The notes below the pieces were generated by a model. It ran no database searches, was not told where the DNA came from, and saw only the letters and a list, made by a program, of their open reading frames with translations. A stretch of DNA of 64,000 nt, taken from positions 1 through 64,000 of IMG/VR virus record IMGVR_UViG_3300042878_001023; one strand, written 5' to 3'. How positions within the stretch are numbered: the stretch's first letter is position 1; the number at the start of each line of letters is the position of its first letter. The stretch is from a virus (lineage: Duplodnaviria; Caudoviricetes). A program made the position numbers and the translations under genes. This document shows positions 1-64,000 of the stretch, in pieces.

Positions 1-35
1 ATACTTTATATTTATATTAAAATTTAGTTTCTAAT

Positions 36-1034
36 ATGAAAACAGGTATTTATAAAATTTTAAACAAAGTTACAGGTAAATTTTATGTTGGTTATGCTAC
101 TGATATACAAAATAGATGGTATGGTCATAAATCAAAACTTAGAAGAAATTTACATCCAAATAAGTATTTACAATATGCTTGGAATAAATATGAAGAAAAC
201 AGTTTTGAATTTATTATTGTTGAAGAATGTTCAAGAGATAAGCTATGTGAAAGAGAATATTTTCATATAACATTATATAAATCTACTGATAGAACTATTG
301 GTTATAATATTGAACCTGGTGATCCGCAACATCCTATAAGAAAACCTTCAAAAAAAGAAATACAAAATTTTGTTAATATAAACAGTAAAATTGTTAAATG
401 TCCAACTTGCGGTAAAGAAGTAAATTATCCTAATTTTTGTAAATATCATGGTAATAACTGTGGAAAAAAAGTTAAACATACAGAAGAAACTAAACTTAAA
501 ATTTCAGAAAAAGGTAAAGGTAGAGTAGTATCTAAAGAAAGTAGAGAAAAAGCTAGATTATCCATGTTAGGTAGAAAGTATTCTTTAGAACATATTCAAA
601 AGATGAAAGCTAATAAAATCAAGTTTAAACATACTGAGTTTACTAAAGAAAAAATGAGAAATAATCCTAATAGAAATATTAAAGTTTATCAGTATAACTT
701 AGAAGGTTTGTTAGTTGGAGAGTATAAAAGCATTATTGAAGCAAGTAAAATAACAGGTGTTGCAGTATCAACAATTACTAAACATTGTAAAGAAGATATA
801 AACTTTAACAGTGGTTTACAACACAGATGGTCTTATTCTAAATACTTAAATTATGAACTTGCTCTTCCTTTTAGAGTTAAAATGCTTGATAAAATTACAG
901 AAGAAGAACTTAGAAAATTTAAAACTGTAAAGGAAGCTGCTGATTATCTAAAAGTTTCTCCTGGTTCAATTTATAAATGTTTAACTAATGAGAATCAATC
1001 AACCGCAGTGGGATATAAATGGATGTATATATAA
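36..1034 (+). CDS. GIY-YIG homing endonuclease with NUMOD3/NUMOD1-type DNA-binding repeats
   Basis: N-terminal TGIYKI...FYVG...RW..H motif. HTEETKLKIS-type NUMOD3 repeats. Two C-terminal HTH/NUMOD1-like units (EYKSIIEASKITGV, KFKTVKEAADYLKV). Internal CPTC...HGNNC segment. Confidence 0.9.
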   Translation: MKTGIYKILNKVTGKFYVGYATDIQNRWYGHKSKLRRNLHPNKYLQYAWNKYEENSFEFIIVEECSRDKLCEREYFHITLYKSTDRTIGYNIEPGDPQHPIRKPSKKEIQNFVNINSKIVKCPTCGKEVNYPNFCKYHGNNCGKKVKHTEETKLKISEKGKGRVVSKESREKARLSMLGRKYSLEHIQKMKANKIKFKHTEFTKEKMRNNPNRNIKVYQYNLEGLLVGEYKSIIEASKITGVAVSTITKHCKEDINFNSGLQHRWSYSKYLNYELALPFRVKMLDKITEEELRKFKTVKEAADYLKVSPGSIYKCLTNENQSTAVGYKWMYI

Positions 1035-1081
1035 GTAGAAAGTACAATAAGTACTTGGAAATTCTATAAAGTAAAATAGTT

Positions 1082-1174
1082 ATGAAAACACTTAAACGCA
1101 TTTATAGGTATTTAGCTTTTATTGAAAAGCATGTTAAAAAATGTAGAGAAAATTCTCTATTTGGTAAAATGTAA
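1082..1174 (+). CDS. small basic hypothetical protein (30 aa, MKTLKRIYRYLAFIEKHVKKCRENSLFGKM)
   Basis: Translated by hand. It fills the gap between neighbouring genes and has an AT-rich leader. Confidence 0.4.
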   Translation: MKTLKRIYRYLAFIEKHVKKCRENSLFGKM

Positions 1175-1185
1175 AAAAAAGACTG

Positions 1186-1590
1186 ATGGAAAAAGTAAAA
1201 TTTGGAAAAGAAGAATGTAAGAATCTGATTACAATGATTAATTCTCCTGATGAAAGTAATTCAAATTTAGCACATACAATTATTGATTCTTTAGACATTA
1301 ATGATAACCTATTCTGGATTTTTATGGTTTTTATCTTTTCTGGTAAAGATGAAACCTATTGGGAAAAAAATAAATTTTATGATGCTTTGAATCTAGAATT
1401 AGGATTTAATTTTTCTCTTTGCTTTAAGGATAAACAAAAAGTACTCAATGTTATAGAATACTTCATAGTATGTCCTGACCACACTGAGTGTATAACTTTT
1501 TATTTTGAAATGTATATAGAAGTTGTAAAAACTAAACTTGAAAAATTTGGTTTTGAATTTGAAGGAAATCTAAAAATAGTAAAAAAGTAA
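1186..1590 (+). CDS. hypothetical protein
   Basis: 134-aa ORF in operon context. Confidence 0.75.
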   Translation: MEKVKFGKEECKNLITMINSPDESNSNLAHTIIDSLDINDNLFWIFMVFIFSGKDETYWEKNKFYDALNLELGFNFSLCFKDKQKVLNVIEYFIVCPDHTECITFYFEMYIEVVKTKLEKFGFEFEGNLKIVKK

Positions 1591-1596
1591 GAGTTT

Positions 1597-2904
1597 ATGA
1601 ATAAAGTAGATTTACTAAGCAAGGCCAGTAAGGACATAATGCTTAAAGAGCCCTATTATGGGTATTTTCTAATCCAGCTGAATAAGCATTGGAGAAATGA
1701 CATTCCTACAGCAGGAGTTAGTAAGAATGGAATAAACTACCAGTTAGCAATTAATGAGACTTTCTGGTGTGAATTGACTGATTTAAATAGATTAGGTTTG
1801 TTAAAACATGAGCTATTACACATTGCATTTGGACACTTAACAGCTTATCATGCTTTTGCTGATAGGAGAATGGCCAACATTGCAATGGATATGGAAATTA
1901 ACCAGTATATAGAAGATGACTGGTTACCGGGTGGAGAATATACTACAGAAGAATTTACACTGCTGAAAGATACTGTAATGACTGAGTATAAAAAAGCAAA
2001 AGATAATAATGCTACACCAGAGGAACTAAAAGAAATTGAATCTAAGATACCTTGCAGAGGTATAATGATTGATGATTATCATGAGTTAAATCTTGATAGA
2101 AAAGCAGGTACTAAGTACTACTATAAGAAGCTGAAGGAAGCACAAGAAAAGAAGGAACAAACCGGTACATCAGGTTCAGAAGCTATGGATCAATTACTTG
2201 ACCAAATGGAACAAGGAATGAGTCCAGGTGATGATCATGGTACATGGGAAGAGTTTGACGGCATAAGTGAAACAGAACAAAAACTTATGGAAGGTCAAAT
2301 TCAAAGAATTCTTACTGAAGCTAAAGACCAGACTGAAAAGAAAAGAGGTAATATTCCTGGTGAAATATCCGGACTTATTAAAATAGAACAAATTGTAAAA
2401 CCAAAATTTGATTGGAGAGGTTATGTAAGAAGATTTACTGGTACAAGTACAAAAGTATTTACCAAGAAACTTCAGAGAAAGGAAAATAGAAGATTTCCGG
2501 CTTTTCCAGGTCTAAAAATTAAAATGCGTCAGCACATCTTGTTAGCTATTGATACTTCAGGTTCAGTAAGTGATTCAGAGCTAAAAGAGTTTATGAATGA
2601 GATTCATCACATTTATAAAACAGGTGTTGATATTACTATTATCCAATGTGATACAAAAATCAACAGTATTGAGCCCTATAAAGGCAAGAATGATTTGAAT
2701 GTTGTTGGTAGAGGTGGGACTGAATTTGATCCCGTCCTAGAGTATTATGATGCAAACATCAGAAAGTTTACAAGTTTAATATACTTTACTGATGGTGAGT
2801 GTTATACAAGTATAAAGCCAAAAGGCAAAATATTGTGGGTATTATCTGAAAGATCAGATATGAATGATAGATTACCAGGCAAAATTATTAAGTTAGAGTT
2901 ATAA
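1597..2904 (+). CDS. DUF2201-like metallopeptidase / vWA-domain protein
   Basis: HELLH (HExxH) plus NIAMDMEINQY in the N-terminal part. C-terminal vWA MIDAS elements DTSGS, GRGGTEF and FTDG. Confidence 0.88.
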   Translation: MNKVDLLSKASKDIMLKEPYYGYFLIQLNKHWRNDIPTAGVSKNGINYQLAINETFWCELTDLNRLGLLKHELLHIAFGHLTAYHAFADRRMANIAMDMEINQYIEDDWLPGGEYTTEEFTLLKDTVMTEYKKAKDNNATPEELKEIESKIPCRGIMIDDYHELNLDRKAGTKYYYKKLKEAQEKKEQTGTSGSEAMDQLLDQMEQGMSPGDDHGTWEEFDGISETEQKLMEGQIQRILTEAKDQTEKKRGNIPGEISGLIKIEQIVKPKFDWRGYVRRFTGTSTKVFTKKLQRKENRRFPAFPGLKIKMRQHILLAIDTSGSVSDSELKEFMNEIHHIYKTGVDITIIQCDTKINSIEPYKGKNDLNVVGRGGTEFDPVLEYYDANIRKFTSLIYFTDGECYTSIKPKGKILWVLSERSDMNDRLPGKIIKLEL

Positions 2905-2925
2905 AAAAAATTAAAAAAGAAAGTT

Positions 2926-4095
2926 ATGAGTCAAGTTCAATTAAATTTAGATGAGTTAAAAGATTTTGTAAAGTATATGGTTACTAATAACCAACATATA
3001 CAAGCTAATGGTAAAGTTCCTGTAGCAGTGAATATAGAGGGTGATGCTGGTTTGGGTAAAACTTCATCAGTAAAACAATTAGCTTCAGAGCTTAACATGG
3101 ATATGATCAGACTAAACTTAGCAGAGTTTGAGGAATTAGGTGACCTAGTAGGTTTTCCTGTAAAAGAATTTGAGATTTCAAATGCAGAAGGTAAGACTAC
3201 CTGGATTAATGAGCATCAGATTGATGCAGCAATGAAGAAAGGTTACAAAGTAATCAATAAGAGAATGGCTCATGCTGCTCCTGAATGGATTCAAGGTAGA
3301 GGTGAAGGTGGATTCTTAATCTTAGATGACTATACCAGAGCTGACCACAGATTTATGCAAGCTACTATGACTCTTATTGATGAGCAAGCTTATGCTTCTT
3401 GGAAATTACCAAAGAACTGGCATATCTTATTGACAACTAATCCAGACAATGGTGATTATAATGTAACTTCTTTAGATGTTGCTCAGAAGACAAGATTTAT
3501 CTCTACAGAAGTAAAATTTGATGCTAACATCTGGGCTAAGTGGGCAGAGAAGTCTAATATTGACAGTAGATGTATTAACTTTTTATTGATGAATCCAGAA
3601 TTAGTTTCTCAAAGAATTAATCCAAGGATGATTACTACTTTCTTTAACTCTATCAGTTCTATTCAAGATTTTTCTAAGAGCTTACCAATTATTCAAATGA
3701 TTGGTGAAGGTTCTGTAGGTCCTGACTTTGCATCTATGTTTACTATGTTTATTAATAACAAACTAGATAAGATTATTGGTCCTAAAGATATCTTTGAGAA
3801 AGATGAGCAATATGTGTTAAATACACTTAAATCTGCTATAGGAGAAGGTGATGACTTCCGAGCTGATTTATCTAGTGTAGTTGCAACAAGAGTTGTTAAC
3901 TATGGTTTAACATTTGCTGAGAAAAATACCATTACTCAACCAATGATTCAAAGAATTATAAAACTTACTACTGAATGTGATTCTTTCACTGATGACTTGA
4001 GATACTATGTCATCAAAGAGTTAATCAATGGTAACAAGGTTAAATTTGCTTCATTGATGATGAATGCTAATGTAGTAAAGATGTCTGTAAAATAA
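2926..4095 (+). CDS. MoxR-like AAA+ ATPase
   Basis: Walker A GDAGLGKT, Walker B LILDD, sensor TTNP and LDVAQKTRF. Adjacent to a vWA gene. Confidence 0.88.
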   Translation: MSQVQLNLDELKDFVKYMVTNNQHIQANGKVPVAVNIEGDAGLGKTSSVKQLASELNMDMIRLNLAEFEELGDLVGFPVKEFEISNAEGKTTWINEHQIDAAMKKGYKVINKRMAHAAPEWIQGRGEGGFLILDDYTRADHRFMQATMTLIDEQAYASWKLPKNWHILLTTNPDNGDYNVTSLDVAQKTRFISTEVKFDANIWAKWAEKSNIDSRCINFLLMNPELVSQRINPRMITTFFNSISSIQDFSKSLPIIQMIGEGSVGPDFASMFTMFINNKLDKIIGPKDIFEKDEQYVLNTLKSAIGEGDDFRADLSSVVATRVVNYGLTFAEKNTITQPMIQRIIKLTTECDSFTDDLRYYVIKELINGNKVKFASLMMNANVVKMSVK

Positions 4096-4145
4096 ACAGG
4101 ACTATTCAGTTCCCTGTGAACAAAAAGTAATTAATTATTAATCTT

Positions 4146-4176
4146 GATAGGGGTGGATTACATCCCTATCTTTTTA
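4146..4176 (+). terminator. Rho-independent terminator
   Basis: Stem GATAGGGGTG/CATCCCTATC followed by a T-run. A second hairpin lies at 4096-4117. Confidence 0.75.
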
Positions 4177-4186
4177 TGTTTAAAAA

Positions 4187-5530
4187 ATGAAACAAAAAAT
4201 TTATATAGAAGCTAAAAATGATGGTACACTTAATGTTACTTTAAAACACTTAATTAAATATGATGAACCATTATTTAATATTCAAGATTTAGATTTTCAA
4301 CCAAAAAAAGGTGATAAACTATGCCTTTTACCAGCAGTTAACATTCCTAGAGTAAAAGTAAAACAGTTTAATGAAGAAAATGGTACTAAAACTGTTAGAG
4401 ATGCTAAAATAGCTGATTATATATTTGGTTCTAGTAAAACACAATATGAATATGTTAATTCAACCGGAGGTAGTTGGTACTCTAAAATGCCAGTAACAGA
4501 TATAGAAAAGTTACTTCCATTTTTTTCAAGTCACTTAAATATTGACCCAACTGACATATCAGATTTCCAAGATGTACTTGAAGCACATAAATTAGTTAAT
4601 GAAAACTTGGAAATTTATTATTCTTACCCAACTACAAGAACTTTTAAAGATATCATTGAAAAATATAAAATTGATGTTTGTGATTCTTATGATGATTCAA
4701 ACACACATTATGTTTTAGATGCTGAGTTTATCAATGAAGTTGAAGAACTACAAAATTTAACAATTTATAATGTTAATGCTTTAATAAATGCAGTTAATGC
4801 TAAGAATGTAACCATTGACTATGAAATGTTTGGTCAGTTAACAAACATGTTTAAGAGTAATGACAGAGATAATCATGTCTTAGCAATGGAAATCATGGCT
4901 AACTCAAATATTACTGATAGTTTACTTTTTATTGAAATGTTGTTTAAAGACCATGCTGGTAGTATTTATGATTGTCATACAAGAAACCATGTAAATTTTA
5001 AAAGTTTATGTTCTACAATTGGAAAAGATAAATATAGATTCAATACAACTATTGATGATATTGTTAAATCTTTAAATACTTTTAATGTCCTTACTGCAGA
5101 TAAGTTAGATATATTAATGAATCATTATAGTAAAGAGATTCAAAGTAATGGTGATACACAGTTTTTTGCAGTAAAAAATATCACTGTATCAGATGACATA
5201 CACAAGATATTAAATCAAAATTATGTGTTTGTATTAAAAGATAACTATGAACCGGTTGCTCAAGAAGAGGAAGAAGTTTTAGAAGAAGAAGTTTTAGAAG
5301 AAGAACTTGTTGAAGCTGTAAACACTGAAAGTTTAAACATAGAAAGTGTAGAAGAAGAACCTTCTTTTGAATTATCAGATGTAAATGTAATTGAAGAACC
5401 CGTTATTGAAACAGAAGAAGTATTAGAAGAGGAAGTTCTTGAAGAAATTCAAGATACTATTGAGACTATTGAAAAAGAAATTGTTGAACCTAATAAAGAA
5501 GAAGATGAGTCAAGCATTGATTGGTTCTAA
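4187..5530 (+). CDS. hypothetical protein with long acidic C-terminal tail
   Basis: 447-aa ORF. EEVLEEEVLEEE repeats; ends in SIDWF. Confidence 0.8.
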   Translation: MKQKIYIEAKNDGTLNVTLKHLIKYDEPLFNIQDLDFQPKKGDKLCLLPAVNIPRVKVKQFNEENGTKTVRDAKIADYIFGSSKTQYEYVNSTGGSWYSKMPVTDIEKLLPFFSSHLNIDPTDISDFQDVLEAHKLVNENLEIYYSYPTTRTFKDIIEKYKIDVCDSYDDSNTHYVLDAEFINEVEELQNLTIYNVNALINAVNAKNVTIDYEMFGQLTNMFKSNDRDNHVLAMEIMANSNITDSLLFIEMLFKDHAGSIYDCHTRNHVNFKSLCSTIGKDKYRFNTTIDDIVKSLNTFNVLTADKLDILMNHYSKEIQSNGDTQFFAVKNITVSDDIHKILNQNYVFVLKDNYEPVAQEEEEVLEEEVLEEELVEAVNTESLNIESVEEEPSFELSDVNVIEEPVIETEEVLEEEVLEEIQDTIETIEKEIVEPNKEEDESSIDWF

Positions 5531-6524
5531 TGAAGAGTTAGAGCAGTTCTATAAGAAGAAGTTTTACTTCAGTTATAGTGGAATTAACAAGTTGTTATAT
5601 TCTCCGGTGATATTTTATAACCATTATGTTCTTAATCAAAGAGAGGACTCTACAGACGCGCACCTAGTTGCAGGGCGCGTTCTGCATTGTCTACTATTTG
5701 AAGAAGAGAAGTTTGATGAAAACTTTTTAGAACTACCTGGCAAAATGCCAACAGATAGTCAAAGAAAAATTATTTATGATGTGTTCAAAATACATTTGTC
5801 AATAAGTAATAATTCACTATCTTTGGAAGACTACTCCCAAGACATTCTCACATTACTTCTCACAGCTAATCTCTACCAAACTCTCAAAACAGATCAGCAA
5901 AGACTTGACAAGATTCTTACAGAAGAAAACAAGACTTATTTTGAATTCTTGAAAAACAGCATTGGTAAAACTGTTGTGGATCAAGAAACTCTGAGTGGCT
6001 GCAGAGTTCAGATTAAAATTCTAAGAAGCAATAAAGATGTCAGAGCTTTATTACAATTAGATAAAAAACCTGAAGATGATCATCTTGTTGTAGAAAGTGA
6101 GTTGCATTTAGCGTATGACAACCCTAAATTAAGCTTTGGTCTTCATGGAGTTCTTGATCATGTAGTTGTAGATTCTGAATCTAAGACTATATTCATCAAT
6201 GATCTCAAGACAACATCAAAAGCAATTCAAGATTTTCCAGAGACCGTAGAATACTATAAATATTGGATGCAAGCCGTTATTTATACTATTCTTGCAAACA
6301 ACAGATACCTTGCTGACAAAGAGGATAAGTTTGATTGGAAGTTTCAAGTAACATTTATTGTTATTGACAAGTATAATCTAGTGTATCCATTTCAAGTTAG
6401 TCAGGAAACCTTAGAGAAATGGAAGGAGTCTTTTAATGAAATAGTAAAAACTGTTAAGTGGCACTATGAAAATAGAAGATATGACCTACCATACTCATTA
6501 GTTGTAAATAATGTAAAATTGTAG
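5505..6524 (+). CDS. PD-(D/E)XK (RecB/Cas4-like) exonuclease
   Basis: FSYSGINKL, GRVLHCLL, GVLDHVVVD...INDLKTT and YWMQAVIY. The start is placed at ATG 5505 rather than 5439 to limit overlap with the upstream gene. Confidence 0.85.
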   Translation: MSQALIGSNEELEQFYKKKFYFSYSGINKLLYSPVIFYNHYVLNQREDSTDAHLVAGRVLHCLLFEEEKFDENFLELPGKMPTDSQRKIIYDVFKIHLSISNNSLSLEDYSQDILTLLLTANLYQTLKTDQQRLDKILTEENKTYFEFLKNSIGKTVVDQETLSGCRVQIKILRSNKDVRALLQLDKKPEDDHLVVESELHLAYDNPKLSFGLHGVLDHVVVDSESKTIFINDLKTTSKAIQDFPETVEYYKYWMQAVIYTILANNRYLADKEDKFDWKFQVTFIVIDKYNLVYPFQVSQETLEKWKESFNEIVKTVKWHYENRRYDLPYSLVVNNVKL

Positions 6525-6529
6525 GAATT

Positions 6530-7171
6530 ATGGCTTTAAATTCAGTGTATAGGAAGTATTTCCAAAAATCTCAGGTGTTTGTATATCCGCTCCTGGGTAT
6601 TAAAAGAGGCGCAGCATATGTCCCTAAAGCAACTTATGTAGCTTGGGAAGAAAATTGCACGTCCTCTGAGGATATGAAACTAATATGTGTGTATGACAAT
6701 GATGGTTCAAATACTTTTGAAGTATTTGTAAAATCTGTTTTACTTAAACATGCTAGATTATTTGGGTATGTGAAAGCTGACTCAAAAACTAGTGTGTTCA
6801 CATTTGAGTTTTCTGATTTAAGTGATGACTGGGTAAATTTTCTGATGGGAAGATATAGTAAAATAAATCTGAATTTAAAAGCTAAAATTTTAAACTTTTT
6901 TGATCCACAAAGTGGTAATTACCAATATATAAAAAGTTATTTGTATCCTGAAAAATACTATAATGAGTATGCAGATTTGTTAAATACTAATGTGGAACTA
7001 CTGAAATCTGTTGTTGAATTATGTACTAAACCTGATTTAGCTAAAGAAACTCTACAATTAGAGATAGCTAATTTAGGAAGTATGGAAGAATCTGCAGTAA
7101 ATTTGTTAATTAATAATTTAAATAATAACTATGAACAACTCAATGATGATTGTCCAAGCAACTTGGAATGA
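6530..7171 (+). CDS. hypothetical protein
   Basis: 213-aa ORF in operon context. Confidence 0.75.
   Translation: MALNSVYRKYFQKSQVFVYPLLGIKRGAAYVPKATYVAWEENCTSSEDMKLICVYDNDGSNTFEVFVKSVLLKHARLFGYVKADSKTSVFTFEFSDLSDDWVNFLMGRYSKINLNLKAKILNFFDPQSGNYQYIKSYLYPEKYYNEYADLLNTNVELLKSVVELCTKPDLAKETLQLEIANLGSMEESAVNLLINNLNNNYEQLNDDCPSNLE
7098..7105 (+). promoter_or_regulatory. candidate Bacteroidota sigma -7 element (TAnnTTTG)
   Basis: TAAATTTG about 25 nt upstream of the ATG at 7131. The -33 element is only weakly matched. Confidence 0.35.
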
Positions 7172-7502
7172 AACACAAACTTTTAGATTAATCCCAATTG
7201 CGACAGAGTGTCCATATGTGGAATGTATCTTTGATCCAGCTACAAAAGTATTTGTAATTATATCTAAGATCACTAAACAAAGTTTACACATGTTGCCTAA
7301 AATGGATGAAAATGGTGATCCAGTTGCATGTAAAGTAAAAAGACCTAATGGTAGAAACTTTAAAGAAGAGAGAAACAAAATTGAAGTTTTTCAAGAGTAT
7401 TATGTTGAAGATAGAATTGCTATTGAAGATTTAATTAATCTTTTTGCAATCAATGCTTCTACATTTGACTACAAAGCTTTTACGGAAGCAGAGACAAAGT
7501 AA
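7131..7502 (+). CDS. hypothetical protein
   Basis: 123-aa ORF with an AT-rich leader. Confidence 0.78.
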   Translation: MNNSMMIVQATWNETQTFRLIPIATECPYVECIFDPATKVFVIISKITKQSLHMLPKMDENGDPVACKVKRPNGRNFKEERNKIEVFQEYYVEDRIAIEDLINLFAINASTFDYKAFTEAETK

Positions 7503-7513
7503 TTAATTAAATT

Positions 7514-7603
7514 GCTTATTTGGTGTAAGGAGGAATGAATACTCTACATGGTTTTAACATGCTAACTTGTTAGTGGATAAGGGTTAGAATCCCTTAATAA
7601 GCA
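7514..7603 (+). ncRNA. non-canonical tRNA-like element (pseudo-tRNA or tRNA mimic)
   Basis: Acceptor stem GCTTATT/AATAAGC plus discriminator A. T-arm AAGGG-TTAGAAT-CCCTT. TGGTGTAA D-arm start. The central part is aberrant. Confidence 0.6.
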
Positions 7604-7644
7604 ATTTTAACTTAACGGGGAGACAGCTTAACTGAATAAATCCT

Positions 7645-9804
7645 ATGAAAACCAACTATGTAATGGACTATGAGACCTTAAAGAACTGCTTTTTAGCTGT
7701 ATATGAGGATGTTAAGTCTGATAATAAAAAAATATTTGTGTGTCATGAATCCAGAAATGATATCTTTGATTTAATAACATTTTTAGAACACAACATTGCC
7801 TATAATGAATGGCATATAAGCTTTAACGGCTTAGCTTTTGATGCTCAAATAACTCAGCATATTATTAAAAATAAGCAGATGTTACTTGCAAGCAATGGAG
7901 ACAAGATAGCAAGATTTCTTTATTACAAAGCACAAGATGTAATTTCAAGACAGAACAGAGGAGAATTTGCAGAGTTTAAACCTAAGCAAATTAAAATCAA
8001 TCAGATTGATTTGTTTAAACTAAATCACTGGGATAATCCAGCTAAAAGAAGTTCACTAAAGTGGATTCAGTATACAATGGATTGGGCTAACATAGTAGAT
8101 ATGCCAATTCACCACACTAAAGAAATTACTGCACAAGAAGTAGACACTGTTATTAGTTACTGTATTAATGATGTTAAGTCTACTAAAGCTATTTTGATGT
8201 TATCTAAGAGTCAGATTGATCTCCGGAAAAATCTAACTATGGAGTATAACATTGATTTATTCAGTGCTTCTGAGCCTAGAATTTCTAAAGAATTGTTCCT
8301 GCATTTCTTGAGTGAAAAAACTGGATACAAAAAATGGGACCTAAAAGAACTCAGAACTTATAGAAGCCTCATAAAATTTGAAGATATTATTCTTCCTTAC
8401 ACAAAGTTTGAGACCGCAACATTTCAAAATTTACTAAAGAAGTTTAAGGAGATTGAATTAGATCCGATGTATACCAAAGGAGGGTTTAAGTATTCTGTGC
8501 AATATAAGGGTGTGAAAACAGATTTTGGTCTGGGTGGTGTTCATGGAGCTAGAACAGCTGGTGTATATGAATCAGATGATGATATGGTAATCATGTCTTC
8601 AGATGTTGTCAGTTACTATCCAAACTTAGCTATTAGAAATAAATGGGCCCCATATCACCTTCCTAAAGCAGAATTCTGTGATCTGTATGAATGGTTCTTT
8701 AATGAAAGAAAGAAAATAAGCAAGAAGGATCCAAAGAACTATGTATATAAGATTATCCTTAACTCAACTTATGGTTTGAGTAATGATGAGAATAGTTTTC
8801 TATATGATCCTGAATTTACCATGAGGATTACAGTAAATGGTCAGCTAAGTCTAATGATGCTGTATGAGATGATTTGTGAAGAGATTCCAGATGTTACTCC
8901 ACTAATGCAGAATACAGATGGTCTAGAGACAATGATTCCTAGAAAGTATTATGATAAGTATATGGAAATATGTGAGAGATGGCAGAATATAACTAATCTG
9001 CAGCTGGAGCATGATACATATAGTAAAGTAATACTTGGTGATGTAAATAACTATATTGCTGTAACTGAAAGAAAGAAAATAGACAATGAAGTTTATGAGG
9101 AACTCAAGAAAAAGGTCCCTTATGATGTCTATGAAGAAATTAATGGAGAATATTTCTTTAAAGCAACTAAGTCCAAGGGCAGATTTGAGTTTAGTAATCT
9201 AGCATTACACAAAAACAAAAGCTTCTTGATTATTCCAAAGGCTATATTTATGTATTTTGTACATGGAATAAAACCTGAAGATTACTTTCTTACAGAAAAC
9301 AACATATTTGATTACTGTGGTGGTGTAAAAATCAAAGGGAATTGGGAATTTGTAGAACACCTTGTAGAATCAGTTATGAAACCTGAATATGCTGCCTATA
9401 CAATAGAACAACAAAGAGAATACTTGCTTCAAAATGGTTGGGAACAATCTTGGTCAGAGGATAACTGGGTAAGACCTGATCAAGCAAATAAAGATCATGG
9501 ATTACCAACAGACTATGTTTTTAGAAAAACAGCACCTAGAGAAGGTGGAGTATATGTTAAGAATAACCTTCAAGATACTTTGAGGTATTACATCTCTACT
9601 AAAGGTAGTAAGATTATAAAAAGTAACCGTGGAGATAACCGTGAGATCCAGATAGAAGCTGGACGCTGGTTGCAAACAGTTTATGTAAAACATGTAGAAA
9701 AGCCATTTGAAGAATATGGTATTGATCTGAGATATTACTCAGACAAAGTTTATAAAGAGATACATTCTCTTGAGCCAGTAGTAAACCAATTAAAATTATT
9801 TTGA
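7645..9804 (+). CDS. polB: family B DNA polymerase
   Basis: Exonuclease motifs DYET, FNGLAFD and YCINDV. Polymerase motifs SDVVSYYPN, KIILNSTYG and NTDG. Confidence 0.93.
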   Translation: MKTNYVMDYETLKNCFLAVYEDVKSDNKKIFVCHESRNDIFDLITFLEHNIAYNEWHISFNGLAFDAQITQHIIKNKQMLLASNGDKIARFLYYKAQDVISRQNRGEFAEFKPKQIKINQIDLFKLNHWDNPAKRSSLKWIQYTMDWANIVDMPIHHTKEITAQEVDTVISYCINDVKSTKAILMLSKSQIDLRKNLTMEYNIDLFSASEPRISKELFLHFLSEKTGYKKWDLKELRTYRSLIKFEDIILPYTKFETATFQNLLKKFKEIELDPMYTKGGFKYSVQYKGVKTDFGLGGVHGARTAGVYESDDDMVIMSSDVVSYYPNLAIRNKWAPYHLPKAEFCDLYEWFFNERKKISKKDPKNYVYKIILNSTYGLSNDENSFLYDPEFTMRITVNGQLSLMMLYEMICEEIPDVTPLMQNTDGLETMIPRKYYDKYMEICERWQNITNLQLEHDTYSKVILGDVNNYIAVTERKKIDNEVYEELKKKVPYDVYEEINGEYFFKATKSKGRFEFSNLALHKNKSFLIIPKAIFMYFVHGIKPEDYFLTENNIFDYCGGVKIKGNWEFVEHLVESVMKPEYAAYTIEQQREYLLQNGWEQSWSEDNWVRPDQANKDHGLPTDYVFRKTAPREGGVYVKNNLQDTLRYYISTKGSKIIKSNRGDNREIQIEAGRWLQTVYVKHVEKPFEEYGIDLRYYSDKVYKEIHSLEPVVNQLKLF

Positions 9805-9805
9805 C

Positions 9806-10990
9806 ATGCCAAAAAGAATTAGCGAGTGTAGCAAAGCACATTTAATTAATGTGCCATTACCACAACACGGATCAACTTATACAGTAATCAGCCACCAATT
9901 TGTGATTGATTATGTTCACCAAGCCCTAGCACTTGCAGGGTTTAACATTTTACATGAAGAATATAGATGTACTGCAGACGGTCAGATAGCTCAAGGAATT
10001 CATAAATTAGCTTATAATAGTGATCCTGAACTATCAATGATGTTTGCTTGGACTAATAGCTACAACAAACAAATTAAATTTAAATGTATTGTTGGTGCAT
10101 ATATTGAAACTACTAGCACTGTGATGGTATCCGGTGACATGGGAGTTTGGATTAGAAAGCATATGGGTACTGCAGATACTGAGACTAAAGATACAATTGA
10201 TGAGCAAATTAAAAATGCACATCAGTATTACAATCAGTTGTTGTCCGATAAGAATGAGATGATTGACAAGACTCTGGATCTTAGGAAGAAAGCTCAACTT
10301 TTAGGTATTTTGTTTGCTGAGTATGGTATTTTAACTACTGAGCAAGCTAGTATTGTAAAGAACTTTATTGATAGACCAATGAAGAACTTTACAAATCCTA
10401 ATAGTTTGTGGACTTTTTATAATGCAATCACTATTGCTTTACAACAGTCACATCCTAGAACTTGGATGGAAGACCAAAGAGTATTACACTATTTTATAGA
10501 TAGCATCTACAAATTTCCTAAACAAGTTTTCACAGCTCCTGTAGCTGTTATTGAACCCGTAGAAGATGTAGTAGAAGAAACTGTTACCTCAGAAGCTTCT
10601 GAAAAAATTCCGGATCCTAATCAAATAAGCATCTTTGATGTTATTGCGGAAGTTGAAGAAGAAGAAGTAGCTGTTTGTCCTCCAACAGCTGAAGTTATTG
10701 AAGAACCAGAAGTAGAAAGTGAATTTGCTGTTGAAGATAATGTTGATGAAGTTGTTATCTACACAGATCCTGCAGGAAATACATTTGAAGCTCCGCTGTT
10801 AGAAGATGTAGTAACACACAAGGTATTTGTTAATCCTTCAGAAGAACCAAAAACTGAAAAATTATCACTTGATGATATTTTAATAAGATTACCAAATGAA
10901 GAAAAAGCTAAAGAAGAACCAGATTTTTCATTAGACTTTAGTTCTTCAGATGAAGAAGAAGATTCTGATTTCATACCTGATTTGTTTTAA
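9806..10990 (+). CDS. DUF932-like domain protein with acidic C-terminal tail
   Basis: TYTVISH, AWTNSYNK, RKHMG and SLWTFYNAIT resemble DUF932/LGT-type phage proteins. Acidic tail ends FIPDLF. Confidence 0.6.
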   Translation: MPKRISECSKAHLINVPLPQHGSTYTVISHQFVIDYVHQALALAGFNILHEEYRCTADGQIAQGIHKLAYNSDPELSMMFAWTNSYNKQIKFKCIVGAYIETTSTVMVSGDMGVWIRKHMGTADTETKDTIDEQIKNAHQYYNQLLSDKNEMIDKTLDLRKKAQLLGILFAEYGILTTEQASIVKNFIDRPMKNFTNPNSLWTFYNAITIALQQSHPRTWMEDQRVLHYFIDSIYKFPKQVFTAPVAVIEPVEDVVEETVTSEASEKIPDPNQISIFDVIAEVEEEEVAVCPPTAEVIEEPEVESEFAVEDNVDEVVIYTDPAGNTFEAPLLEDVVTHKVFVNPSEEPKTEKLSLDDILIRLPNEEKAKEEPDFSLDFSSSDEEEDSDFIPDLF

Positions 10991-11011
10991 TAGTTAATTT
11001 TTATTTTTTTT

Positions 11012-11037
11012 AGAGGTAGGAAACTGCCTCTTTTTTT
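11012..11037 (+). terminator. Rho-independent terminator
   Basis: AGAGGTAG-GAAA-CTGCCTCT followed by a T-run. Confidence 0.8.
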
Positions 11038-11048
11038 ATCTTTACAAA

Positions 11049-11180
11049 ATGAAATTTTTAATTATTATACTTATGCTAACTTCATGTGCAACTACCAGTG
11101 AGTATAGCTGGAAGATGAAAAAAACACATAAGGAAAGTAAGAAAATGTTCCGCAAAGTACAAAGATCAAGAAAGTATTGA
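11049..11180 (+). CDS. small putative lipoprotein (43 aa)
   Basis: Translated by hand as MKFLIIILMLTSC-ATTSEYSWKMKKTHKESKKMFRKVQRSRKY. Basic N-terminus, hydrophobic core and LTSC lipobox. Confidence 0.6.
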   Translation: MKFLIIILMLTSCATTSEYSWKMKKTHKESKKMFRKVQRSRKY

Positions 11181-11188
11181 ATAAAATA

Positions 11189-11590
11189 ATGAGAAAGAAA
11201 ACTATTGAGATTGTTCAATTAATTCAGATACCCTTAATAAATCAAGATTTTATGTTTATTTATGGTGTTAAGGATTATAAAAGATTAAGTACTTATTTTA
11301 TTGGTCAACATGAATTAGCAAAAAGAGTCTATGCAGACTTTGATAAAACTAGTTTATATACAGATGCATATGTTGAATGCTATACAGAAGAAGATGATAG
11401 TTTCTATTTAAGCTTTGTTCTTAAAAAAGTTGAATTAGGAATTATTATACATGAGATAACACATCTTATGCAGCATATCAGAACCCGCTTTTTTCCAAAT
11501 GGAATAGAAAGAGAGTTTGAAGCTTATCTTACTGAATGGATATTTAATGAAATATATAAGATATTAAAAGATAATAAACTAATACAGTAA
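11189..11590 (+). CDS. small HExxH zincin-like protein
   Basis: IIIHEITH followed by EFEAYL. ATG 11189 is preferred over TTG 11177. Confidence 0.65.
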   Translation: MRKKTIEIVQLIQIPLINQDFMFIYGVKDYKRLSTYFIGQHELAKRVYADFDKTSLYTDAYVECYTEEDDSFYLSFVLKKVELGIIIHEITHLMQHIRTRFFPNGIEREFEAYLTEWIFNEIYKILKDNKLIQ

Positions 11591-11592
11591 TC

Positions 11593-11772
11593 ATGGAAGA
11601 ACAACAAATTAAAAACCAAATTGAAGAGTATAAGAAACTCTTAACAGGTGATCTTTTTGCTGATGGTGATATTCAGCAAAAAATTTATGACTTGAAAAAA
11701 CAACTAAACCCAAGAATTGAAGAACATCCGGAAGAAGATGATGATGAGGGTTGTTTAAACTGTGGAAGCTAA
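11593..11772 (+). CDS. small acidic protein ending in CxxCGS (59 aa)
   Basis: Translated by hand as MEEQQIKNQIEEYKKLLTGDLFADGDIQQKIYDLKKQLNPRIEEHPEEDDDEGCLNCGS. It fills the intergenic gap exactly. Confidence 0.75.
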   Translation: MEEQQIKNQIEEYKKLLTGDLFADGDIQQKIYDLKKQLNPRIEEHPEEDDDEGCLNCGS

Positions 11773-11778
11773 ATTATT

Positions 11779-12333
11779 ATGGAAATAGCAAAAAAACAAG
11801 ACCTAGACATATCACAAGAAGATTCAATTAGAATAGTCAGAATTGTTGTAAAATGTTCTGACTTATTATCTGACTATGATTTATTAGCTGATAAAATAGA
11901 GAAGAAAAATGCAAAGTATGTTAAGCATGAACTTAAAAATATAACTTTAGAATTAGGAGAGTTTGTTGATAAATTTAGTGGAGCTTTTTTAGTTCCTTTT
12001 GTTAAAACAGATGATGAGCTACAAATGGAATTACAAAAGTCATTTAGTGCTTTTTCTAAAAACATAAATGTAAAAAACCCTGAATTAACAGCTTTAATAT
12101 TACTTTACATCAAATGTAAATCTATTTTAGATGATATATTTGAAATGGAACATGCTGATAAATTCTTAGGTTTACTTATAGAAATGTGTAAGCTTTTTTG
12201 TGAGACTGTTGAGAAAAAATATGTCTTTATTAAAGACTTAAAGGATCCTAAATCTGGATATACAGTTGAAATGTTAGCAAATGCTATGACTGAGTTAGGT
12301 AAAAAAATAATGTATGGAGAAAAACCAGAATAA
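11779..12333 (+). CDS. hypothetical protein
   Basis: 184-aa ORF in operon context. Confidence 0.75.
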   Translation: MEIAKKQDLDISQEDSIRIVRIVVKCSDLLSDYDLLADKIEKKNAKYVKHELKNITLELGEFVDKFSGAFLVPFVKTDDELQMELQKSFSAFSKNINVKNPELTALILLYIKCKSILDDIFEMEHADKFLGLLIEMCKLFCETVEKKYVFIKDLKDPKSGYTVEMLANAMTELGKKIMYGEKPE

Positions 12334-12340
12334 CAAAAAT

Positions 12341-12997
12341 ATGAAAGTAGAATTAATTAACTATTTTGGAGATGTTCAAATGGTGGCGGATGTTGCCCGT
12401 GTAAGTTATGATAAATCAGCTATTAATTATACACAAGAACAAAACAACAAACTTATAAAATACTTGTGGAAGCATAATCACACAAGTCCTTTTAGACATT
12501 TATCATTGCAGTTTAGAATCACATGCCCTATCTATGTGGAGCGTCAGTTAGCAAAACACCAGGTAGGAATATCAATTAACAGTATTTCAGGCAGATATGT
12601 GGATTTCTCCGATACCTATACTCTGATTGATGAATGGAGAGAGCAAAGTAAAGATAGTAAACAAGGTAGTGCAGGTTCATTAGATTATGAAGGACAAGAA
12701 GCTTGTAATATTATTGAGCATAATGTGTATCAAACATGTAAGAAAGCTTATGCTGATTTAATTAAGTTGGGTGTTTCTAAAGAACAAGCAAGAACAATAC
12801 TACCTCTTAACTTGAATACAACATTTATTTGGACAGGTAGTTTTCTTGCCTTCATTCATATGTGTATATTGAGACTTAAACCAGATGCTCAGTATGAAAC
12901 AAGAAAAGTTGTTGATGCTATGTTAACTGCTGTAGGAGAGATTCCGGGAAACCCTTATGAACAATTATTAGAAATTATAGATTCAGAATTAATATAA
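12341..12997 (+). CDS. thyX: flavin-dependent thymidylate synthase
   Basis: ARVSY, HTSPFRH, RQLAKH...NSISGRY, EQARTILP and LRLKPDAQYETR. Start placed at ATG 12341. Confidence 0.93.
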   Translation: MKVELINYFGDVQMVADVARVSYDKSAINYTQEQNNKLIKYLWKHNHTSPFRHLSLQFRITCPIYVERQLAKHQVGISINSISGRYVDFSDTYTLIDEWREQSKDSKQGSAGSLDYEGQEACNIIEHNVYQTCKKAYADLIKLGVSKEQARTILPLNLNTTFIWTGSFLAFIHMCILRLKPDAQYETRKVVDAMLTAVGEIPGNPYEQLLEIIDSELI

Positions 12998-13002
12998 GCA
13001 AA

Positions 13003-13212
13003 ATGAATTTTTTAAGATATTTGATAATTAATGGTGTTCAAAGATGGGGCTCATTTATGTGGGTGGGAACTCATGTAAGTATGACTCAAACTGATTGGCA
13101 CTGGGTATTAGAAACTATCTTATGCGTTGGCTTAGACATAATTTTGGTTATGGGTTTGTATTTAGAATGGATAGAACATAAAAAAAATAATAATAATGAA
13201 AAAACAAATTGA
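13003..13212 (+). CDS. small membrane protein
   Basis: 69 aa with hydrophobic segments and a basic/polar tail. Confidence 0.6.
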   Translation: MNFLRYLIINGVQRWGSFMWVGTHVSMTQTDWHWVLETILCVGLDIILVMGLYLEWIEHKKNNNNEKTN

Positions 13213-13591
13213 AGCAGTAAAGTTATTCCATGAAACTTTTAACCAAGAAAATGGAACAGAACCAAGATTAATAGAACATCATGAATGGTTATTAAGACAT
13301 AAGCTTATGGCTGAAGAAAATGATGAGTATTTTGATGCTTGTGATAAAAGTAACTTAGTAGAAGTAGCGGATGCACTAGGTGATAAACTTTATATCTTAT
13401 GTGGTACTATCTTAAAGCATGGTATGCAAGATATCATAGAGAAAGTATTTGATGAAATCCACAGAAGCAACATGAGTAAAGTTGGAGAAGATGGTAAAGC
13501 AATAATGAGAGAAGACGGGAAAATTTTAAAGGGTCCATCATATTTTAAACCAAACTTAAAACAATTTATTGAAAATGCTGACAACAAATAA
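13196..13591 (+). CDS. MazG-like / PRA-PH family NTP pyrophosphohydrolase
   Basis: EENDEY, EVADALGDKLY, EIHRSNMSK and REDGKILKG. Confidence 0.88.
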   Translation: MKKQIEAVKLFHETFNQENGTEPRLIEHHEWLLRHKLMAEENDEYFDACDKSNLVEVADALGDKLYILCGTILKHGMQDIIEKVFDEIHRSNMSKVGEDGKAIMREDGKILKGPSYFKPNLKQFIENADNK

Positions 13592-13742
13592 AAATAGAAA
13601 CAGAAAAACAGTAATTAAATTAGATCTTATGTGTCCAATTAGTTACAAAAGATTTAAGTTTAGAGAAAATAAAAGAGGTGTTATTAATCATATCAGAAGA
13701 GATAGTAAGATTCTTAACACAATCAATGATGATTTAAATTAA
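13575..13742 (+). CDS. small basic hypothetical protein (55 aa)
   Basis: Translated by hand as MLTTNKNRNRKTVIKLDLMCPISYKRFKF... It overlaps the upstream stop codon. Confidence 0.45.
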   Translation: MLTTNKNRNRKTVIKLDLMCPISYKRFKFRENKRGVINHIRRDSKILNTINDDLN

Positions 13743-13747
13743 GAATT

Positions 13748-13921
13748 ATGCATCCAGGAGTATTTAAAAAACTTATGATTGAAGCATACCTAGCGGGTGC
13801 TACTGTTATGGATTGTGGTTGTTATGAAAGACCCACTAAGCAAGAAGCTAGAGAATGGTTTACTAATGAATATGGTAAACAAGATTCTAATGAAGAATGT
13901 GACTGTTGTGATGAAGAATAA
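13748..13921 (+). CDS. small Cys-containing acidic protein (57 aa)
   Basis: Translated by hand as MHPGVFKKLMIEAYLAGATVMDCGCYERPTKQEAREWF...EECDCCDEE. It ends directly before the terminator. Confidence 0.65.
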   Translation: MHPGVFKKLMIEAYLAGATVMDCGCYERPTKQEAREWFTNEYGKQDSNEECDCCDEE

Positions 13922-13924
13922 ATT

Positions 13925-13956
13925 AGGGAGAGCTTTCGGGCTCTCCCTTTTTTTTT
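13925..13956 (+). terminator. Rho-independent terminator at the junction of convergent modules
   Basis: AGGGAGAGCT-TTCG-GGCTCTCCCT followed by a T-run. Confidence 0.9.
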
Positions 13957-13967
13957 CTATTTAATCT

Positions 13968-16900
13968 TTATCTAATTCTTGTTGAACCTTTTTGTAAGTT
14001 TTTTAATGGTGTTTCAGGATCTCCAATACCACCAGTTAAACCTAACATGTTAAATATTCTTTTGTAAGTTTTTAACTCACCTTTTTTCTGCCACCAATAA
14101 GGACCTACATCTTTTTTATATCTTACAGCTTCATCATTGAAAGTTGCTAAGTTTAATATATCACCAAAGATTTCAATATAAGTTAACAAAGTATTTCCAA
14201 ATGCTGTAGTAGTAGATGTCATAAGTTTAGCATAATCATCAGCACCAAAGTTCATACCACCAATTGAAGGTAGTGGAATAAAAGCACCAGTCTCAGCTTG
14301 AACACCTAATAACAATAACAGAGCATGATTAGATAAGAAACCATAAGTATTAAACTCATCTGTAAACAGTGCTCCTGATTTAGCTTTTATTTTTTTCCAT
14401 TTGTCTGGATCATCATCATCAAATCCAAATAGCATTGATGCAAGTAAACTGGTAGTTATCATTACCAAACCTTCAGCAGATAGTTTTTTCATAGCACCTT
14501 TTTGATCATCTGTCATAAACTGATAGTCTGCACCTTTAGATTTTATGATTTTATAAAGAGCTTGAAAAGCTTCAACATAATAACCTTTTGTTGTTCTACC
14601 CATTGCCCAATCATATCTTGCACCTCCGAAGTTTTCTTTAGAAAGATCCATTCCAAATCTGTTAACAAACATTGGAGTAAACCATTTTCTCATAAAGAAG
14701 AACATTCTATAAAGAATTAACTTATTGCCCTCTGGTTGACCAAATTCATCATAAACTCCAAATAGTGCTCTTGATGTACCTTGTAATTTATTCTTAAATT
14801 GTTTAAAATACTCTGATTTAGAAATAACAAGTTCTTGACCATCTTCAAGTTGTATTTCAGATTTAATTCTGTTTTTAGCTTTTAGTTCATCAACAGAAAT
14901 ATTATATTTTTTAGCAATACTTTCTAAGGATTCTCCTTTTGTGTAAGTATGAAAAATAGATTCATAATTCCAACCTGGATGAATACCTTCTTTAAGTTTT
15001 AATATACCTTCAGCATCTTTTTCCCAAGCATCATTATATCTTATTAAAGTTTTCTTACCATCACTAAAAGTTTGTTCAACTTTTTCTGCATGTAGAAAAG
15101 AACCAAACAACCTCATAGCAACATCCATCTCACCAAATTTTCTATGCATATACATCCACTCACCATTTATCAAATCTTTATACAAAGATCTATATACTGG
15201 CCTACCATTTTCATCATTTGCTTTAAATGTTGGGTCAAATATTTGAATTAATTGTGTAGAAATTGCTCCAGGACCTACTTCATAGATACCTTTTGTTGTC
15301 CATTCTAACATAGCTTTAGTTGCCCATGTTGCTGATAATGCTAAATCTCTAGGAGAAATGTATCTATTTCCGGATGCTTCAATAATAGTTTGAACATAAC
15401 CAGACAACTGGTTTTTTAAATCAGAAGGTATGTTTAATGCTAAAGCAGCTCTACTAGACATACTAGTTATATTACCTAACCATTTACTTAAAACTGGATG
15501 ATTTTCTTCTATACCAGTCACCTGTCTACCTTGATACTCTCTTTCAACAAGTGATCTTACTTGAGCTGCTCTATTATTAGTAGCATTTTTTCTAGTGGGA
15601 TGTTGTTGCTTCTTTCTTAAAGCATAAATACCTTTAGAAAATGCATCTAAGTTTTTAGGCTGATTAGCTGGATCATCTAATGTATCTAAAATAGATTCTA
15701 CTAAAGGTAATGATTTTAATAAAGCAGTTTGTGTTTGAATAGATAGCGTATATTTAAACAAAGAGTTAAATACATCAGCATCAACTGTATTAATATCAAG
15801 ATTATAAATACCTGTTACGGGGATGTAACTAACCTCATTTCCTTTAAGATCTGTGTTTACAAGATTATTCTCAGGATTATAATTGAACCCATTTAAGTTA
15901 TCTTGAACTGACTTACCAAACTTTTGTTTAAGCCACTCACCTACATTACTTCTAATATCTTTAAACCTTTCACCATATTCACCTTTAGCTAATAACTGAT
16001 ACTTATCATTTGATCCAATACCATATCTTGGAACATCTAAGTATAATTTACCGTAACCAGAAGCACCTTCTTGATTAAGTAAATGGTACTTTTTCATTGC
16101 TTCCAACAATTCAAACTCAGGTGAATTTGGATTAGCTTTTAATGCTTGGTATCTTTTGTCAATAAATCTATCACTAACTGCGCTGTTTTTATTTCCTGGT
16201 TGAAAGCTTCTAGGTAAGAAGTTTCCTTTGTTATCTATATAGGTACCAACATAGTCTTTTTTACTAACACCTCTTGGGATTGTTCTATATTCATTTTTGA
16301 CAACTCTTCTTGAGTGTCTAATATTAGGAACACCAATAATAGAAATTACTTCATTGGTTTGATTGTCTTTTATCTTAGTAGATATAAAGTGCTCTGGGTT
16401 TGTTGGCTTACTGTAGGAATTAGCAGCGGTTCTCTGGAATTTAGTAACAAGCTCTTTATTTTCATAAACCTTAGCTTCAACATGATTTAATTCAAACCAT
16501 TTGGCTAAATCTTCATCATATAAATCACTTGTTGGGTCAATCAACTGTTGGAACAATTCTGAATTAATAAAATTGTCTACAGTCACATCTGTAAAAACAG
16601 GTATGTTTGCATAACTACTCAACCTTGTTTCCAAAGCTTCCATATAGTAATCAGTAGGATACTTACTAGAAATATTTGATAGTTCTTCTAATACTTCTGA
16701 GAGAGTTTCAATTAAATTAACATCTACATTTTTCTTAGAAGAAATAAGTCTATCCAATTCTTCAGCTTCCTCATCTGTTAATTCCTCATCTCTAGATTTT
16801 AAAACTAATTCAGAAAGAGTTTGAGAATCTTCTCTAGTTAAGCCGGTATACTTATCAAATTTTTGTCTTAAATCAATGATGTTTTGTTGGATATCTTTGA

Positions 16901-19900
16901 TTTTTCTTAATTTATCCTCTCCTAACTGAGTAGCATCAGGCTGTCCAAAATCATCTTTATACATAAACAACATGTCAAGTATCTTTTTGTACTCATCAGA
17001 AACATTATAAGTAGTTCCTAACTGTGTGTTTATTTGATCTTGGATTGATTTTAGTTTTTCAAACAACTCTGTTCTTGTTTGGTAATATTTTTCAGAATAA
17101 ACTACTCTAATGTTTTGTTTTTGCCATTCTCTTAGTTTAGTTTCATATTCTTTAGTACCTTTTTGAATATTTTTTGTTTGAAGTTCTGTAATAAACTCAT
17201 TATAAGCAGTATCCAATGAATTAGTAATAGGGACCCACTCATAAAATTTATTAGTTTCTTGTCTATGTTTAATTAATAATTCAGCAATAGACTTGTCATA
17301 GATTCCTTTTGCAGGATCATCTACTTTTTCAGAACCATCTTCATACTGTAAAGAATATAATCTTTGGTAGCTTCTGAATGCTTCTTGAAGTTCACTATAT
17401 CTTTCAAATCTTTCATATTCTTTTTGCAAACTATTTTGTAAGTTCAAATAGTTATCAAGAGCAGATCTTCTTGCAGCATAAGCCAAAGAACCTATTTCAG
17501 AATTCTTAAACACATCATCTTTTTCATAAAAATCTAATGTGTATTCTTGCCACATATAATCTTTATTGAACTGTCTTAATGCATCAAGAGTTTTTGCTAT
17601 TTCATCTTTGTCTCCTGATTTCTTAGCTTCTTCATATTCATATTCTAATTTATCAAGCTCAAATCTCCAACTATTTCCAAACTCATTTAAGAATGTCCAG
17701 ATTTCTTTTGCTTCATAAGTCTTAGTTTCTTTGTTGAAATAAAATATTTTATCCTTACCCGCAACCATGTTTATGATTTGATCTTGGTTAAGCTTGTTAA
17801 AGTTTACTTTAGGTAATAAATTAGCAAGTTTACTTCTAAATTCTTGAGAAGCTTTCCATACTTTTGTTTCAACTTCAGTTCTTTGGTTTTGGATAAACAT
17901 TGCTAATGGTCCTACTATAACATCATTACTAGAGCTATAAGATTCTAACCATCTGTTGAACCAGCTTACATCTTTAGCATGTCCTGTAAGTGCATCCTTA
18001 ATTTTATCTTCATTCACAACATAGTTGTTATACTTGTCAATGAAGTCTTTAAGGATATTTGCTGGCACACCTTTAGTATAAAGCTTTTGTAAATCATCAT
18101 TACTCACTCTTTGTTGGATAACTTTATTGTAGAAGTCATCTATTGCAGCTTCTAACTGATCTTCAGGAAATGCATTTTTAAAAGCAATACCAAGGTTACC
18201 TTTTAGTTCTTTATTTACAAACTCATTCATGTAACCTGTAATTTCAACAAAGAATTGAATATTACCTTTTTTGTAAATATCAGCTATTTTAGAATTAATA
18301 ATGGTTGAATTATTAACAATACTTGTAATCAAAGTATAGAACTCACTGTTCTTGTCTATATCAAGTTCATCTAATGCCTGGTTGATTTCTTCAACAAGAT
18401 CTAACCAAGTTTGTGAAGTGTTTTTATACACACCTAATAAAGCTATGGTATTTCTATTATTGATTATGTCAGGTTGTTTAGTAATATTATTTAGCTCTCT
18501 AATAATATTCTCACTAGAAGTGTTTACTCTATCAATACTATTAATTAAAGCCCCAGCCATTTGTTTGGTTCTTTCAAGATCTTCCAAATCTTCATTAACC
18601 ACTTCTTGTAGATTGGTTATGTTTTGGTATCCAGCAAGGATCTTTCTTACAGAAGTTAAAAATTCTGAAGACCCTTGTTTATCTAAAGTTCTTAATAACA
18701 TATCTCTTGTTACTTTATCAGCTTTAAAATCTTTAATCTGATTTCCAATAGCAACATGGGTAGCATAAAACTCATTTACTATATTCTGTAAAGACTCAGC
18801 TTTAACACTTGCTGATAGTTTATTTGCTTCTCCAAAGATATCTCTAACATACATAACTAGATCATCCTCTGTAAGCTTTAACTCACTAAAGTCAAACATA
18901 GTGTCATCAAGTAACATCTCAGCTAATTCATCAAGTGTTGTAGATTCATTTAGGTTTTTCAAGCTTACACCAGTTCCGAATACATCACGTAATAACTGTT
19001 TTAATGAAGCTAATAACTTGGTTATAAAAGATTGAAATCCTTCTGTCTCAACTTTATTTTCAAGTTTATTCATTGATTTCAGTTGCATGGCAAATGCTAA
19101 TGCTTCTTCTTTAAATAAATCTGAGTCTACAGCTAATTCTGGATATGCTTTTTTAACATATGCTATTATACCCAAACCTTCCTCTGTTTTTACTAATTGT
19201 TCATACAGACTGTTGAATAGTTTAGGATTTGTTTTTCTTATACCTTGTAGTAATGGGTGAGAAAACTCATGTAGGAGAATACCGGGTTTAACATTATCAC
19301 CAACAATGAATACAGCTCCATTATAAAAGAATGCAGGCTCACCTCTATAAGGTACAGGATTGTTTTTAAGCATTTCTGTAGCTTGCTCTGGCGTTAAGTT
19401 ATGATAATTTACACCAAGCTTAGCAGCTAATTTAGATGCAATAGCTTCAGCAACAGCTTTTGATTGTTGCTGATTAATAGTGTTTAAATCAATTGGTATA
19501 ATGGGAATGTTGTTATTACCTTGGTCTACTTTAATAAATTTTGGTTGAGTTTCAATTTTAGTTTCTGGTAAAATAGCATTTTTAGCTATTTCATTTCTTT
19601 GATCATATCTAACTTTAAGCTCTTGAAGTTTTTCAAATAAAGGCTCATTAGGCTCCGCTCTGTTTATAGTAACAATAGTATCTCTTCTATAGGTAGAAGT
19701 TCTATCATCTTTTAATTTTATCTCAGTATTTTGAAAAAGCATTTGACCATTTGTCTCTAAGCCATACTTGTCTACAGCAAGTTTAGTGAGACTTTCATTG
19801 AGCTCATTAAACTTTGCTGTATCAATTATTCTTCTTACATCATTAGTAGCTTTTTCTTTTTCTAAATGTTTAATAGAATTTACTTTAACTTCACAAACCA

Positions 19901-19901
19901 T
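13968..19901 (-). CDS. giant virion ejection protein with zincin-like and LysM domains
   Basis: 1977 aa. HEFSH...EEALA near the N-terminus, a LysM-like segment near the C-terminus and hydrophobic C-terminal helices. Adjacent to the vRNAP gene. Confidence 0.75.
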   Translation of the reverse strand: MVCEVKVNSIKHLEKEKATNDVRRIIDTAKFNELNESLTKLAVDKYGLETNGQMLFQNTEIKLKDDRTSTYRRDTIVTINRAEPNEPLFEKLQELKVRYDQRNEIAKNAILPETKIETQPKFIKVDQGNNNIPIIPIDLNTINQQQSKAVAEAIASKLAAKLGVNYHNLTPEQATEMLKNNPVPYRGEPAFFYNGAVFIVGDNVKPGILLHEFSHPLLQGIRKTNPKLFNSLYEQLVKTEEGLGIIAYVKKAYPELAVDSDLFKEEALAFAMQLKSMNKLENKVETEGFQSFITKLLASLKQLLRDVFGTGVSLKNLNESTTLDELAEMLLDDTMFDFSELKLTEDDLVMYVRDIFGEANKLSASVKAESLQNIVNEFYATHVAIGNQIKDFKADKVTRDMLLRTLDKQGSSEFLTSVRKILAGYQNITNLQEVVNEDLEDLERTKQMAGALINSIDRVNTSSENIIRELNNITKQPDIINNRNTIALLGVYKNTSQTWLDLVEEINQALDELDIDKNSEFYTLITSIVNNSTIINSKIADIYKKGNIQFFVEITGYMNEFVNKELKGNLGIAFKNAFPEDQLEAAIDDFYNKVIQQRVSNDDLQKLYTKGVPANILKDFIDKYNNYVVNEDKIKDALTGHAKDVSWFNRWLESYSSSNDVIVGPLAMFIQNQRTEVETKVWKASQEFRSKLANLLPKVNFNKLNQDQIINMVAGKDKIFYFNKETKTYEAKEIWTFLNEFGNSWRFELDKLEYEYEEAKKSGDKDEIAKTLDALRQFNKDYMWQEYTLDFYEKDDVFKNSEIGSLAYAARRSALDNYLNLQNSLQKEYERFERYSELQEAFRSYQRLYSLQYEDGSEKVDDPAKGIYDKSIAELLIKHRQETNKFYEWVPITNSLDTAYNEFITELQTKNIQKGTKEYETKLREWQKQNIRVVYSEKYYQTRTELFEKLKSIQDQINTQLGTTYNVSDEYKKILDMLFMYKDDFGQPDATQLGEDKLRKIKDIQQNIIDLRQKFDKYTGLTREDSQTLSELVLKSRDEELTDEEAEELDRLISSKKNVDVNLIETLSEVLEELSNISSKYPTDYYMEALETRLSSYANIPVFTDVTVDNFINSELFQQLIDPTSDLYDEDLAKWFELNHVEAKVYENKELVTKFQRTAANSYSKPTNPEHFISTKIKDNQTNEVISIIGVPNIRHSRRVVKNEYRTIPRGVSKKDYVGTYIDNKGNFLPRSFQPGNKNSAVSDRFIDKRYQALKANPNSPEFELLEAMKKYHLLNQEGASGYGKLYLDVPRYGIGSNDKYQLLAKGEYGERFKDIRSNVGEWLKQKFGKSVQDNLNGFNYNPENNLVNTDLKGNEVSYIPVTGIYNLDINTVDADVFNSLFKYTLSIQTQTALLKSLPLVESILDTLDDPANQPKNLDAFSKGIYALRKKQQHPTRKNATNNRAAQVRSLVEREYQGRQVTGIEENHPVLSKWLGNITSMSSRAALALNIPSDLKNQLSGYVQTIIEASGNRYISPRDLALSATWATKAMLEWTTKGIYEVGPGAISTQLIQIFDPTFKANDENGRPVYRSLYKDLINGEWMYMHRKFGEMDVAMRLFGSFLHAEKVEQTFSDGKKTLIRYNDAWEKDAEGILKLKEGIHPGWNYESIFHTYTKGESLESIAKKYNISVDELKAKNRIKSEIQLEDGQELVISKSEYFKQFKNKLQGTSRALFGVYDEFGQPEGNKLILYRMFFFMRKWFTPMFVNRFGMDLSKENFGGARYDWAMGRTTKGYYVEAFQALYKIIKSKGADYQFMTDDQKGAMKKLSAEGLVMITTSLLASMLFGFDDDDPDKWKKIKAKSGALFTDEFNTYGFLSNHALLLLLGVQAETGAFIPLPSIGGMNFGADDYAKLMTSTTTAFGNTLLTYIEIFGDILNLATFNDEAVRYKKDVGPYWWQKKGELKTYKRIFNMLGLTGGIGDPETPLKNLQKGSTRIR

Positions 19902-19903
19902 TT

Positions 19904-22900
19904 TTATACACAGTTAAAAGGATCAGATTCAAAACCTAGTGATGCAAGAATTTCATCATCTGATATACCTTGTTTATTACTTATTACTTCAGTTATGTCT
20001 TTGTAAGCTGAAGAACCAGGATTTAAATAACCTAACTCTTCAAATAACCTCTTACTTAAATATACAAATAATTCTTTAGGCATTTTCTTAGCATCACCTA
20101 TTCCTGCTTTAGGAAGTGCTATTTTGTTACCTAAGTCTTTAGCATTTTTAAGCTCCTGAATTTTTCTATCAAAATAGTTTTTCACACTTTGATATTTATC
20201 AGCTGCTAAGTTACTAAAGTTATCAAAATTACTAGTCAAACTTGTAACAAAAGGTAAGGCAGTATCTTTGGATACTAATCTTAAATAGCCTTGTCCAGGA
20301 AGATCTTTATTATTATCTATTTCAAACTTGGTTGCATTATAAACAAAACCTACTGTAGAATTAGTACTGGTTAATTTTTTGTAGAAAGCAGCACTGTCAT
20401 CTTTTGAATCATCAAACAAAAAGATGTTAGGATCTGGTGTAGTAATAAGATCATTAGTTTGTTCTTCAACACTAGTAGATAGTTGAGTATCATAATCAGT
20501 AATATCTTCAGATTTAATATCCTCAAGCATTTGTTTATATGATTCAGCATGTCTATCTATAGTTTCATCTGATACATTTGCTCTGTTTTCTCCTCTTGCT
20601 AGTTGTGCTTTAATTCTTTGTTTGGCTAACTTAGCATCTAAAGGCATAAGTTTATATTGAATATTAGCATTAGGTATTGCTTTTTTAATAGCTTCAACAA
20701 AAGGTCTTCTTTTATCTTTAGTAAGATTGGTAGTATCAAACACTACTTGTTTACCTTGTTTAATAGCTTGTATAGCTCTATTAGCTGCTTCAATATAAAT
20801 CTCTTTGTCTTTAGATTTATTATTTATATCTCCTGTAAATTCAACTCTCATTGCATCAGGTTCTATGACTACTAAATTTTCTTGAGGTAAAGACTTTATA
20901 AATGTAGATTTTCCACTTCCTGAAGTTCCTATAGGTAAAATAACATTAGCTTCAACACTAATAGATGGTTGAGTAGCTTTTTGAGTAGCTGCTTCAGTAC
21001 CTACTTTACTAAAGTCAATGTCTGTAAAATAGTTCTTAAATCTGTTTTTGTCTTTATTTTTATAACTATTCTGAGCATTAAACTTGTAATAAAAATCTCT
21101 TAATACTCTTTCAGCTTTATCCGGATTAGAAAGAAGTTCAGTAAAGTCTTTAACAGCATCATCCATAATGTTTAAGAATGGTTCTGTACTTACATAAGGA
21201 ACTAAGTTAGATTTAGTTTTATTGATACCTGATTGCAAGTATGCAAACAAAGGAAGTCTAGAGAATAAGTAAGAAATGTTTTCTATATCTTGGTCACTTA
21301 AACTTAATTCATTAGCTAATCCTTTTAACAAAACAGGATCTGCTAAGTCTGTTAAATTTTTAGTGTAAATATTTGCTTTGATGTTGTCAATATCACGGTC
21401 AATCAAGTTAAGATTGAACATAGTATTTTGAGTATTGTTATCAAGCTCTAGTTTTGATAACACATCAAATTTATTTACAAGCTTAGGATTATTTAAGATT
21501 ATGTCATATAATCTTACAGCAAAAGCATTTTTTGGATCACTAAATAAATGATTAACATTGAAAGTATTATCAAGTGCTCTGTTTGCTAGAAACTCTTCAT
21601 AAGCTGTTTTTTCCAAACCTGTTTCTGCAATTGGATAAATAGATCTTAAATATTCTCTTTCCATTACAAATCTAGTATAAGCTTGTGTATTGTTTCCTTT
21701 AGCAATTGTAAATGTATTTGCTGGAACAGGATGTAATCCTAACTGTGAATAATAGTTTGGTTCATTTGCTTTTTCTTTCCATACACCTGATGTAAATTCA
21801 TCTTCTAAATTTTTAAGATTATAAAACAAAGTTTTGCTACCATCTTTATTTGTTTTTACAAAAGCTCCAAACTTATCAGAAAGCATCTGTTTACTTGGTA
21901 ATTCTTTTGCATCATATGATACATAACCTTTTTTAATGTCTGTTTTAGCTAATCTGTTTTGGAAAATATAACTTACTAAATCATTTCTAAAAGTATTCAA
22001 ATAATTATCTCTACCACTTTCACCAAATGTAGATTTTATATTTTCTCTTAAAGCATTGGAATCATCTTCAGATTTAATAAATCTACGGATTGCATCATTG
22101 TATCTTAATTTAAACAATGGTGCAGCTAAAGACAATGCAAGTTTGTTATTAAAGAATGAGCTAATAACTGAGTTGCTCATCAAAGCAGATATTATTGGTT
22201 GTAACTCAGGATTATTTTCTAAGTTTTCTAATCTTGCTTCTGATGTCTCAATATCAGATAATACTGACTTAGTATTAGTATCTGGATTAGAGTTCATCTT
22301 AACCTGTGTAATACCCTTAATCTGGTCTTCAATATCCAAGTAGTGTAAGAACATAGTTAATGATAAGTCAGAAGATTTAAAGTTATTATTCTTTTTAGAA
22401 TCTTGTATTAACTGTAACATTTCTTTTTCTGTGAAATGTTTATCTTTTCTATCCTTCATTAATTTATCAAATAACTTACGTCCTGTTTCAAATCTAACAT
22501 CTGCTTTACCTTTAGCTGGTAATACAGAAGGATTGAAATATTTATTAATGATATTAGAAGCTGATTGGAATTTAACAAATGCCTTTTCTTCTGGAGCTTT
22601 TCCTAATACAGAAGCAAATGTAGATTTAGCAAGACGCTGTTCATCTACATATTCTCTTACTAATGGTTGTGATACAAAGTAAATAGCTTCTTTAACAGGA
22701 ACACCAGCTTTAATTAAATATAACAATATAGGTGCTACCTCATAGTTACCTTGGATAAAGAAAATCCAGGCATCTTTTTCAACATCCACCCAGCCGTTCA
22801 TTGCTTGGGAGAATATATCTGCTATTTTATTAACATTGTCAACATCATATAAATTAGATAGGGAAATTCTATCCTTTCCATTAACATTTCTTACATTATG

Positions 22901-25900
22901 TCTTAAACCTATAACAGTACTTCTTGTTAATTTTGAATAACTATTTGTATATGTTTCTGGCATCAAAGCTCCAATAGAGTTTAACAATACATTCATTGTA
23001 TTTTCTATAGCACCTAGACCTAATGTTTTCTTACCAACAATATTAGATTCATGTTTATATAAGTTATAAAGAGGTTCTAATACTCTTGTTGCACTGATAA
23101 TTTTCTTACCTTTTTCAGGTTCTGTTGTTGTATCAGTCATATAATTTTTGAATGGATCGTATTCCATCACATCTGCAGCTAGTTTGTCTGCTATATCTTT
23201 CAATAAGAAAGTACCATTCGGTGTAACAAGAGAAACAAAGTTTTGTGGAAGCTCAAGTATTTCTTTAATATCATTCATTAAGTCATTCTCTACTCCTGCT
23301 TTTTGTTGTTTGAAAGCTTTTGTTATGGATTCATCTTCATTATCTTTGATGTTCTGTAGAGAAGCTTTGAGCTCCGCAGTGTTTTTATAGGTTCTTTCTT
23401 TAAGCTTACCATCCATGTCTATGTTAGTCATAAAGATTGTAAGTTTATCAATATCAAAGTCACCCCCTGACTTAGCAACTATCTCTGCTGGAGGAATGAT
23501 TATATTACCTGCTTGTGGAGGTAAGAATTCATATACTTCCATGAACTCCATAGAGTTTAGACCCTGAACCGGAATCCTAACCCCTACAAGAGTTATTGCT
23601 TTTCTGTTAGCACCATCATTTGCATCTAACCATTCATCATCTTTGATTGCTTTGTTTAATGTATAAATATCTCCAATAGTTGCCCCTTTATATTCAAGAT
23701 TCAACAAGTTAGCATAGTCCCCCTGTAATGCAATCATAACCTTCATTGCTGCAGTTTTACCATCCGCCTTCTTATGATAAGTAGGAAGTAAGTTACTACC
23801 TACCCATTTTTTCTTATCTGCATCAGTTGCATTTCTAAAATTAGGAGACTCTGTAAGGTTATTTTCATAAAAAGCAGAAGATACTTGTACAAGTGGTTCT
23901 CCTTTTACTTTTTGTTTGATAACTCTTTTGTTAATCAGAGATAATAAAAGCTTCTCAATTTTTAATGCTTCTGGGTGTAATGATAAATCATGTAATAACT
24001 CACCACTATCAAGAGCATCAATAAAGTTGAGCATTTCATCACTGTAAGATTCTTCTCTATCTAAGTTATTTCTAACAAGTGACAATAATTTACCTATACT
24101 TTCTTTGTCTCTTGCTTTGTATTCACCGTCAGGAGTTTCATCAAAACCAATTTCTTCTAATAACTCTAATTTAACTAACTCAGTATAATCAGATACATTA
24201 TCAAGATATCTTTTTACTAATGGTGATACTACATCTTTCTCATCAGGAGAATTGATTACACCATTTTCATACAAGTTATCTAAAACTAACTTTCTCATCT
24301 GAGTAGAGAAAATAGATTTACCTTTATACTCAGAGTTAACTTCTGTTTGATTCTTTAAGAACTCTGTGAAGATTACATTTTTTGTAAATGGTTCATTCAT
24401 AAGAATATTACCATTATCATCATATATTTCATCACCAGTCCCTAAATGTCCAACTTTAGAACCTGATTCAAATACAACATAGTCTACATCATTAAGCATC
24501 ATTTTTTGGTGCAAATCATATAGTGGTGTACCTTTTTTAGCTACTCCTGGTATAATTGGAGCAAGTGAGAATTTATGGAATGAAGTAACAGGTAAGCCTG
24601 TAGTTTCCATAGCTCCACAATACTGTAATTTATATGGAGGAAAATACTGTACTATATCTTCTACAGATACTTCTTCACCATTAGCTAACTTTTTATACAA
24701 CTCTTCTTGTTCTGGTAACCAGTTACCTTCAAGATTTTTAAGTATTCTATATGATTCAAAACTGATGTGGCCTTGACCATCACCAATCTTCATATCATTA
24801 TATTCTTTTAAAGCAGTTTTTGCTAATTCTTTTGCCTTAGTTTTATCACCAAATCTTTTTGTATAGTCTTTTACAAGAGCATCATAGTACTCATCATAAT
24901 ACTCAGACTTTTTTATAACTCTTTCTTTTATGATTGCTGTAGTTAGAGTACCGTCAAATGGTTTACTTGGTGCTATTTTATTAAACAACTTAGGCATTTT
25001 ATTTACAAAACTTCTTGACTTTAAATCAGAAGCAAAACCTAAACCACCAGAACCAAAACCAGCATTTCTTTTATGGAATTCTTCTTTAGCATGATTGTAT
25101 TGTGCTAAGTCTCCATAACCAAGAATAGCAGTTTCAAACTTGTGAATCCAAGAGTTGTAAGCATATGCTTTCATCAGTGTTGTATCAGATTCATCTACTG
25201 TAAGTTCAACACCTTTGTTTTCAATTCTACCTCTTAAAGCAGGATCAATAAACTTTGTTTTATCAAGTCTTTCTTTCAACTCAGTTGTTATACTGTTAAA
25301 ATACTTAGCAACATCTTTTCTTATTTCTTCTGTTAGCTTAGCATTGTCATCATATACATCTGAGAAATCAAAATCAGATTGATTATCAGCAACAGCTTTA
25401 TCTACTATAGCATAGATTTTTGCTTGAGTATCTTTAGATAATACATCTTCAAAAGCAGCAAGAGCTTGACCAGCCATTACTACTTCTCCTGTTTTTCTAT
25501 TTACAGTTCTTGTATAACCTGTAAATTGAGAATATTTTTCTAAATCAGAACTAAATTTAAAAATTCTATTTACCTCACCAGTCAAGTATCCAGATAAAAT
25601 ATCAAATGCATAATCTTCACCAGAGTTTGTAGTTGGTAAAAACTTCTCTATATCAACATATAAGTTTTTAGCATTTTTATTATCATAAGTTTTAAGACCA
25701 TTTTTTAATACAATACCTTGTGACATTTGTTTAGAAGCATGTCTCATGAACTCTTCTACACCACTCATCAACATAGTATGAATCTCTTGCAAGTATTTAC
25801 TTGTAGCATCCATTGATGCTGTAGAAATACCTTCTTGATTATTAGTTGTAGTGTCAATTAACTGTGTTCCAGCCACATTTTGAATTACCAATGTATTATC

Positions 25901-28900
25901 TTTTTTACCACCAGGGTTATTCACAGCCAACAAATCATTAAATAATGATTTTAGCAATACAGAATGTCTTGTGTAAGTATTGTTGTCATATGCTAAGTAA
26001 CGCATATGTCTAAACAAACCATTTGGATCAGCATCAGGATTTGTAAGTTCTTGCCAAGATTTTGCATGGTTTAAAGAAGTCATGATTCTTGTAAAAGTAT
26101 TATCCAAGAAATGCTCCCACACTCTATTTCCTTCAGGACTAACTGCACTAAAGTTAGAATACTTATCAGAAAATCTTACTTGTAGATTAGCAAGTTCTTT
26201 AATTCTTGAAGAAGAATCAAATTTTTGACCCGGATCTAATGTCTTAGGCAAACTTGTTTTTAAATATGCAAGAGGATTTCTTAAAAAAGTAAATTTTTCA
26301 GGATCATATGTTTTATTTATATGCTCTAAAGAATCAAAGATGTGCCCAATTGCAAACTTATTTACAAAGTTAGGATCAGATATAACACTAGCAATTGTTG
26401 GATTAGATGTATCCATCACAATACCTAATGCATTTAAGAACTCAAGAACATTTTTAGAATTTATGTTATTCTTAAAATATTTTACAAAATTGTTTAAATC
26501 TAATACTCTTTGTCCTGATTTATTTTCAACAATAAATTTAGAATCAGCAACAGTAAGAAAAGTTATTTCCCAATCTTTTAAAACTTTTGATCTATCAAAA
26601 TCTGTTCTTTGTACTCTTGCTTCTGCCAATACAGCATCAGCAGTTTTAGTAATATTTAAATTTAACTGTACATATGATAGTCTAGGTTTTTTAAGATCTT
26701 GCCAGAACTTAGTTTCAATATCAAACTCAGCCTTGTCATTGTAATCAGTATTCTGCGGGTTAGGCAAATAAGATAACAACTGTAAAAACTCAGGATTATC
26801 TTTTATGTTTTCTGAAAGTCTTTTATACATCTCAGATTTGTCAAAAGAACCTGCTAATACTTTAGCAACCTTACTCCACATTTCTCTTTCATCTAAAAGC
26901 ATGTATAAACCTGTTTGAGGGTCTACTTCATATTCAATAGATAAAACTTGTTTACCCTCATCATTTACAGTAACTTTTGTTTTATTTCTGTCTACTTTGT
27001 AGATACTGGATAAAATAGTTTTAGTCTCTTGACTAGCTGCTTCTCTTGAAGAAAAAATGTTACCACCGTCAAGTCTAACAATTCTAGAATTATTTATGTC
27101 AGTCGGATCTTCTTCTAGCTCAACAAATTTATTTGCTAAAATTTTGAATCTAGAATTCTGCATGTGAAAAGCAATAACACCTTTCTGATCTTTACCGTCA
27201 ATTGTTGTATCAATATCTCCAAAATTATCTAGCATTCTTCCTAAAAATGGAAGTTGATTTAATTCCAATGTATCAATGTCACCACCTTCAGCTGCAGTTT
27301 TTGCAAAGTCTTCTCTTAATTGATTAAATCTTTCAGATATTTTCTTTTCTAAAACCTTATACAAATGCTTTCTATTTGCATTAGTTTGTAATACTCTAAC
27401 TGGTGCAGAAGAACTATTTCTTTGTTGGTTTACAGAATTAAAAATGTCAGGAATTAAACTATCCAAATAGCTTACAATTTTTAATGATTCAGCAGAATCA
27501 AATGGTTCATACTTAGTAGCAACATCCTTTACAGAAGTAATAGCTTTAGCTCTATTCAACTGAGTAAACATCATGTTGTCAGTAGAAGGTTGCATATCTT
27601 GTAATAGCTCTGGATTCTCAGAGGCTCTGTACAATTTGTCAAACAATTCTTTTACTGAAGCAATGTCTCTTGGTCTTGTAGCTAAGTCTTGTTTGCTTAC
27701 TCTACCTATGAGGTTCTGTAGGAACTGGTACATTCTTCTGAATACTGTCCCCAAAAATCCTTTAGGTGCTTCTTTTTTACCTCTGCTTCTTGCATAATCT
27801 CTAAAGTCTTCTGCAATATCTTCTTCAATATCAAAGAATGATTTATTAGCCCACTTCGGTTGACCCTTTAATTCATTGTATAACTTAATCTTTTCATCTC
27901 TTGTTAAAAATAACTGAGAGAATCCGTGCCATGCTTCATGGTATAAATCTACAGCAGTACCACCATCACCTTCATAAAGTGTGATACCAGTTCCTGTAAA
28001 TGTTGCAAATGCATTTGAGTTTACAATCTGAGTTATTCTGTTTAAGCTAATATACTTACTCAAAGGAGAGTTAGCCCACCAAGCTTCAGCTGCTGCTTTG
28101 TCAGCTGCAGTAGTGAAGACTTTATCTAAAAAATTATCTAAAGCTTTACTTCTATCTAAATTAAAACCATTAGCATCTTCTTCTGACAAATCATTCTTAA
28201 ATGGTGTAAACCAATTGTGCTCAATAATAACTTCAACATTCTCAGCAGCTGCTGGTACTTTAGTAGTTCTTTTTTTCTGAACAGCTTTTGATTTTTCTTT
28301 AACAACTTTCTCAGCAACTTGATTCTTTTCAGCCTGAGTTTTTTTCCTAACTGGAGCTCCAGTTTCAGAGTCTAAAGCAATATCAAAAAATGACTTTGGG
28401 TTTTCTGTAAACTGACCAGGTACAGCATAACTTAAATAAGGATTAAATCCTGAAATCATTGAGCCACCCTCATTAGTAAATTGTGGCTTTGCATACTTTA
28501 ATACTACTTCATCAATGTAGTCTTTTTCAACAGGTCTAAACTTATCTCCAGAAATTTCATAATCTGTGTAAGTCTCTTTATCTTTATAACTAGTTGAAAT
28601 ATTTACATTAGCTCCAATTGAACCCTTGTCACCAAACTTAATTGCTTTAGGTAAATGCTCTGCAATCTTATCTCTTACAGCAGTAGTAAAGATGGCATCT
28701 CCTTCAAACTTTTCATCATTAATTGTTAAAGTAAGTGGTCCACCAGCAGCTTTATCTAAAAAAATGTTGTTTTTATTTTTAACACCTTTTTTACTTATTT
28801 TTTGATTATTTAAAAATACTTTGAAATAAGCTATTCTTTCATCATCAGACAAAGTTCTACCTTTATTTGTAGCTTTAGTTGTAATAACATCAGCTACTTT

Positions 28901-30190
28901 ATTAGCAAGTTCTTGATCAAAATTACCTCTCTGTATGTTTACAGGCATACTAATTTCACCAAAATTGGGACTATTATAAGTAATAAAAAATTGAGCAAAA
29001 CCTTGACTTAAATCTTTACTTGATATAATTTTTGCATCCTTAATAATTTCTCTTGTAAGTTTTACAGTTTTTTGTAAATCATTGTTGATTGATTTTCTGC
29101 TTGCTGAAGTTAATATACCAAAACTACCACCATTAATTTGAGTAATATAAGAAGTATTGTTGTCTATAATATCTTTACGCATATTATAAACACCATTCAT
29201 GTTTTCTGTTTGATTTTCTAAAACTTCTTTACTAGACATACCAAAGCTGCTTTTTGCAATTTTACTTGCTGCAACCAATGTATTTTTATACATTTTACCA
29301 AGGTTATGATAAATCAAAAACAAAGCAGGTTGATTTTTATTTAGCTTATCTTCTAACAAATAAGGTTTTCTTATAAATTGATAAACAACTGTACCTTTAT
29401 CTTCAGTAGTTAAATTACCATTTTCATCAAAGTATAAGTAGTTACCATCAATATCTGTAACAACAGCAAAAACACCTCTGTAAGATTTAGCAGTTGCAGT
29501 TTTATGATTAGATAGTTTATGCTTATTTTCAAAGCTTTCTGAAGACATCATTTTTAAAAAAACTTCTGTATCATCAATAACAGGATTGTTTTGATCAATA
29601 GTTTTCTCATTAGAAGCTTTGATAATTTTTTTAATTACTATTTCAAAAACTTTTTTATCTTCAGCTAAAACATCATCTTGAATTTGTGTATTTGGATCAT
29701 CTGGATTTTTATCTTCTGCAAATTGAAATGTTGTAACATTAGGATTTTCAACTTTAGCTTTACTCATTTTTTCTAATACAGAATCATCAGGATCAGTAAT
29801 CTCCAAATTATCTAATTGAAAGTTTTCATGTTCTAACTCACTCTTTAATTCTTTCTTAGATTTTTTTCTTACAGGTTCAGTAACATATTTCTTAACATTA
29901 TCAATGTCATTAAATTCTTCTCTCAAGTTCATTATAACTTTAGGATCAAAATCAGTTTTAGCTAATATGCTGTTTATTTCATCATCACCCTGCACAGAAT
30001 GTATAGTAAGAGGAATGATTTGAGCATATTGTAAAGCTTTTTCTTCACCAGCAGCTTTCTCAATTCTTTGGTATATATCTTTTATATATGCCTTTAAATC
30101 AAAACTTTCTGAAGGTTTAAGTCCAGAAAGTTTTTTATATGTTATTTTTCTTAAATCTGAAAGCTGAGTTTCATTGAGTGAACATATCAT
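19904..30190 (-). CDS. virion RNA polymerase polyprotein (crAss-like, phi14:2 gp66 family)
   Basis: Catalytic SGGDFDIDKL (DFDID at 23447-23461), GVRIPVQG, DGQG and KFSL motifs. Zincin HEAWH at 27926-27940 and a C-terminal P-loop insert. Start placed at ATG 30190, overlapping the upstream TAA (TAATG). Confidence 0.9.
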   Translation of the reverse strand: MICSLNETQLSDLRKITYKKLSGLKPSESFDLKAYIKDIYQRIEKAAGEEKALQYAQIIPLTIHSVQGDDEINSILAKTDFDPKVIMNLREEFNDIDNVKKYVTEPVRKKSKKELKSELEHENFQLDNLEITDPDDSVLEKMSKAKVENPNVTTFQFAEDKNPDDPNTQIQDDVLAEDKKVFEIVIKKIIKASNEKTIDQNNPVIDDTEVFLKMMSSESFENKHKLSNHKTATAKSYRGVFAVVTDIDGNYLYFDENGNLTTEDKGTVVYQFIRKPYLLEDKLNKNQPALFLIYHNLGKMYKNTLVAASKIAKSSFGMSSKEVLENQTENMNGVYNMRKDIIDNNTSYITQINGGSFGILTSASRKSINNDLQKTVKLTREIIKDAKIISSKDLSQGFAQFFITYNSPNFGEISMPVNIQRGNFDQELANKVADVITTKATNKGRTLSDDERIAYFKVFLNNQKISKKGVKNKNNIFLDKAAGGPLTLTINDEKFEGDAIFTTAVRDKIAEHLPKAIKFGDKGSIGANVNISTSYKDKETYTDYEISGDKFRPVEKDYIDEVVLKYAKPQFTNEGGSMISGFNPYLSYAVPGQFTENPKSFFDIALDSETGAPVRKKTQAEKNQVAEKVVKEKSKAVQKKRTTKVPAAAENVEVIIEHNWFTPFKNDLSEEDANGFNLDRSKALDNFLDKVFTTAADKAAAEAWWANSPLSKYISLNRITQIVNSNAFATFTGTGITLYEGDGGTAVDLYHEAWHGFSQLFLTRDEKIKLYNELKGQPKWANKSFFDIEEDIAEDFRDYARSRGKKEAPKGFLGTVFRRMYQFLQNLIGRVSKQDLATRPRDIASVKELFDKLYRASENPELLQDMQPSTDNMMFTQLNRAKAITSVKDVATKYEPFDSAESLKIVSYLDSLIPDIFNSVNQQRNSSSAPVRVLQTNANRKHLYKVLEKKISERFNQLREDFAKTAAEGGDIDTLELNQLPFLGRMLDNFGDIDTTIDGKDQKGVIAFHMQNSRFKILANKFVELEEDPTDINNSRIVRLDGGNIFSSREAASQETKTILSSIYKVDRNKTKVTVNDEGKQVLSIEYEVDPQTGLYMLLDEREMWSKVAKVLAGSFDKSEMYKRLSENIKDNPEFLQLLSYLPNPQNTDYNDKAEFDIETKFWQDLKKPRLSYVQLNLNITKTADAVLAEARVQRTDFDRSKVLKDWEITFLTVADSKFIVENKSGQRVLDLNNFVKYFKNNINSKNVLEFLNALGIVMDTSNPTIASVISDPNFVNKFAIGHIFDSLEHINKTYDPEKFTFLRNPLAYLKTSLPKTLDPGQKFDSSSRIKELANLQVRFSDKYSNFSAVSPEGNRVWEHFLDNTFTRIMTSLNHAKSWQELTNPDADPNGLFRHMRYLAYDNNTYTRHSVLLKSLFNDLLAVNNPGGKKDNTLVIQNVAGTQLIDTTTNNQEGISTASMDATSKYLQEIHTMLMSGVEEFMRHASKQMSQGIVLKNGLKTYDNKNAKNLYVDIEKFLPTTNSGEDYAFDILSGYLTGEVNRIFKFSSDLEKYSQFTGYTRTVNRKTGEVVMAGQALAAFEDVLSKDTQAKIYAIVDKAVADNQSDFDFSDVYDDNAKLTEEIRKDVAKYFNSITTELKERLDKTKFIDPALRGRIENKGVELTVDESDTTLMKAYAYNSWIHKFETAILGYGDLAQYNHAKEEFHKRNAGFGSGGLGFASDLKSRSFVNKMPKLFNKIAPSKPFDGTLTTAIIKERVIKKSEYYDEYYDALVKDYTKRFGDKTKAKELAKTALKEYNDMKIGDGQGHISFESYRILKNLEGNWLPEQEELYKKLANGEEVSVEDIVQYFPPYKLQYCGAMETTGLPVTSFHKFSLAPIIPGVAKKGTPLYDLHQKMMLNDVDYVVFESGSKVGHLGTGDEIYDDNGNILMNEPFTKNVIFTEFLKNQTEVNSEYKGKSIFSTQMRKLVLDNLYENGVINSPDEKDVVSPLVKRYLDNVSDYTELVKLELLEEIGFDETPDGEYKARDKESIGKLLSLVRNNLDREESYSDEMLNFIDALDSGELLHDLSLHPEALKIEKLLLSLINKRVIKQKVKGEPLVQVSSAFYENNLTESPNFRNATDADKKKWVGSNLLPTYHKKADGKTAAMKVMIALQGDYANLLNLEYKGATIGDIYTLNKAIKDDEWLDANDGANRKAITLVGVRIPVQGLNSMEFMEVYEFLPPQAGNIIIPPAEIVAKSGGDFDIDKLTIFMTNIDMDGKLKERTYKNTAELKASLQNIKDNEDESITKAFKQQKAGVENDLMNDIKEILELPQNFVSLVTPNGTFLLKDIADKLAADVMEYDPFKNYMTDTTTEPEKGKKIISATRVLEPLYNLYKHESNIVGKKTLGLGAIENTMNVLLNSIGALMPETYTNSYSKLTRSTVIGLRHNVRNVNGKDRISLSNLYDVDNVNKIADIFSQAMNGWVDVEKDAWIFFIQGNYEVAPILLYLIKAGVPVKEAIYFVSQPLVREYVDEQRLAKSTFASVLGKAPEEKAFVKFQSASNIINKYFNPSVLPAKGKADVRFETGRKLFDKLMKDRKDKHFTEKEMLQLIQDSKKNNNFKSSDLSLTMFLHYLDIEDQIKGITQVKMNSNPDTNTKSVLSDIETSEARLENLENNPELQPIISALMSNSVISSFFNNKLALSLAAPLFKLRYNDAIRRFIKSEDDSNALRENIKSTFGESGRDNYLNTFRNDLVSYIFQNRLAKTDIKKGYVSYDAKELPSKQMLSDKFGAFVKTNKDGSKTLFYNLKNLEDEFTSGVWKEKANEPNYYSQLGLHPVPANTFTIAKGNNTQAYTRFVMEREYLRSIYPIAETGLEKTAYEEFLANRALDNTFNVNHLFSDPKNAFAVRLYDIILNNPKLVNKFDVLSKLELDNNTQNTMFNLNLIDRDIDNIKANIYTKNLTDLADPVLLKGLANELSLSDQDIENISYLFSRLPLFAYLQSGINKTKSNLVPYVSTEPFLNIMDDAVKDFTELLSNPDKAERVLRDFYYKFNAQNSYKNKDKNRFKNYFTDIDFSKVGTEAATQKATQPSISVEANVILPIGTSGSGKSTFIKSLPQENLVVIEPDAMRVEFTGDINNKSKDKEIYIEAANRAIQAIKQGKQVVFDTTNLTKDKRRPFVEAIKKAIPNANIQYKLMPLDAKLAKQRIKAQLARGENRANVSDETIDRHAESYKQMLEDIKSEDITDYDTQLSTSVEEQTNDLITTPDPNIFLFDDSKDDSAAFYKKLTSTNSTVGFVYNATKFEIDNNKDLPGQGYLRLVSKDTALPFVTSLTSNFDNFSNLAADKYQSVKNYFDRKIQELKNAKDLGNKIALPKAGIGDAKKMPKELFVYLSKRLFEELGYLNPGSSAYKDITEVISNKQGISDDEILASLGFESDPFNCV
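20464..20975. repeat. 26-bp direct repeat pair (20464-20489 and 20950-20975) flanking an AAA_33/PNK-like kinase domain
   Basis: cttcaacactagtagatagttgagta versus cttcaacactaatagatggttgagta: 24/26 identical, 486 bp apart, in frame. Confidence 0.85.
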
Positions 30191-33100
30191 TAGTAACAAG
30201 TTTTTGAGTTATCTTCTAAGTTTTTGAATAAATCATCTTCATTTGATTCCTTTGCTTCTTTATAATCAGAAGCTTCAGTTTCTTTATTTTCAAAGAATGT
30301 TTTAGCATCAGTTTTAGTTTGTTCTGAAGCATCAACAGTTTCTTGTGATGGTTTTTCTGTCTGAGTCATTTGAGTTTCTTTTGAAGGTTTAACAAAATTA
30401 TTTTGAAGCTCCTCTTCAGTTACTTCTCTTTTTGTATCTCCATACTTTAATATAACAGAATTTTCTTTAATATCTACTACTTGTACCGGAGAATCTTGTT
30501 CTGTAAAGTTAGTAATATCTTGTAAAAGATCACCTTTTTTCAATGAATTGATATCAACATTATTCTCTAACTCAGCTAATCTATTTTGATATGCAGACTC
30601 TATTTGAGCTAACTTGAGTTTATTCTTAGACATCTTAGACATCAACTCTTTTTTCTTATTAAATAACTCAGTAGTATCTTTGATTTTTGCAAAGGCTTCT
30701 GTTGCTTTATTTACTTCAGGAGTTAGTTCAGCAAGCTCATCAATAGAAGAATTAACTATTTTTTGGAGTTCATTAAAAGGGATTTCTTTTGTTTCTCCTG
30801 CTTCCTCCATTCCAGAAACTCCCTCTGTTGTTGATCCGGTAGGGCTTTGAATCTCAGATACACCAATGTTTGATTCATCTCCGGATTCTGCTCCGAAGAT
30901 TTTGTTAAGGTCTTGTTCATAATCTTGTTTTTTAGCAATTCTATTTGTTTCTGTTAAGTTAATTAAAACTAAGTGATCAAGTAAATCTTTTAATACATTA
31001 ATTTGTCTATTGGTAGCAGCTACTCCAAAAGGATCATTACTATACATTTTAAAAGTTTCATATTCTTTTAATGCATCTATTGTTTTTTGGATACCATTTC
31101 TAAGTGCTTCTAACTTTTTAGCACCTCTACCTAATGCTGATATACCTTGTAGTCTTACTTCAGTTAGTTCTTTAGGAAGATTCTTTTGCATAATCATAGT
31201 TACCTCTTCCTGAACTTTAGGTGAGGCATCTGATAAACTATGTATTTTTTTAAGTTCTTTTTCTATGTCTTGAGGTTTAGTACCCAAGCTGTTTTTCTGA
31301 AAAGAATTTGGTAATCTGTTTAAAGCAAATATTACATCATTAGTATTACCCTCATAAATAAATACTTTGTCATCTGTAGATAAACTGTCTCTTTCTGCAT
31401 TAAGTCTATCAATCTCTTCTTTACCTTTATTGATTTTACTCAATATTGATTGAGGAGATAAGATAGCTAAATCTTGTTTTACTTTTTTGATTTGTGAAGC
31501 AGGAGCATTTTGTCTCTCTAATTCACTAAGTCTTTGTTGAAGATTAGCTTTTGCTGCATAAGTACCAGTAATCTTTTGTCTTAGTTTTGCAATTTTACTA
31601 TTGATAGCAAGTATGATGTTATCAATGTCTTCTCTTCTCTTATCATTTTTAAAATAAACCAGTTGGTTTATATCACCAGAAGGACTTCTTGATACAGTAT
31701 ACCTTACACCATTTACAATTGCTATTGTTTCATTCTCATCTTCAAATGCTGCATCAATAACTTGATTGTTGATTACAGAAATTTGACCAACTTTTTTTAC
31801 AGGAGTAATCAAAGATAAACCAACACTAGTAATTTCAGAAGAACCATTAGTTGCAGGCTTTCCTTCAGAAGTAACTGTATATATTTCTTTACCTTTTTTA
31901 GTCTTTTGTAAGTCATCAATTTGTTTTTGAATTTCTTCAGCTTTATCAGGATCACCGAATTCCCCTTTAGCAAAAGCCAAATCAGCCATCAATCCTGTTA
32001 AATTACCTTCTTCATCAATACCTCCTATCAAAGTTTCAGACATAGATTGTTCAAAACCTAAATCAACTTCAACTCCATATGACCCATCAGCTTGTAAAAT
32101 CAATGTTCCAATTCTACCATTGAAAACTACTTGTTTACCTACATTATCATTAAGTGTTAATTTAGATGTGTCAGATGTTTTTGTTTGTGTAGATGGTTTA
32201 ACTTTTTCAACTTCTTTTGTTTCTTCACCAGGTGTTTCAACTTCTGAAGAAATTTCAGGTGCAGACATAGTAATACCCTTACCTTCCACATCAGGTAAGT
32301 ATTCAAGCTCAAGTGTATTAAATAACTTAGCCGTGTTTGATACTAATGGTACTAACTCACTATCCCTAGTTTTTTCTCCACCAACAGTTACACTAGTAAC
32401 ATATGGTGTAGCATTTTTTAAAGTAATCCTCATTGGAAATAATGCAATCCTTGGAATAACTCCCGTCATGTTATGATACAAGTTTCTATAAATAGAAAGC
32501 TGAGCTCTATATGCAATATTTTTCCAGCTGTTTGGTTTGTTGAAACCATTCCATGATGTAGATGTTTTAATATCTACAATCATAATCTCACCTTTATTAT
32601 TAATCAAAACCATATCTGTTTCACCAGATGCACCATTTTCTAATAAATTTTTATCAAACAGTTTAACATTGTTTGTTAATGGTGTAAAATTTTGAGCAGT
32701 CAGACTTTCTCTAAATCTTGTAACAACACCTCTAATCCCAAACATTTCATCAAAAGCTTTCTCACTCATTATGTCTGAAATCTTAGCTTCTTTACCTTCA
32801 ATTTCTATAGTGTCACTATATTTGAAAGACTTCCAAGTACCAGTTCCAGCATCTATAGTAAAGAATGTTCTTACAGCAGCATCAAGATTAGTACCAGCTT
32901 CAGAGTTATTTGAGAATGCCTCTTTACCAATAAGCTTTCTAAAGTTTTCTTCAGTTGTGTTTTTTTCTAAAGAAGCTCTTATTCTAGCTTTTTTATCTTC
33001 TGTGTTTAACTGTTTATATGAATCCCTAGCTGCAATAGAAAATGCTTCCCAAGCTTTGTTAAAAGCATCTGAATCACCTTTTTTAATATGATCATTATAC

Positions 33101-36100
33101 ACACTAAAAAACACATTTACTATTTTGTCAACATTGTCATCTGAATAACCTGGTTTTTTTTCATCAGATAATTCAGTAGCAATACCATCAGAAATAGTAG
33201 TAGCTCTTGTAGTTAGTTTTGAATCAGGATCTCCTGCAAACTTTCTACCTATCTTGTTTCCATCTTCATCAAATACATCTTCAAGTTCATCTTGTTTACC
33301 TTGAACATTTTTTCTAAAACTGTTAAATACTTTTTCTGCTACACTTATAGGTTGTAACTTTCCTTGTTTGTACTGTAGGAAGGTTTTAAGTTTCTGAACA
33401 TCTTCACTGATTTCATTGATATCTTGTTCTGAAAGTTTAAATTCAGTAGAACCATCATTAAAGATTTTAGTCTTTAATGTAGCTTCCATTTTATCTATAA
33501 TAACATTTAATGTTCCTGTAGGCATACTAGCCTCAATTTTTATACTTTTAAAGATTCTAGAAGTTAATACAGGAGGTTTAGTTAAAGCTTCAGCTCTTGC
33601 TGCACCTTCTGTTTTTACCTGCTCATTATATTTTTTAAGTAATTCTAGACCTTCCTTCTCAATCCAGTTTTGTCTAATCTCTTCATATCTTTTGATATTA
33701 GTGTCCATTAAACTTTTTGGATCCATCTCAAGTTCATTAGTCAAATATGTATTAAATTCAGTATCAATCTGAGACTGAAGATCTTCTGGAAAATTAGCAT
33801 AACCCATTTGTGGAGTAAACTCATCAACAGTAGATTTGTCAACACCTTTTTCTTTATACTTATTAAGTATCTGATTTTCTAAAGCTGTATATCTTTCATT
33901 TATTTGACTTACTCTTTCTTCATTTACTTTAAAGCTTTTAGTACCCTCAATATCAGTCAAAGATTCTTTTTCTTTTTTAAGTACTTCTTTTTGCTCAGCA
34001 ATTTTTTCAGCTAATAATGTAGGAGATTTTTCAGATAAAACATATATTCTGAAAACTGCATTATCTATTGTATCTGGATCAGCTTTCTTAAATTTACGGT
34101 TGTAAATTGCATCAACAGCATCATTATCTATTTCATTAGGATTTAACTCTAACTCTTCTTTAGTCAACAACTCATCAGAAAGTTTTATTATTTCAGCTGA
34201 GTCAATAGGATCTTTACCTACTAGTTCTAATAAGTTCTGAAGCTTACCAATTTTTTCTGTTGCAGCTTTTTGATCTATTTCTAACTGAGCATTTGCTTCT
34301 TCAGCATCTTGGTTTTTTGCAGTTGCTTCTTGTACTGACATACCAACCTCATCAATAAAAGATTGATCATAGTCTTGAGCCGCAACTCTTAGTTCATCAT
34401 TTTTATCTTTTGTAAGATCTGTTAACTCATCATCCAGCTTTTGTTTTTCTGTAGCAGGATCACCAGCAGGTTTCTTTTGAGATAAACGGGCAGCTTGTAT
34501 AAATATTACTGCATATTTTTCATAAAGAACACTGTCTTTATTAATTACCATTTCTTTTGTGGTATCAATAAAATACTCTGGTAAATAGTTTTCAGGATCT
34601 TCAACAAATTTTGCAAATTCTTCTAAGTCAACAAAAATACCATCAGCAGCTAATGTGTTTAAGATTTCATTTCTTTCAACATTAGTAATCTCTTGATTTA
34701 CAATATCTTTATAGTATTCTTTTCTGTTGTCATACATTCTTTTCATCCAGTCAAAGTTTCTGTTTACACTTTCACGGAAACCTGCAGGATCTGCAAGAAT
34801 ATTTATGTACTTAGCAGTATTTAATTGTTCATGTTTTAAAAAGTGTATGTCAATTAATGAATCAAACAACTTTTTATGACCACCAAGATTATCAATTTCA
34901 TTTCTTAATGTAACTTTATTTTCTTCTGAACCAGCAATTGTTTCAAGTAAATTCTCAAATGCGTTAAAATACTCATTCATTTCAGGTGTTACAGTACCTT
35001 CATTAATTGCATTCAACAATAAATTAAGATTTTCTCCAGAATTACTATCCTGAGCTTTTTGAAATCTATCTAAAGCTTTTAATAACTCTCTCTTTTGTCT
35101 TACTTGAGCTACAGCTTCTGGTAAAGTTGATGTTTCTCCCGACTCAATATCTTGTTTTAAATAATTTATTTGTTCATTTAGTTTAACAGCATCAGTGATA
35201 ACATCAAAATTTGAAAATGGATTACTGGAAATTGATTTTAACTTATCCAGTTGTTTATACATATTACCTAATCTATCAATATGATCATCAAATGTAGACT
35301 GTAAAAAGACTAAGCTATTAATAGATTCTTCATAAGCTTTGTTATAAATTATAGCAGCAGTATATTCTGGAGATCCTTCTTTATACTGTTGTGGATCAAC
35401 ATAGTCTTTAAACTTATCTTTAGCCATTTTATATCTTGCTGCAGTTACTTTTGCTGAACCTATAACTTTATCAATATTTTGTAATGCTTTCTCACCTTGT
35501 CCTGGTTCTAATGACCAAGCTTGTTCTAACTCTTCAGGTGTAGTATTTTTATATTCTTTTAAGTTATCAAGAAAAGTATCATATGTACCTGTTCTTAAAG
35601 CAGTTTGAACAGAACTTTGGAATGCAGCAAACTCAGCATCTTTTAAAACTTTTGTTTCAACATTATCTGGATTGTCAACCATTTTAGCAGTCAACATCTG
35701 ATTTGAGTAGTTGTTTATTCTTGGGTCAAAAAAGTACTTTGCATTCTTATGCATGTTATTCAAAGAGTTAACTATTGCATCTGCTTGAGCTTCTCTTTGT
35801 TTTACATACTCTTCATTTACTGCTTTATCCTTAAAGATTCTGCTGAAGTTTTTAGTACCAAACTTAAACATCTTGCTTGGACCTTCCAACAAACTACCCA
35901 TCAAAAACCCAGATGCAAATGTTTCTCCACCTTGTGCATTTAATTGTTTGTCTAAACCATCAAACATTGCAGCTAACCCGTATCTGTAACCTCTTACAGA
36001 AGGATTATAAAAACTATCTACATAATATTTCTCAACAGCAGATGCTAATGCCTCCTGACTAATTTCTTGAATACCTTCCATTAAATTACCTTTAAAGTAA

Positions 36101-37482
36101 TTCAAGCCAAGTTTACCCCATTGCTTAGGGCTCTTTAATGCTTTAATAGAATTCTTTAAAGAAATTGCTTCTTTAGTATATGCTGCTTTTGCAATGTCAT
36201 CTGCAGGATTGAACATGATTTGAAACTCATTACCAACCTCACCTACAACTTTTCCAAAATTAAGTCTAGGTGCACCCTTTAAAAACTTTGCTCTTGTTAT
36301 AGAAGGAAATGCAACTTTGTTTGAATAGAATACTAAACCAGTATTGTAAAGTGTATTTTTGAAACCAGCTTTTTTAGAATCCAACATCATTTCTTGTTGT
36401 AATTCTATAGAAGGAGCTTTACCATGTTTTGCATAGTAATCATTGTATAACCTGTTATATACATTTTGCTCAGAAAAACCACCCTCTAATCTACCTTCAG
36501 ATAAGGCCATGTTTATACCCATGACATCATGCCAGAAAGCACCAGCAGTTCTTGCAGTTCTTGCAAGCTTGCTAACATCATCTGTTTCTTTTAATAACTT
36601 TACAGCATCTAAAGTATTTTCAAATGGGTTTATAAATTCAGCTGTTTTTTTACCTATTGTTCCTGCAGTATTCCAAAAGTTCTTAGCATTGTTTATATTT
36701 TTTAATGCCTGAAGAGATTTAGTAATTTTACCAATGTTCTTAGCAGATTGAAATAATGCTGAAGGAAGTTTAGTTAAAGCTTTCATACCTCCTAACGCAC
36801 CACCAAGAAGATTTAATTCTCCTCCAGTTGCTGCTCCAATAGCACCACTAACCATAGCTCCTTCTACAGCACCTTCAAGTAATATACCCGCGGAGTAAGA
36901 AACAGAGTTTAATAAGTTAGTAGCAAATCCACCTATACCACCTCTACTTGAGTATCCAATGGAATTGTAGTATTCATAATCTTTTGCTTCTTGTCTATCT
37001 GCTCCTACATCTCCAGAACCTAGGAGCTTACCGTAGGAATGTATAGGTGCTAAAAATCCTAATCCTAACATTGGTGCGGCAGAATGTTTCAACCATCTAC
37101 CCATGTCATCAAATGTGCTTGTATTTTGATTGTAAATAGCTTCATTATTTACTTGTGGATCAAAACCAATTCTGTTATAAGTATCTTGACCATAACCTTT
37201 ATATCTAGCTTTAAATGATGCACTAGAAGGACTGTTATCAAATGTAAATGTCTTACCATACTCATTGTCATCACGCAATGTAGTCTGAAGCATTTTTTGT
37301 TTTTGTATTACTCCTTGTACATGATCATTTAAATCTTCAACCGGATTAACAGACTTAGTAGCAATAGCAGGTTTATTTGGTGTTATACCAGCTGTAGCAT
37401 CATTAATATTTATTACCTTATTTGTAATAGATGCATTCTTTAAATCTAAACCTGAGCCAGAATTAATTATAGTCTTAGCCAT
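30190..37482 (-). CDS. giant virion ejection protein with PD-(D/E)XK nuclease-like domain
   Basis: 2430 aa. Gly/Ala-rich hydrophobic N-terminal region, MEGIQEISQ motif and GETDMVLI...IVDIKTS...YRAQLSIY. Confidence 0.75.
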   Translation of the reverse strand: MAKTIINSGSGLDLKNASITNKVININDATAGITPNKPAIATKSVNPVEDLNDHVQGVIQKQKMLQTTLRDDNEYGKTFTFDNSPSSASFKARYKGYGQDTYNRIGFDPQVNNEAIYNQNTSTFDDMGRWLKHSAAPMLGLGFLAPIHSYGKLLGSGDVGADRQEAKDYEYYNSIGYSSRGGIGGFATNLLNSVSYSAGILLEGAVEGAMVSGAIGAATGGELNLLGGALGGMKALTKLPSALFQSAKNIGKITKSLQALKNINNAKNFWNTAGTIGKKTAEFINPFENTLDAVKLLKETDDVSKLARTARTAGAFWHDVMGINMALSEGRLEGGFSEQNVYNRLYNDYYAKHGKAPSIELQQEMMLDSKKAGFKNTLYNTGLVFYSNKVAFPSITRAKFLKGAPRLNFGKVVGEVGNEFQIMFNPADDIAKAAYTKEAISLKNSIKALKSPKQWGKLGLNYFKGNLMEGIQEISQEALASAVEKYYVDSFYNPSVRGYRYGLAAMFDGLDKQLNAQGGETFASGFLMGSLLEGPSKMFKFGTKNFSRIFKDKAVNEEYVKQREAQADAIVNSLNNMHKNAKYFFDPRINNYSNQMLTAKMVDNPDNVETKVLKDAEFAAFQSSVQTALRTGTYDTFLDNLKEYKNTTPEELEQAWSLEPGQGEKALQNIDKVIGSAKVTAARYKMAKDKFKDYVDPQQYKEGSPEYTAAIIYNKAYEESINSLVFLQSTFDDHIDRLGNMYKQLDKLKSISSNPFSNFDVITDAVKLNEQINYLKQDIESGETSTLPEAVAQVRQKRELLKALDRFQKAQDSNSGENLNLLLNAINEGTVTPEMNEYFNAFENLLETIAGSEENKVTLRNEIDNLGGHKKLFDSLIDIHFLKHEQLNTAKYINILADPAGFRESVNRNFDWMKRMYDNRKEYYKDIVNQEITNVERNEILNTLAADGIFVDLEEFAKFVEDPENYLPEYFIDTTKEMVINKDSVLYEKYAVIFIQAARLSQKKPAGDPATEKQKLDDELTDLTKDKNDELRVAAQDYDQSFIDEVGMSVQEATAKNQDAEEANAQLEIDQKAATEKIGKLQNLLELVGKDPIDSAEIIKLSDELLTKEELELNPNEIDNDAVDAIYNRKFKKADPDTIDNAVFRIYVLSEKSPTLLAEKIAEQKEVLKKEKESLTDIEGTKSFKVNEERVSQINERYTALENQILNKYKEKGVDKSTVDEFTPQMGYANFPEDLQSQIDTEFNTYLTNELEMDPKSLMDTNIKRYEEIRQNWIEKEGLELLKKYNEQVKTEGAARAEALTKPPVLTSRIFKSIKIEASMPTGTLNVIIDKMEATLKTKIFNDGSTEFKLSEQDINEISEDVQKLKTFLQYKQGKLQPISVAEKVFNSFRKNVQGKQDELEDVFDEDGNKIGRKFAGDPDSKLTTRATTISDGIATELSDEKKPGYSDDNVDKIVNVFFSVYNDHIKKGDSDAFNKAWEAFSIAARDSYKQLNTEDKKARIRASLEKNTTEENFRKLIGKEAFSNNSEAGTNLDAAVRTFFTIDAGTGTWKSFKYSDTIEIEGKEAKISDIMSEKAFDEMFGIRGVVTRFRESLTAQNFTPLTNNVKLFDKNLLENGASGETDMVLINNKGEIMIVDIKTSTSWNGFNKPNSWKNIAYRAQLSIYRNLYHNMTGVIPRIALFPMRITLKNATPYVTSVTVGGEKTRDSELVPLVSNTAKLFNTLELEYLPDVEGKGITMSAPEISSEVETPGEETKEVEKVKPSTQTKTSDTSKLTLNDNVGKQVVFNGRIGTLILQADGSYGVEVDLGFEQSMSETLIGGIDEEGNLTGLMADLAFAKGEFGDPDKAEEIQKQIDDLQKTKKGKEIYTVTSEGKPATNGSSEITSVGLSLITPVKKVGQISVINNQVIDAAFEDENETIAIVNGVRYTVSRSPSGDINQLVYFKNDKRREDIDNIILAINSKIAKLRQKITGTYAAKANLQQRLSELERQNAPASQIKKVKQDLAILSPQSILSKINKGKEEIDRLNAERDSLSTDDKVFIYEGNTNDVIFALNRLPNSFQKNSLGTKPQDIEKELKKIHSLSDASPKVQEEVTMIMQKNLPKELTEVRLQGISALGRGAKKLEALRNGIQKTIDALKEYETFKMYSNDPFGVAATNRQINVLKDLLDHLVLINLTETNRIAKKQDYEQDLNKIFGAESGDESNIGVSEIQSPTGSTTEGVSGMEEAGETKEIPFNELQKIVNSSIDELAELTPEVNKATEAFAKIKDTTELFNKKKELMSKMSKNKLKLAQIESAYQNRLAELENNVDINSLKKGDLLQDITNFTEQDSPVQVVDIKENSVILKYGDTKREVTEEELQNNFVKPSKETQMTQTEKPSQETVDASEQTKTDAKTFFENKETEASDYKEAKESNEDDLFKNLEDNSKTCY

Positions 37483-37485
37483 TTT

Positions 37486-40400
37486 TTATATAATTTTTAG
37501 TCCTGCGTTTTTGAAACTTTTACCAAATGCTTTTTCCATATTCATTTTCTTTTGAGTATCCTCAAGATTATGAAAATTTGTATAAACTTCTTTAAGTTTT
37601 ACATTAGTGTTATGCATGTCTATCATTATTTCAGACATTTTAGTATCAATGTTATTTCCATAAGGAACTGTTTCATTTAATGAATATTCAATGAATTTAC
37701 CATTATCATCAATAGAATTTATTTTACCAGTAATACTATAATTACCAGTTACATTATCTCTTCTGACTACATAGTTATGACCATAACTAGGATCTACATA
37801 ACTCAAACCTTTTCCGGTGTTCATTATAGCTTCAGTAGGTGTTGTTTTGTTAGATTGATATAAATTATTTTTCCAGTTTGATTGAGGAGCCATGAAAGTA
37901 ATACCATTAGCCTTAATCTCATTTATGATTGCAGCATCTTCTTTTTTATCAAAGTATTTGTCTATAACAGATTGTGGTATATTACCTACTGTCATAGCAC
38001 CTAAACCACTATCTTCCATACCTACTTGATGCTGAATAAGTTTGAATATATCAGGCTTATCTTTTTGAGCCTTATTATTTGACAGTGCTGCTAAATCAAA
38101 CATCATATTCTTTAATTTCTTCAAATTAGATTGATTCTCAGCTAAATAATCAGAATCATATTTAGAATCTAAAACATTACCTTTTGTAGATATTCTAAAA
38201 TTTGTTGGATCATTTAAGAAGTTAATACCTTTGATATCTTGAACAAACTGTTTAAAGCTTGTTAAGTTCTCATCTCTTCTTCCAAGGTTAACAGGAACAG
38301 ATGAAGGTCTAGCTGCTAAAGTAGCTCTACCAGTATTAATATCAATATCTGTTTTTCTATATGATAACAAACCTAATTTATGATTAGGGTTAGTTGTAAT
38401 TTTATCATATGCTTCTGATAATATTTGAGCAAAAGGAACTTTATTAACTGTTTTAGTTGGTCCTGGAGCAAATCTAGCGTTTGCTTCATTCATTTCAGTA
38501 TTTTTCCAAGTTGTTTTTACTACAGAAGTTTTATTACCTTCTCCAGTTTTATCTAAGAACTCTTCTATATAATCATCAAAATCTTCATCATTATACAATT
38601 TACCAGAAACATATTTTTTTACATAAGCATCAATAATTGAATACTTTGCTTTATCTGATAAATTAGTTTCACCCAATGAAGCATATAACTGTTTTTGTAT
38701 TCTACTATCATTATCTTTTTTAATCTGCATGTGAGCAGAATATTTAAGCTGAACTTGATCTAACTTAAACAATGCTAATGGGTTTGAGTTGTATGATTCA
38801 GATGTTGTCAAAGCATCATTTTTTTCAGCCCAAGTATCCATTCTTTTCTTTAAATCAAACATTTTTGAACCCAATGTTAATTCTTGAACTAATTTTTTTC
38901 TTCCTTCTGGAGTATCTGCTTGGTTATTATATTTTTCCCAAATCTTATCAACCCATTTATTATTTTGACCAAGTAAATAAGCTAAGTCAGCTTTCTTAAT
39001 TTCTTTTGAATCAATTCCTTTTCTGATATTATCAATCCAGTGGTTAAAGTATTCTCCAGCATTTTTATCAGCATCTTCTAAAAATAAATTTCTGTTATCT
39101 TTTAGAATACCAATATTTTTAATAGCTGTATCACCGGCTTCAATTTCTTCAAGAGATTGACCAGGTGTTCCTATTGGAACAACTTCTCCCTTTTCATTTA
39201 GCTCAGCAAAACCATTTTCAAGTTTATATTTAAGAATTACATTGTCAGCATCCGCATTTTTTAACATTATATCTCTTTGAAATTTGATGTTATCTCTAGC
39301 AATTGCAGCTGAATTATTAGCAGCATCTCTACTCATGTTATGAGAATGTCTTACTTGTTCTAAACCTAATGGATTAACCTTATAGTCTAGAATCATATCT
39401 TTCTTAGCAAAAATATCTGAGTTAAGTAATATATCTTTCTCAGCTAAATATGCAGCTAAGTTAGAGTCTACCATTTCTCTTGCCAATTCAATATTTTCTA
39501 AATCTAAGCCATCTACTGTAGGAGTAGGTGTGTCTGTATATGGAGATGAGTTACCCCTGTTAATTTGCTCATTTAACTTAGAGTTGTGTTCATAAACAAT
39601 TTTATCAACCTGCAATGCTTGATTGATTCTTTCCATGTAAGCTGGTTGTTTCACATTTACCTTTCCTGAATCAATATCATTTTGAACTATGTTAGCTTTA
39701 GATTTATTTGCATCTAATACTTCTTCAGAAGTCTTAGTTTTTTCATTTGTGTAATCTTTTAAAATTACATACTGTTCTTTTAAATATTCTTGCTCTGCTA
39801 ATAATTCATTACCCTTATATTTTTCAGCTTTACCTTTAATCTCATCTTTTCTTTTAACATAAGCCTCTGTTGCATACTTAGCTTGTAATGATGGATCACT
39901 AGCATAAGCTGATAAAAACATTTTTTGTATAGTTGGTAATATTAAATCTCCATTTTTTTGTCTCACCAAATACATACCAGACTTATCTGGTTGAGTTATA
40001 TCAACAGATAAATCCATTTCTTTTGCCAAGTCTTTATACTTTTGAAAAGCATCAACATTTGGAGTATAAGTAATATTATTAAAACTAAGAACATCTTCTT
40101 TAGCAGCATTCTTAAATTCTTCTAATCTATAGTCCATATCTTTAATACCAGTATTCCAATAACCAGAACTAACTTTAGGATCTCTAGCATTTTTTAATGC
40201 AACAGCTCTTGATTTTTCATTGTCATAGTTTTTGGTAAGAGCCATGTCTTTCATCAAGTGAGCATCTTCATAAAGAGGCTTAAATACTTGTGTTGCTTGG
40301 TCAACATTTTGTTGTAGAGATAAATCTAAAGCACTAACTCTTTTTAATTCATAGTCAACTTTTTTTAAATAGTCATCTTTGATTTTAGTACTATCATCTC

Positions 40401-40569
40401 TAGTAACTCTTTGATGATACAACTCACCATATAAATTATTTAACGCTTTATAATTTGAGTCATACTGGTTTTGTTTTGTTTGCAAAACATGAGCATAGAA
40501 ATTCAAATCAGGTTGAAAGGTTTGATAATCTGGAATGTAGTCAGTTACACCTTGTATATATGTTGCCAT
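37486..40569 (-). CDS. virion internal/ejection protein
   Basis: 1027 aa with a helical N-terminus (FQPDLNFY...KQNQYD). Lies between the cargo genes and the giant ejection genes. Confidence 0.65.
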   Translation of the reverse strand: MATYIQGVTDYIPDYQTFQPDLNFYAHVLQTKQNQYDSNYKALNNLYGELYHQRVTRDDSTKIKDDYLKKVDYELKRVSALDLSLQQNVDQATQVFKPLYEDAHLMKDMALTKNYDNEKSRAVALKNARDPKVSSGYWNTGIKDMDYRLEEFKNAAKEDVLSFNNITYTPNVDAFQKYKDLAKEMDLSVDITQPDKSGMYLVRQKNGDLILPTIQKMFLSAYASDPSLQAKYATEAYVKRKDEIKGKAEKYKGNELLAEQEYLKEQYVILKDYTNEKTKTSEEVLDANKSKANIVQNDIDSGKVNVKQPAYMERINQALQVDKIVYEHNSKLNEQINRGNSSPYTDTPTPTVDGLDLENIELAREMVDSNLAAYLAEKDILLNSDIFAKKDMILDYKVNPLGLEQVRHSHNMSRDAANNSAAIARDNIKFQRDIMLKNADADNVILKYKLENGFAELNEKGEVVPIGTPGQSLEEIEAGDTAIKNIGILKDNRNLFLEDADKNAGEYFNHWIDNIRKGIDSKEIKKADLAYLLGQNNKWVDKIWEKYNNQADTPEGRKKLVQELTLGSKMFDLKKRMDTWAEKNDALTTSESYNSNPLALFKLDQVQLKYSAHMQIKKDNDSRIQKQLYASLGETNLSDKAKYSIIDAYVKKYVSGKLYNDEDFDDYIEEFLDKTGEGNKTSVVKTTWKNTEMNEANARFAPGPTKTVNKVPFAQILSEAYDKITTNPNHKLGLLSYRKTDIDINTGRATLAARPSSVPVNLGRRDENLTSFKQFVQDIKGINFLNDPTNFRISTKGNVLDSKYDSDYLAENQSNLKKLKNMMFDLAALSNNKAQKDKPDIFKLIQHQVGMEDSGLGAMTVGNIPQSVIDKYFDKKEDAAIINEIKANGITFMAPQSNWKNNLYQSNKTTPTEAIMNTGKGLSYVDPSYGHNYVVRRDNVTGNYSITGKINSIDDNGKFIEYSLNETVPYGNNIDTKMSEIMIDMHNTNVKLKEVYTNFHNLEDTQKKMNMEKAFGKSFKNAGLKII

Positions 40570-40628
40570 AGTTTTTTTTTCTATTGTAAATCTATAAATT
40601 TTTTATGTTTATCATAAACATGTTAAGT

Positions 40629-43403
40629 TTATAATATAAATGGATAAGTAATATCACCATAAACAAAACCTCCACTTTGCTTTTTACCAAATTGTGCATT
40701 CAATACTTCAAGCTTATTATCTCCAGAACCAGAAGGGCTGTTTTTCAATTTTTCAGACACACATTTTTGAATTGTTGCTTCATCTTTATAACGATTAGAA
40801 CATTCTTTGTAATAATCATCTTCAGTATTTCCTGCAGTTTCAGGTTTGATTTGTCTAGCTTTACTTGGATCAAATTCTACTTTACCACCAACACTAGGAT
40901 CAACTTGCTGTTGTGGATACATTTGATTTAAAGCATCTGTTTTGTACTTATTAGTAATACCAGCATTAGTTTGATTAAGAAGATTATTTTTTAATGCCAT
41001 TTTACTATTATCAAACTGTTGATTAGCAATTGTATTTTGATCATACATTTTACTTTGATTAGCTTGATTAAGAGCAGCCTCTTGATTGTTAATTGCAGTA
41101 CTACTTTGCTCAAACTGATTAGCAATTCCAACATTTGCACTATTATATTTAGCTAATACATCAGCTGCATTTTTAGCACCTTGTCCTTGAATAGATGATG
41201 ATCTAGCAGACAAAGCTTGAGGTCCTGCAAACTGAGCCATTCCAGCAGTTTGAATATTTGCTTGTTCAGCATTAGCAGCAAGTTCTCTAGTAGGATCCAT
41301 AAAAGTAGGTTTTGGTGTTTGTAAATCTACTCTTGGAGCCCCCATTGGAGAATATTTCTTAGCAGAAAATAAATCAATAGCGGCATTACCAATATTTAAT
41401 TTATCTTGTAACCACATTTCAGGTTCTTTCTGTTCTACTTCTTGTTTTATTTCTTCTTGTTCTACTTCTTCTTTTTCTTCTTGTCCTGGTTCTGGATCAC
41501 CTTCTACTACTTCTTCTTTTTTCACTTCTTCTGTTCCAGGAGCTTCTTCAAACTTTCCTTTATCCATATTAGGACTTACACCATGACCTAATGTACTATT
41601 ACCAGCATAACCATCAATAGGTGATAGTGTAGCATATTCATCACCATATAATTTAGCCATCTCAGATTCATCTCCAGCACCTGTATTACTTTCTCTACTT
41701 GCAGCATCTCTACCTAAAAAAGTATCCATTCCGTATGTTGTATCATCATCAAAACTATTATATTCACCTTTTACTTTTTTAGCTTGCATTCTAGCAACAC
41801 CATGTGTTGCAGCTTGTTCTAAAACAGTTTCTTCTTCTGTTGGTAAAGTAATCCCTAAACCTTTAGCAATATCATTTTTATTTGTCCACTTTTTTTGTGT
41901 ATACTCATCTTTTATTTTATCATATTCAGCTTGATCTTTTACAAGATTTCTTTTTTTCAAGTCCTCAAATTTTCCAAAACCTTTAGCACCATTATCAAGA
42001 TAAGCCATATCAATTCCCGATTCTTTAATCTTATCATTTCTTTCTTTTTGTTTGATAAGACTACTTGCAATCTGGTCATCAGTAAAATTTTTCTTATTAT
42101 ATACACCATACTTACCAGCACCTTTTGAACCATAAGCAGCAGAATTCTTTAAAGCTTCTTTTGTTTCTTTAATAAGTTCAGCTCTAATTTTTGAATCTTT
42201 ATTATTAAACTCAGATTTTAAAAAGTCTGTACCTACTTTATTAATAGATTGAAGATCAGCTACAGTTTTTTGTTTTTGTGGATCTGGAGCTTTATAATTC
42301 ATTTTCTTACCACCTTTCATAATAGATGGTTCTTTATCTGGATTTTTTCTTTTCCATGCATAACGTGCTTTATCAGCTTGATTATCATCCATTCCGGTAA
42401 TATCTAATACATCACCAGCTGGACTAGCACCACCTGTAGGACCTGTTGTACTAGGACCTTTATCACCTTGGTATGTTCTTAAAGCACCTCCTCTAGCATA
42501 CATAGGAGATTTAGGTCTTCCCATATAGTTTCTAGGATTAGCTCCCATAGCCATACCATATTCAGCTTCTGGTATATCATCTGAGTAAGGGAAATCAAAA
42601 CCACCAATAAACATACCACCATACTGTTGTTCGGGCATAGCTACTGGTTGACCTTGATTCATTTCTTGAGCTTCATTATCTTGAAATTCAGTATTTGATT
42701 CATCTGTTTCTTCAACATTTTGTTGTTCTGATTGCTCAAGTTTCTGACCAACTTTATTACCAAAGTCTTTTATTTCAGGACTGATAAAAGTTTGTTCATC
42801 TTGTTTATTTTCAGCCATATATGGTTTAGCCACAGCAGGAATACCTTGTGGGAATCCTTTCTGAGATTCTTGTACTAATGCTAAGGCTGCTAATTTTTTA
42901 TTAAAATTACCAATCATTAACTCAGCAGTTCTAACATCAATGTTATCAGAATCCGGATCTTGAAGTATTTTTCTATACTTATCTACATCATATTGCTTTG
43001 CTAACTGAGCGGGAGTATAACTTTTTTTACCTTTAGAGCCTTTACCAAAATGAGACAATAATACAGGATCTTTTACATTCATTCCTCTAAAGTCACTGTA
43101 TATAAAAGTATCATCTGGTAGATTTAATGGTACACCACCACCAGAGTGTCTTGGCCCTTTAATGATTTTGTGTTCTGGTATTCCATCTCCATTGATATCA
43201 CCATATACAGTCTCACCTCCTTCAGCTTCAAGATTAGCTTCTTCTCTAGGAACAGCAGTAAGATATTTACTGATGCGGGTATTAGGTTTACCTATATAAG
43301 CATTATAGTCTGCACCACCCATTGCTGGTACATCATTTGCTAATGAACCTTGTACTTGGTAACCTGTTCTAGCTTGCGGTACTTTTTTAATTCTAACTCT
43401 CAT
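40629..43403 (-). CDS. crAss-like cargo protein (C1-like)
   Basis: EAEGGETV...GPRHSGGGV motif, Q/N/A-rich C-terminal helical region and xQxGG-type motifs. Confidence 0.7.
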   Translation of the reverse strand: MRVRIKKVPQARTGYQVQGSLANDVPAMGGADYNAYIGKPNTRISKYLTAVPREEANLEAEGGETVYGDINGDGIPEHKIIKGPRHSGGGVPLNLPDDTFIYSDFRGMNVKDPVLLSHFGKGSKGKKSYTPAQLAKQYDVDKYRKILQDPDSDNIDVRTAELMIGNFNKKLAALALVQESQKGFPQGIPAVAKPYMAENKQDEQTFISPEIKDFGNKVGQKLEQSEQQNVEETDESNTEFQDNEAQEMNQGQPVAMPEQQYGGMFIGGFDFPYSDDIPEAEYGMAMGANPRNYMGRPKSPMYARGGALRTYQGDKGPSTTGPTGGASPAGDVLDITGMDDNQADKARYAWKRKNPDKEPSIMKGGKKMNYKAPDPQKQKTVADLQSINKVGTDFLKSEFNNKDSKIRAELIKETKEALKNSAAYGSKGAGKYGVYNKKNFTDDQIASSLIKQKERNDKIKESGIDMAYLDNGAKGFGKFEDLKKRNLVKDQAEYDKIKDEYTQKKWTNKNDIAKGLGITLPTEEETVLEQAATHGVARMQAKKVKGEYNSFDDDTTYGMDTFLGRDAASRESNTGAGDESEMAKLYGDEYATLSPIDGYAGNSTLGHGVSPNMDKGKFEEAPGTEEVKKEEVVEGDPEPGQEEKEEVEQEEIKQEVEQKEPEMWLQDKLNIGNAAIDLFSAKKYSPMGAPRVDLQTPKPTFMDPTRELAANAEQANIQTAGMAQFAGPQALSARSSSIQGQGAKNAADVLAKYNSANVGIANQFEQSSTAINNQEAALNQANQSKMYDQNTIANQQFDNSKMALKNNLLNQTNAGITNKYKTDALNQMYPQQQVDPSVGGKVEFDPSKARQIKPETAGNTEDDYYKECSNRYKDEATIQKCVSEKLKNSPSGSGDNKLEVLNAQFGKKQSGGFVYGDITYPFIL

Positions 43404-43412
43404 GTTGTAAGA

Positions 43413-46337
43413 TTATAAATATTCTACTTCACCTCCATTTGCAAGGAATTCTTCTAATTCTTCTTCAGTCATATCAACTTCATCTCCCTCAGTAAATCCT
43501 CCTTCTTGCATATAACCACCTGTTTGCATACCTTCATATTCATTTGGACCAGGTTGAATTGCTTCTAATGTTCTAGGATCAATTCTACCATCTTCAAATG
43601 GTGTAGGTCTTCTTTCATCCATTGGATAATATGATGGATCATTTCTTCTTGGACCACCACTTCCTACAGCATATGGAGTATTATATCTTTCTAAACCATA
43701 AGCTTTATTCATTAAGTCTTGTAATTCTCTGTGTCTATTAGTTTTTGTATATGCACTTTTTTGAGGTACTATTTTTAACCACTCAGAATCATTCATGGCA
43801 CCAATTGCTTCACGGTATTTAGTTTTATCTTCTTCACTATAATCAGCTTCTTCCATTGCATTAAGGAAGGGATCAACATTATCAGTATTTTCTCTTTGCA
43901 TCATTAATTCAAGACCTCTTTTAAACTCAGGAGTATCTGTAAATTCTTTTAGTATTTCTTTTTTAGTATTACCACCTTTTTGCATATAACCACCTTCTTG
44001 ACCATAAGCAAATCTTCCGCTAGTGTCACTACCCATTTGATCATATCTAAACTGACCAACTTGTTGACCATAATCTACATAATCACCTCTGTCTTTTGAG
44101 TTAGAAGCAGCATACATGTTATCAGAAGTAAAATTGTTGTCATACATTTCTTTCTGTTGCTTAGCAGAATCAAGATTGTTTAAGAATCCTGTTACAGCAG
44201 TTGCCCCTACATTAAATTTATTAACAGCATCTTCACCATCAAAGTTACTAGGAGCTCTTTGTTTATCAACTGCAATTATATCATCATTTTTTGGATCACC
44301 AAAATCTTCAGAAGTAATTGTTTGACCCTTAGTTTGATTAGGATCCATCTGTACTGTTTTAACTTTACCAGCATCAGGATTAACAGGAGCTGAAGGTGCA
44401 CCTGGAAATGATTGTGTAGCTCCCATAAAACTATTTGGATTTGAAGCAGGCTTTAACATACCTGATAAATCACCAGTGTTAGTAGTTGGATCAGAAGGTT
44501 TTTTAACCGGAGGTCCTGTTTGTGCTTTTGGTAAACCACCATATCTAAATGCATTTTTTTGATTTTTAAAATCAGACTGCTCTTTATTTTCTATATATTC
44601 TTGTAAATTTTCAAATTCTTGAGCTTTAGATTTACCAGGTTTAAATTGAAAAGTTTGAGGTAACATAGGTTCCTCTAATTCATCAGCTCCGTATTCTTCT
44701 TCTGTATCTAGTATATTTTGCATCTTATTACCATGAAATTTTAGAAAATCTTTCATGCTACCTGAATTTTTTATTAACTCTGAATCTGCTTGATCTCTTT
44801 CATTCATTACAGATGCATTCTCAAAATCTATTGGTGTAATCAGATCCTTATACTTAAATTTATCCACTACTGTTGGTAATTCAGCTTTATCTAAATCACT
44901 ATATGCAGGACCATAAACTTTATCAAAAATATTTACTGGATCCCAACGGTATTCTCCATTTCCAAGATCTCTTTTTTTAGTAATGATGTCTTTGTATGGT
45001 ACACCTTCATAATCTATATCAGACACAAAAGATTTATCTTTATCCCAAGCATCATCACTTCTTTTTTGATCTCTTGCTAAATCTTCTGGATTTTCATACT
45101 TATATTCAGCATGAACACCTTTGTTAAATGCAGCATCTTCTTTCATTGAGTCAGCACCTCTTCTAGCTTCTCTACCTAATTGTCTTTCTCCTCTTCTAAT
45201 TTCTCTTTTTGCTTTACCAGGTAAAGTATCCCAAACATCTTTTTCAACACCATGCTTTAGAGATTTATCTTCTGCCATTTGTTTTTCATAAGCAGCTTTA
45301 ATTTCTTGACCAGATGTTAATGGTTTACTAGAACCAGAACCTTTAGAATAATATTCAGTCCACTGTTTAGGTCTTCCTAATAATCCTCTTTTGTGAACTG
45401 TTTTAGCATATGGATTTAATCCTTCAAAAGAATCTTTGTATTCTTCTTTTGTTTTTGCATTATATGCTTTACTAGATATAATACCTCTTTTTGCTTCTGG
45501 TAACATATCAGCTTCATAGAATGGTATATCTGTTCCACCATACATGAACATTTCTGGTTGTTTATCACCACCAACTAGACCACCTGACTGTGCTTCTTGA
45601 AATGTACCCGTAGGCGGTTTATTTCTTTGCTCTGCAATTTTCTGAGCACCTTGGATTAATTCAGGATTATTAGAACCCATCATTTTTTTATAAAGCTCAT
45701 CAACAGCTGCTTTATCAGCAATCTCTTTTATTTTAGAAACAAATTCAGATTTTTTAGAAACATCTCCATTGATTGTATCAAACCTTTCTCCTTTACCAGG
45801 TTCTTTTTCAGCTCCTCCTTCTTGCTTTTTAAGTAAGCTTAATACATTTTTAGTAAAGTTTTTCTTAGATGTTTTACCACCATACTGGTATTCCATATTA
45901 GGATTGTAATCTTCTTCTTCATCCGCATATGAATTATAGTAATCTAATCCTTGATCAGATTCTTCTTCAACAGGTACTTCTTCTTGAGACATTTCTTGCT
46001 GTGGTTCAGTACCTTCTTCTGTAACCCCATTTTCTTTTTGTTCAGCAGCAGCTTCTTCCTCTTCAATTTCAGAATTAATTTCTTCCAATAAATAAGAAGC
46101 TATATCTTTTCTTATACCCTTACTTACAAGAACTTTATATATATCCTGATCATCAATATCTTCAGATTTTAAACCTTTTATGTAAAGCTTAACATTCTCA
46201 AGTTGTTCTTGGACATCATCTTGACTACCAGATACCTCCATACCTCCTTGAGCTTTTTCTAAAAACTGCTTTGTTTTATTTATGTATTTACCTTCTCCAT
46301 CATGAGATTTGTAAATTCTAACTTTTCTTTTTTCCAT
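43413..46337 (-). CDS. low-complexity putative cargo protein with multiple QxGG motifs
   Basis: 974 aa, acidic and probably disordered. About ten AQxG(G)/YQYGG/MQxGG motifs. Confidence 0.65.
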   Translation of the reverse strand: MEKRKVRIYKSHDGEGKYINKTKQFLEKAQGGMEVSGSQDDVQEQLENVKLYIKGLKSEDIDDQDIYKVLVSKGIRKDIASYLLEEINSEIEEEEAAAEQKENGVTEEGTEPQQEMSQEEVPVEEESDQGLDYYNSYADEEEDYNPNMEYQYGGKTSKKNFTKNVLSLLKKQEGGAEKEPGKGERFDTINGDVSKKSEFVSKIKEIADKAAVDELYKKMMGSNNPELIQGAQKIAEQRNKPPTGTFQEAQSGGLVGGDKQPEMFMYGGTDIPFYEADMLPEAKRGIISSKAYNAKTKEEYKDSFEGLNPYAKTVHKRGLLGRPKQWTEYYSKGSGSSKPLTSGQEIKAAYEKQMAEDKSLKHGVEKDVWDTLPGKAKREIRRGERQLGREARRGADSMKEDAAFNKGVHAEYKYENPEDLARDQKRSDDAWDKDKSFVSDIDYEGVPYKDIITKKRDLGNGEYRWDPVNIFDKVYGPAYSDLDKAELPTVVDKFKYKDLITPIDFENASVMNERDQADSELIKNSGSMKDFLKFHGNKMQNILDTEEEYGADELEEPMLPQTFQFKPGKSKAQEFENLQEYIENKEQSDFKNQKNAFRYGGLPKAQTGPPVKKPSDPTTNTGDLSGMLKPASNPNSFMGATQSFPGAPSAPVNPDAGKVKTVQMDPNQTKGQTITSEDFGDPKNDDIIAVDKQRAPSNFDGEDAVNKFNVGATAVTGFLNNLDSAKQQKEMYDNNFTSDNMYAASNSKDRGDYVDYGQQVGQFRYDQMGSDTSGRFAYGQEGGYMQKGGNTKKEILKEFTDTPEFKRGLELMMQRENTDNVDPFLNAMEEADYSEEDKTKYREAIGAMNDSEWLKIVPQKSAYTKTNRHRELQDLMNKAYGLERYNTPYAVGSGGPRRNDPSYYPMDERRPTPFEDGRIDPRTLEAIQPGPNEYEGMQTGGYMQEGGFTEGDEVDMTEEELEEFLANGGEVEYL
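43506..43995. repeat. perfect 16-bp direct repeat pair (43506-43521 and 43980-43995)
   Basis: TTGCATATAACCACCT occurs twice, 474 bp apart and in frame. It encodes GGYMQ on the - strand. Confidence 0.8.
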
Positions 46338-46352
46338 AACTTGGGTATATAA

Positions 46353-46365
46353 ATAATATACTAAA
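46353..46365 (-). promoter_or_regulatory. candidate late-promoter motif TTTAGTATATTAT
   Basis: A similar motif recurs upstream of other structural genes (55928-55940 and 61877-61889). Confidence 0.4.
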
Positions 46366-46394
46366 TTTTAATTTACAAAATAAACTTATTATGT

Positions 46395-48185
46395 TTATTG
46401 TTCTTCTACAATGTATCCTTGATTTATATAATCTTGAATCTCATCATCTGATAATTCTAATTCAACTTCTCCACCTGATTCAAAAAATCTACTTTTAGGT
46501 TTCATTATGTAATCATGACCCCCAAGTTCATTTTTTACTTTTCCAATTTTTCTTAAATTTAAATCTGTACCAATAAGTTCTCTTTCTTGTAAAACAAGTT
46601 CGGGTAAGCTTTTATAAGAAGATCTCAAGTCTTCAGGTATTTTATTTAAAACTTCATCAGAATAATCTGTATAATGCTCATTTTTTATAAAATTTTTACC
46701 AGCTTTTTTTGCATTTTTTCCACTAAGAACAATTCTATCTTTTGGTCCATTATAATCTGCACCTCTACCTGCAGAAAATGAAACAGGTCTATCACCAAAA
46801 TTTATAGTTTTGTTTTTTAAATTAAATAGTTTTGGATCTTCAGCATTTATTTTTCTTATTAATACTGTATCGTCAGGCATATCAACACCTGTTTTTTTTA
46901 TCAAATTATTTAGTTTAGATCTTAATACCTCGTCTACATTACCCCATCTACCTGTATATGGAGATGAGTCAAATGCATAATCTCTAATCATAGCATGTTG
47001 CCATTCTGTAAGTGGTTTTTTATTTTTTATAGCATTATATATATCTTGTGCTTGATCTGATGTTACACCTTGTGCTCGGCTTTTCCAAGCATAAGGTAGT
47101 ATAGTTTCACCATGAGCAACTTTATCAGCAACATCATCAACATATTTATAAGCATCTTTTACTTTATTACCTGTACCAAAACCTGAAAAGTTAAGTGCAT
47201 TTAAGGTGTTTTCATATAATGCATTTGCTACATTATCCGCTGTTGGCTTTTTATAAGCTTTCTTAGTTGCCTTTCTTACATCACTGTTTGGGTCAATATA
47301 GTCATTAACACCCATGACACCTCCTGCTGCGGTAAGAAAGTTTCCAAGATTAGCTCCTGGAGCCCATGATGGAGCAGCCGCCATCATTGTTTTGAAACCT
47401 TGTTTTACTAATGGAGCAGCAGCTTTTACTCCCTTTACAGTACCTGGTAGTAAAGCAGCTTCTGTAAAAAATTCATCTGCATAATTACCAGCACCTTGTG
47501 GTTTAGAATATAGATTTTTTGTTTGGTCTGTTGCCCAAGAGTCTTTCTTAGGATCAAAAGTCTTATTAAAAACTTTACCGTCTTTACCTATAACTTTTGT
47601 ATATACAGTACCATCTTCTTTCTGAACCTTAATAGTTTTGTTACCTTTTTTATCAGTGTGTTCTTTAGTAGATATTATTCCTTTCTGAGCTTGATTAAGT
47701 TCTGGTACAGATATATCTTCTACTATGTAACCACCTTTTCTGTATTCTTCTATTTCATCATCTGTAAGTTCTGCTTCTACATATTCACCACCATCTTGAT
47801 AATAATCTACAGTTGGATCATATACTCTATTCTTGTAATTCTCAAACAATGGATATTTAAGGAATAACTTATTAGTACCAGATAAGCTTTTAGTTTTTTT
47901 CTTAGCTCCTCCTTTTCTCATTTGTGGATATTCATCAACATAATCTGCTCCAGGAAAAGTGTAGTCTGCTCCGGGAAGCATTATCTTTCTTTGACCATTA
48001 TTGGCTACACCTAATACAGGATAACCTACTCCTTTCATAGTAATATCATTACTAGGAATTCTAGTTGGTAATCCAGGATATTTCCACTGACCCATTGGAT
48101 CATTGATCATATCTTTAGGTTTCTTAGGTGCTTTAGCTTTGTCCAACTCAGCTGAAGCTTTAGATAGAGCTTTTTTATTATACAT
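46395..48185 (-). CDS. putative cargo protein with C-terminal ADP-ribosyltransferase-like domain
   Basis: N-terminal DPMGQWKYPG...ITMKGV.YPVLG...DEYP domain. C-terminal LTEWQ..IRDY, VLIRK, VSFS and QERELI give an R-S-E pattern. Confidence 0.65.
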   Translation of the reverse strand: MYNKKALSKASAELDKAKAPKKPKDMINDPMGQWKYPGLPTRIPSNDITMKGVGYPVLGVANNGQRKIMLPGADYTFPGADYVDEYPQMRKGGAKKKTKSLSGTNKLFLKYPLFENYKNRVYDPTVDYYQDGGEYVEAELTDDEIEEYRKGGYIVEDISVPELNQAQKGIISTKEHTDKKGNKTIKVQKEDGTVYTKVIGKDGKVFNKTFDPKKDSWATDQTKNLYSKPQGAGNYADEFFTEAALLPGTVKGVKAAAPLVKQGFKTMMAAAPSWAPGANLGNFLTAAGGVMGVNDYIDPNSDVRKATKKAYKKPTADNVANALYENTLNALNFSGFGTGNKVKDAYKYVDDVADKVAHGETILPYAWKSRAQGVTSDQAQDIYNAIKNKKPLTEWQHAMIRDYAFDSSPYTGRWGNVDEVLRSKLNNLIKKTGVDMPDDTVLIRKINAEDPKLFNLKNKTINFGDRPVSFSAGRGADYNGPKDRIVLSGKNAKKAGKNFIKNEHYTDYSDEVLNKIPEDLRSSYKSLPELVLQERELIGTDLNLRKIGKVKNELGGHDYIMKPKSRFFESGGEVELELSDDEIQDYINQGYIVEEQ

Positions 48186-51100
48186 TATCTTAGAGAAGTT
48201 TCATTTTTACTATTACTGATTTTCAAAATAATATTAGTATTACCAGATTTATTTTTCTTTAAGTTAACAAAACTCATGTAATGTCTAAACTTTTTTCTTT
48301 GTAATTCTGGTTTGGAATAATCTAAATTATTAAAATTAAGTGTTCTTCTAAAACCATCTGGTTCAGTAATCCATGTAGTTTCACCAGCATAGTTACCAAT
48401 CAATACTGTTGTATCAGGTATAACTTGTCCTATTGGAGGATATGATCCACCTAATGGGAACTCACCTCTGTTGTTAGTAATATCCCAAAACTGATTAAAT
48501 CTATATTTATTCTCTTCTTTTGAAAATAGTATATCAAAAGAATTATTATTTAGATTTAATTTTGGATACTGTCTAGCTAATATTAAATCATTTTTAGGAT
48601 ACAAATTTAAGTTTAAATATCCGGATACTTGTTCTGAGTTATACACAACAGCTGTATCAAAGTTAAAATCTAGCACATGATGTGAATCCACACAGTTATC
48701 AGATTTTCTATAAGCCTCCATTATATACTCAATAGATCTTGTAGTAGTAATAGTTTGACCTGACACAATTGGAATATCTATTTCACATGCGTAGTCTACA
48801 CCATAGTACTTACAATAAGAATCACATAACCAGTTATGTCTCCAACCACCTGCACCTTTTGTAGATATAAATACATCTTTAGTAGGTAATAATAAATCTG
48901 GATGCCAGTCATGAAAACTAATCCAGAATTGACTTTTAGGGTCATAACTAATTGTCCAGGAAGCATCTCTAAATATAGTAGTGTCACCTAATCTATATTG
49001 AACTGCCTGATTGTTATCTACTATAAAGTAATCTCCTGTACCATCAGATTTTAAGGGCACATAAGTTGTTCTTCTTTTGAATGAATCTATTAACTGATAA
49101 TCCTTCTTACAGAAGTATAATATAGTGTTAGTATTATCAAATACAGATTGACATCCAATACCAGCTACTGGGTTATCTTGATAAGGATATAAAGGAAAGT
49201 CTACTGTTAGTTTGTACGGTAGGAAAAGTGTGAACCACCATTTCATCCCCTGTTGAGATAATTCTTGAAGTCCTTGACCATATGAGAATATTTTACCAGC
49301 TGCTTGAGATATATAGAATATACCTACTGGTGTTGATATCACAGACAATCTATTTTGAGAAGCACCATATTCATATGCTTTATCAGAATTTGCTACAGCT
49401 TGACCAGGTTGACTAAATAATCCTCCGTCCCCAATAGTAACTTTTGTTCCTAAATCAGTATTAAGTGTATCCACACCTTGGAACATCACAGGGCTATCAT
49501 TCTTAAAAGTGATCATAATACCTGATTTGTTTATAGGTTTTACTCCACTAATTTGAGATTTAAATGTTCTATAGTTATTTATTAAATATACAAACCAGCT
49601 ATCTTTAATTGCTTCATCTTGTTGTGGTAATGAATAAATGATTCTATTAGGGTAGTATGTATAACATAACTCAGACACATTTGGATTATAATATCTACTC
49701 TGCATAGATCCTAATGAGAAATACTGGTTGTATAATTTAGAAACACTTAATGAATAGTCATATTGGTAAAAAGAATTCTTACCCATGATCTCTGGATTCA
49801 TATCAAACATCTCTTGGTAATTAGTATATCTGTAAGGATCATAAAACTTATTACCAATGTTATCTGCTTGCTTTCTAAAGTCTAGTAATACTTCTGACTC
49901 AACAAAGAAGTCTCTTATTGAAGAAGCTGCTAAGTAAAAGTAAGAATCTTTACATATAAAAAACCCAGGATAATTAGATGCGGTATCAGTTACATAATCA
50001 TATTTTTTAGTAGTACCTTCAAAGTAATCTAAATTATAAAAGTTAGAAGGTAAAGGACCTGTACCAGGAGTTTGAGCATTATCAGCAAAGTTAGCAAAAT
50101 CTGTAAACAAACTTGCCAGATTACTTGAATCATATAATTGACTGTTTAATCTAAACCTTGGATGAGGAATCATACTTTTTAAATAGTAATTATATTCAAA
50201 ACCATCAGGCTGACTATATAACCAATCAAAAAAGAATAACATGTTATTTTTTTCTGTGTATCTATTTACATAAGTATCTCCTCCAAAAAATATTGGTGTT
50301 CTAGGAATTACAAATCTTTTTTTACTAACAGAATTACAAGTTACAGCTGTTATTTCTTGAACATTAGATACACTAAGTTTTTGTTCACAATTAGAAATTG
50401 TAATTTGTTTAATAGAATCTAACTGTCCATATTGATTTCTAACTCTACCTTTAAGAGCTCCGTAGTGACTTGCAATTGGTAAACTAAAAGGATCATCTGT
50501 ATCATTCATACCAAAATTTGGAACAGAAGGATTTCTAATTTGTTTTAATGTACCTAATGTAACTAATGATTCATCAATGTTTAAAAGCTTAGGACCTACA
50601 TTTTGATTAGCACCATTTTTAACTCTTAATGTAACTGTAGCTGGTCTTTTTAAATTATTGATACTATAAGATCTGTAAGTATTAGTATTATCAAGATACT
50701 TACTCATTTGTTGAATATTATCTCTTAAATAAAAAGCATCATCAATAGTAAATCTTTTAGTATCTGTATTTCCTACAGGTTGCATTTGAGAATAAAAACC
50801 ATAAGCTTTCATTTGAAGAGCAAATGGTTTATAAGATGTTACAGCATATAATATTTTAAGAGCAATGTCTACACCTTGAGAAAAGTATGTTGCAATATTT
50901 TGACCCGCTGCTAGTATTCTAAGAGGTCCTGGTAAATAATTTGTTTTAGCAATTTCTGTATGTAATTCAGGGGCTGTATACACGGCTCCTTTTTGTGTTA
51001 AATTAGTAGTAGCTGATGTTTGATATGCAGTACCTAATACATCAACTAATCCTGCTGTAGCCAAATCAGCTAAGGCACCTGTTGTTGCATTATAAGTGGT

Positions 51101-53623
51101 GACTGCTGTTTGTAAAGCAGCAACATTACTAATTACTGCATTTTTACTTAAATCAGTATACTCATCTTCTTTTGTTGATATATCTCCTCCAGTTAAAGGT
51201 TTACCCACAATAGGTTGATGATTAACATTAACATTATAAATAGCAGCACTACCTGCACCATTTATACTTTCTTGACCTGATGAACCACCACTAATATCAC
51301 CACCTCCAATTTCTTTACCTGTTATATCCGGCCCTACTAAACTTTGAAATGCAGGACCTGCTTGCACTGTTGTTCTTTTACCGACACCTGCTATTATAGC
51401 TTCTGCAAGACCAAATATTATCATTACAAAAACTGTGGCATCTGAAAGTAATTTAAACTTAGGATGATCTGATGGAGTAACAAATTGTTGATTTGATAAA
51501 CCTTGTAAATGACCATATATTTTAAACTCAGGAGTAGATAAGAACGGAGTTCTAAACATTGTATCCGGTGAGTGAAAACTAATAATATCACTAGGTACAG
51601 TAGCTACAAGCCCGGCTTTAATAAATGGATCTGACTGACCTGCAACATTACCACCTAATGCTGAACTTATAGGAGTAATTGTATTAAACGGGTAATTAGC
51701 ATAAAGACCTGTGTAATTATTATTACCGGAAATTTTATAAGTTCTATAGTTATTAACCATCCCTTTAGCAACAATAGTCTTGTTACCCTCTCTAGATCCT
51801 CTAAGTATTTCATAGCCTGCAATTCCTGGTATATCATTACCATCATTATCTTTTGGTAGCTGTATGTTTGTAAAAAATACACCCATTAATCTTATGAAAT
51901 AATCATTACCTACATTAGTTTGTGGTGTAGGATTACTTCTAAATCTAATTACATCAGCTGTGTTGCTACCATTAATAAAATCTTCAGGAAATTTATGATG
52001 TCTAATATTTTTACCACACAAATCAAAAGAATTATCCGTAGCTCCTGTCCAACATAAACTACTTGGATTCCATATTTCTGGTCTATTATCAGGATAACTT
52101 TCTGTTGATTGCCAGTATCCCATGTCTCCTGTTGCTATAACAGTTCCCCCATCATCAGTAGTAGTACCAATATAAGAATTGTTATTATCAGCTGTAGCAG
52201 TGTTATATATTTCAAATACTCTTTCATCTGTAGTTAAAGTATTTGTATCTCCGTTTAATGTAGATGTTTCTTTAAATATTACTCCTGTTGTAGGAAGAGT
52301 AAAGTCTCTAGGTGCTCTTCCCGGAATATGGTATGAAGATGTTTTGTCTCCAGTGTTGTAAACCCATCTAATAAAAAATGAATATACTTCATCTCTCATA
52401 TAGTTAGTTTTGTTACCACCTTTCATATAATAGTTAGCAGGATATTCTACAGAAGCCCACTTAGTTGTAATCATATTAGCCAAAGGCTGGTAATTAAAAT
52501 CAAATTTAGATTTAGGACCCACTCTTAGTAAGTAAGTATTTAACTCTGCAATCTGATCACTACTTTCAAATACCGGAGTTCTTAATGGTAATTGTTCTAA
52601 TGGGATTGTAATATTAGAAGGATCAATTTGATCAAAAGATAATGCTGAAGTATTTGTTGAATAAACACCCATTCTTTTAGCAACAGTTTGTTGATTAGTA
52701 CAACTTACTATTACTAACTCAAACTCATCAAAGTTTAATCTATCAGCTTCAATTTCTAAATCTAAAGATCCTTCAAGATCATCAGGAGAATATACAAACT
52801 GATAATTACTTTGTGAAAAATAATCTGTAACCTTCTGACCATTTATTAAATAAGCAATTACTACAAAGTAACTACCATTAGCTAGTGTACCACCTGTTTG
52901 TCCTAACTTTAATCTAAGACATGGTGTAGTCATCAGTCTAGCTAATCTTATTCTTTCACAATCAAGAGTATTAACATTTTCACATATGTTACAGTCATTA
53001 ATGATCTTACATGTTTCATTCCATTGCACACCTGGCCAAAGTGATTTTGTACTAGTTCCTAGTAGAGAATAGTAATTAGCCATAACTCCTGTTGCCCCAC
53101 CAAATATATGATTATCTAATGATGGCCAAGTTTTAGAATTTCCAATATTTAAAAACCTATCAGGGTTTAATCCATCAGCCCAATATATTTGCCAAGTACA
53201 GTCTTCTCTTTCTCTAGAAGTACCTGATATTAAGTATCTCTTGTCAAACTTTAAACAAGGATCAATTACAATTGGTCTGTAAACACAGTTCTCTTCTTCA
53301 AATAATCCTATTTCAGAATTAATTGGTTGACATAGTGAATTATGACCTGCTGTAAGAATGACCCATTTATCGGAGTATAGATAGATTGCTCCAATTACAT
53401 ATTTTTCTTTAACCTGTGGTGGAAAAAATTTACCGGATTCAAAACAAATATAATTGGCAGACTCATTAGATAATGAACCTACTCTACCTGTCTTAGAATT
53501 GTTGACCATGTTTATAGCATGCGTCCACATTCCTTCAGTTACATAAGAAGGATCAGAATCTTTGTTCAGACCCTTTATGAAACTGTCAGTAATATTCTGA
53601 GAAGTATCTTGCATGTTTGACAT
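48185..53623 (-). CDS. tail muzzle / stabilisation protein (P22 gp10-like, crAss muzzle)
   Basis: 1812 aa. N-terminal GLNKD...WTHAINM...LSNE, MRDEVYSF.IRW, GGDTYVNRY and WTISY...WISFHDWHP. Lies downstream of the ring proteins. Confidence 0.82.
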   Translation of the reverse strand: MSNMQDTSQNITDSFIKGLNKDSDPSYVTEGMWTHAINMVNNSKTGRVGSLSNESANYICFESGKFFPPQVKEKYVIGAIYLYSDKWVILTAGHNSLCQPINSEIGLFEEENCVYRPIVIDPCLKFDKRYLISGTSREREDCTWQIYWADGLNPDRFLNIGNSKTWPSLDNHIFGGATGVMANYYSLLGTSTKSLWPGVQWNETCKIINDCNICENVNTLDCERIRLARLMTTPCLRLKLGQTGGTLANGSYFVVIAYLINGQKVTDYFSQSNYQFVYSPDDLEGSLDLEIEADRLNFDEFELVIVSCTNQQTVAKRMGVYSTNTSALSFDQIDPSNITIPLEQLPLRTPVFESSDQIAELNTYLLRVGPKSKFDFNYQPLANMITTKWASVEYPANYYMKGGNKTNYMRDEVYSFFIRWVYNTGDKTSSYHIPGRAPRDFTLPTTGVIFKETSTLNGDTNTLTTDERVFEIYNTATADNNNSYIGTTTDDGGTVIATGDMGYWQSTESYPDNRPEIWNPSSLCWTGATDNSFDLCGKNIRHHKFPEDFINGSNTADVIRFRSNPTPQTNVGNDYFIRLMGVFFTNIQLPKDNDGNDIPGIAGYEILRGSREGNKTIVAKGMVNNYRTYKISGNNNYTGLYANYPFNTITPISSALGGNVAGQSDPFIKAGLVATVPSDIISFHSPDTMFRTPFLSTPEFKIYGHLQGLSNQQFVTPSDHPKFKLLSDATVFVMIIFGLAEAIIAGVGKRTTVQAGPAFQSLVGPDITGKEIGGGDISGGSSGQESINGAGSAAIYNVNVNHQPIVGKPLTGGDISTKEDEYTDLSKNAVISNVAALQTAVTTYNATTGALADLATAGLVDVLGTAYQTSATTNLTQKGAVYTAPELHTEIAKTNYLPGPLRILAAGQNIATYFSQGVDIALKILYAVTSYKPFALQMKAYGFYSQMQPVGNTDTKRFTIDDAFYLRDNIQQMSKYLDNTNTYRSYSINNLKRPATVTLRVKNGANQNVGPKLLNIDESLVTLGTLKQIRNPSVPNFGMNDTDDPFSLPIASHYGALKGRVRNQYGQLDSIKQITISNCEQKLSVSNVQEITAVTCNSVSKKRFVIPRTPIFFGGDTYVNRYTEKNNMLFFFDWLYSQPDGFEYNYYLKSMIPHPRFRLNSQLYDSSNLASLFTDFANFADNAQTPGTGPLPSNFYNLDYFEGTTKKYDYVTDTASNYPGFFICKDSYFYLAASSIRDFFVESEVLLDFRKQADNIGNKFYDPYRYTNYQEMFDMNPEIMGKNSFYQYDYSLSVSKLYNQYFSLGSMQSRYYNPNVSELCYTYYPNRIIYSLPQQDEAIKDSWFVYLINNYRTFKSQISGVKPINKSGIMITFKNDSPVMFQGVDTLNTDLGTKVTIGDGGLFSQPGQAVANSDKAYEYGASQNRLSVISTPVGIFYISQAAGKIFSYGQGLQELSQQGMKWWFTLFLPYKLTVDFPLYPYQDNPVAGIGCQSVFDNTNTILYFCKKDYQLIDSFKRRTTYVPLKSDGTGDYFIVDNNQAVQYRLGDTTIFRDASWTISYDPKSQFWISFHDWHPDLLLPTKDVFISTKGAGGWRHNWLCDSYCKYYGVDYACEIDIPIVSGQTITTTRSIEYIMEAYRKSDNCVDSHHVLDFNFDTAVVYNSEQVSGYLNLNLYPKNDLILARQYPKLNLNNNSFDILFSKEENKYRFNQFWDITNNRGEFPLGGSYPPIGQVIPDTTVLIGNYAGETTWITEPDGFRRTLNFNNLDYSKPELQRKKFRHYMSFVNLKKNKSGNTNIILKISNSKNETSLR

Positions 53624-53624
53624 A

Positions 53625-54677
53625 TTATATCACTTTAGTATTATAGTTTAATCTTGCATAGTTTCCTCTTGTAGGAGCTTTGAACATATCATAGTATTTA
53701 GAATACTGTGCTCTTCTATTAGTCCACCATAGTTGCTCCATCTCTTTGAAGTTTGGAGTATTTATAAAACTTAATGCATTTACTCTAGCATCTTTTAATT
53801 CAGGTAAAATGATCTGTAATCTTTGACCAATATTTTCACCATTAAGTGCCAAGTTTTCAAATATTCTTTTCTTAAATGCATACTCATAGTAATCATTAAG
53901 TCTTGGGTGATCAGGAACCATAATGTTTCCATCATCATCAATAAGTTCACCTTGATAGTTTACATATACATGACCATCTTGGAAAGTAGTAAATAAGAAA
54001 CCATTTTTAAGCCATCCTTCATCCGGTCCATTGTAATACAAGTTAGGACATTCACATTCTATGTTTTGACTTGGCTTCATTCTTAATTGCACAAGCGTAG
54101 TGTACTTTCTTGTAAGTCCCGCATGAACAACTTGTATTAATTCATATGACTCACCTTTACAATTCATAAATACTCTTGGAGCTACACAAGTATTTCCATA
54201 AGGATTTTCAGGATCATATTCCGGAGTTGTGGTTGTAATAGGTGTATTAAGTTCACAACCTGCTGTATGATTACATGGATTAGAATTACATGTTCTACAG
54301 TTAACAGTTTGAACTGCACATGAATCTACACCACCAGGAAACTCTTGATACTTTACAGTTCCTAAAGGAACCTCTTGTATATTAGTTCCACCTACTCTAC
54401 CATCATAGCCTACATGCTCTGTTCTTTCACGACAAGACATACCAAAATTCCATACATAGAAATCATCTGGTAATTTTACTCTACCATGACAAACATCCAA
54501 TACAACTTCTTTAGTTTGATTAAGTCTCAAACCTAAGTCATAATTAATTTTTCTAGCTAGTTTGATTAACTGCTGAGGATCTATCATGTTCTCCAATGCA
54601 AAAGTTGGTAGATCAATTAAAACATCTTCCATCAACTGGTCAAATGTTCTGTATTTTATTGTATAGTTAAAGTCCAT
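53625..54677 (-). CDS. tail ring protein
   Basis: KLPDDF, GFLFTTFQDGHVYVNY.G..DDDG.I.VPD. Position in the crAss-like tail operon. Confidence 0.72.
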   Translation of the reverse strand: MDFNYTIKYRTFDQLMEDVLIDLPTFALENMIDPQQLIKLARKINYDLGLRLNQTKEVVLDVCHGRVKLPDDFYVWNFGMSCRERTEHVGYDGRVGGTNIQEVPLGTVKYQEFPGGVDSCAVQTVNCRTCNSNPCNHTAGCELNTPITTTTPEYDPENPYGNTCVAPRVFMNCKGESYELIQVVHAGLTRKYTTLVQLRMKPSQNIECECPNLYYNGPDEGWLKNGFLFTTFQDGHVYVNYQGELIDDDGNIMVPDHPRLNDYYEYAFKKRIFENLALNGENIGQRLQIILPELKDARVNALSFINTPNFKEMEQLWWTNRRAQYSKYYDMFKAPTRGNYARLNYNTKVI

Positions 54678-55348
54678 TATCTTAAAGTATTTTGACCATC
54701 ATCTGGTCCATCAGTAGGAATTTGTAATGACATTGCTAACTCTTTCACAACCATTTGTTCAATTTCAGAAAATAAATATTCTGGAAATGGTAATGAAAGA
54801 TCTTGTTTAAGCTTACACTGATCTTCAGGGTCACATAAAAAATCTCCTTTATCTCCTTGGAACATAGCCTCTACTCTTACAGCCTCCCAAATCAAATTAG
54901 GAAAATATAAATAGCCATTTAAAAACCAAAAATATTTTCTTTTATTATACTTAAATGTAGTAGATTTAGTTATAGAAACCCAAGTACCAGGATTAGTTCT
55001 AAAGATAATTTCTGAACCATCTATTGAAGATATAGTACGTATGATTGGTCCAAACATACCGGAAAGCATATCTGGAATTTTTTCTTTACTTCTTTTAAAG
55101 TAACAACCTGAATATACACCAGTACATCCAGCTTCTATTTTATCAACATCTATTAATTCTACATAAGGTAATACAGAAAATATATTACTCAGCTGCATCA
55201 ATCTATATTGATTATCTTCTCTTTTAAGAAGAGTCTGTCCATACTTTATAATAGAGTAATAGATTACTCTATCAGTCAAGAAGGCATCTTCTTTAACGGC
55301 CTTTAGTGTATTCCTAACCCTTGATATTGCTTCTCCTACTGTAGTCAT
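54677..55348 (-). CDS. tail ring / tubular protein
   Basis: RSKEKIP, YFWFLNGYLY, FPEYL and C-terminal PTD..DD.Q, as in crAss-like ring proteins. Confidence 0.72.
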   Translation of the reverse strand: MTTVGEAISRVRNTLKAVKEDAFLTDRVIYYSIIKYGQTLLKREDNQYRLMQLSNIFSVLPYVELIDVDKIEAGCTGVYSGCYFKRSKEKIPDMLSGMFGPIIRTISSIDGSEIIFRTNPGTWVSITKSTTFKYNKRKYFWFLNGYLYFPNLIWEAVRVEAMFQGDKGDFLCDPEDQCKLKQDLSLPFPEYLFSEIEQMVVKELAMSLQIPTDGPDDGQNTLR

Positions 55349-55926
55349 AAGTCAAATTCATTATAAGTCTCTAATTTTTTTAGAGTTTCTTTATTATTTA
55401 TTCTTTCATACTGCAATTTCTGATATACTTCTTTAATTGCTTTTGTATTTTCTACTACCAAATACATATTCCAATTTTCAGGATATGTTTTAGAAACTGC
55501 TCTTTTAAAATCTCTACATGCTGTAAAACTCCAAAACTCTCTATTTTTTATTTTATGCTTTGGTGCATAGTTTGTAAAAAATATCTTTGCTAACTTTCCA
55601 TCTGTAGCAAAATTATTATTAGATACTTCTACACCATATTGATTTGATTTAGCAAAGTCAATGTTCTTCTTCTTACTATGTTGACATGTTCCTATAAAAA
55701 GCCATCCTATCTGTTCTGGTATTTGCACTCCATCTCTATTGTCAATTACCATTGTATATAATGCTTTATTAAATGCTTTAGCAATGTTTTTTAAAGCTTT
55801 ATTATCATAAGTACTATACTTAGGATATTTCTTTTTAAAGCTATCAAAAAACTCTTTATCCAAAAGTGTAAGTATTTCAGGTCTATATCTTGGTGCTGAT
55901 AAGTCAGGTTTCTTAAACTCTCTCAT
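55345..55926 (-). CDS. IHF/HU-like protein (crAss IHF-like family)
   Basis: GVQIPEQIGWLFIG and IDFAKS...F.ACRDFKR. Located next to the ring genes. Confidence 0.6.
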   Translation of the reverse strand: MREFKKPDLSAPRYRPEILTLLDKEFFDSFKKKYPKYSTYDNKALKNIAKAFNKALYTMVIDNRDGVQIPEQIGWLFIGTCQHSKKKNIDFAKSNQYGVEVSNNNFATDGKLAKIFFTNYAPKHKIKNREFWSFTACRDFKRAVSKTYPENWNMYLVVENTKAIKEVYQKLQYERINNKETLKKLETYNEFDL

Positions 55927-55968
55927 AATAATATAGTAAAAATTAGTTAGTTTAACAAATATAGCTAT

Positions 55969-55996
55969 AAAACAAAACCCCTACAAGTGCAGGGGT
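55969..55996 (-). terminator. Rho-independent terminator
   Basis: On the - strand: CCCCTGC-ACTT-GTAGGGG-TTTTGTTTT. Confidence 0.7.
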
Positions 55997-56033
55997 ATGT
56001 CTAGTTGAAGATAAACCAACAAACTGCAACTAA

Positions 56034-56600
56034 TTAGACTGGTGGGGTAAATACAGGAAAAGACATCTTCATACTCATGTAATGAAACTCTTTTAGTTTT
56101 TGTAAAAATACTCCAAGTTTTGTTCTATATTCTTTATACAATTCTTTTGTTAATACTTGAGCATTTGTATAATCTACAACTAATGTATAGCTTTGAATTT
56201 GACCTGATGGATAGTATATATCTCTTGTTCTGTTATAAGTTATTATACCAGATTGTTTATCAGGATTTCCAGGAAGATATAATGAATTCCAAAATCTTTT
56301 TTCAACATTACCAAATACTTCATCAAAGTATATAATAAGACCGTTTGGTCCTTGTACATGATCAATAAGTTTTCCAAAATCTACTAGACTAATACAATCA
56401 GTACAAAAATTTCTATTTGGATCAAAGTATTTATTGACTAAAGTTGTTAATAAATATTCATGTAAAGCTTTTCTATAAGCAGCCAGTGTTGCTCTAAAAG
56501 TTGTATATGACTCATCTACATTAAGGTGATTTACATCAGGTGTATAACCTTCACATGTATTACCTATCATTTTATAATATTTATAATCAAATGGATCCAT
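56034..56600 (-). CDS. hypothetical structural-module protein
   Basis: 188-aa ORF at the end of the fibre cluster. Confidence 0.7.
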   Translation of the reverse strand: MDPFDYKYYKMIGNTCEGYTPDVNHLNVDESYTTFRATLAAYRKALHEYLLTTLVNKYFDPNRNFCTDCISLVDFGKLIDHVQGPNGLIIYFDEVFGNVEKRFWNSLYLPGNPDKQSGIITYNRTRDIYYPSGQIQSYTLVVDYTNAQVLTKELYKEYRTKLGVFLQKLKEFHYMSMKMSFPVFTPPV

Positions 56601-56605
56601 AACAA

Positions 56606-58252
56606 TTAAATTAATTCATATTTATATCTATGTAAAGCAAGAGTATCTGCAGCTAATAAAAATGTTTCTTGTGCTATAACTAGTTCACCAAAAGCTTTTG
56701 ACTGAGCATCTCTTCTTGCTCTTTTAAAGGTTTGAATGGTATTCTCTATTGCCATTCCTAAAGCAGAACTAAATTGACTTATAGTAGGATCCCAAGCATA
56801 GAGGTTACTATCTTCATCACATCTTAAATATTCACCAGGCATACCAACAGTTGGTATTTGAGAAATTAAAGTAACAGGAGCTAATGTTACCATATGATCT
56901 TTTACAGTTGGTAATCTATCAACTATTCTATCACCATTTAAAGAAAGAAACTTTATGTTACTCCAACTCCAATAAGTATATTGTGGACAACCAAAATCAA
57001 GATTAACTGTAGTTAATCTTCCTTTACGAACTATTGTTTGATCAGCAATACCATTAGGATCCCATGTAGTGTAGTCTAAAGGTATAAAATTTGAACATTG
57101 TACTTCAGGACTAACTTTGGCCTGTTTTCCTGTAACTATACAATTTACATTTTTAATAAAATCATCTCTCAAATCTCTATAAGCATCATTAAAACTCACA
57201 GTTGGACTAATACATCCAAAACTTTTTAACTCAGAACAAGTAATTGTTGTATCATCTCTATCAAGAAAATTTATACCAGGGTAAGGATAATCCGTGAATT
57301 GTAAATTACCTCCTAAATATTCTGTATACACACCTTCTGGATCTTGTGTTTGAACATAACAGTCACAAGAGAAATCATAGTAAACAGATTTTTTACAGCC
57401 TTTTGAATCTGTTACATCTAACCTAACAACAGTTGACTTTATCACTTCTCTTTGATCACATATTGTTGGAGCATAAGTAATTACATCTTGTACTGTTAAA
57501 GTAGATAACCATTTTCTTACACATAAACTTGTAGAAGATTGAGCTGATAAGGTAAAAGAAAAAGTATTGTTATCACAGTCAATAAGGCTATATGAAACAT
57601 CTGGTGTTCCAACAGTTCTGTTATTTTTTATAGTTAAGAATTTATCAACTGCATCAGTTGGTCCTAAAGGTATAAGCCACTCATATACACAAATAGGTTC
57701 AGGAATTGTTTCATCAGGTTCTAATGTAAGTGTTATTAGTTCATTATCACAATTTATATACTGATAAGTTTTATCTGTTGTACCATAATTTGTTAAAACT
57801 AAATAATCACAAGGATATGGATAATTTGCTAAAATAGAATTAGCTCCAATAGTTTCTAAATCTAAAGTACTAAGATCAGTGTCACCTAATATATCATGTC
57901 CTACAAAAGGACCTTGAGCTATTGACCAATTATATGTATAAGGTCCTGTTCCATTTGTTACTGCTGCTGTAAGAGAGGGATAGCTACCCTCAATCCCACT
58001 TATTGATACTGACATAGCACAATTCTCACAAGCTGCAGTAAAAAGCTTCTGAAGGGCTACTTCTACATTATCATTTTGTAATATAAGTTTATACTCCTGA
58101 CACAATAACAAATCTTGACCAGAGTATGCAATACATGCAGAATCTATAATTTCAGAACATTTAGTATTCTGAATACACTCTTGTGTAATACATGGTTGTG
58201 GTGCTGTAAATAAATTTCCTTTACAACTTTTACATTTTTGAATGTTACTCAT
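56606..58252 (-). CDS. Cys-rich putative fibre/appendage protein
   Basis: CIAYSG N-terminal motif. SprB/PKD-like GTGPYTYNWS...VTDSKGC and YxYxxC repeats. Confidence 0.6.
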   Translation of the reverse strand: MSNIQKCKSCKGNLFTAPQPCITQECIQNTKCSEIIDSACIAYSGQDLLLCQEYKLILQNDNVEVALQKLFTAACENCAMSVSISGIEGSYPSLTAAVTNGTGPYTYNWSIAQGPFVGHDILGDTDLSTLDLETIGANSILANYPYPCDYLVLTNYGTTDKTYQYINCDNELITLTLEPDETIPEPICVYEWLIPLGPTDAVDKFLTIKNNRTVGTPDVSYSLIDCDNNTFSFTLSAQSSTSLCVRKWLSTLTVQDVITYAPTICDQREVIKSTVVRLDVTDSKGCKKSVYYDFSCDCYVQTQDPEGVYTEYLGGNLQFTDYPYPGINFLDRDDTTITCSELKSFGCISPTVSFNDAYRDLRDDFIKNVNCIVTGKQAKVSPEVQCSNFIPLDYTTWDPNGIADQTIVRKGRLTTVNLDFGCPQYTYWSWSNIKFLSLNGDRIVDRLPTVKDHMVTLAPVTLISQIPTVGMPGEYLRCDEDSNLYAWDPTISQFSSALGMAIENTIQTFKRARRDAQSKAFGELVIAQETFLLAADTLALHRYKYELI

Positions 58253-58282
58253 AATATATTATCTTAATTGTAAACTAACTGG

Positions 58283-59134
58283 CTATACTACAGTTCTATT
58301 AATAGTACATGTTTGACCGGCTAGATAAATTATAAAAGTAGCTGTTCCAGTTTCATATGGTGTACCTGTTATTGTAAATGTTAAACTTCCATTTCCATTT
58401 GCAAAAGTACCAGCTTGTAAAGTAGCAATTAAATTATTTACTCCAGTAGACAATACTGTTTGTTCACCGTATGGTCCACCATTTCCTCCACTATAAGAAA
58501 TCACACTTGACACACCACTTGCTGCTACTCCGTTTGTAAGCGTTCCGTTATTTGTTATTGATGAACAGTCTAATGTATAAGTTTCAGAATTAGCAATTGT
58601 ATAATAAGCATCTGCTGTACATCCTTTTGCATCTGTAACTTTAAGTTTAATTAATGTTTTATAAATTTTATTTCCAGATGTACCTTGAAAAAAATTATCA
58701 ATACCCTCTTCAACACTAACATTAAGACCTAAAAGTAAAGATGCGTCAGCAACAACAGGAGGAAGTAAATGACCAGCATACTGTGAATTTTGATTTGCAG
58801 ACCATTGATAAGTATAAGGTGCTGTACCACCTGTAACTACAGATTCTAATAATAAGTCATCTGTAGAAGATAAATTAATAGTTACTGCTAAATTACATTT
58901 ACATAAAAATTCTACTATATTAGATAGTATTTGTGATAATGGATTGTTTGCAAATATAATACTCTTAGTACCACACTTAATATCAGCTGTAGTATATTCA
59001 AAGCAAAGAGCATTAAACATTTCTGCATCATTACACTTATTTGGTGTAGGGCAAATTACTTCAAAAGGTCTAACTGTTTCACAGTTACACGTTTCAAAGT
59101 TACATACATTACATTTATTACAATTACTTTCCAT
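58283..59134 (-). CDS. Cys-rich putative fibre/appendage protein with Ig-like C-terminal domain
   Basis: CFEYT motif, GGTAPYTYQWS...VTDAKGC and a Gly/Thr-rich beta-sandwich C-terminus. Confidence 0.6.
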   Translation of the reverse strand: MESNCNKCNVCNFETCNCETVRPFEVICPTPNKCNDAEMFNALCFEYTTADIKCGTKSIIFANNPLSQILSNIVEFLCKCNLAVTINLSSTDDLLLESVVTGGTAPYTYQWSANQNSQYAGHLLPPVVADASLLLGLNVSVEEGIDNFFQGTSGNKIYKTLIKLKVTDAKGCTADAYYTIANSETYTLDCSSITNNGTLTNGVAASGVSSVISYSGGNGGPYGEQTVLSTGVNNLIATLQAGTFANGNGSLTFTITGTPYETGTATFIIYLAGQTCTINRTVV

Positions 59135-59142
59135 TTTTTATT

Positions 59143-59766
59143 TTAATTATGTTCTGGTTCATATTGACAATCTTCTTCATCAATAACAACAGTATAAAAG
59201 AAATCATGACTACAACCAAAAGCATCTATTACTTCAATTCTTATAGTACCAGAATATTTATTTGTATTATTATCACCAATATAAAATTTATTAGGTAAAC
59301 AATATACAACAACATAGAAACCCATACCTCCTTGTCCTACAGGATTAAAACAATCAGAACTTGTACCTTCTTCATAACTTGAACAATTAGAAATTGTAAT
59401 ACCAGTAAATGGTCCTTGTACTACCGAAGGTTTTATTGTATACGTTGGTGTACCCCCTGTAATAGCAAAACCCAATGATGAACCTACATATACACCACCT
59501 GTTAGAAAATTAAACTCAATATCTATTTCACAATTTTTATTACAGATTGTATCTACAAGTGTTGTTAATACAGTAGGTAATGATTCTCCTGATTCCACAA
59601 GCACCTCACCATTACAAACTATTGGATCTCCTGTATAGTTAACACAATCAAGATCAAATATCTGTTCACAGTCTGGTGCAGGTGGACAGTTTCCACCATA
59701 CTCACAAGGAGTAGGTGGAATAACCACCTTCTTTTTGCATTTACAATTTTTACAATTTTTTTTCAT
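59143..59766 (-). CDS. Cys-rich putative fibre/appendage protein
   Basis: CVNYTGDPI motif and GGTPTYT...VIDAFGC. Confidence 0.6.
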   Translation of the reverse strand: MKKNCKNCKCKKKVVIPPTPCEYGGNCPPAPDCEQIFDLDCVNYTGDPIVCNGEVLVESGESLPTVLTTLVDTICNKNCEIDIEFNFLTGGVYVGSSLGFAITGGTPTYTIKPSVVQGPFTGITISNCSSYEEGTSSDCFNPVGQGGMGFYVVVYCLPNKFYIGDNNTNKYSGTIRIEVIDAFGCSHDFFYTVVIDEEDCQYEPEHN

Positions 59767-59786
59767 TTAACACATTGTATTTATTA

Positions 59787-61859
59787 TCATGAACAAACTG
59801 ATAATGTTGAATCAGAAGTATTACATGGAGCTAAAAATGACATCAAACCGTCCAATCTGAATCTAAAACCACCAACTTGTCCTGCATTTGCTGCATCACA
59901 ACTAAATGGCCAAGTTTTAGATGATCCGACTAAATTAGGTTGATATGCTAAACCTGCTGTTGGAGCATTTGATGTATCCGTATTACTTGTACTAACAAGT
60001 TGACTATCATATAAAGGAACAACTTCACCTGTTTTAATTCTACTAACAAACATTCTGTTTTTAGATGAAAAATCTAGATAATTAAGTGAAAAATTTTCTG
60101 TAGCTATAAGTGTGTTAAAACCTAATATACATCCAGGAGTACCACCTGACATAGAGCCTGTAAACGGTAAACCTACACCAGTTAAAAATACACCATTACC
60201 ACTAAATTCAATTCCGCGATAAATTAAATGATTATTACCATGTGTAAAACTATTATCAATTGTACCAGAAGCTAAAACTTCAGGAGGTAATACATTACCA
60301 CCTCTTGCAAAACGTATTTGCATTGCATGAACTTTTGACTCACCATTATTTATTAAAGTTGTAGTACTTCCTCCTTCATATATAGCACAAGCATTTGGAT
60401 CTGAAGTGTAAGCTTGATCTAGCACATTACAAAACATATTATTACGAAATGCATCTGGTTTATCAATTCCTATTGCAGTTCCTGCTTGACCATTGTCAGC
60501 ATTACCCATAGGTATCTGAATAACACCTCTAAAATATATTACGTTACCAACTCTTCTTGCTTGTGGTCTTGCTACACTAGAAGCGTTGTCATACTGAGAA
60601 AATCCCAAAAGATAATGCCAACCTGTATCTTTAATAGCCGTTTTTATTTGCCACTGATTAGTACTTGGTAATTTAACAACAGTCATATCAATTGCAGAAG
60701 TATCTTCTACAATTATTTCTGCTCCATTTACAGTATATGTTGTATCACCTGGATTAGGACCCACTGCAGATGTAACAGTAATATTATCACCTGCTGCTAC
60801 AATTGCTTCTTTACCAGCAATAGTATATGTTGTAACATTAGAAACTGTAGTAGGTGTTACTGTAATATTATCTCCAGCAGCTACAATAGGTAAATTAGCA
60901 GATACAGTTACAGTATCTTTATTACCACATCCTGTAGTAGCTGTGGTAGTTGCAACATTTACACTTGTATTACCTGCAACAACTTCATATGTTTTATGAG
61001 CTTTTCTTATATCAGAAACAGTAATCCATAAGTTAATAAAACTATCACTTAAATTTTGAGGTGTACCAATCCAAGAACTATATTCTGATTGCATTGCTGT
61101 ACCGCAATTGAATAGTGATGGTGAAGTTGCTAAAGTAGGGACATAAAGACCAGCTGAAGTATTAGTTTGAAATTTATAAGCTGTAAATACATTCCCTGGT
61201 TGTCCTAAAGAACTTAATAAAGCACAATAACCATGAGTATCATCATTTACTAAAGCTGTAAGTATAACCTCTAAATTATGTGAAGTACCCGCTAATACAC
61301 CATCTGGATTATCTTTTAATGTACAGTCTACTATAAAAGATGGTAATACATATGGTACTGGAGGTGGTAAGTTTTCTAATATAGTTACTCTGTTATCAAT
61401 ATTGGTAAGTGAAGTATTTATAGTACCTATCTGATCAACAAGACTACAAACTTTTTCACCAATCATCTGTACATAATCAAGCAACAACATTGTTGTTTGT
61501 GTTGCTGATGTCTTAAAGCAATCTGCTATAGGAACAATACAGTTAGTAGGACACGGGTCAGTTAGTGCAGCAGGCCCCGGTGTTCCAGTTCCAGCATTAC
61601 ATATTTTGTTAATTAATAACTGTATTAATTCACTAAATGTATCTGGAGGATTATTACCAACCTGTAAACATGTAAGATCTAAATTACTTAGATCTAACTG
61701 ATTCATGATTGTACATAATTCAGTAGCTAAATTATATATTACTGTGGATATACTATCTCCTGTACATAAACTGATACAGTCTATATTTGGTCCTTGCCAG
61801 ATAACACAGTTACTAGATACTGGAGAACATGGAGAATTATCTAAATTTAATGGTTTCAT
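59787..61859 (-). CDS. putative tail fibre protein
   Basis: SSNCVIWQGPNI, a short coiled coil, VAAGDNITVT..TTYTV repeats and a DTGW...RRVGNVIYFRG C-terminal head. Confidence 0.7.
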   Translation of the reverse strand: MKPLNLDNSPCSPVSSNCVIWQGPNIDCISLCTGDSISTVIYNLATELCTIMNQLDLSNLDLTCLQVGNNPPDTFSELIQLLINKICNAGTGTPGPAALTDPCPTNCIVPIADCFKTSATQTTMLLLDYVQMIGEKVCSLVDQIGTINTSLTNIDNRVTILENLPPPVPYVLPSFIVDCTLKDNPDGVLAGTSHNLEVILTALVNDDTHGYCALLSSLGQPGNVFTAYKFQTNTSAGLYVPTLATSPSLFNCGTAMQSEYSSWIGTPQNLSDSFINLWITVSDIRKAHKTYEVVAGNTSVNVATTTATTGCGNKDTVTVSANLPIVAAGDNITVTPTTVSNVTTYTIAGKEAIVAAGDNITVTSAVGPNPGDTTYTVNGAEIIVEDTSAIDMTVVKLPSTNQWQIKTAIKDTGWHYLLGFSQYDNASSVARPQARRVGNVIYFRGVIQIPMGNADNGQAGTAIGIDKPDAFRNNMFCNVLDQAYTSDPNACAIYEGGSTTTLINNGESKVHAMQIRFARGGNVLPPEVLASGTIDNSFTHGNNHLIYRGIEFSGNGVFLTGVGLPFTGSMSGGTPGCILGFNTLIATENFSLNYLDFSSKNRMFVSRIKTGEVVPLYDSQLVSTSNTDTSNAPTAGLAYQPNLVGSSKTWPFSCDAANAGQVGGFRFRLDGLMSFLAPCNTSDSTLSVCS

Positions 61860-61897
61860 AATTAATACTAGTTAATATAATATACAAAATAATATTG

Positions 61898-63475
61898 TTA
61901 ATTACAATATGGATTACTACAACAGTCTGTTGAAATACTACATACTATAGACTTGTCTCTTAGTGATGCTAAGTCAATAAGTTCTTTTCTTATTAAAGAT
62001 TGTTCATCTTCTTCCGGACAGCAATTTGAAATACCATATCTTTCAGTAAGAACTCTATGATATAATATTTCTGCAGCTCTACAAGAAATAGATTCAAATT
62101 TATCTGGAGTACAGGCAGGAACCGTATAACCTGGTTCTACTAATCTACCTGTTCTTTGTACTGGACAAACCCAAGGATTAGAATTAAACAAAGTTATACC
62201 AGAAGATAATATAAGACTATTATCAATACATGCTCCATATTCTATAACAATGTCTGTTACAGGATCAATTGGAATAACCCAGCCAGCACTACAGAATTTA
62301 TCACTTGTTTCATTTGGTTCAAGTGTAAACTGAGGTTCCAAAATTTCACCACCATCATCATAAATATAATACTGATATGTTTTTGCTACTGCAGAATCAT
62401 TTGTTACTCTGATACATCCAACCTCTGCTTCTGGTTTACAATCAATACAAGTTTCAAATTCAGCAGCTATTTGTATCTCTACACTTAGTTGTCCTGTAAG
62501 TAAAGTGTGTTCTTCAACATTCCAACATATTGGATTATTTACAAGATTGATTACTTTACCCACATAAGTTGTCATGTTAGTATATGTGATAATTGGCGCA
62601 GCAAAACCTTCACAGTCTGTAAGAATCCAATATTCTCTCAAACATATCTCACAATTTTTAAAGTTTTCTTCAATAGTTATAACTGATGTTGTAGGAGGCT
62701 TAATATTTATTTGCTCAATGCTCCAGCATCCACCACATGTTGAATCTGTAATTGTTCTACCTACGTAAGCAGATAAATCTTGTTCAGTAAATTTTACTTC
62801 ACCTGTCTCACAGTTAGTAACTCTATAAGCAATTACAGGAAGGCAATCAATACATGCAGCATATGATTTACTTACAACAACAGAAACTGCACAATCACAA
62901 TCTTCTACTGACTCAGCTTTACTTATAGTCCAGCAACCATCTTCACCAACAAGACTTACAATTTTATTTTGAGCCCATAATGTTTCTAAAGCAGAAGACG
63001 TAGATTGAATAACAATTAAAGGATCCGCACAATTTGTTAACAAGTAACAAGTTGGTTGACTAACACATGGTTGTCCTTCAACACATTCTCCATTAAAAAC
63101 TATAGCAGGTGTACCACTAGTTGTAGAAACTTGTGGTATAATTTTAGTACATATGTTTGTGGGACCCGCAGCTGAAGATAATACATCATCTGTATTAACA
63201 TAAGTAATAGCACCTGATGTTACATAATAACAATATTCAGCCACTGCTGTTGGTTCACCTGTAACAACTACTTCTGAAGGACTAGGACAATTGCTTTGAT
63301 CAGGATTTAATACTACATAATAAGTTCCACCATATACACCACTTATTGTAACATCAAAATTAAAAAATTTATTAGTGTCAACAACATCAATAGTAGACCA
63401 ATACAAAATTTCTTGTAATTCTGCAGGATTATCTTTTACTGGATATAATATGTAACATTTAGGTCTTACTGCCAT
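61898..63475 (-). CDS. Cys-rich repeat structural protein (hub/fibre-associated)
   Basis: Three YxLT(N/D)C...CW...CxxC repeats. C-terminal RYGISNCC. Confidence 0.6.
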   Translation of the reverse strand: MAVRPKCYILYPVKDNPAELQEILYWSTIDVVDTNKFFNFDVTISGVYGGTYYVVLNPDQSNCPSPSEVVVTGEPTAVAEYCYYVTSGAITYVNTDDVLSSAAGPTNICTKIIPQVSTTSGTPAIVFNGECVEGQPCVSQPTCYLLTNCADPLIVIQSTSSALETLWAQNKIVSLVGEDGCWTISKAESVEDCDCAVSVVVSKSYAACIDCLPVIAYRVTNCETGEVKFTEQDLSAYVGRTITDSTCGGCWSIEQINIKPPTTSVITIEENFKNCEICLREYWILTDCEGFAAPIITYTNMTTYVGKVINLVNNPICWNVEEHTLLTGQLSVEIQIAAEFETCIDCKPEAEVGCIRVTNDSAVAKTYQYYIYDDGGEILEPQFTLEPNETSDKFCSAGWVIPIDPVTDIVIEYGACIDNSLILSSGITLFNSNPWVCPVQRTGRLVEPGYTVPACTPDKFESISCRAAEILYHRVLTERYGISNCCPEEDEQSLIRKELIDLASLRDKSIVCSISTDCCSNPYCN

Positions 63476-63481
63476 GATAGT

Positions 63482-63694
63482 TTATTTTTTAATTGTGTTC
63501 ACATATCTGTTTGCACCCCATACATTTTTTTGTACAGTTAGTGTTGGTGAACCTGTTGTAGTAGTTGTTGTAGGTTTAGAAGTTAAACCTTTTTCATAAA
63601 ATGATATGCAGTTTGTACAACAAGCTTTACCATCTCTAGCAGTTTTTCTTTGGCATCCGCAAGATAGTCTTGCACCACAATTTGAACATGTCAT
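63482..63694 (-). CDS. small Cys-rich protein
   Basis: CxxC...CGC...CCxxC in 70 aa. Confidence 0.7.
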   Translation of the reverse strand: MTCSNCGARLSCGCQRKTARDGKACCTNCISFYEKGLTSKPTTTTTTGSPTLTVQKNVWGANRYVNTIKK

Positions 63695-63717
63695 AATAGT
63701 TAGTTTTTAAATTAGTA

Positions 63718-63999
63718 TTAACAGTTTTTACATTCAAATTTATTCAAAAGTTTTAAAGCATAGTTATATAATGTCATACCTTTTTGAGATTCATGACAAA
63801 ATTCTACTTTAGACTTTGCTGCATCAAGATACATTTTAATCAATCTTAATCTTTCTAGCCTTTCTTTAACCTTAGCTGGTGGATCACATGCAGCAACTTC
63901 TAAGCTACATAAGATTTTTTCATATTTGTTTAATGCTTTTGAAATTCTTAAATGATTGTACTGTACAAATACTTGATCATTAGGAGAAACACTGTAGGT
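63718..63999 (-). CDS. 3' end of a structural (tail hub-like) gene, truncated by the window edge
   Basis: Translated by hand as TYSVSPNDQVFVQYNHLRI...YLDAAKSKVEFCHE...YNYALKLLNKFECKNC*. Confidence 0.7.
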   Translation of the reverse strand, partial: TYSVSPNDQVFVQYNHLRISKALNKYEKILCSLEVAACDPPAKVKERLERLRLIKMYLDAAKSKVEFCHESQKGMTLYNYALKLLNKFECKNC

Positions 64000-64000
64000 A

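Follow-up and report, generated by a model that had tools for sequence, protein, structure and literature searches.

Related systems

The closest described counterparts of the locus analysed here are the polyvalent proteins, giant multidomain proteins delivered together with phage DNA and built as mosaics of effector domains that modify nucleic acids and proteins (Iyer, Burroughs, Anand, de Souza, Aravind 2017, PMC5512222), among which that paper counts the virion RNA polymerase (RNAP) of N4 and for which it raises the matter of recombinational variability. The giant protein encoded in the window (the whole 64,000-nt stretch of viral DNA under study) resembles the polyvalent proteins described there, combining unrelated domains in one chain, a body with an RNAP motif and a P-loop kinase, and its relatives carry ART-PolyVal (PF18760), cpYpsA, NADAR and AlkB-like domains. 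ART-PolyVal is precomputed for six of the 120 listed kinase-bearing relatives (P0043, P0059, P0073, P0094 and P0104 among them) and was not found in the window protein itself. The kinases treated in PMC5512222 are of the Ser/Thr/Tyr type, whereas that of the window is of the P-loop polynucleotide-kinase type; furthermore, the main text of that paper mentions neither a linker nor crAss, and describes no DNA-conserved universal connector, no defined slot with empty alleles and no near-identical transfer tracts, all of which are features of the present locus. Within the searchable literature (supplements and subscription journals lay outside the search) there was no description of the linker peptide discussed below, and no match for Crassvirales with polyvalent protein.

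Two further systems offer instructive parallels. Integron cassettes (attC x attI, with IntI) are likewise gained, lost and stacked at a fixed location where each junction carries a short repeat, but the window's phage has no integrase and no attC-like folded site, its cassettes encode protein domains in frame and not genes that lack promoters, and their exchange likely proceeds by general and not site-specific recombination. In the polymorphic toxins of bacteria (CdiA with its VENN motif, Rhs with PxxxxDPxGL), recombination displaces C-terminal toxin cassettes, the terminal toxin being swapped together with a separate immunity gene. As at our locus, a short conserved peptide and its DNA mark the junction between constant body and swappable domain, and cassettes are exchanged horizontally; unlike them, cassettes of the window type are internal, stackable and bracketed on both sides, leave a constant C-terminal module in place, have no immunity partner and lie in a predicted phage virion protein. 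Among crAss-like phages, gp66 of phi14:2 (10.1101/2020.03.07.982082) shares the motif DFDID with the window protein, which is similar in sequence to crAss-like phage genes and belongs to a block of three giant genes. For gp66, at 2180 aa, the preprint text available reports no effector slot, whereas the window protein, at 3431 aa, adds a kinase cassette and a C-terminal module.

A putative giant virion-protein gene and its kinase cassette

The putative giant virion-protein gene, P0001 (19904..30190, minus strand), encodes a crAss-like RNA-polymerase body followed by a C-terminal effector slot. Read from the first TTG at 30199 the product is 3431 aa long; P0003, the version in the database, begins with the ATG at 30190, has 3428 aa and matches P0001 at 100% identity. 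The original prediction took this for a virion RNAP gene, and two lines of evidence support it: a DFDID motif (23447..23461, minus strand, aa 2247-2251) conforming to DFDxD, the catalytic signature of crAss-like virion RNAPs (10.1101/2020.03.07.982082), and a tblastn search with aa 1500-2500 that matched 105 phage records, mostly crAss-like, at 20-28% identity and with E down to 1e-24, part of them annotated as 'putative RNA polymerase'. A phmmer comparison with solved structures gave no match. Orthologous crAss-like RNAPs are reported as virion components in the crAss001 virion paper and in 10.1101/2020.03.07.982082, from which we infer, by analogy, that P0001 would be packaged in the virion and delivered with the DNA. 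Virion-delivered proteins act before any phage gene expression, so that their effector domains are what a phage first deploys against host defences.

The cassette itself (20489..20950, minus strand, aa 3084-3237) carries a genuine P-loop domain of the predicted AAA_33 or polynucleotide-kinase-like type, recognised by Pfam (AAA_33 at 20534-20944, aa 3086-3222, E 1.8e-16), by PHROG (polynucleotide kinase, E 1.3e-12), by sequence alignment and by fold comparison. Its best match in both sequence and fold lies with the kinase domain of Clostridium thermocellum Pnkp and T4 polynucleotide kinase. Against the C. thermocellum domain (E 9.5e-6, ~20-23% identity) the P-loop, D-x-x-R and D-x-T-N motifs all align, with GSGKST, D-A-M-R and an Arg-rich stretch falling on the Walker A motif, the Asp/Arg positions and the lid; we take the Walker A Lys/Ser, the Asp with its nearby Arg and the Arg-rich lid to have catalytic roles. 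The top Foldseek match of the model (kinase-domain pLDDT 75-93) is the C. thermocellum enzyme, 4gp6 (E 4e-9, target TM 0.69-0.71), with Pnkp1, mammalian PNKP and T4 PNK following. Unlike C. thermocellum Pnkp, the cassette has no phosphatase or ligase partner fused to it in this protein; its score for Zeta_toxin, furthermore, equals the Pfam cut-off. Because of its domain family and of its slot-mates (AlkB-like, cpYpsA and DUF7831 in the kinase slot, NADAR in linker-bracketed cassettes elsewhere), the kinase most likely acts on the 5' ends of nucleic acids and enters together with the genome to serve in repair or counter-defence. The locus and its relatives supply several candidates for counter-defence functions: polynucleotide-kinase-like, AlkB-like, NADAR, cpYpsA, DUF7831 and several without a known family.

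Downstream of the cassette lies a conserved 186-aa C-terminal module (EQTNDLITT...DPFNCV; 19907..20464, minus strand), present in all slot alleles and modelled by AF2 with a mean pLDDT of 67.2. Its best Foldseek match (E 0.017) is in the noise range, its best VIA matches (Z up to 6.4; phosphatase-like, macro-like and CbiL folds) are within the noise range stated for that tool, the ESM Atlas gave no usable match, and its similarity to Pfam DUF7831 (E 4e-4) is under the cut-off.

A repeat pair that brackets the cassette

The kinase is flanked, as originally predicted, by two direct repeats (20464-20489 and 20950-20975), identical at 24 of 26 positions, spaced 486 nt (162 codons) apart and both in frame within the minus-strand ORF 19904..30199. 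No other direct 26-mer pair with two or fewer mismatches exists in the window, nor does any such pair occur in the dinucleotide-preserving shuffles of it (0/20); throughout the 121,857-bp record there are two copies only at up to three mismatches, and none of a reversed-pattern control. Aligning the codons of the two copies bears out the observation that both mismatches are non-synonymous whilst every third position is the same. Counted in codons, the unit covers 24 nt, which the 26-mer extends by a base at either end, and constitutes an eight-codon linker, ACT CAA YYA TCT AYT AGT GTT RAA, or TQ(P/S/L)S(T/I)SV(K/E). The left linker (20951..20974, minus strand) reads ACT CAA CCA TCT ATT AGT GTT GAA, encoding TQPSISVE at aa 3076-3083, and the right linker (20465..20488, minus strand) reads ACT CAA CTA TCT ACT AGT GTT GAA, encoding TQLSTSVE at aa 3238-3245, with the rare CTA as its third codon. 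Directly upstream of the left copy is the end of the conserved backbone flank, GTEAATQKA (20975..21001, minus strand), where ATQK(A/V) is common to the alleles L018 (empty) and L019 and to the protein P0011.

Both linkers are predicted to be disordered. In the AF2 model the left copy falls inside a segment of pLDDT <50 (residues 1-39) and the right copy occupies residues 195-202, of which 196-202 are again <50, with the domains on either side at pLDDT 62-93. The linkers offer natural boundaries for expressing each domain singly. The inverted arms TCAAC/GTTGA noticed earlier are indeed there, but their fold is not significant (-1.9 to -2.2 kcal/mol, z -0.1 to -0.3, for the right copy); the stem measures 5 bp, unlike an attC-type folded site, and both arms are retained in only 12 of 62 linker copies elsewhere, with no compensating changes. 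A hairpin or attC-like structure was rejected on account of this weak fold energy and the rarity with which the arms are kept.

A connector shared across a phage pool

Exact linker DNA has 62 matches in 52 IMG/VR contigs, every one in the TQ.S.SV frame inside a gene and none free-standing; nine of these contigs hold two or three copies, spaced 396-1392 nt apart and always by a multiple of three. Residue 3 is P in 37, S in 23 and L in 2 of the 62, and residue 8 is K in 36 and E in 26, giving across the pool the eight-codon consensus ACT CAA (C/T)CA TCT ACT AGT GTT (G/A)AA, or TQ(P/S)STSV(E/K). At least 33 downstream and at least 49 upstream sequence clusters border the matches, so the linker is far more widespread than any one module. 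In 24 of the 52 contigs the ORFs that contain the matches are similar to the P0001 backbone, with no more than 21-83% aa identity. Ten cassettes are bracketed by two copies: three AlkB-like, one NADAR, one DUF7831 and five with no Pfam family over the cut-off. On these matches the linker is confined neither to this gene nor to this junction but is a connector across freshwater crAss-like phages, and deeply diverged members of that group share a pool of cassettes in which one connector recurs letter for letter.

Conservation at the level of DNA, one of the two possibilities raised by the agreement of third positions, extends beyond codon bias. Firstly, the shared codons at the six residues common to the two window copies have P = 0.008 from codon bias alone. 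Secondly, a synonymous-degenerate scan, the sole unbiased codon test (with Ser codon families and Pro at codon 3 fixed), returned 49 matches, of which 36 have the canonical codons, three are family members with one synonymous change and ten are unrelated high-GC or short-frame sequences, so that synonymous linker variants are rare (3/39). A third-position comparison of linkers with modules, made on loci selected by the pattern, is circular.

Slot alleles in relatives

Among the 120 giant proteins listed as kinase-selected relatives, 23 contain the N flank as well as the C-module, and in these the slot holds the kinase in eight (the window's own protein included), other content in nine and nothing in six but 13-22 linker residues. 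Alternative alleles include AlkB-like plus DUF7831 (L016) and cpYpsA (L021), with no Pfam family in the slot domains of L017, L019 and L022, and stacked arrays are also found. At the DNA level L018 is an empty allele, whose single linker start aligns to both window copies. The window kinase therefore sits in a hypervariable slot between the RNA-polymerase-bearing body and the 186-aa C-terminal module. The gain, loss or stacking of domains that had been foreseen is met at this same junction as empty, alternative-domain and stacked alleles; with these alleles in hand, and with the linker motif in 52 other viral contigs, none of the findings that had been named as speaking against the idea was obtained. 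Such a slot, with empty, single and stacked alleles, shows a concrete route for rapid turnover of an effector repertoire.

The strict linker peptide is nonetheless present in just 12 of the 120 listed proteins, and most kinase junctions have connectors other than the canonical linker. L016 is 97.1% identical to the window over 5264 nt upstream and 756 nt downstream, and in between 1738 nt replace window 20472-20985 (514 nt), with the left break 11 nt upstream of the left linker and no canonical linker copy at its left junction. Since these breaks lie outside canonical linkers, whole-slot swaps can evidently use long conserved flanks.

Evidence for exchange of the kinase between diverged phages

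Comparison with individual relatives reveals a kinase far more similar than its surroundings. P0005 is identical to the window protein at 48% of the N flank, 98.1% of the kinase and 46% of the C-module, and the corresponding values for P0006, P0007 and P0013 are 45-48%, 90-92% and 41-47%. A near-identical tract (20465..20911, minus strand; 447 nt, 99.3%, 3 mismatches) is shared with the metagenome locus L116 and starts at the codon of the P-loop Lys and stops with the final base of the right linker, in a gene whose sequence flanking the tract is ~65-72% identical; the identical 24-nt right linker, rare CTA codon included, thus follows the kinase there too. In nine viral loci with unrelated flanks, DNA homology of the kinase runs from query nt 392/398 to 854/862 only, and is confined between the inner edges of the linkers, which lie at 376-399 and 862-885 of that query. 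The left copy sits on the backbone side, and a relative that carries another cassette has nearly the same linker sequence at this left junction. Recent duplication, the other possibility first raised for the repeats, is thereby rejected in both fresh and target-site form: the right copy travels with the kinase, the left copy belongs to the backbone junction and, going by these different partners in relatives, the two window copies have different histories and did not arise by duplication at the time of insertion. As to the opportunity for exchange, the lake samples X1 and X2 also contain a second kinase context, ~87% identical. Assembled contigs of X1, X2, X7 and X9, a form of data that drops rare variants and in X7 and X9 spans the repeat stretch only in part, contain no joints, indels or 486-nt deletion.

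Across the 52 loci, 143 of 425 internal ends of DNA matches at ≥85% identity fall in the linker or within 10 nt of it, against 3.3 expected under uniform placement, and all four codon-3 x codon-8 haplotypes occur (25, 12, 9 and 14), across 15 nt; both tests used loci selected because they contain the linker. Codon 8 varies with the downstream module (p = 0.029, a modest value) and codon 3 does not (p = 1.0).

How the linker may act

The account we favour, with a confidence a little above even, is that the repeats are copies of a pool-wide connector that serves as a flexible spacer and as short homology for general recombination; this double role, in peptide and in DNA, is our own inference. 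The peptide would separate independently folding effector domains, and its DNA would give modules with no other sequence in common a 24-nt identical stretch, inside which homologous or single-strand-annealing recombination could be resolved. Partners would be co-infecting phages, or two linker copies within one gene, and the machinery might be the Sak4-like AAA_24 protein encoded in the phage genome (E 7.9e-29) or host RecA. The outcome would be a domain swapped, inserted, stacked or precisely deleted, in frame. It counts against this account that 24 nt is short for efficient RecA-type recombination. The locus could serve as a model in which to study whether phage recombination is guided by short shared linkers at the level of the protein domain rather than of the gene.

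A possible, if distinctly less probable, explanation is that the linker is a passive spacer and nothing else: recombination would occur anywhere, selection would keep those junctions that fall between domains, and identical DNA would reflect the recent descent of a spreading pool. Modules adjacent to canonical linkers are equally low in synonymous divergence (differences at 2/90, 3/55, 6/58 and 19/149 codons), and because they are nearly identical synonymously the identity of linker DNA could reflect a young, fast-spreading pool. The predicted disorder of the linkers, the L016 swap with its breaks outside them and the 108 of 120 kinase-selected giant proteins that lack the strict linker all sit comfortably with such a passive role. 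Harder to accommodate are the same 24 nt joining so many different neighbours in backbones of 21-83% identity with so little synonymous change, a 99.3% tract that stops at the exact last base of a linker, and the occurrence of all four haplotypes within 15 nt.

We think it unlikely that the 24-nt linker goes further still and is a dedicated, selected recombination signal for in-frame trading, stacking and dropping of injected domains. Exchange might then be driven by a GIY-YIG nuclease or by the Sak4-like annealing protein, and the same peptide might be a cut site that releases domains after injection. Were this so, crAss-like phages would possess a domain-level cassette exchange system, actively maintained at the DNA level across diverged genomes.

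Proteolytic release, in which a phage protease recognises the linker and frees effector domains inside the virion or once they are ejected, would be consistent with either view of recombination, and we hold it to be doubtful. A conserved interdomain peptide of predicted disorder would suit such cleavage, and the preprint 10.1101/2020.03.07.982082 proposes cleavage of fused polyproteins, with a zincin-like protease domain in a neighbouring protein. By eye, HExxH motifs can be found in P0001 (aa 754) and in the next giant gene, P0002 (13968..19901, minus strand; 1977 aa, with LysM at aa 1654-1693; HExxH at aa 211). Pfam searches of P0001, P0002 and a 2430-aa ORF, however, found no peptidase family, MPTase included, at E <= 0.1, and BLASTP aligned the two HExxH regions with an insignificant E of 0.54; a zincin protease was rejected on these grounds. 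Free variation at positions 3 and 8 argues against a strict acidic P1, selection on the peptide leaves the identical codons unexplained, and the crAss001 virion paper, in the text available, makes no mention of proteolysis or cleavage.

The original prediction reported no recombinase gene in the window, and the same is true of the whole genome (121,857 bp, CheckV 100% complete), with no tyrosine and no serine recombinase: Phage_integrase (PF00589, for which a control was detected in 14/14 genomes), Resolvase, HNH and HNH_3 have no match. That the 24-mer is a dedicated DNA site, targeted by a site-specific recombinase in the integron-like manner first suggested or by a homing-type endonuclease that triggers gene conversion of cassettes, is very improbable: exact DNA conservation, sharp breakpoints and two GIY-YIG nuclease-domain genes (C1:42-284 and C1:106806-107060) would suit it, but nothing links these genes to the linker site, none of the searched recombinase and HNH families is present, the arms form no significant hairpin and are seldom kept, and all copies lie in frame within genes.

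A blastn search with 19904-21500 against 50,697 phage records gave no match among cultured-phage relatives, and by tblastn against phage records the kinase alone was matched, at 27-36% identity, in 35 Bacillus phage records. Adjacent to the locus, P0002 holds a second variable slot, at ~aa 113-129 (window 19517-19563).

Linker repeats and the kinase cassette

Two direct repeats of 26 bp, 24/26 identical and 486 nt apart (window 20464-20489 and 20950-20975), lie in frame within the minus-strand ORF 19904..30199, which encodes the 3431-aa giant protein P0001. They are the only direct 26-mer pair with two or fewer mismatches in the 64-kb window (0/20 dinucleotide-preserving shuffles yield any), and the entire 121,857-bp record (CheckV 100%) holds just these two copies at up to three mismatches. 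Each contains an eight-codon linker, read on the minus strand as TQPSISVE in the left copy (aa 3076-3083) and TQLSTSVE in the right (aa 3238-3245). The P-loop kinase between them matches Pfam AAA_33 (E 1.8e-16), and the original observation of an in-frame repeat pair bracketing a kinase holds in identity, spacing, frame and family. PHROG also returns polynucleotide kinase (E 1.3e-12), and the sequence matches the polynucleotide-kinase domain of Clostridium thermocellum, in an alignment that includes the P-loop, D-x-x-R and D-x-T-N. A Foldseek search with the AlphaFold2 model (kinase domain pLDDT 75-93) ranks the C. thermocellum enzyme first (E 4e-9, TM 0.69-0.71), followed by Pnkp1, mammalian PNKP and T4 PNK. 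In the same model pLDDT is below 50 at both linkers, with folded domains on either side, and the linker peptide is predicted to be a disordered spacer.

The P0001 gene is the middle of three consecutive giant genes. Residues 1800-2500 are similar to crAss-like phage genes (105 records, E down to 1e-24, part annotated 'putative RNA polymerase') and include a DFDID motif (aa 2247-2251, minus strand); for proteins of this kind, the DFDxD motif and packaging in the virion are described in the phi14:2 preprint (10.1101/2020.03.07.982082) and the crAss001 structure paper.

Slot alleles among orthologues

Two parts are common to the orthologues: the flank upstream of the slot, running to ...NRFKNYFTDI(D/N)F..., and a C-terminal module of 186 aa (EQTNDLITT...DPFNCV). 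The slot between them differs wholly. Homology search returned 256 proteins at E <= 1e-5; 23 of the 120 giant proteins among the matches listed, a sample enriched for kinases because kinase was among the search words, carry both flanks. The slot holds the kinase in eight, including the window's own protein, and is reduced to 13-22 linker residues in six. By precomputed Pfam, nine have other content: AlkB-like PF13532 in P0008, P0014, P0051 and P0098, and DUF7831 in P0014; five of the nine show no recognisable domain. Aligning orthologous C-termini thus uncovered both empty (6/23) and alternative (9/23) sites. At the DNA level, locus L018 is an empty allele whose single ACTCAACCA... aligns with both window copies, so that relative to L018 the window carries a 486-nt insertion. 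L016, 97.1% identical to the window across 5264 nt upstream and 756 nt downstream, represents a strain-level swap, with 1738 nt (DUF7831, a middle part without assignment and an AlkB-like domain) replacing the window's 514 nt. In L021, an HExxH-bearing domain of no known family is stacked with cpYpsA. Such empty, alternative and stacked alleles bear out the idea of domain gain, loss and stacking at a repeat.

A second variable slot occurs in P0002, the product of the next giant gene, at about aa 113-129 (window 19517-19563). The window and L021 are 'empty' there, and L017 (~0.8 kb) and L018/L019 (~1.5 kb) carry extra domains at the same point, made of modules that elsewhere flank the kinase.

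Horizontal movement of kinase and linker

Compared with the window protein, P0005 is 48% identical in the N flank and 46% in the C-module, and 98.1% in the kinase; for P0006, P0007 and P0013 the values are 45-48%, 41-47% and 90-92%. L116, the DNA of P0005's gene, shares with the window a 447-nt tract with three mismatches, which begins at the Lys codon of the P-loop (window 20911) and ends on the right linker's last base (window 20465); left of it the kinase is ~80% identical, and to the right the sequences are immediately unrelated. As the tract reaches that base, the right linker, whose CTA codon is rare, arrived together with the kinase. The left linker belongs to the backbone side: L017, whose cassette is different, carries a nearly identical copy at this left junction. 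The pair is therefore no duplication made by insertion, and the recent duplication first suggested is set aside. Of the 120 proteins, 94 others have the kinase in unrelated contexts and positions, and across nine viral loci homology to the kinase DNA extends only as far as the window's linkers, stopping at their inner edges.

In L012/L044 (IMGVR_UViG_3300033067_000713), and in P0113 and P0029, the kinase is split within its C-terminal helix region by ~410 nt encoding another domain, and continues beyond. L013/L048 (IMGVR_UViG_3300008266_000277) has a kinase copy in a 148-aa open frame that stops after ~70 kinase residues; it is probably frameshifted or decaying, because DNA homology to the kinase extends past the frame end.

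The linker as conserved DNA

A search for the motif yielded 62 exact matches to ACTCAAYYATCTAYTAGTGTTRAA on 52 IMG/VR contigs, all 62 in the frame TQ(P/S/L)S(T/I)SV(K/E). Nine contigs carry more than one copy (two or three), at distances of 396-1392 nt that are always a multiple of three. At least 33 sequence clusters adjoin the matches downstream and 49 upstream, and the ten cassettes between two copies comprise three AlkB-like, one NADAR, one DUF7831 and five without a Pfam family over cut-off. Linker-bearing ORFs are similar to the P0001 backbone on 24 contigs (at only 21-83% identity), to the 2430-aa neighbour on one and to P0002 on one; on the other 26, mostly short loci, they resemble none of these three.

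The probability that codon bias alone makes the window copies share codons at six common residues is 0.008, and a scan with all third positions free found 36 canonical copies, three family members that differ by a single synonymous change, and ten unrelated matches. Together these results indicate that the linker copies share one DNA sequence through descent or homogenisation and did not arise as convergent peptides, in keeping with the DNA-level conservation originally proposed. Diverged 'resident' forms (TQPATEAVE, TQPQAEAEVE) adjoin the C-module in relatives. Other short recurring connectors, GVSELFESNPELANAVYEALGFKSK, ITPQQKQQAQQLYSQYLDTIFPDSKVKDIVYH and ELGSKQDIEGFKKFV, lie beside the kinase in dozens of proteins (P0017-P0104); ITPQQKQQAQQLYSQYLDTIFPDSKVKDIVYH precedes an ART-PolyVal Pfam match in several.

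Probable mechanism of exchange and alternative explanations

Among the 52 linker loci, which were selected for having a linker, 143 of 425 internal ends of DNA matches at >=85% identity fall in or within 10 nt of the linker, where uniform placement expects 3.3. Two common linker polymorphisms, 15 nt apart, occur in all four combinations (25, 12, 9, 14); the last codon is associated with the module that follows it (p = 0.029) and codon 3 is not (p = 1.0), a pattern that modestly favours crossovers within the linker. Exchange probably proceeds by general short-homology recombination, in which the linker would be the sole identity between unrelated modules and the partners would be co-infecting phages or two linker copies within one gene. 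Lake samples of this phage also contain a second kinase context, so exchange partners co-occur; four runs, covered as assembled contigs only, showed no joints of an exchange in progress.

Alternatively, a young, fast-spreading cassette pool could leave identical DNA without any linker role: synonymous sites in the modules adjoining the linker are conserved almost as strongly as in the linker itself, the breaks of the L016 swap lie beyond the canonical linkers, and only 12 of the 120 kinase-selected giant proteins have the strict linker peptide. An integron-like site finds no backing, with no matches to the Pfam families Phage_integrase, Resolvase, RecT, ERF, HNH or HNH_3 in the phage genome (CheckV 100%); the inverted arms are present as described, but are statistically insignificant and both retained in only 12/62 copies. 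A proteolytic release site is a less probable candidate reading: cleavage of fused crAss polyproteins is proposed in preprint 10.1101/2020.03.07.982082, no Pfam peptidase family was found in P0001, P0002 or the 2430-aa neighbour, and K/E and P/S/L variation within the linker speaks against a strict site.

Short-homology recombination is our preferred reading. An AAA_24 (Sak4-like) protein (E 7.9e-29; G000:C1:119009-119581, outside the window) is the only recombination-type function among those searched. Two genes with GIY-YIG nuclease domains (window 36-1034, plus strand, E 9.7e-13; G000:C1:106806-107060, E 3.5e-13) may encode homing endonucleases.

Known systems, habitat and further features

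Cassette displacement in polymorphic toxins resembles the domain exchange described here. Searches of the literature yielded no description of the linker; new features are a universal connector conserved as DNA, a crAss-like RNAP protein with a defined slot that has empty alleles, and a transfer tract that is nearly identical between phages. P0001 fits the polyvalent-protein class (Iyer et al. 2017, PMC5512222), and the main text of that paper contains neither 'linker' nor 'crAss'. All 22 sequencing runs with part of the stretch (X1-X22; 19 studies) derive from metagenomes of lake, freshwater, wetland, soil or unspecified origin, and no close relative was found among 50,697 deposited phage records; the phage is an environmental (freshwater) crAss-like lineage.

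HExxH motifs in P0001 (HEAWH, aa 754, window 27926-27940) and P0002 (HEFSH, aa 211, window 19257-19271) may point to zincin-like peptidase domains; Pfam does not back a peptidase at either region, and the two align with each other at E 0.54 only. P0002 also has a LysM peptidoglycan-binding domain (aa 1654-1693, window 14823-14942; Pfam E 2.2e-8). A cysteine lies within the final three residues of 69/120 giant proteins (P0003-P0122) and 47/94 distinct tails, where the overall cysteine frequency of only 0.0006 predicts 0.21 such proteins; the residue might serve in anchoring, in processing or as a packaging signal. P0001 ends in ...FNCV (window 19907-19912, minus strand), and the 2430-aa neighbour in ...SKTCY (3' end of ORF 30190..37482, minus strand), which contains the sole cysteine of that protein.
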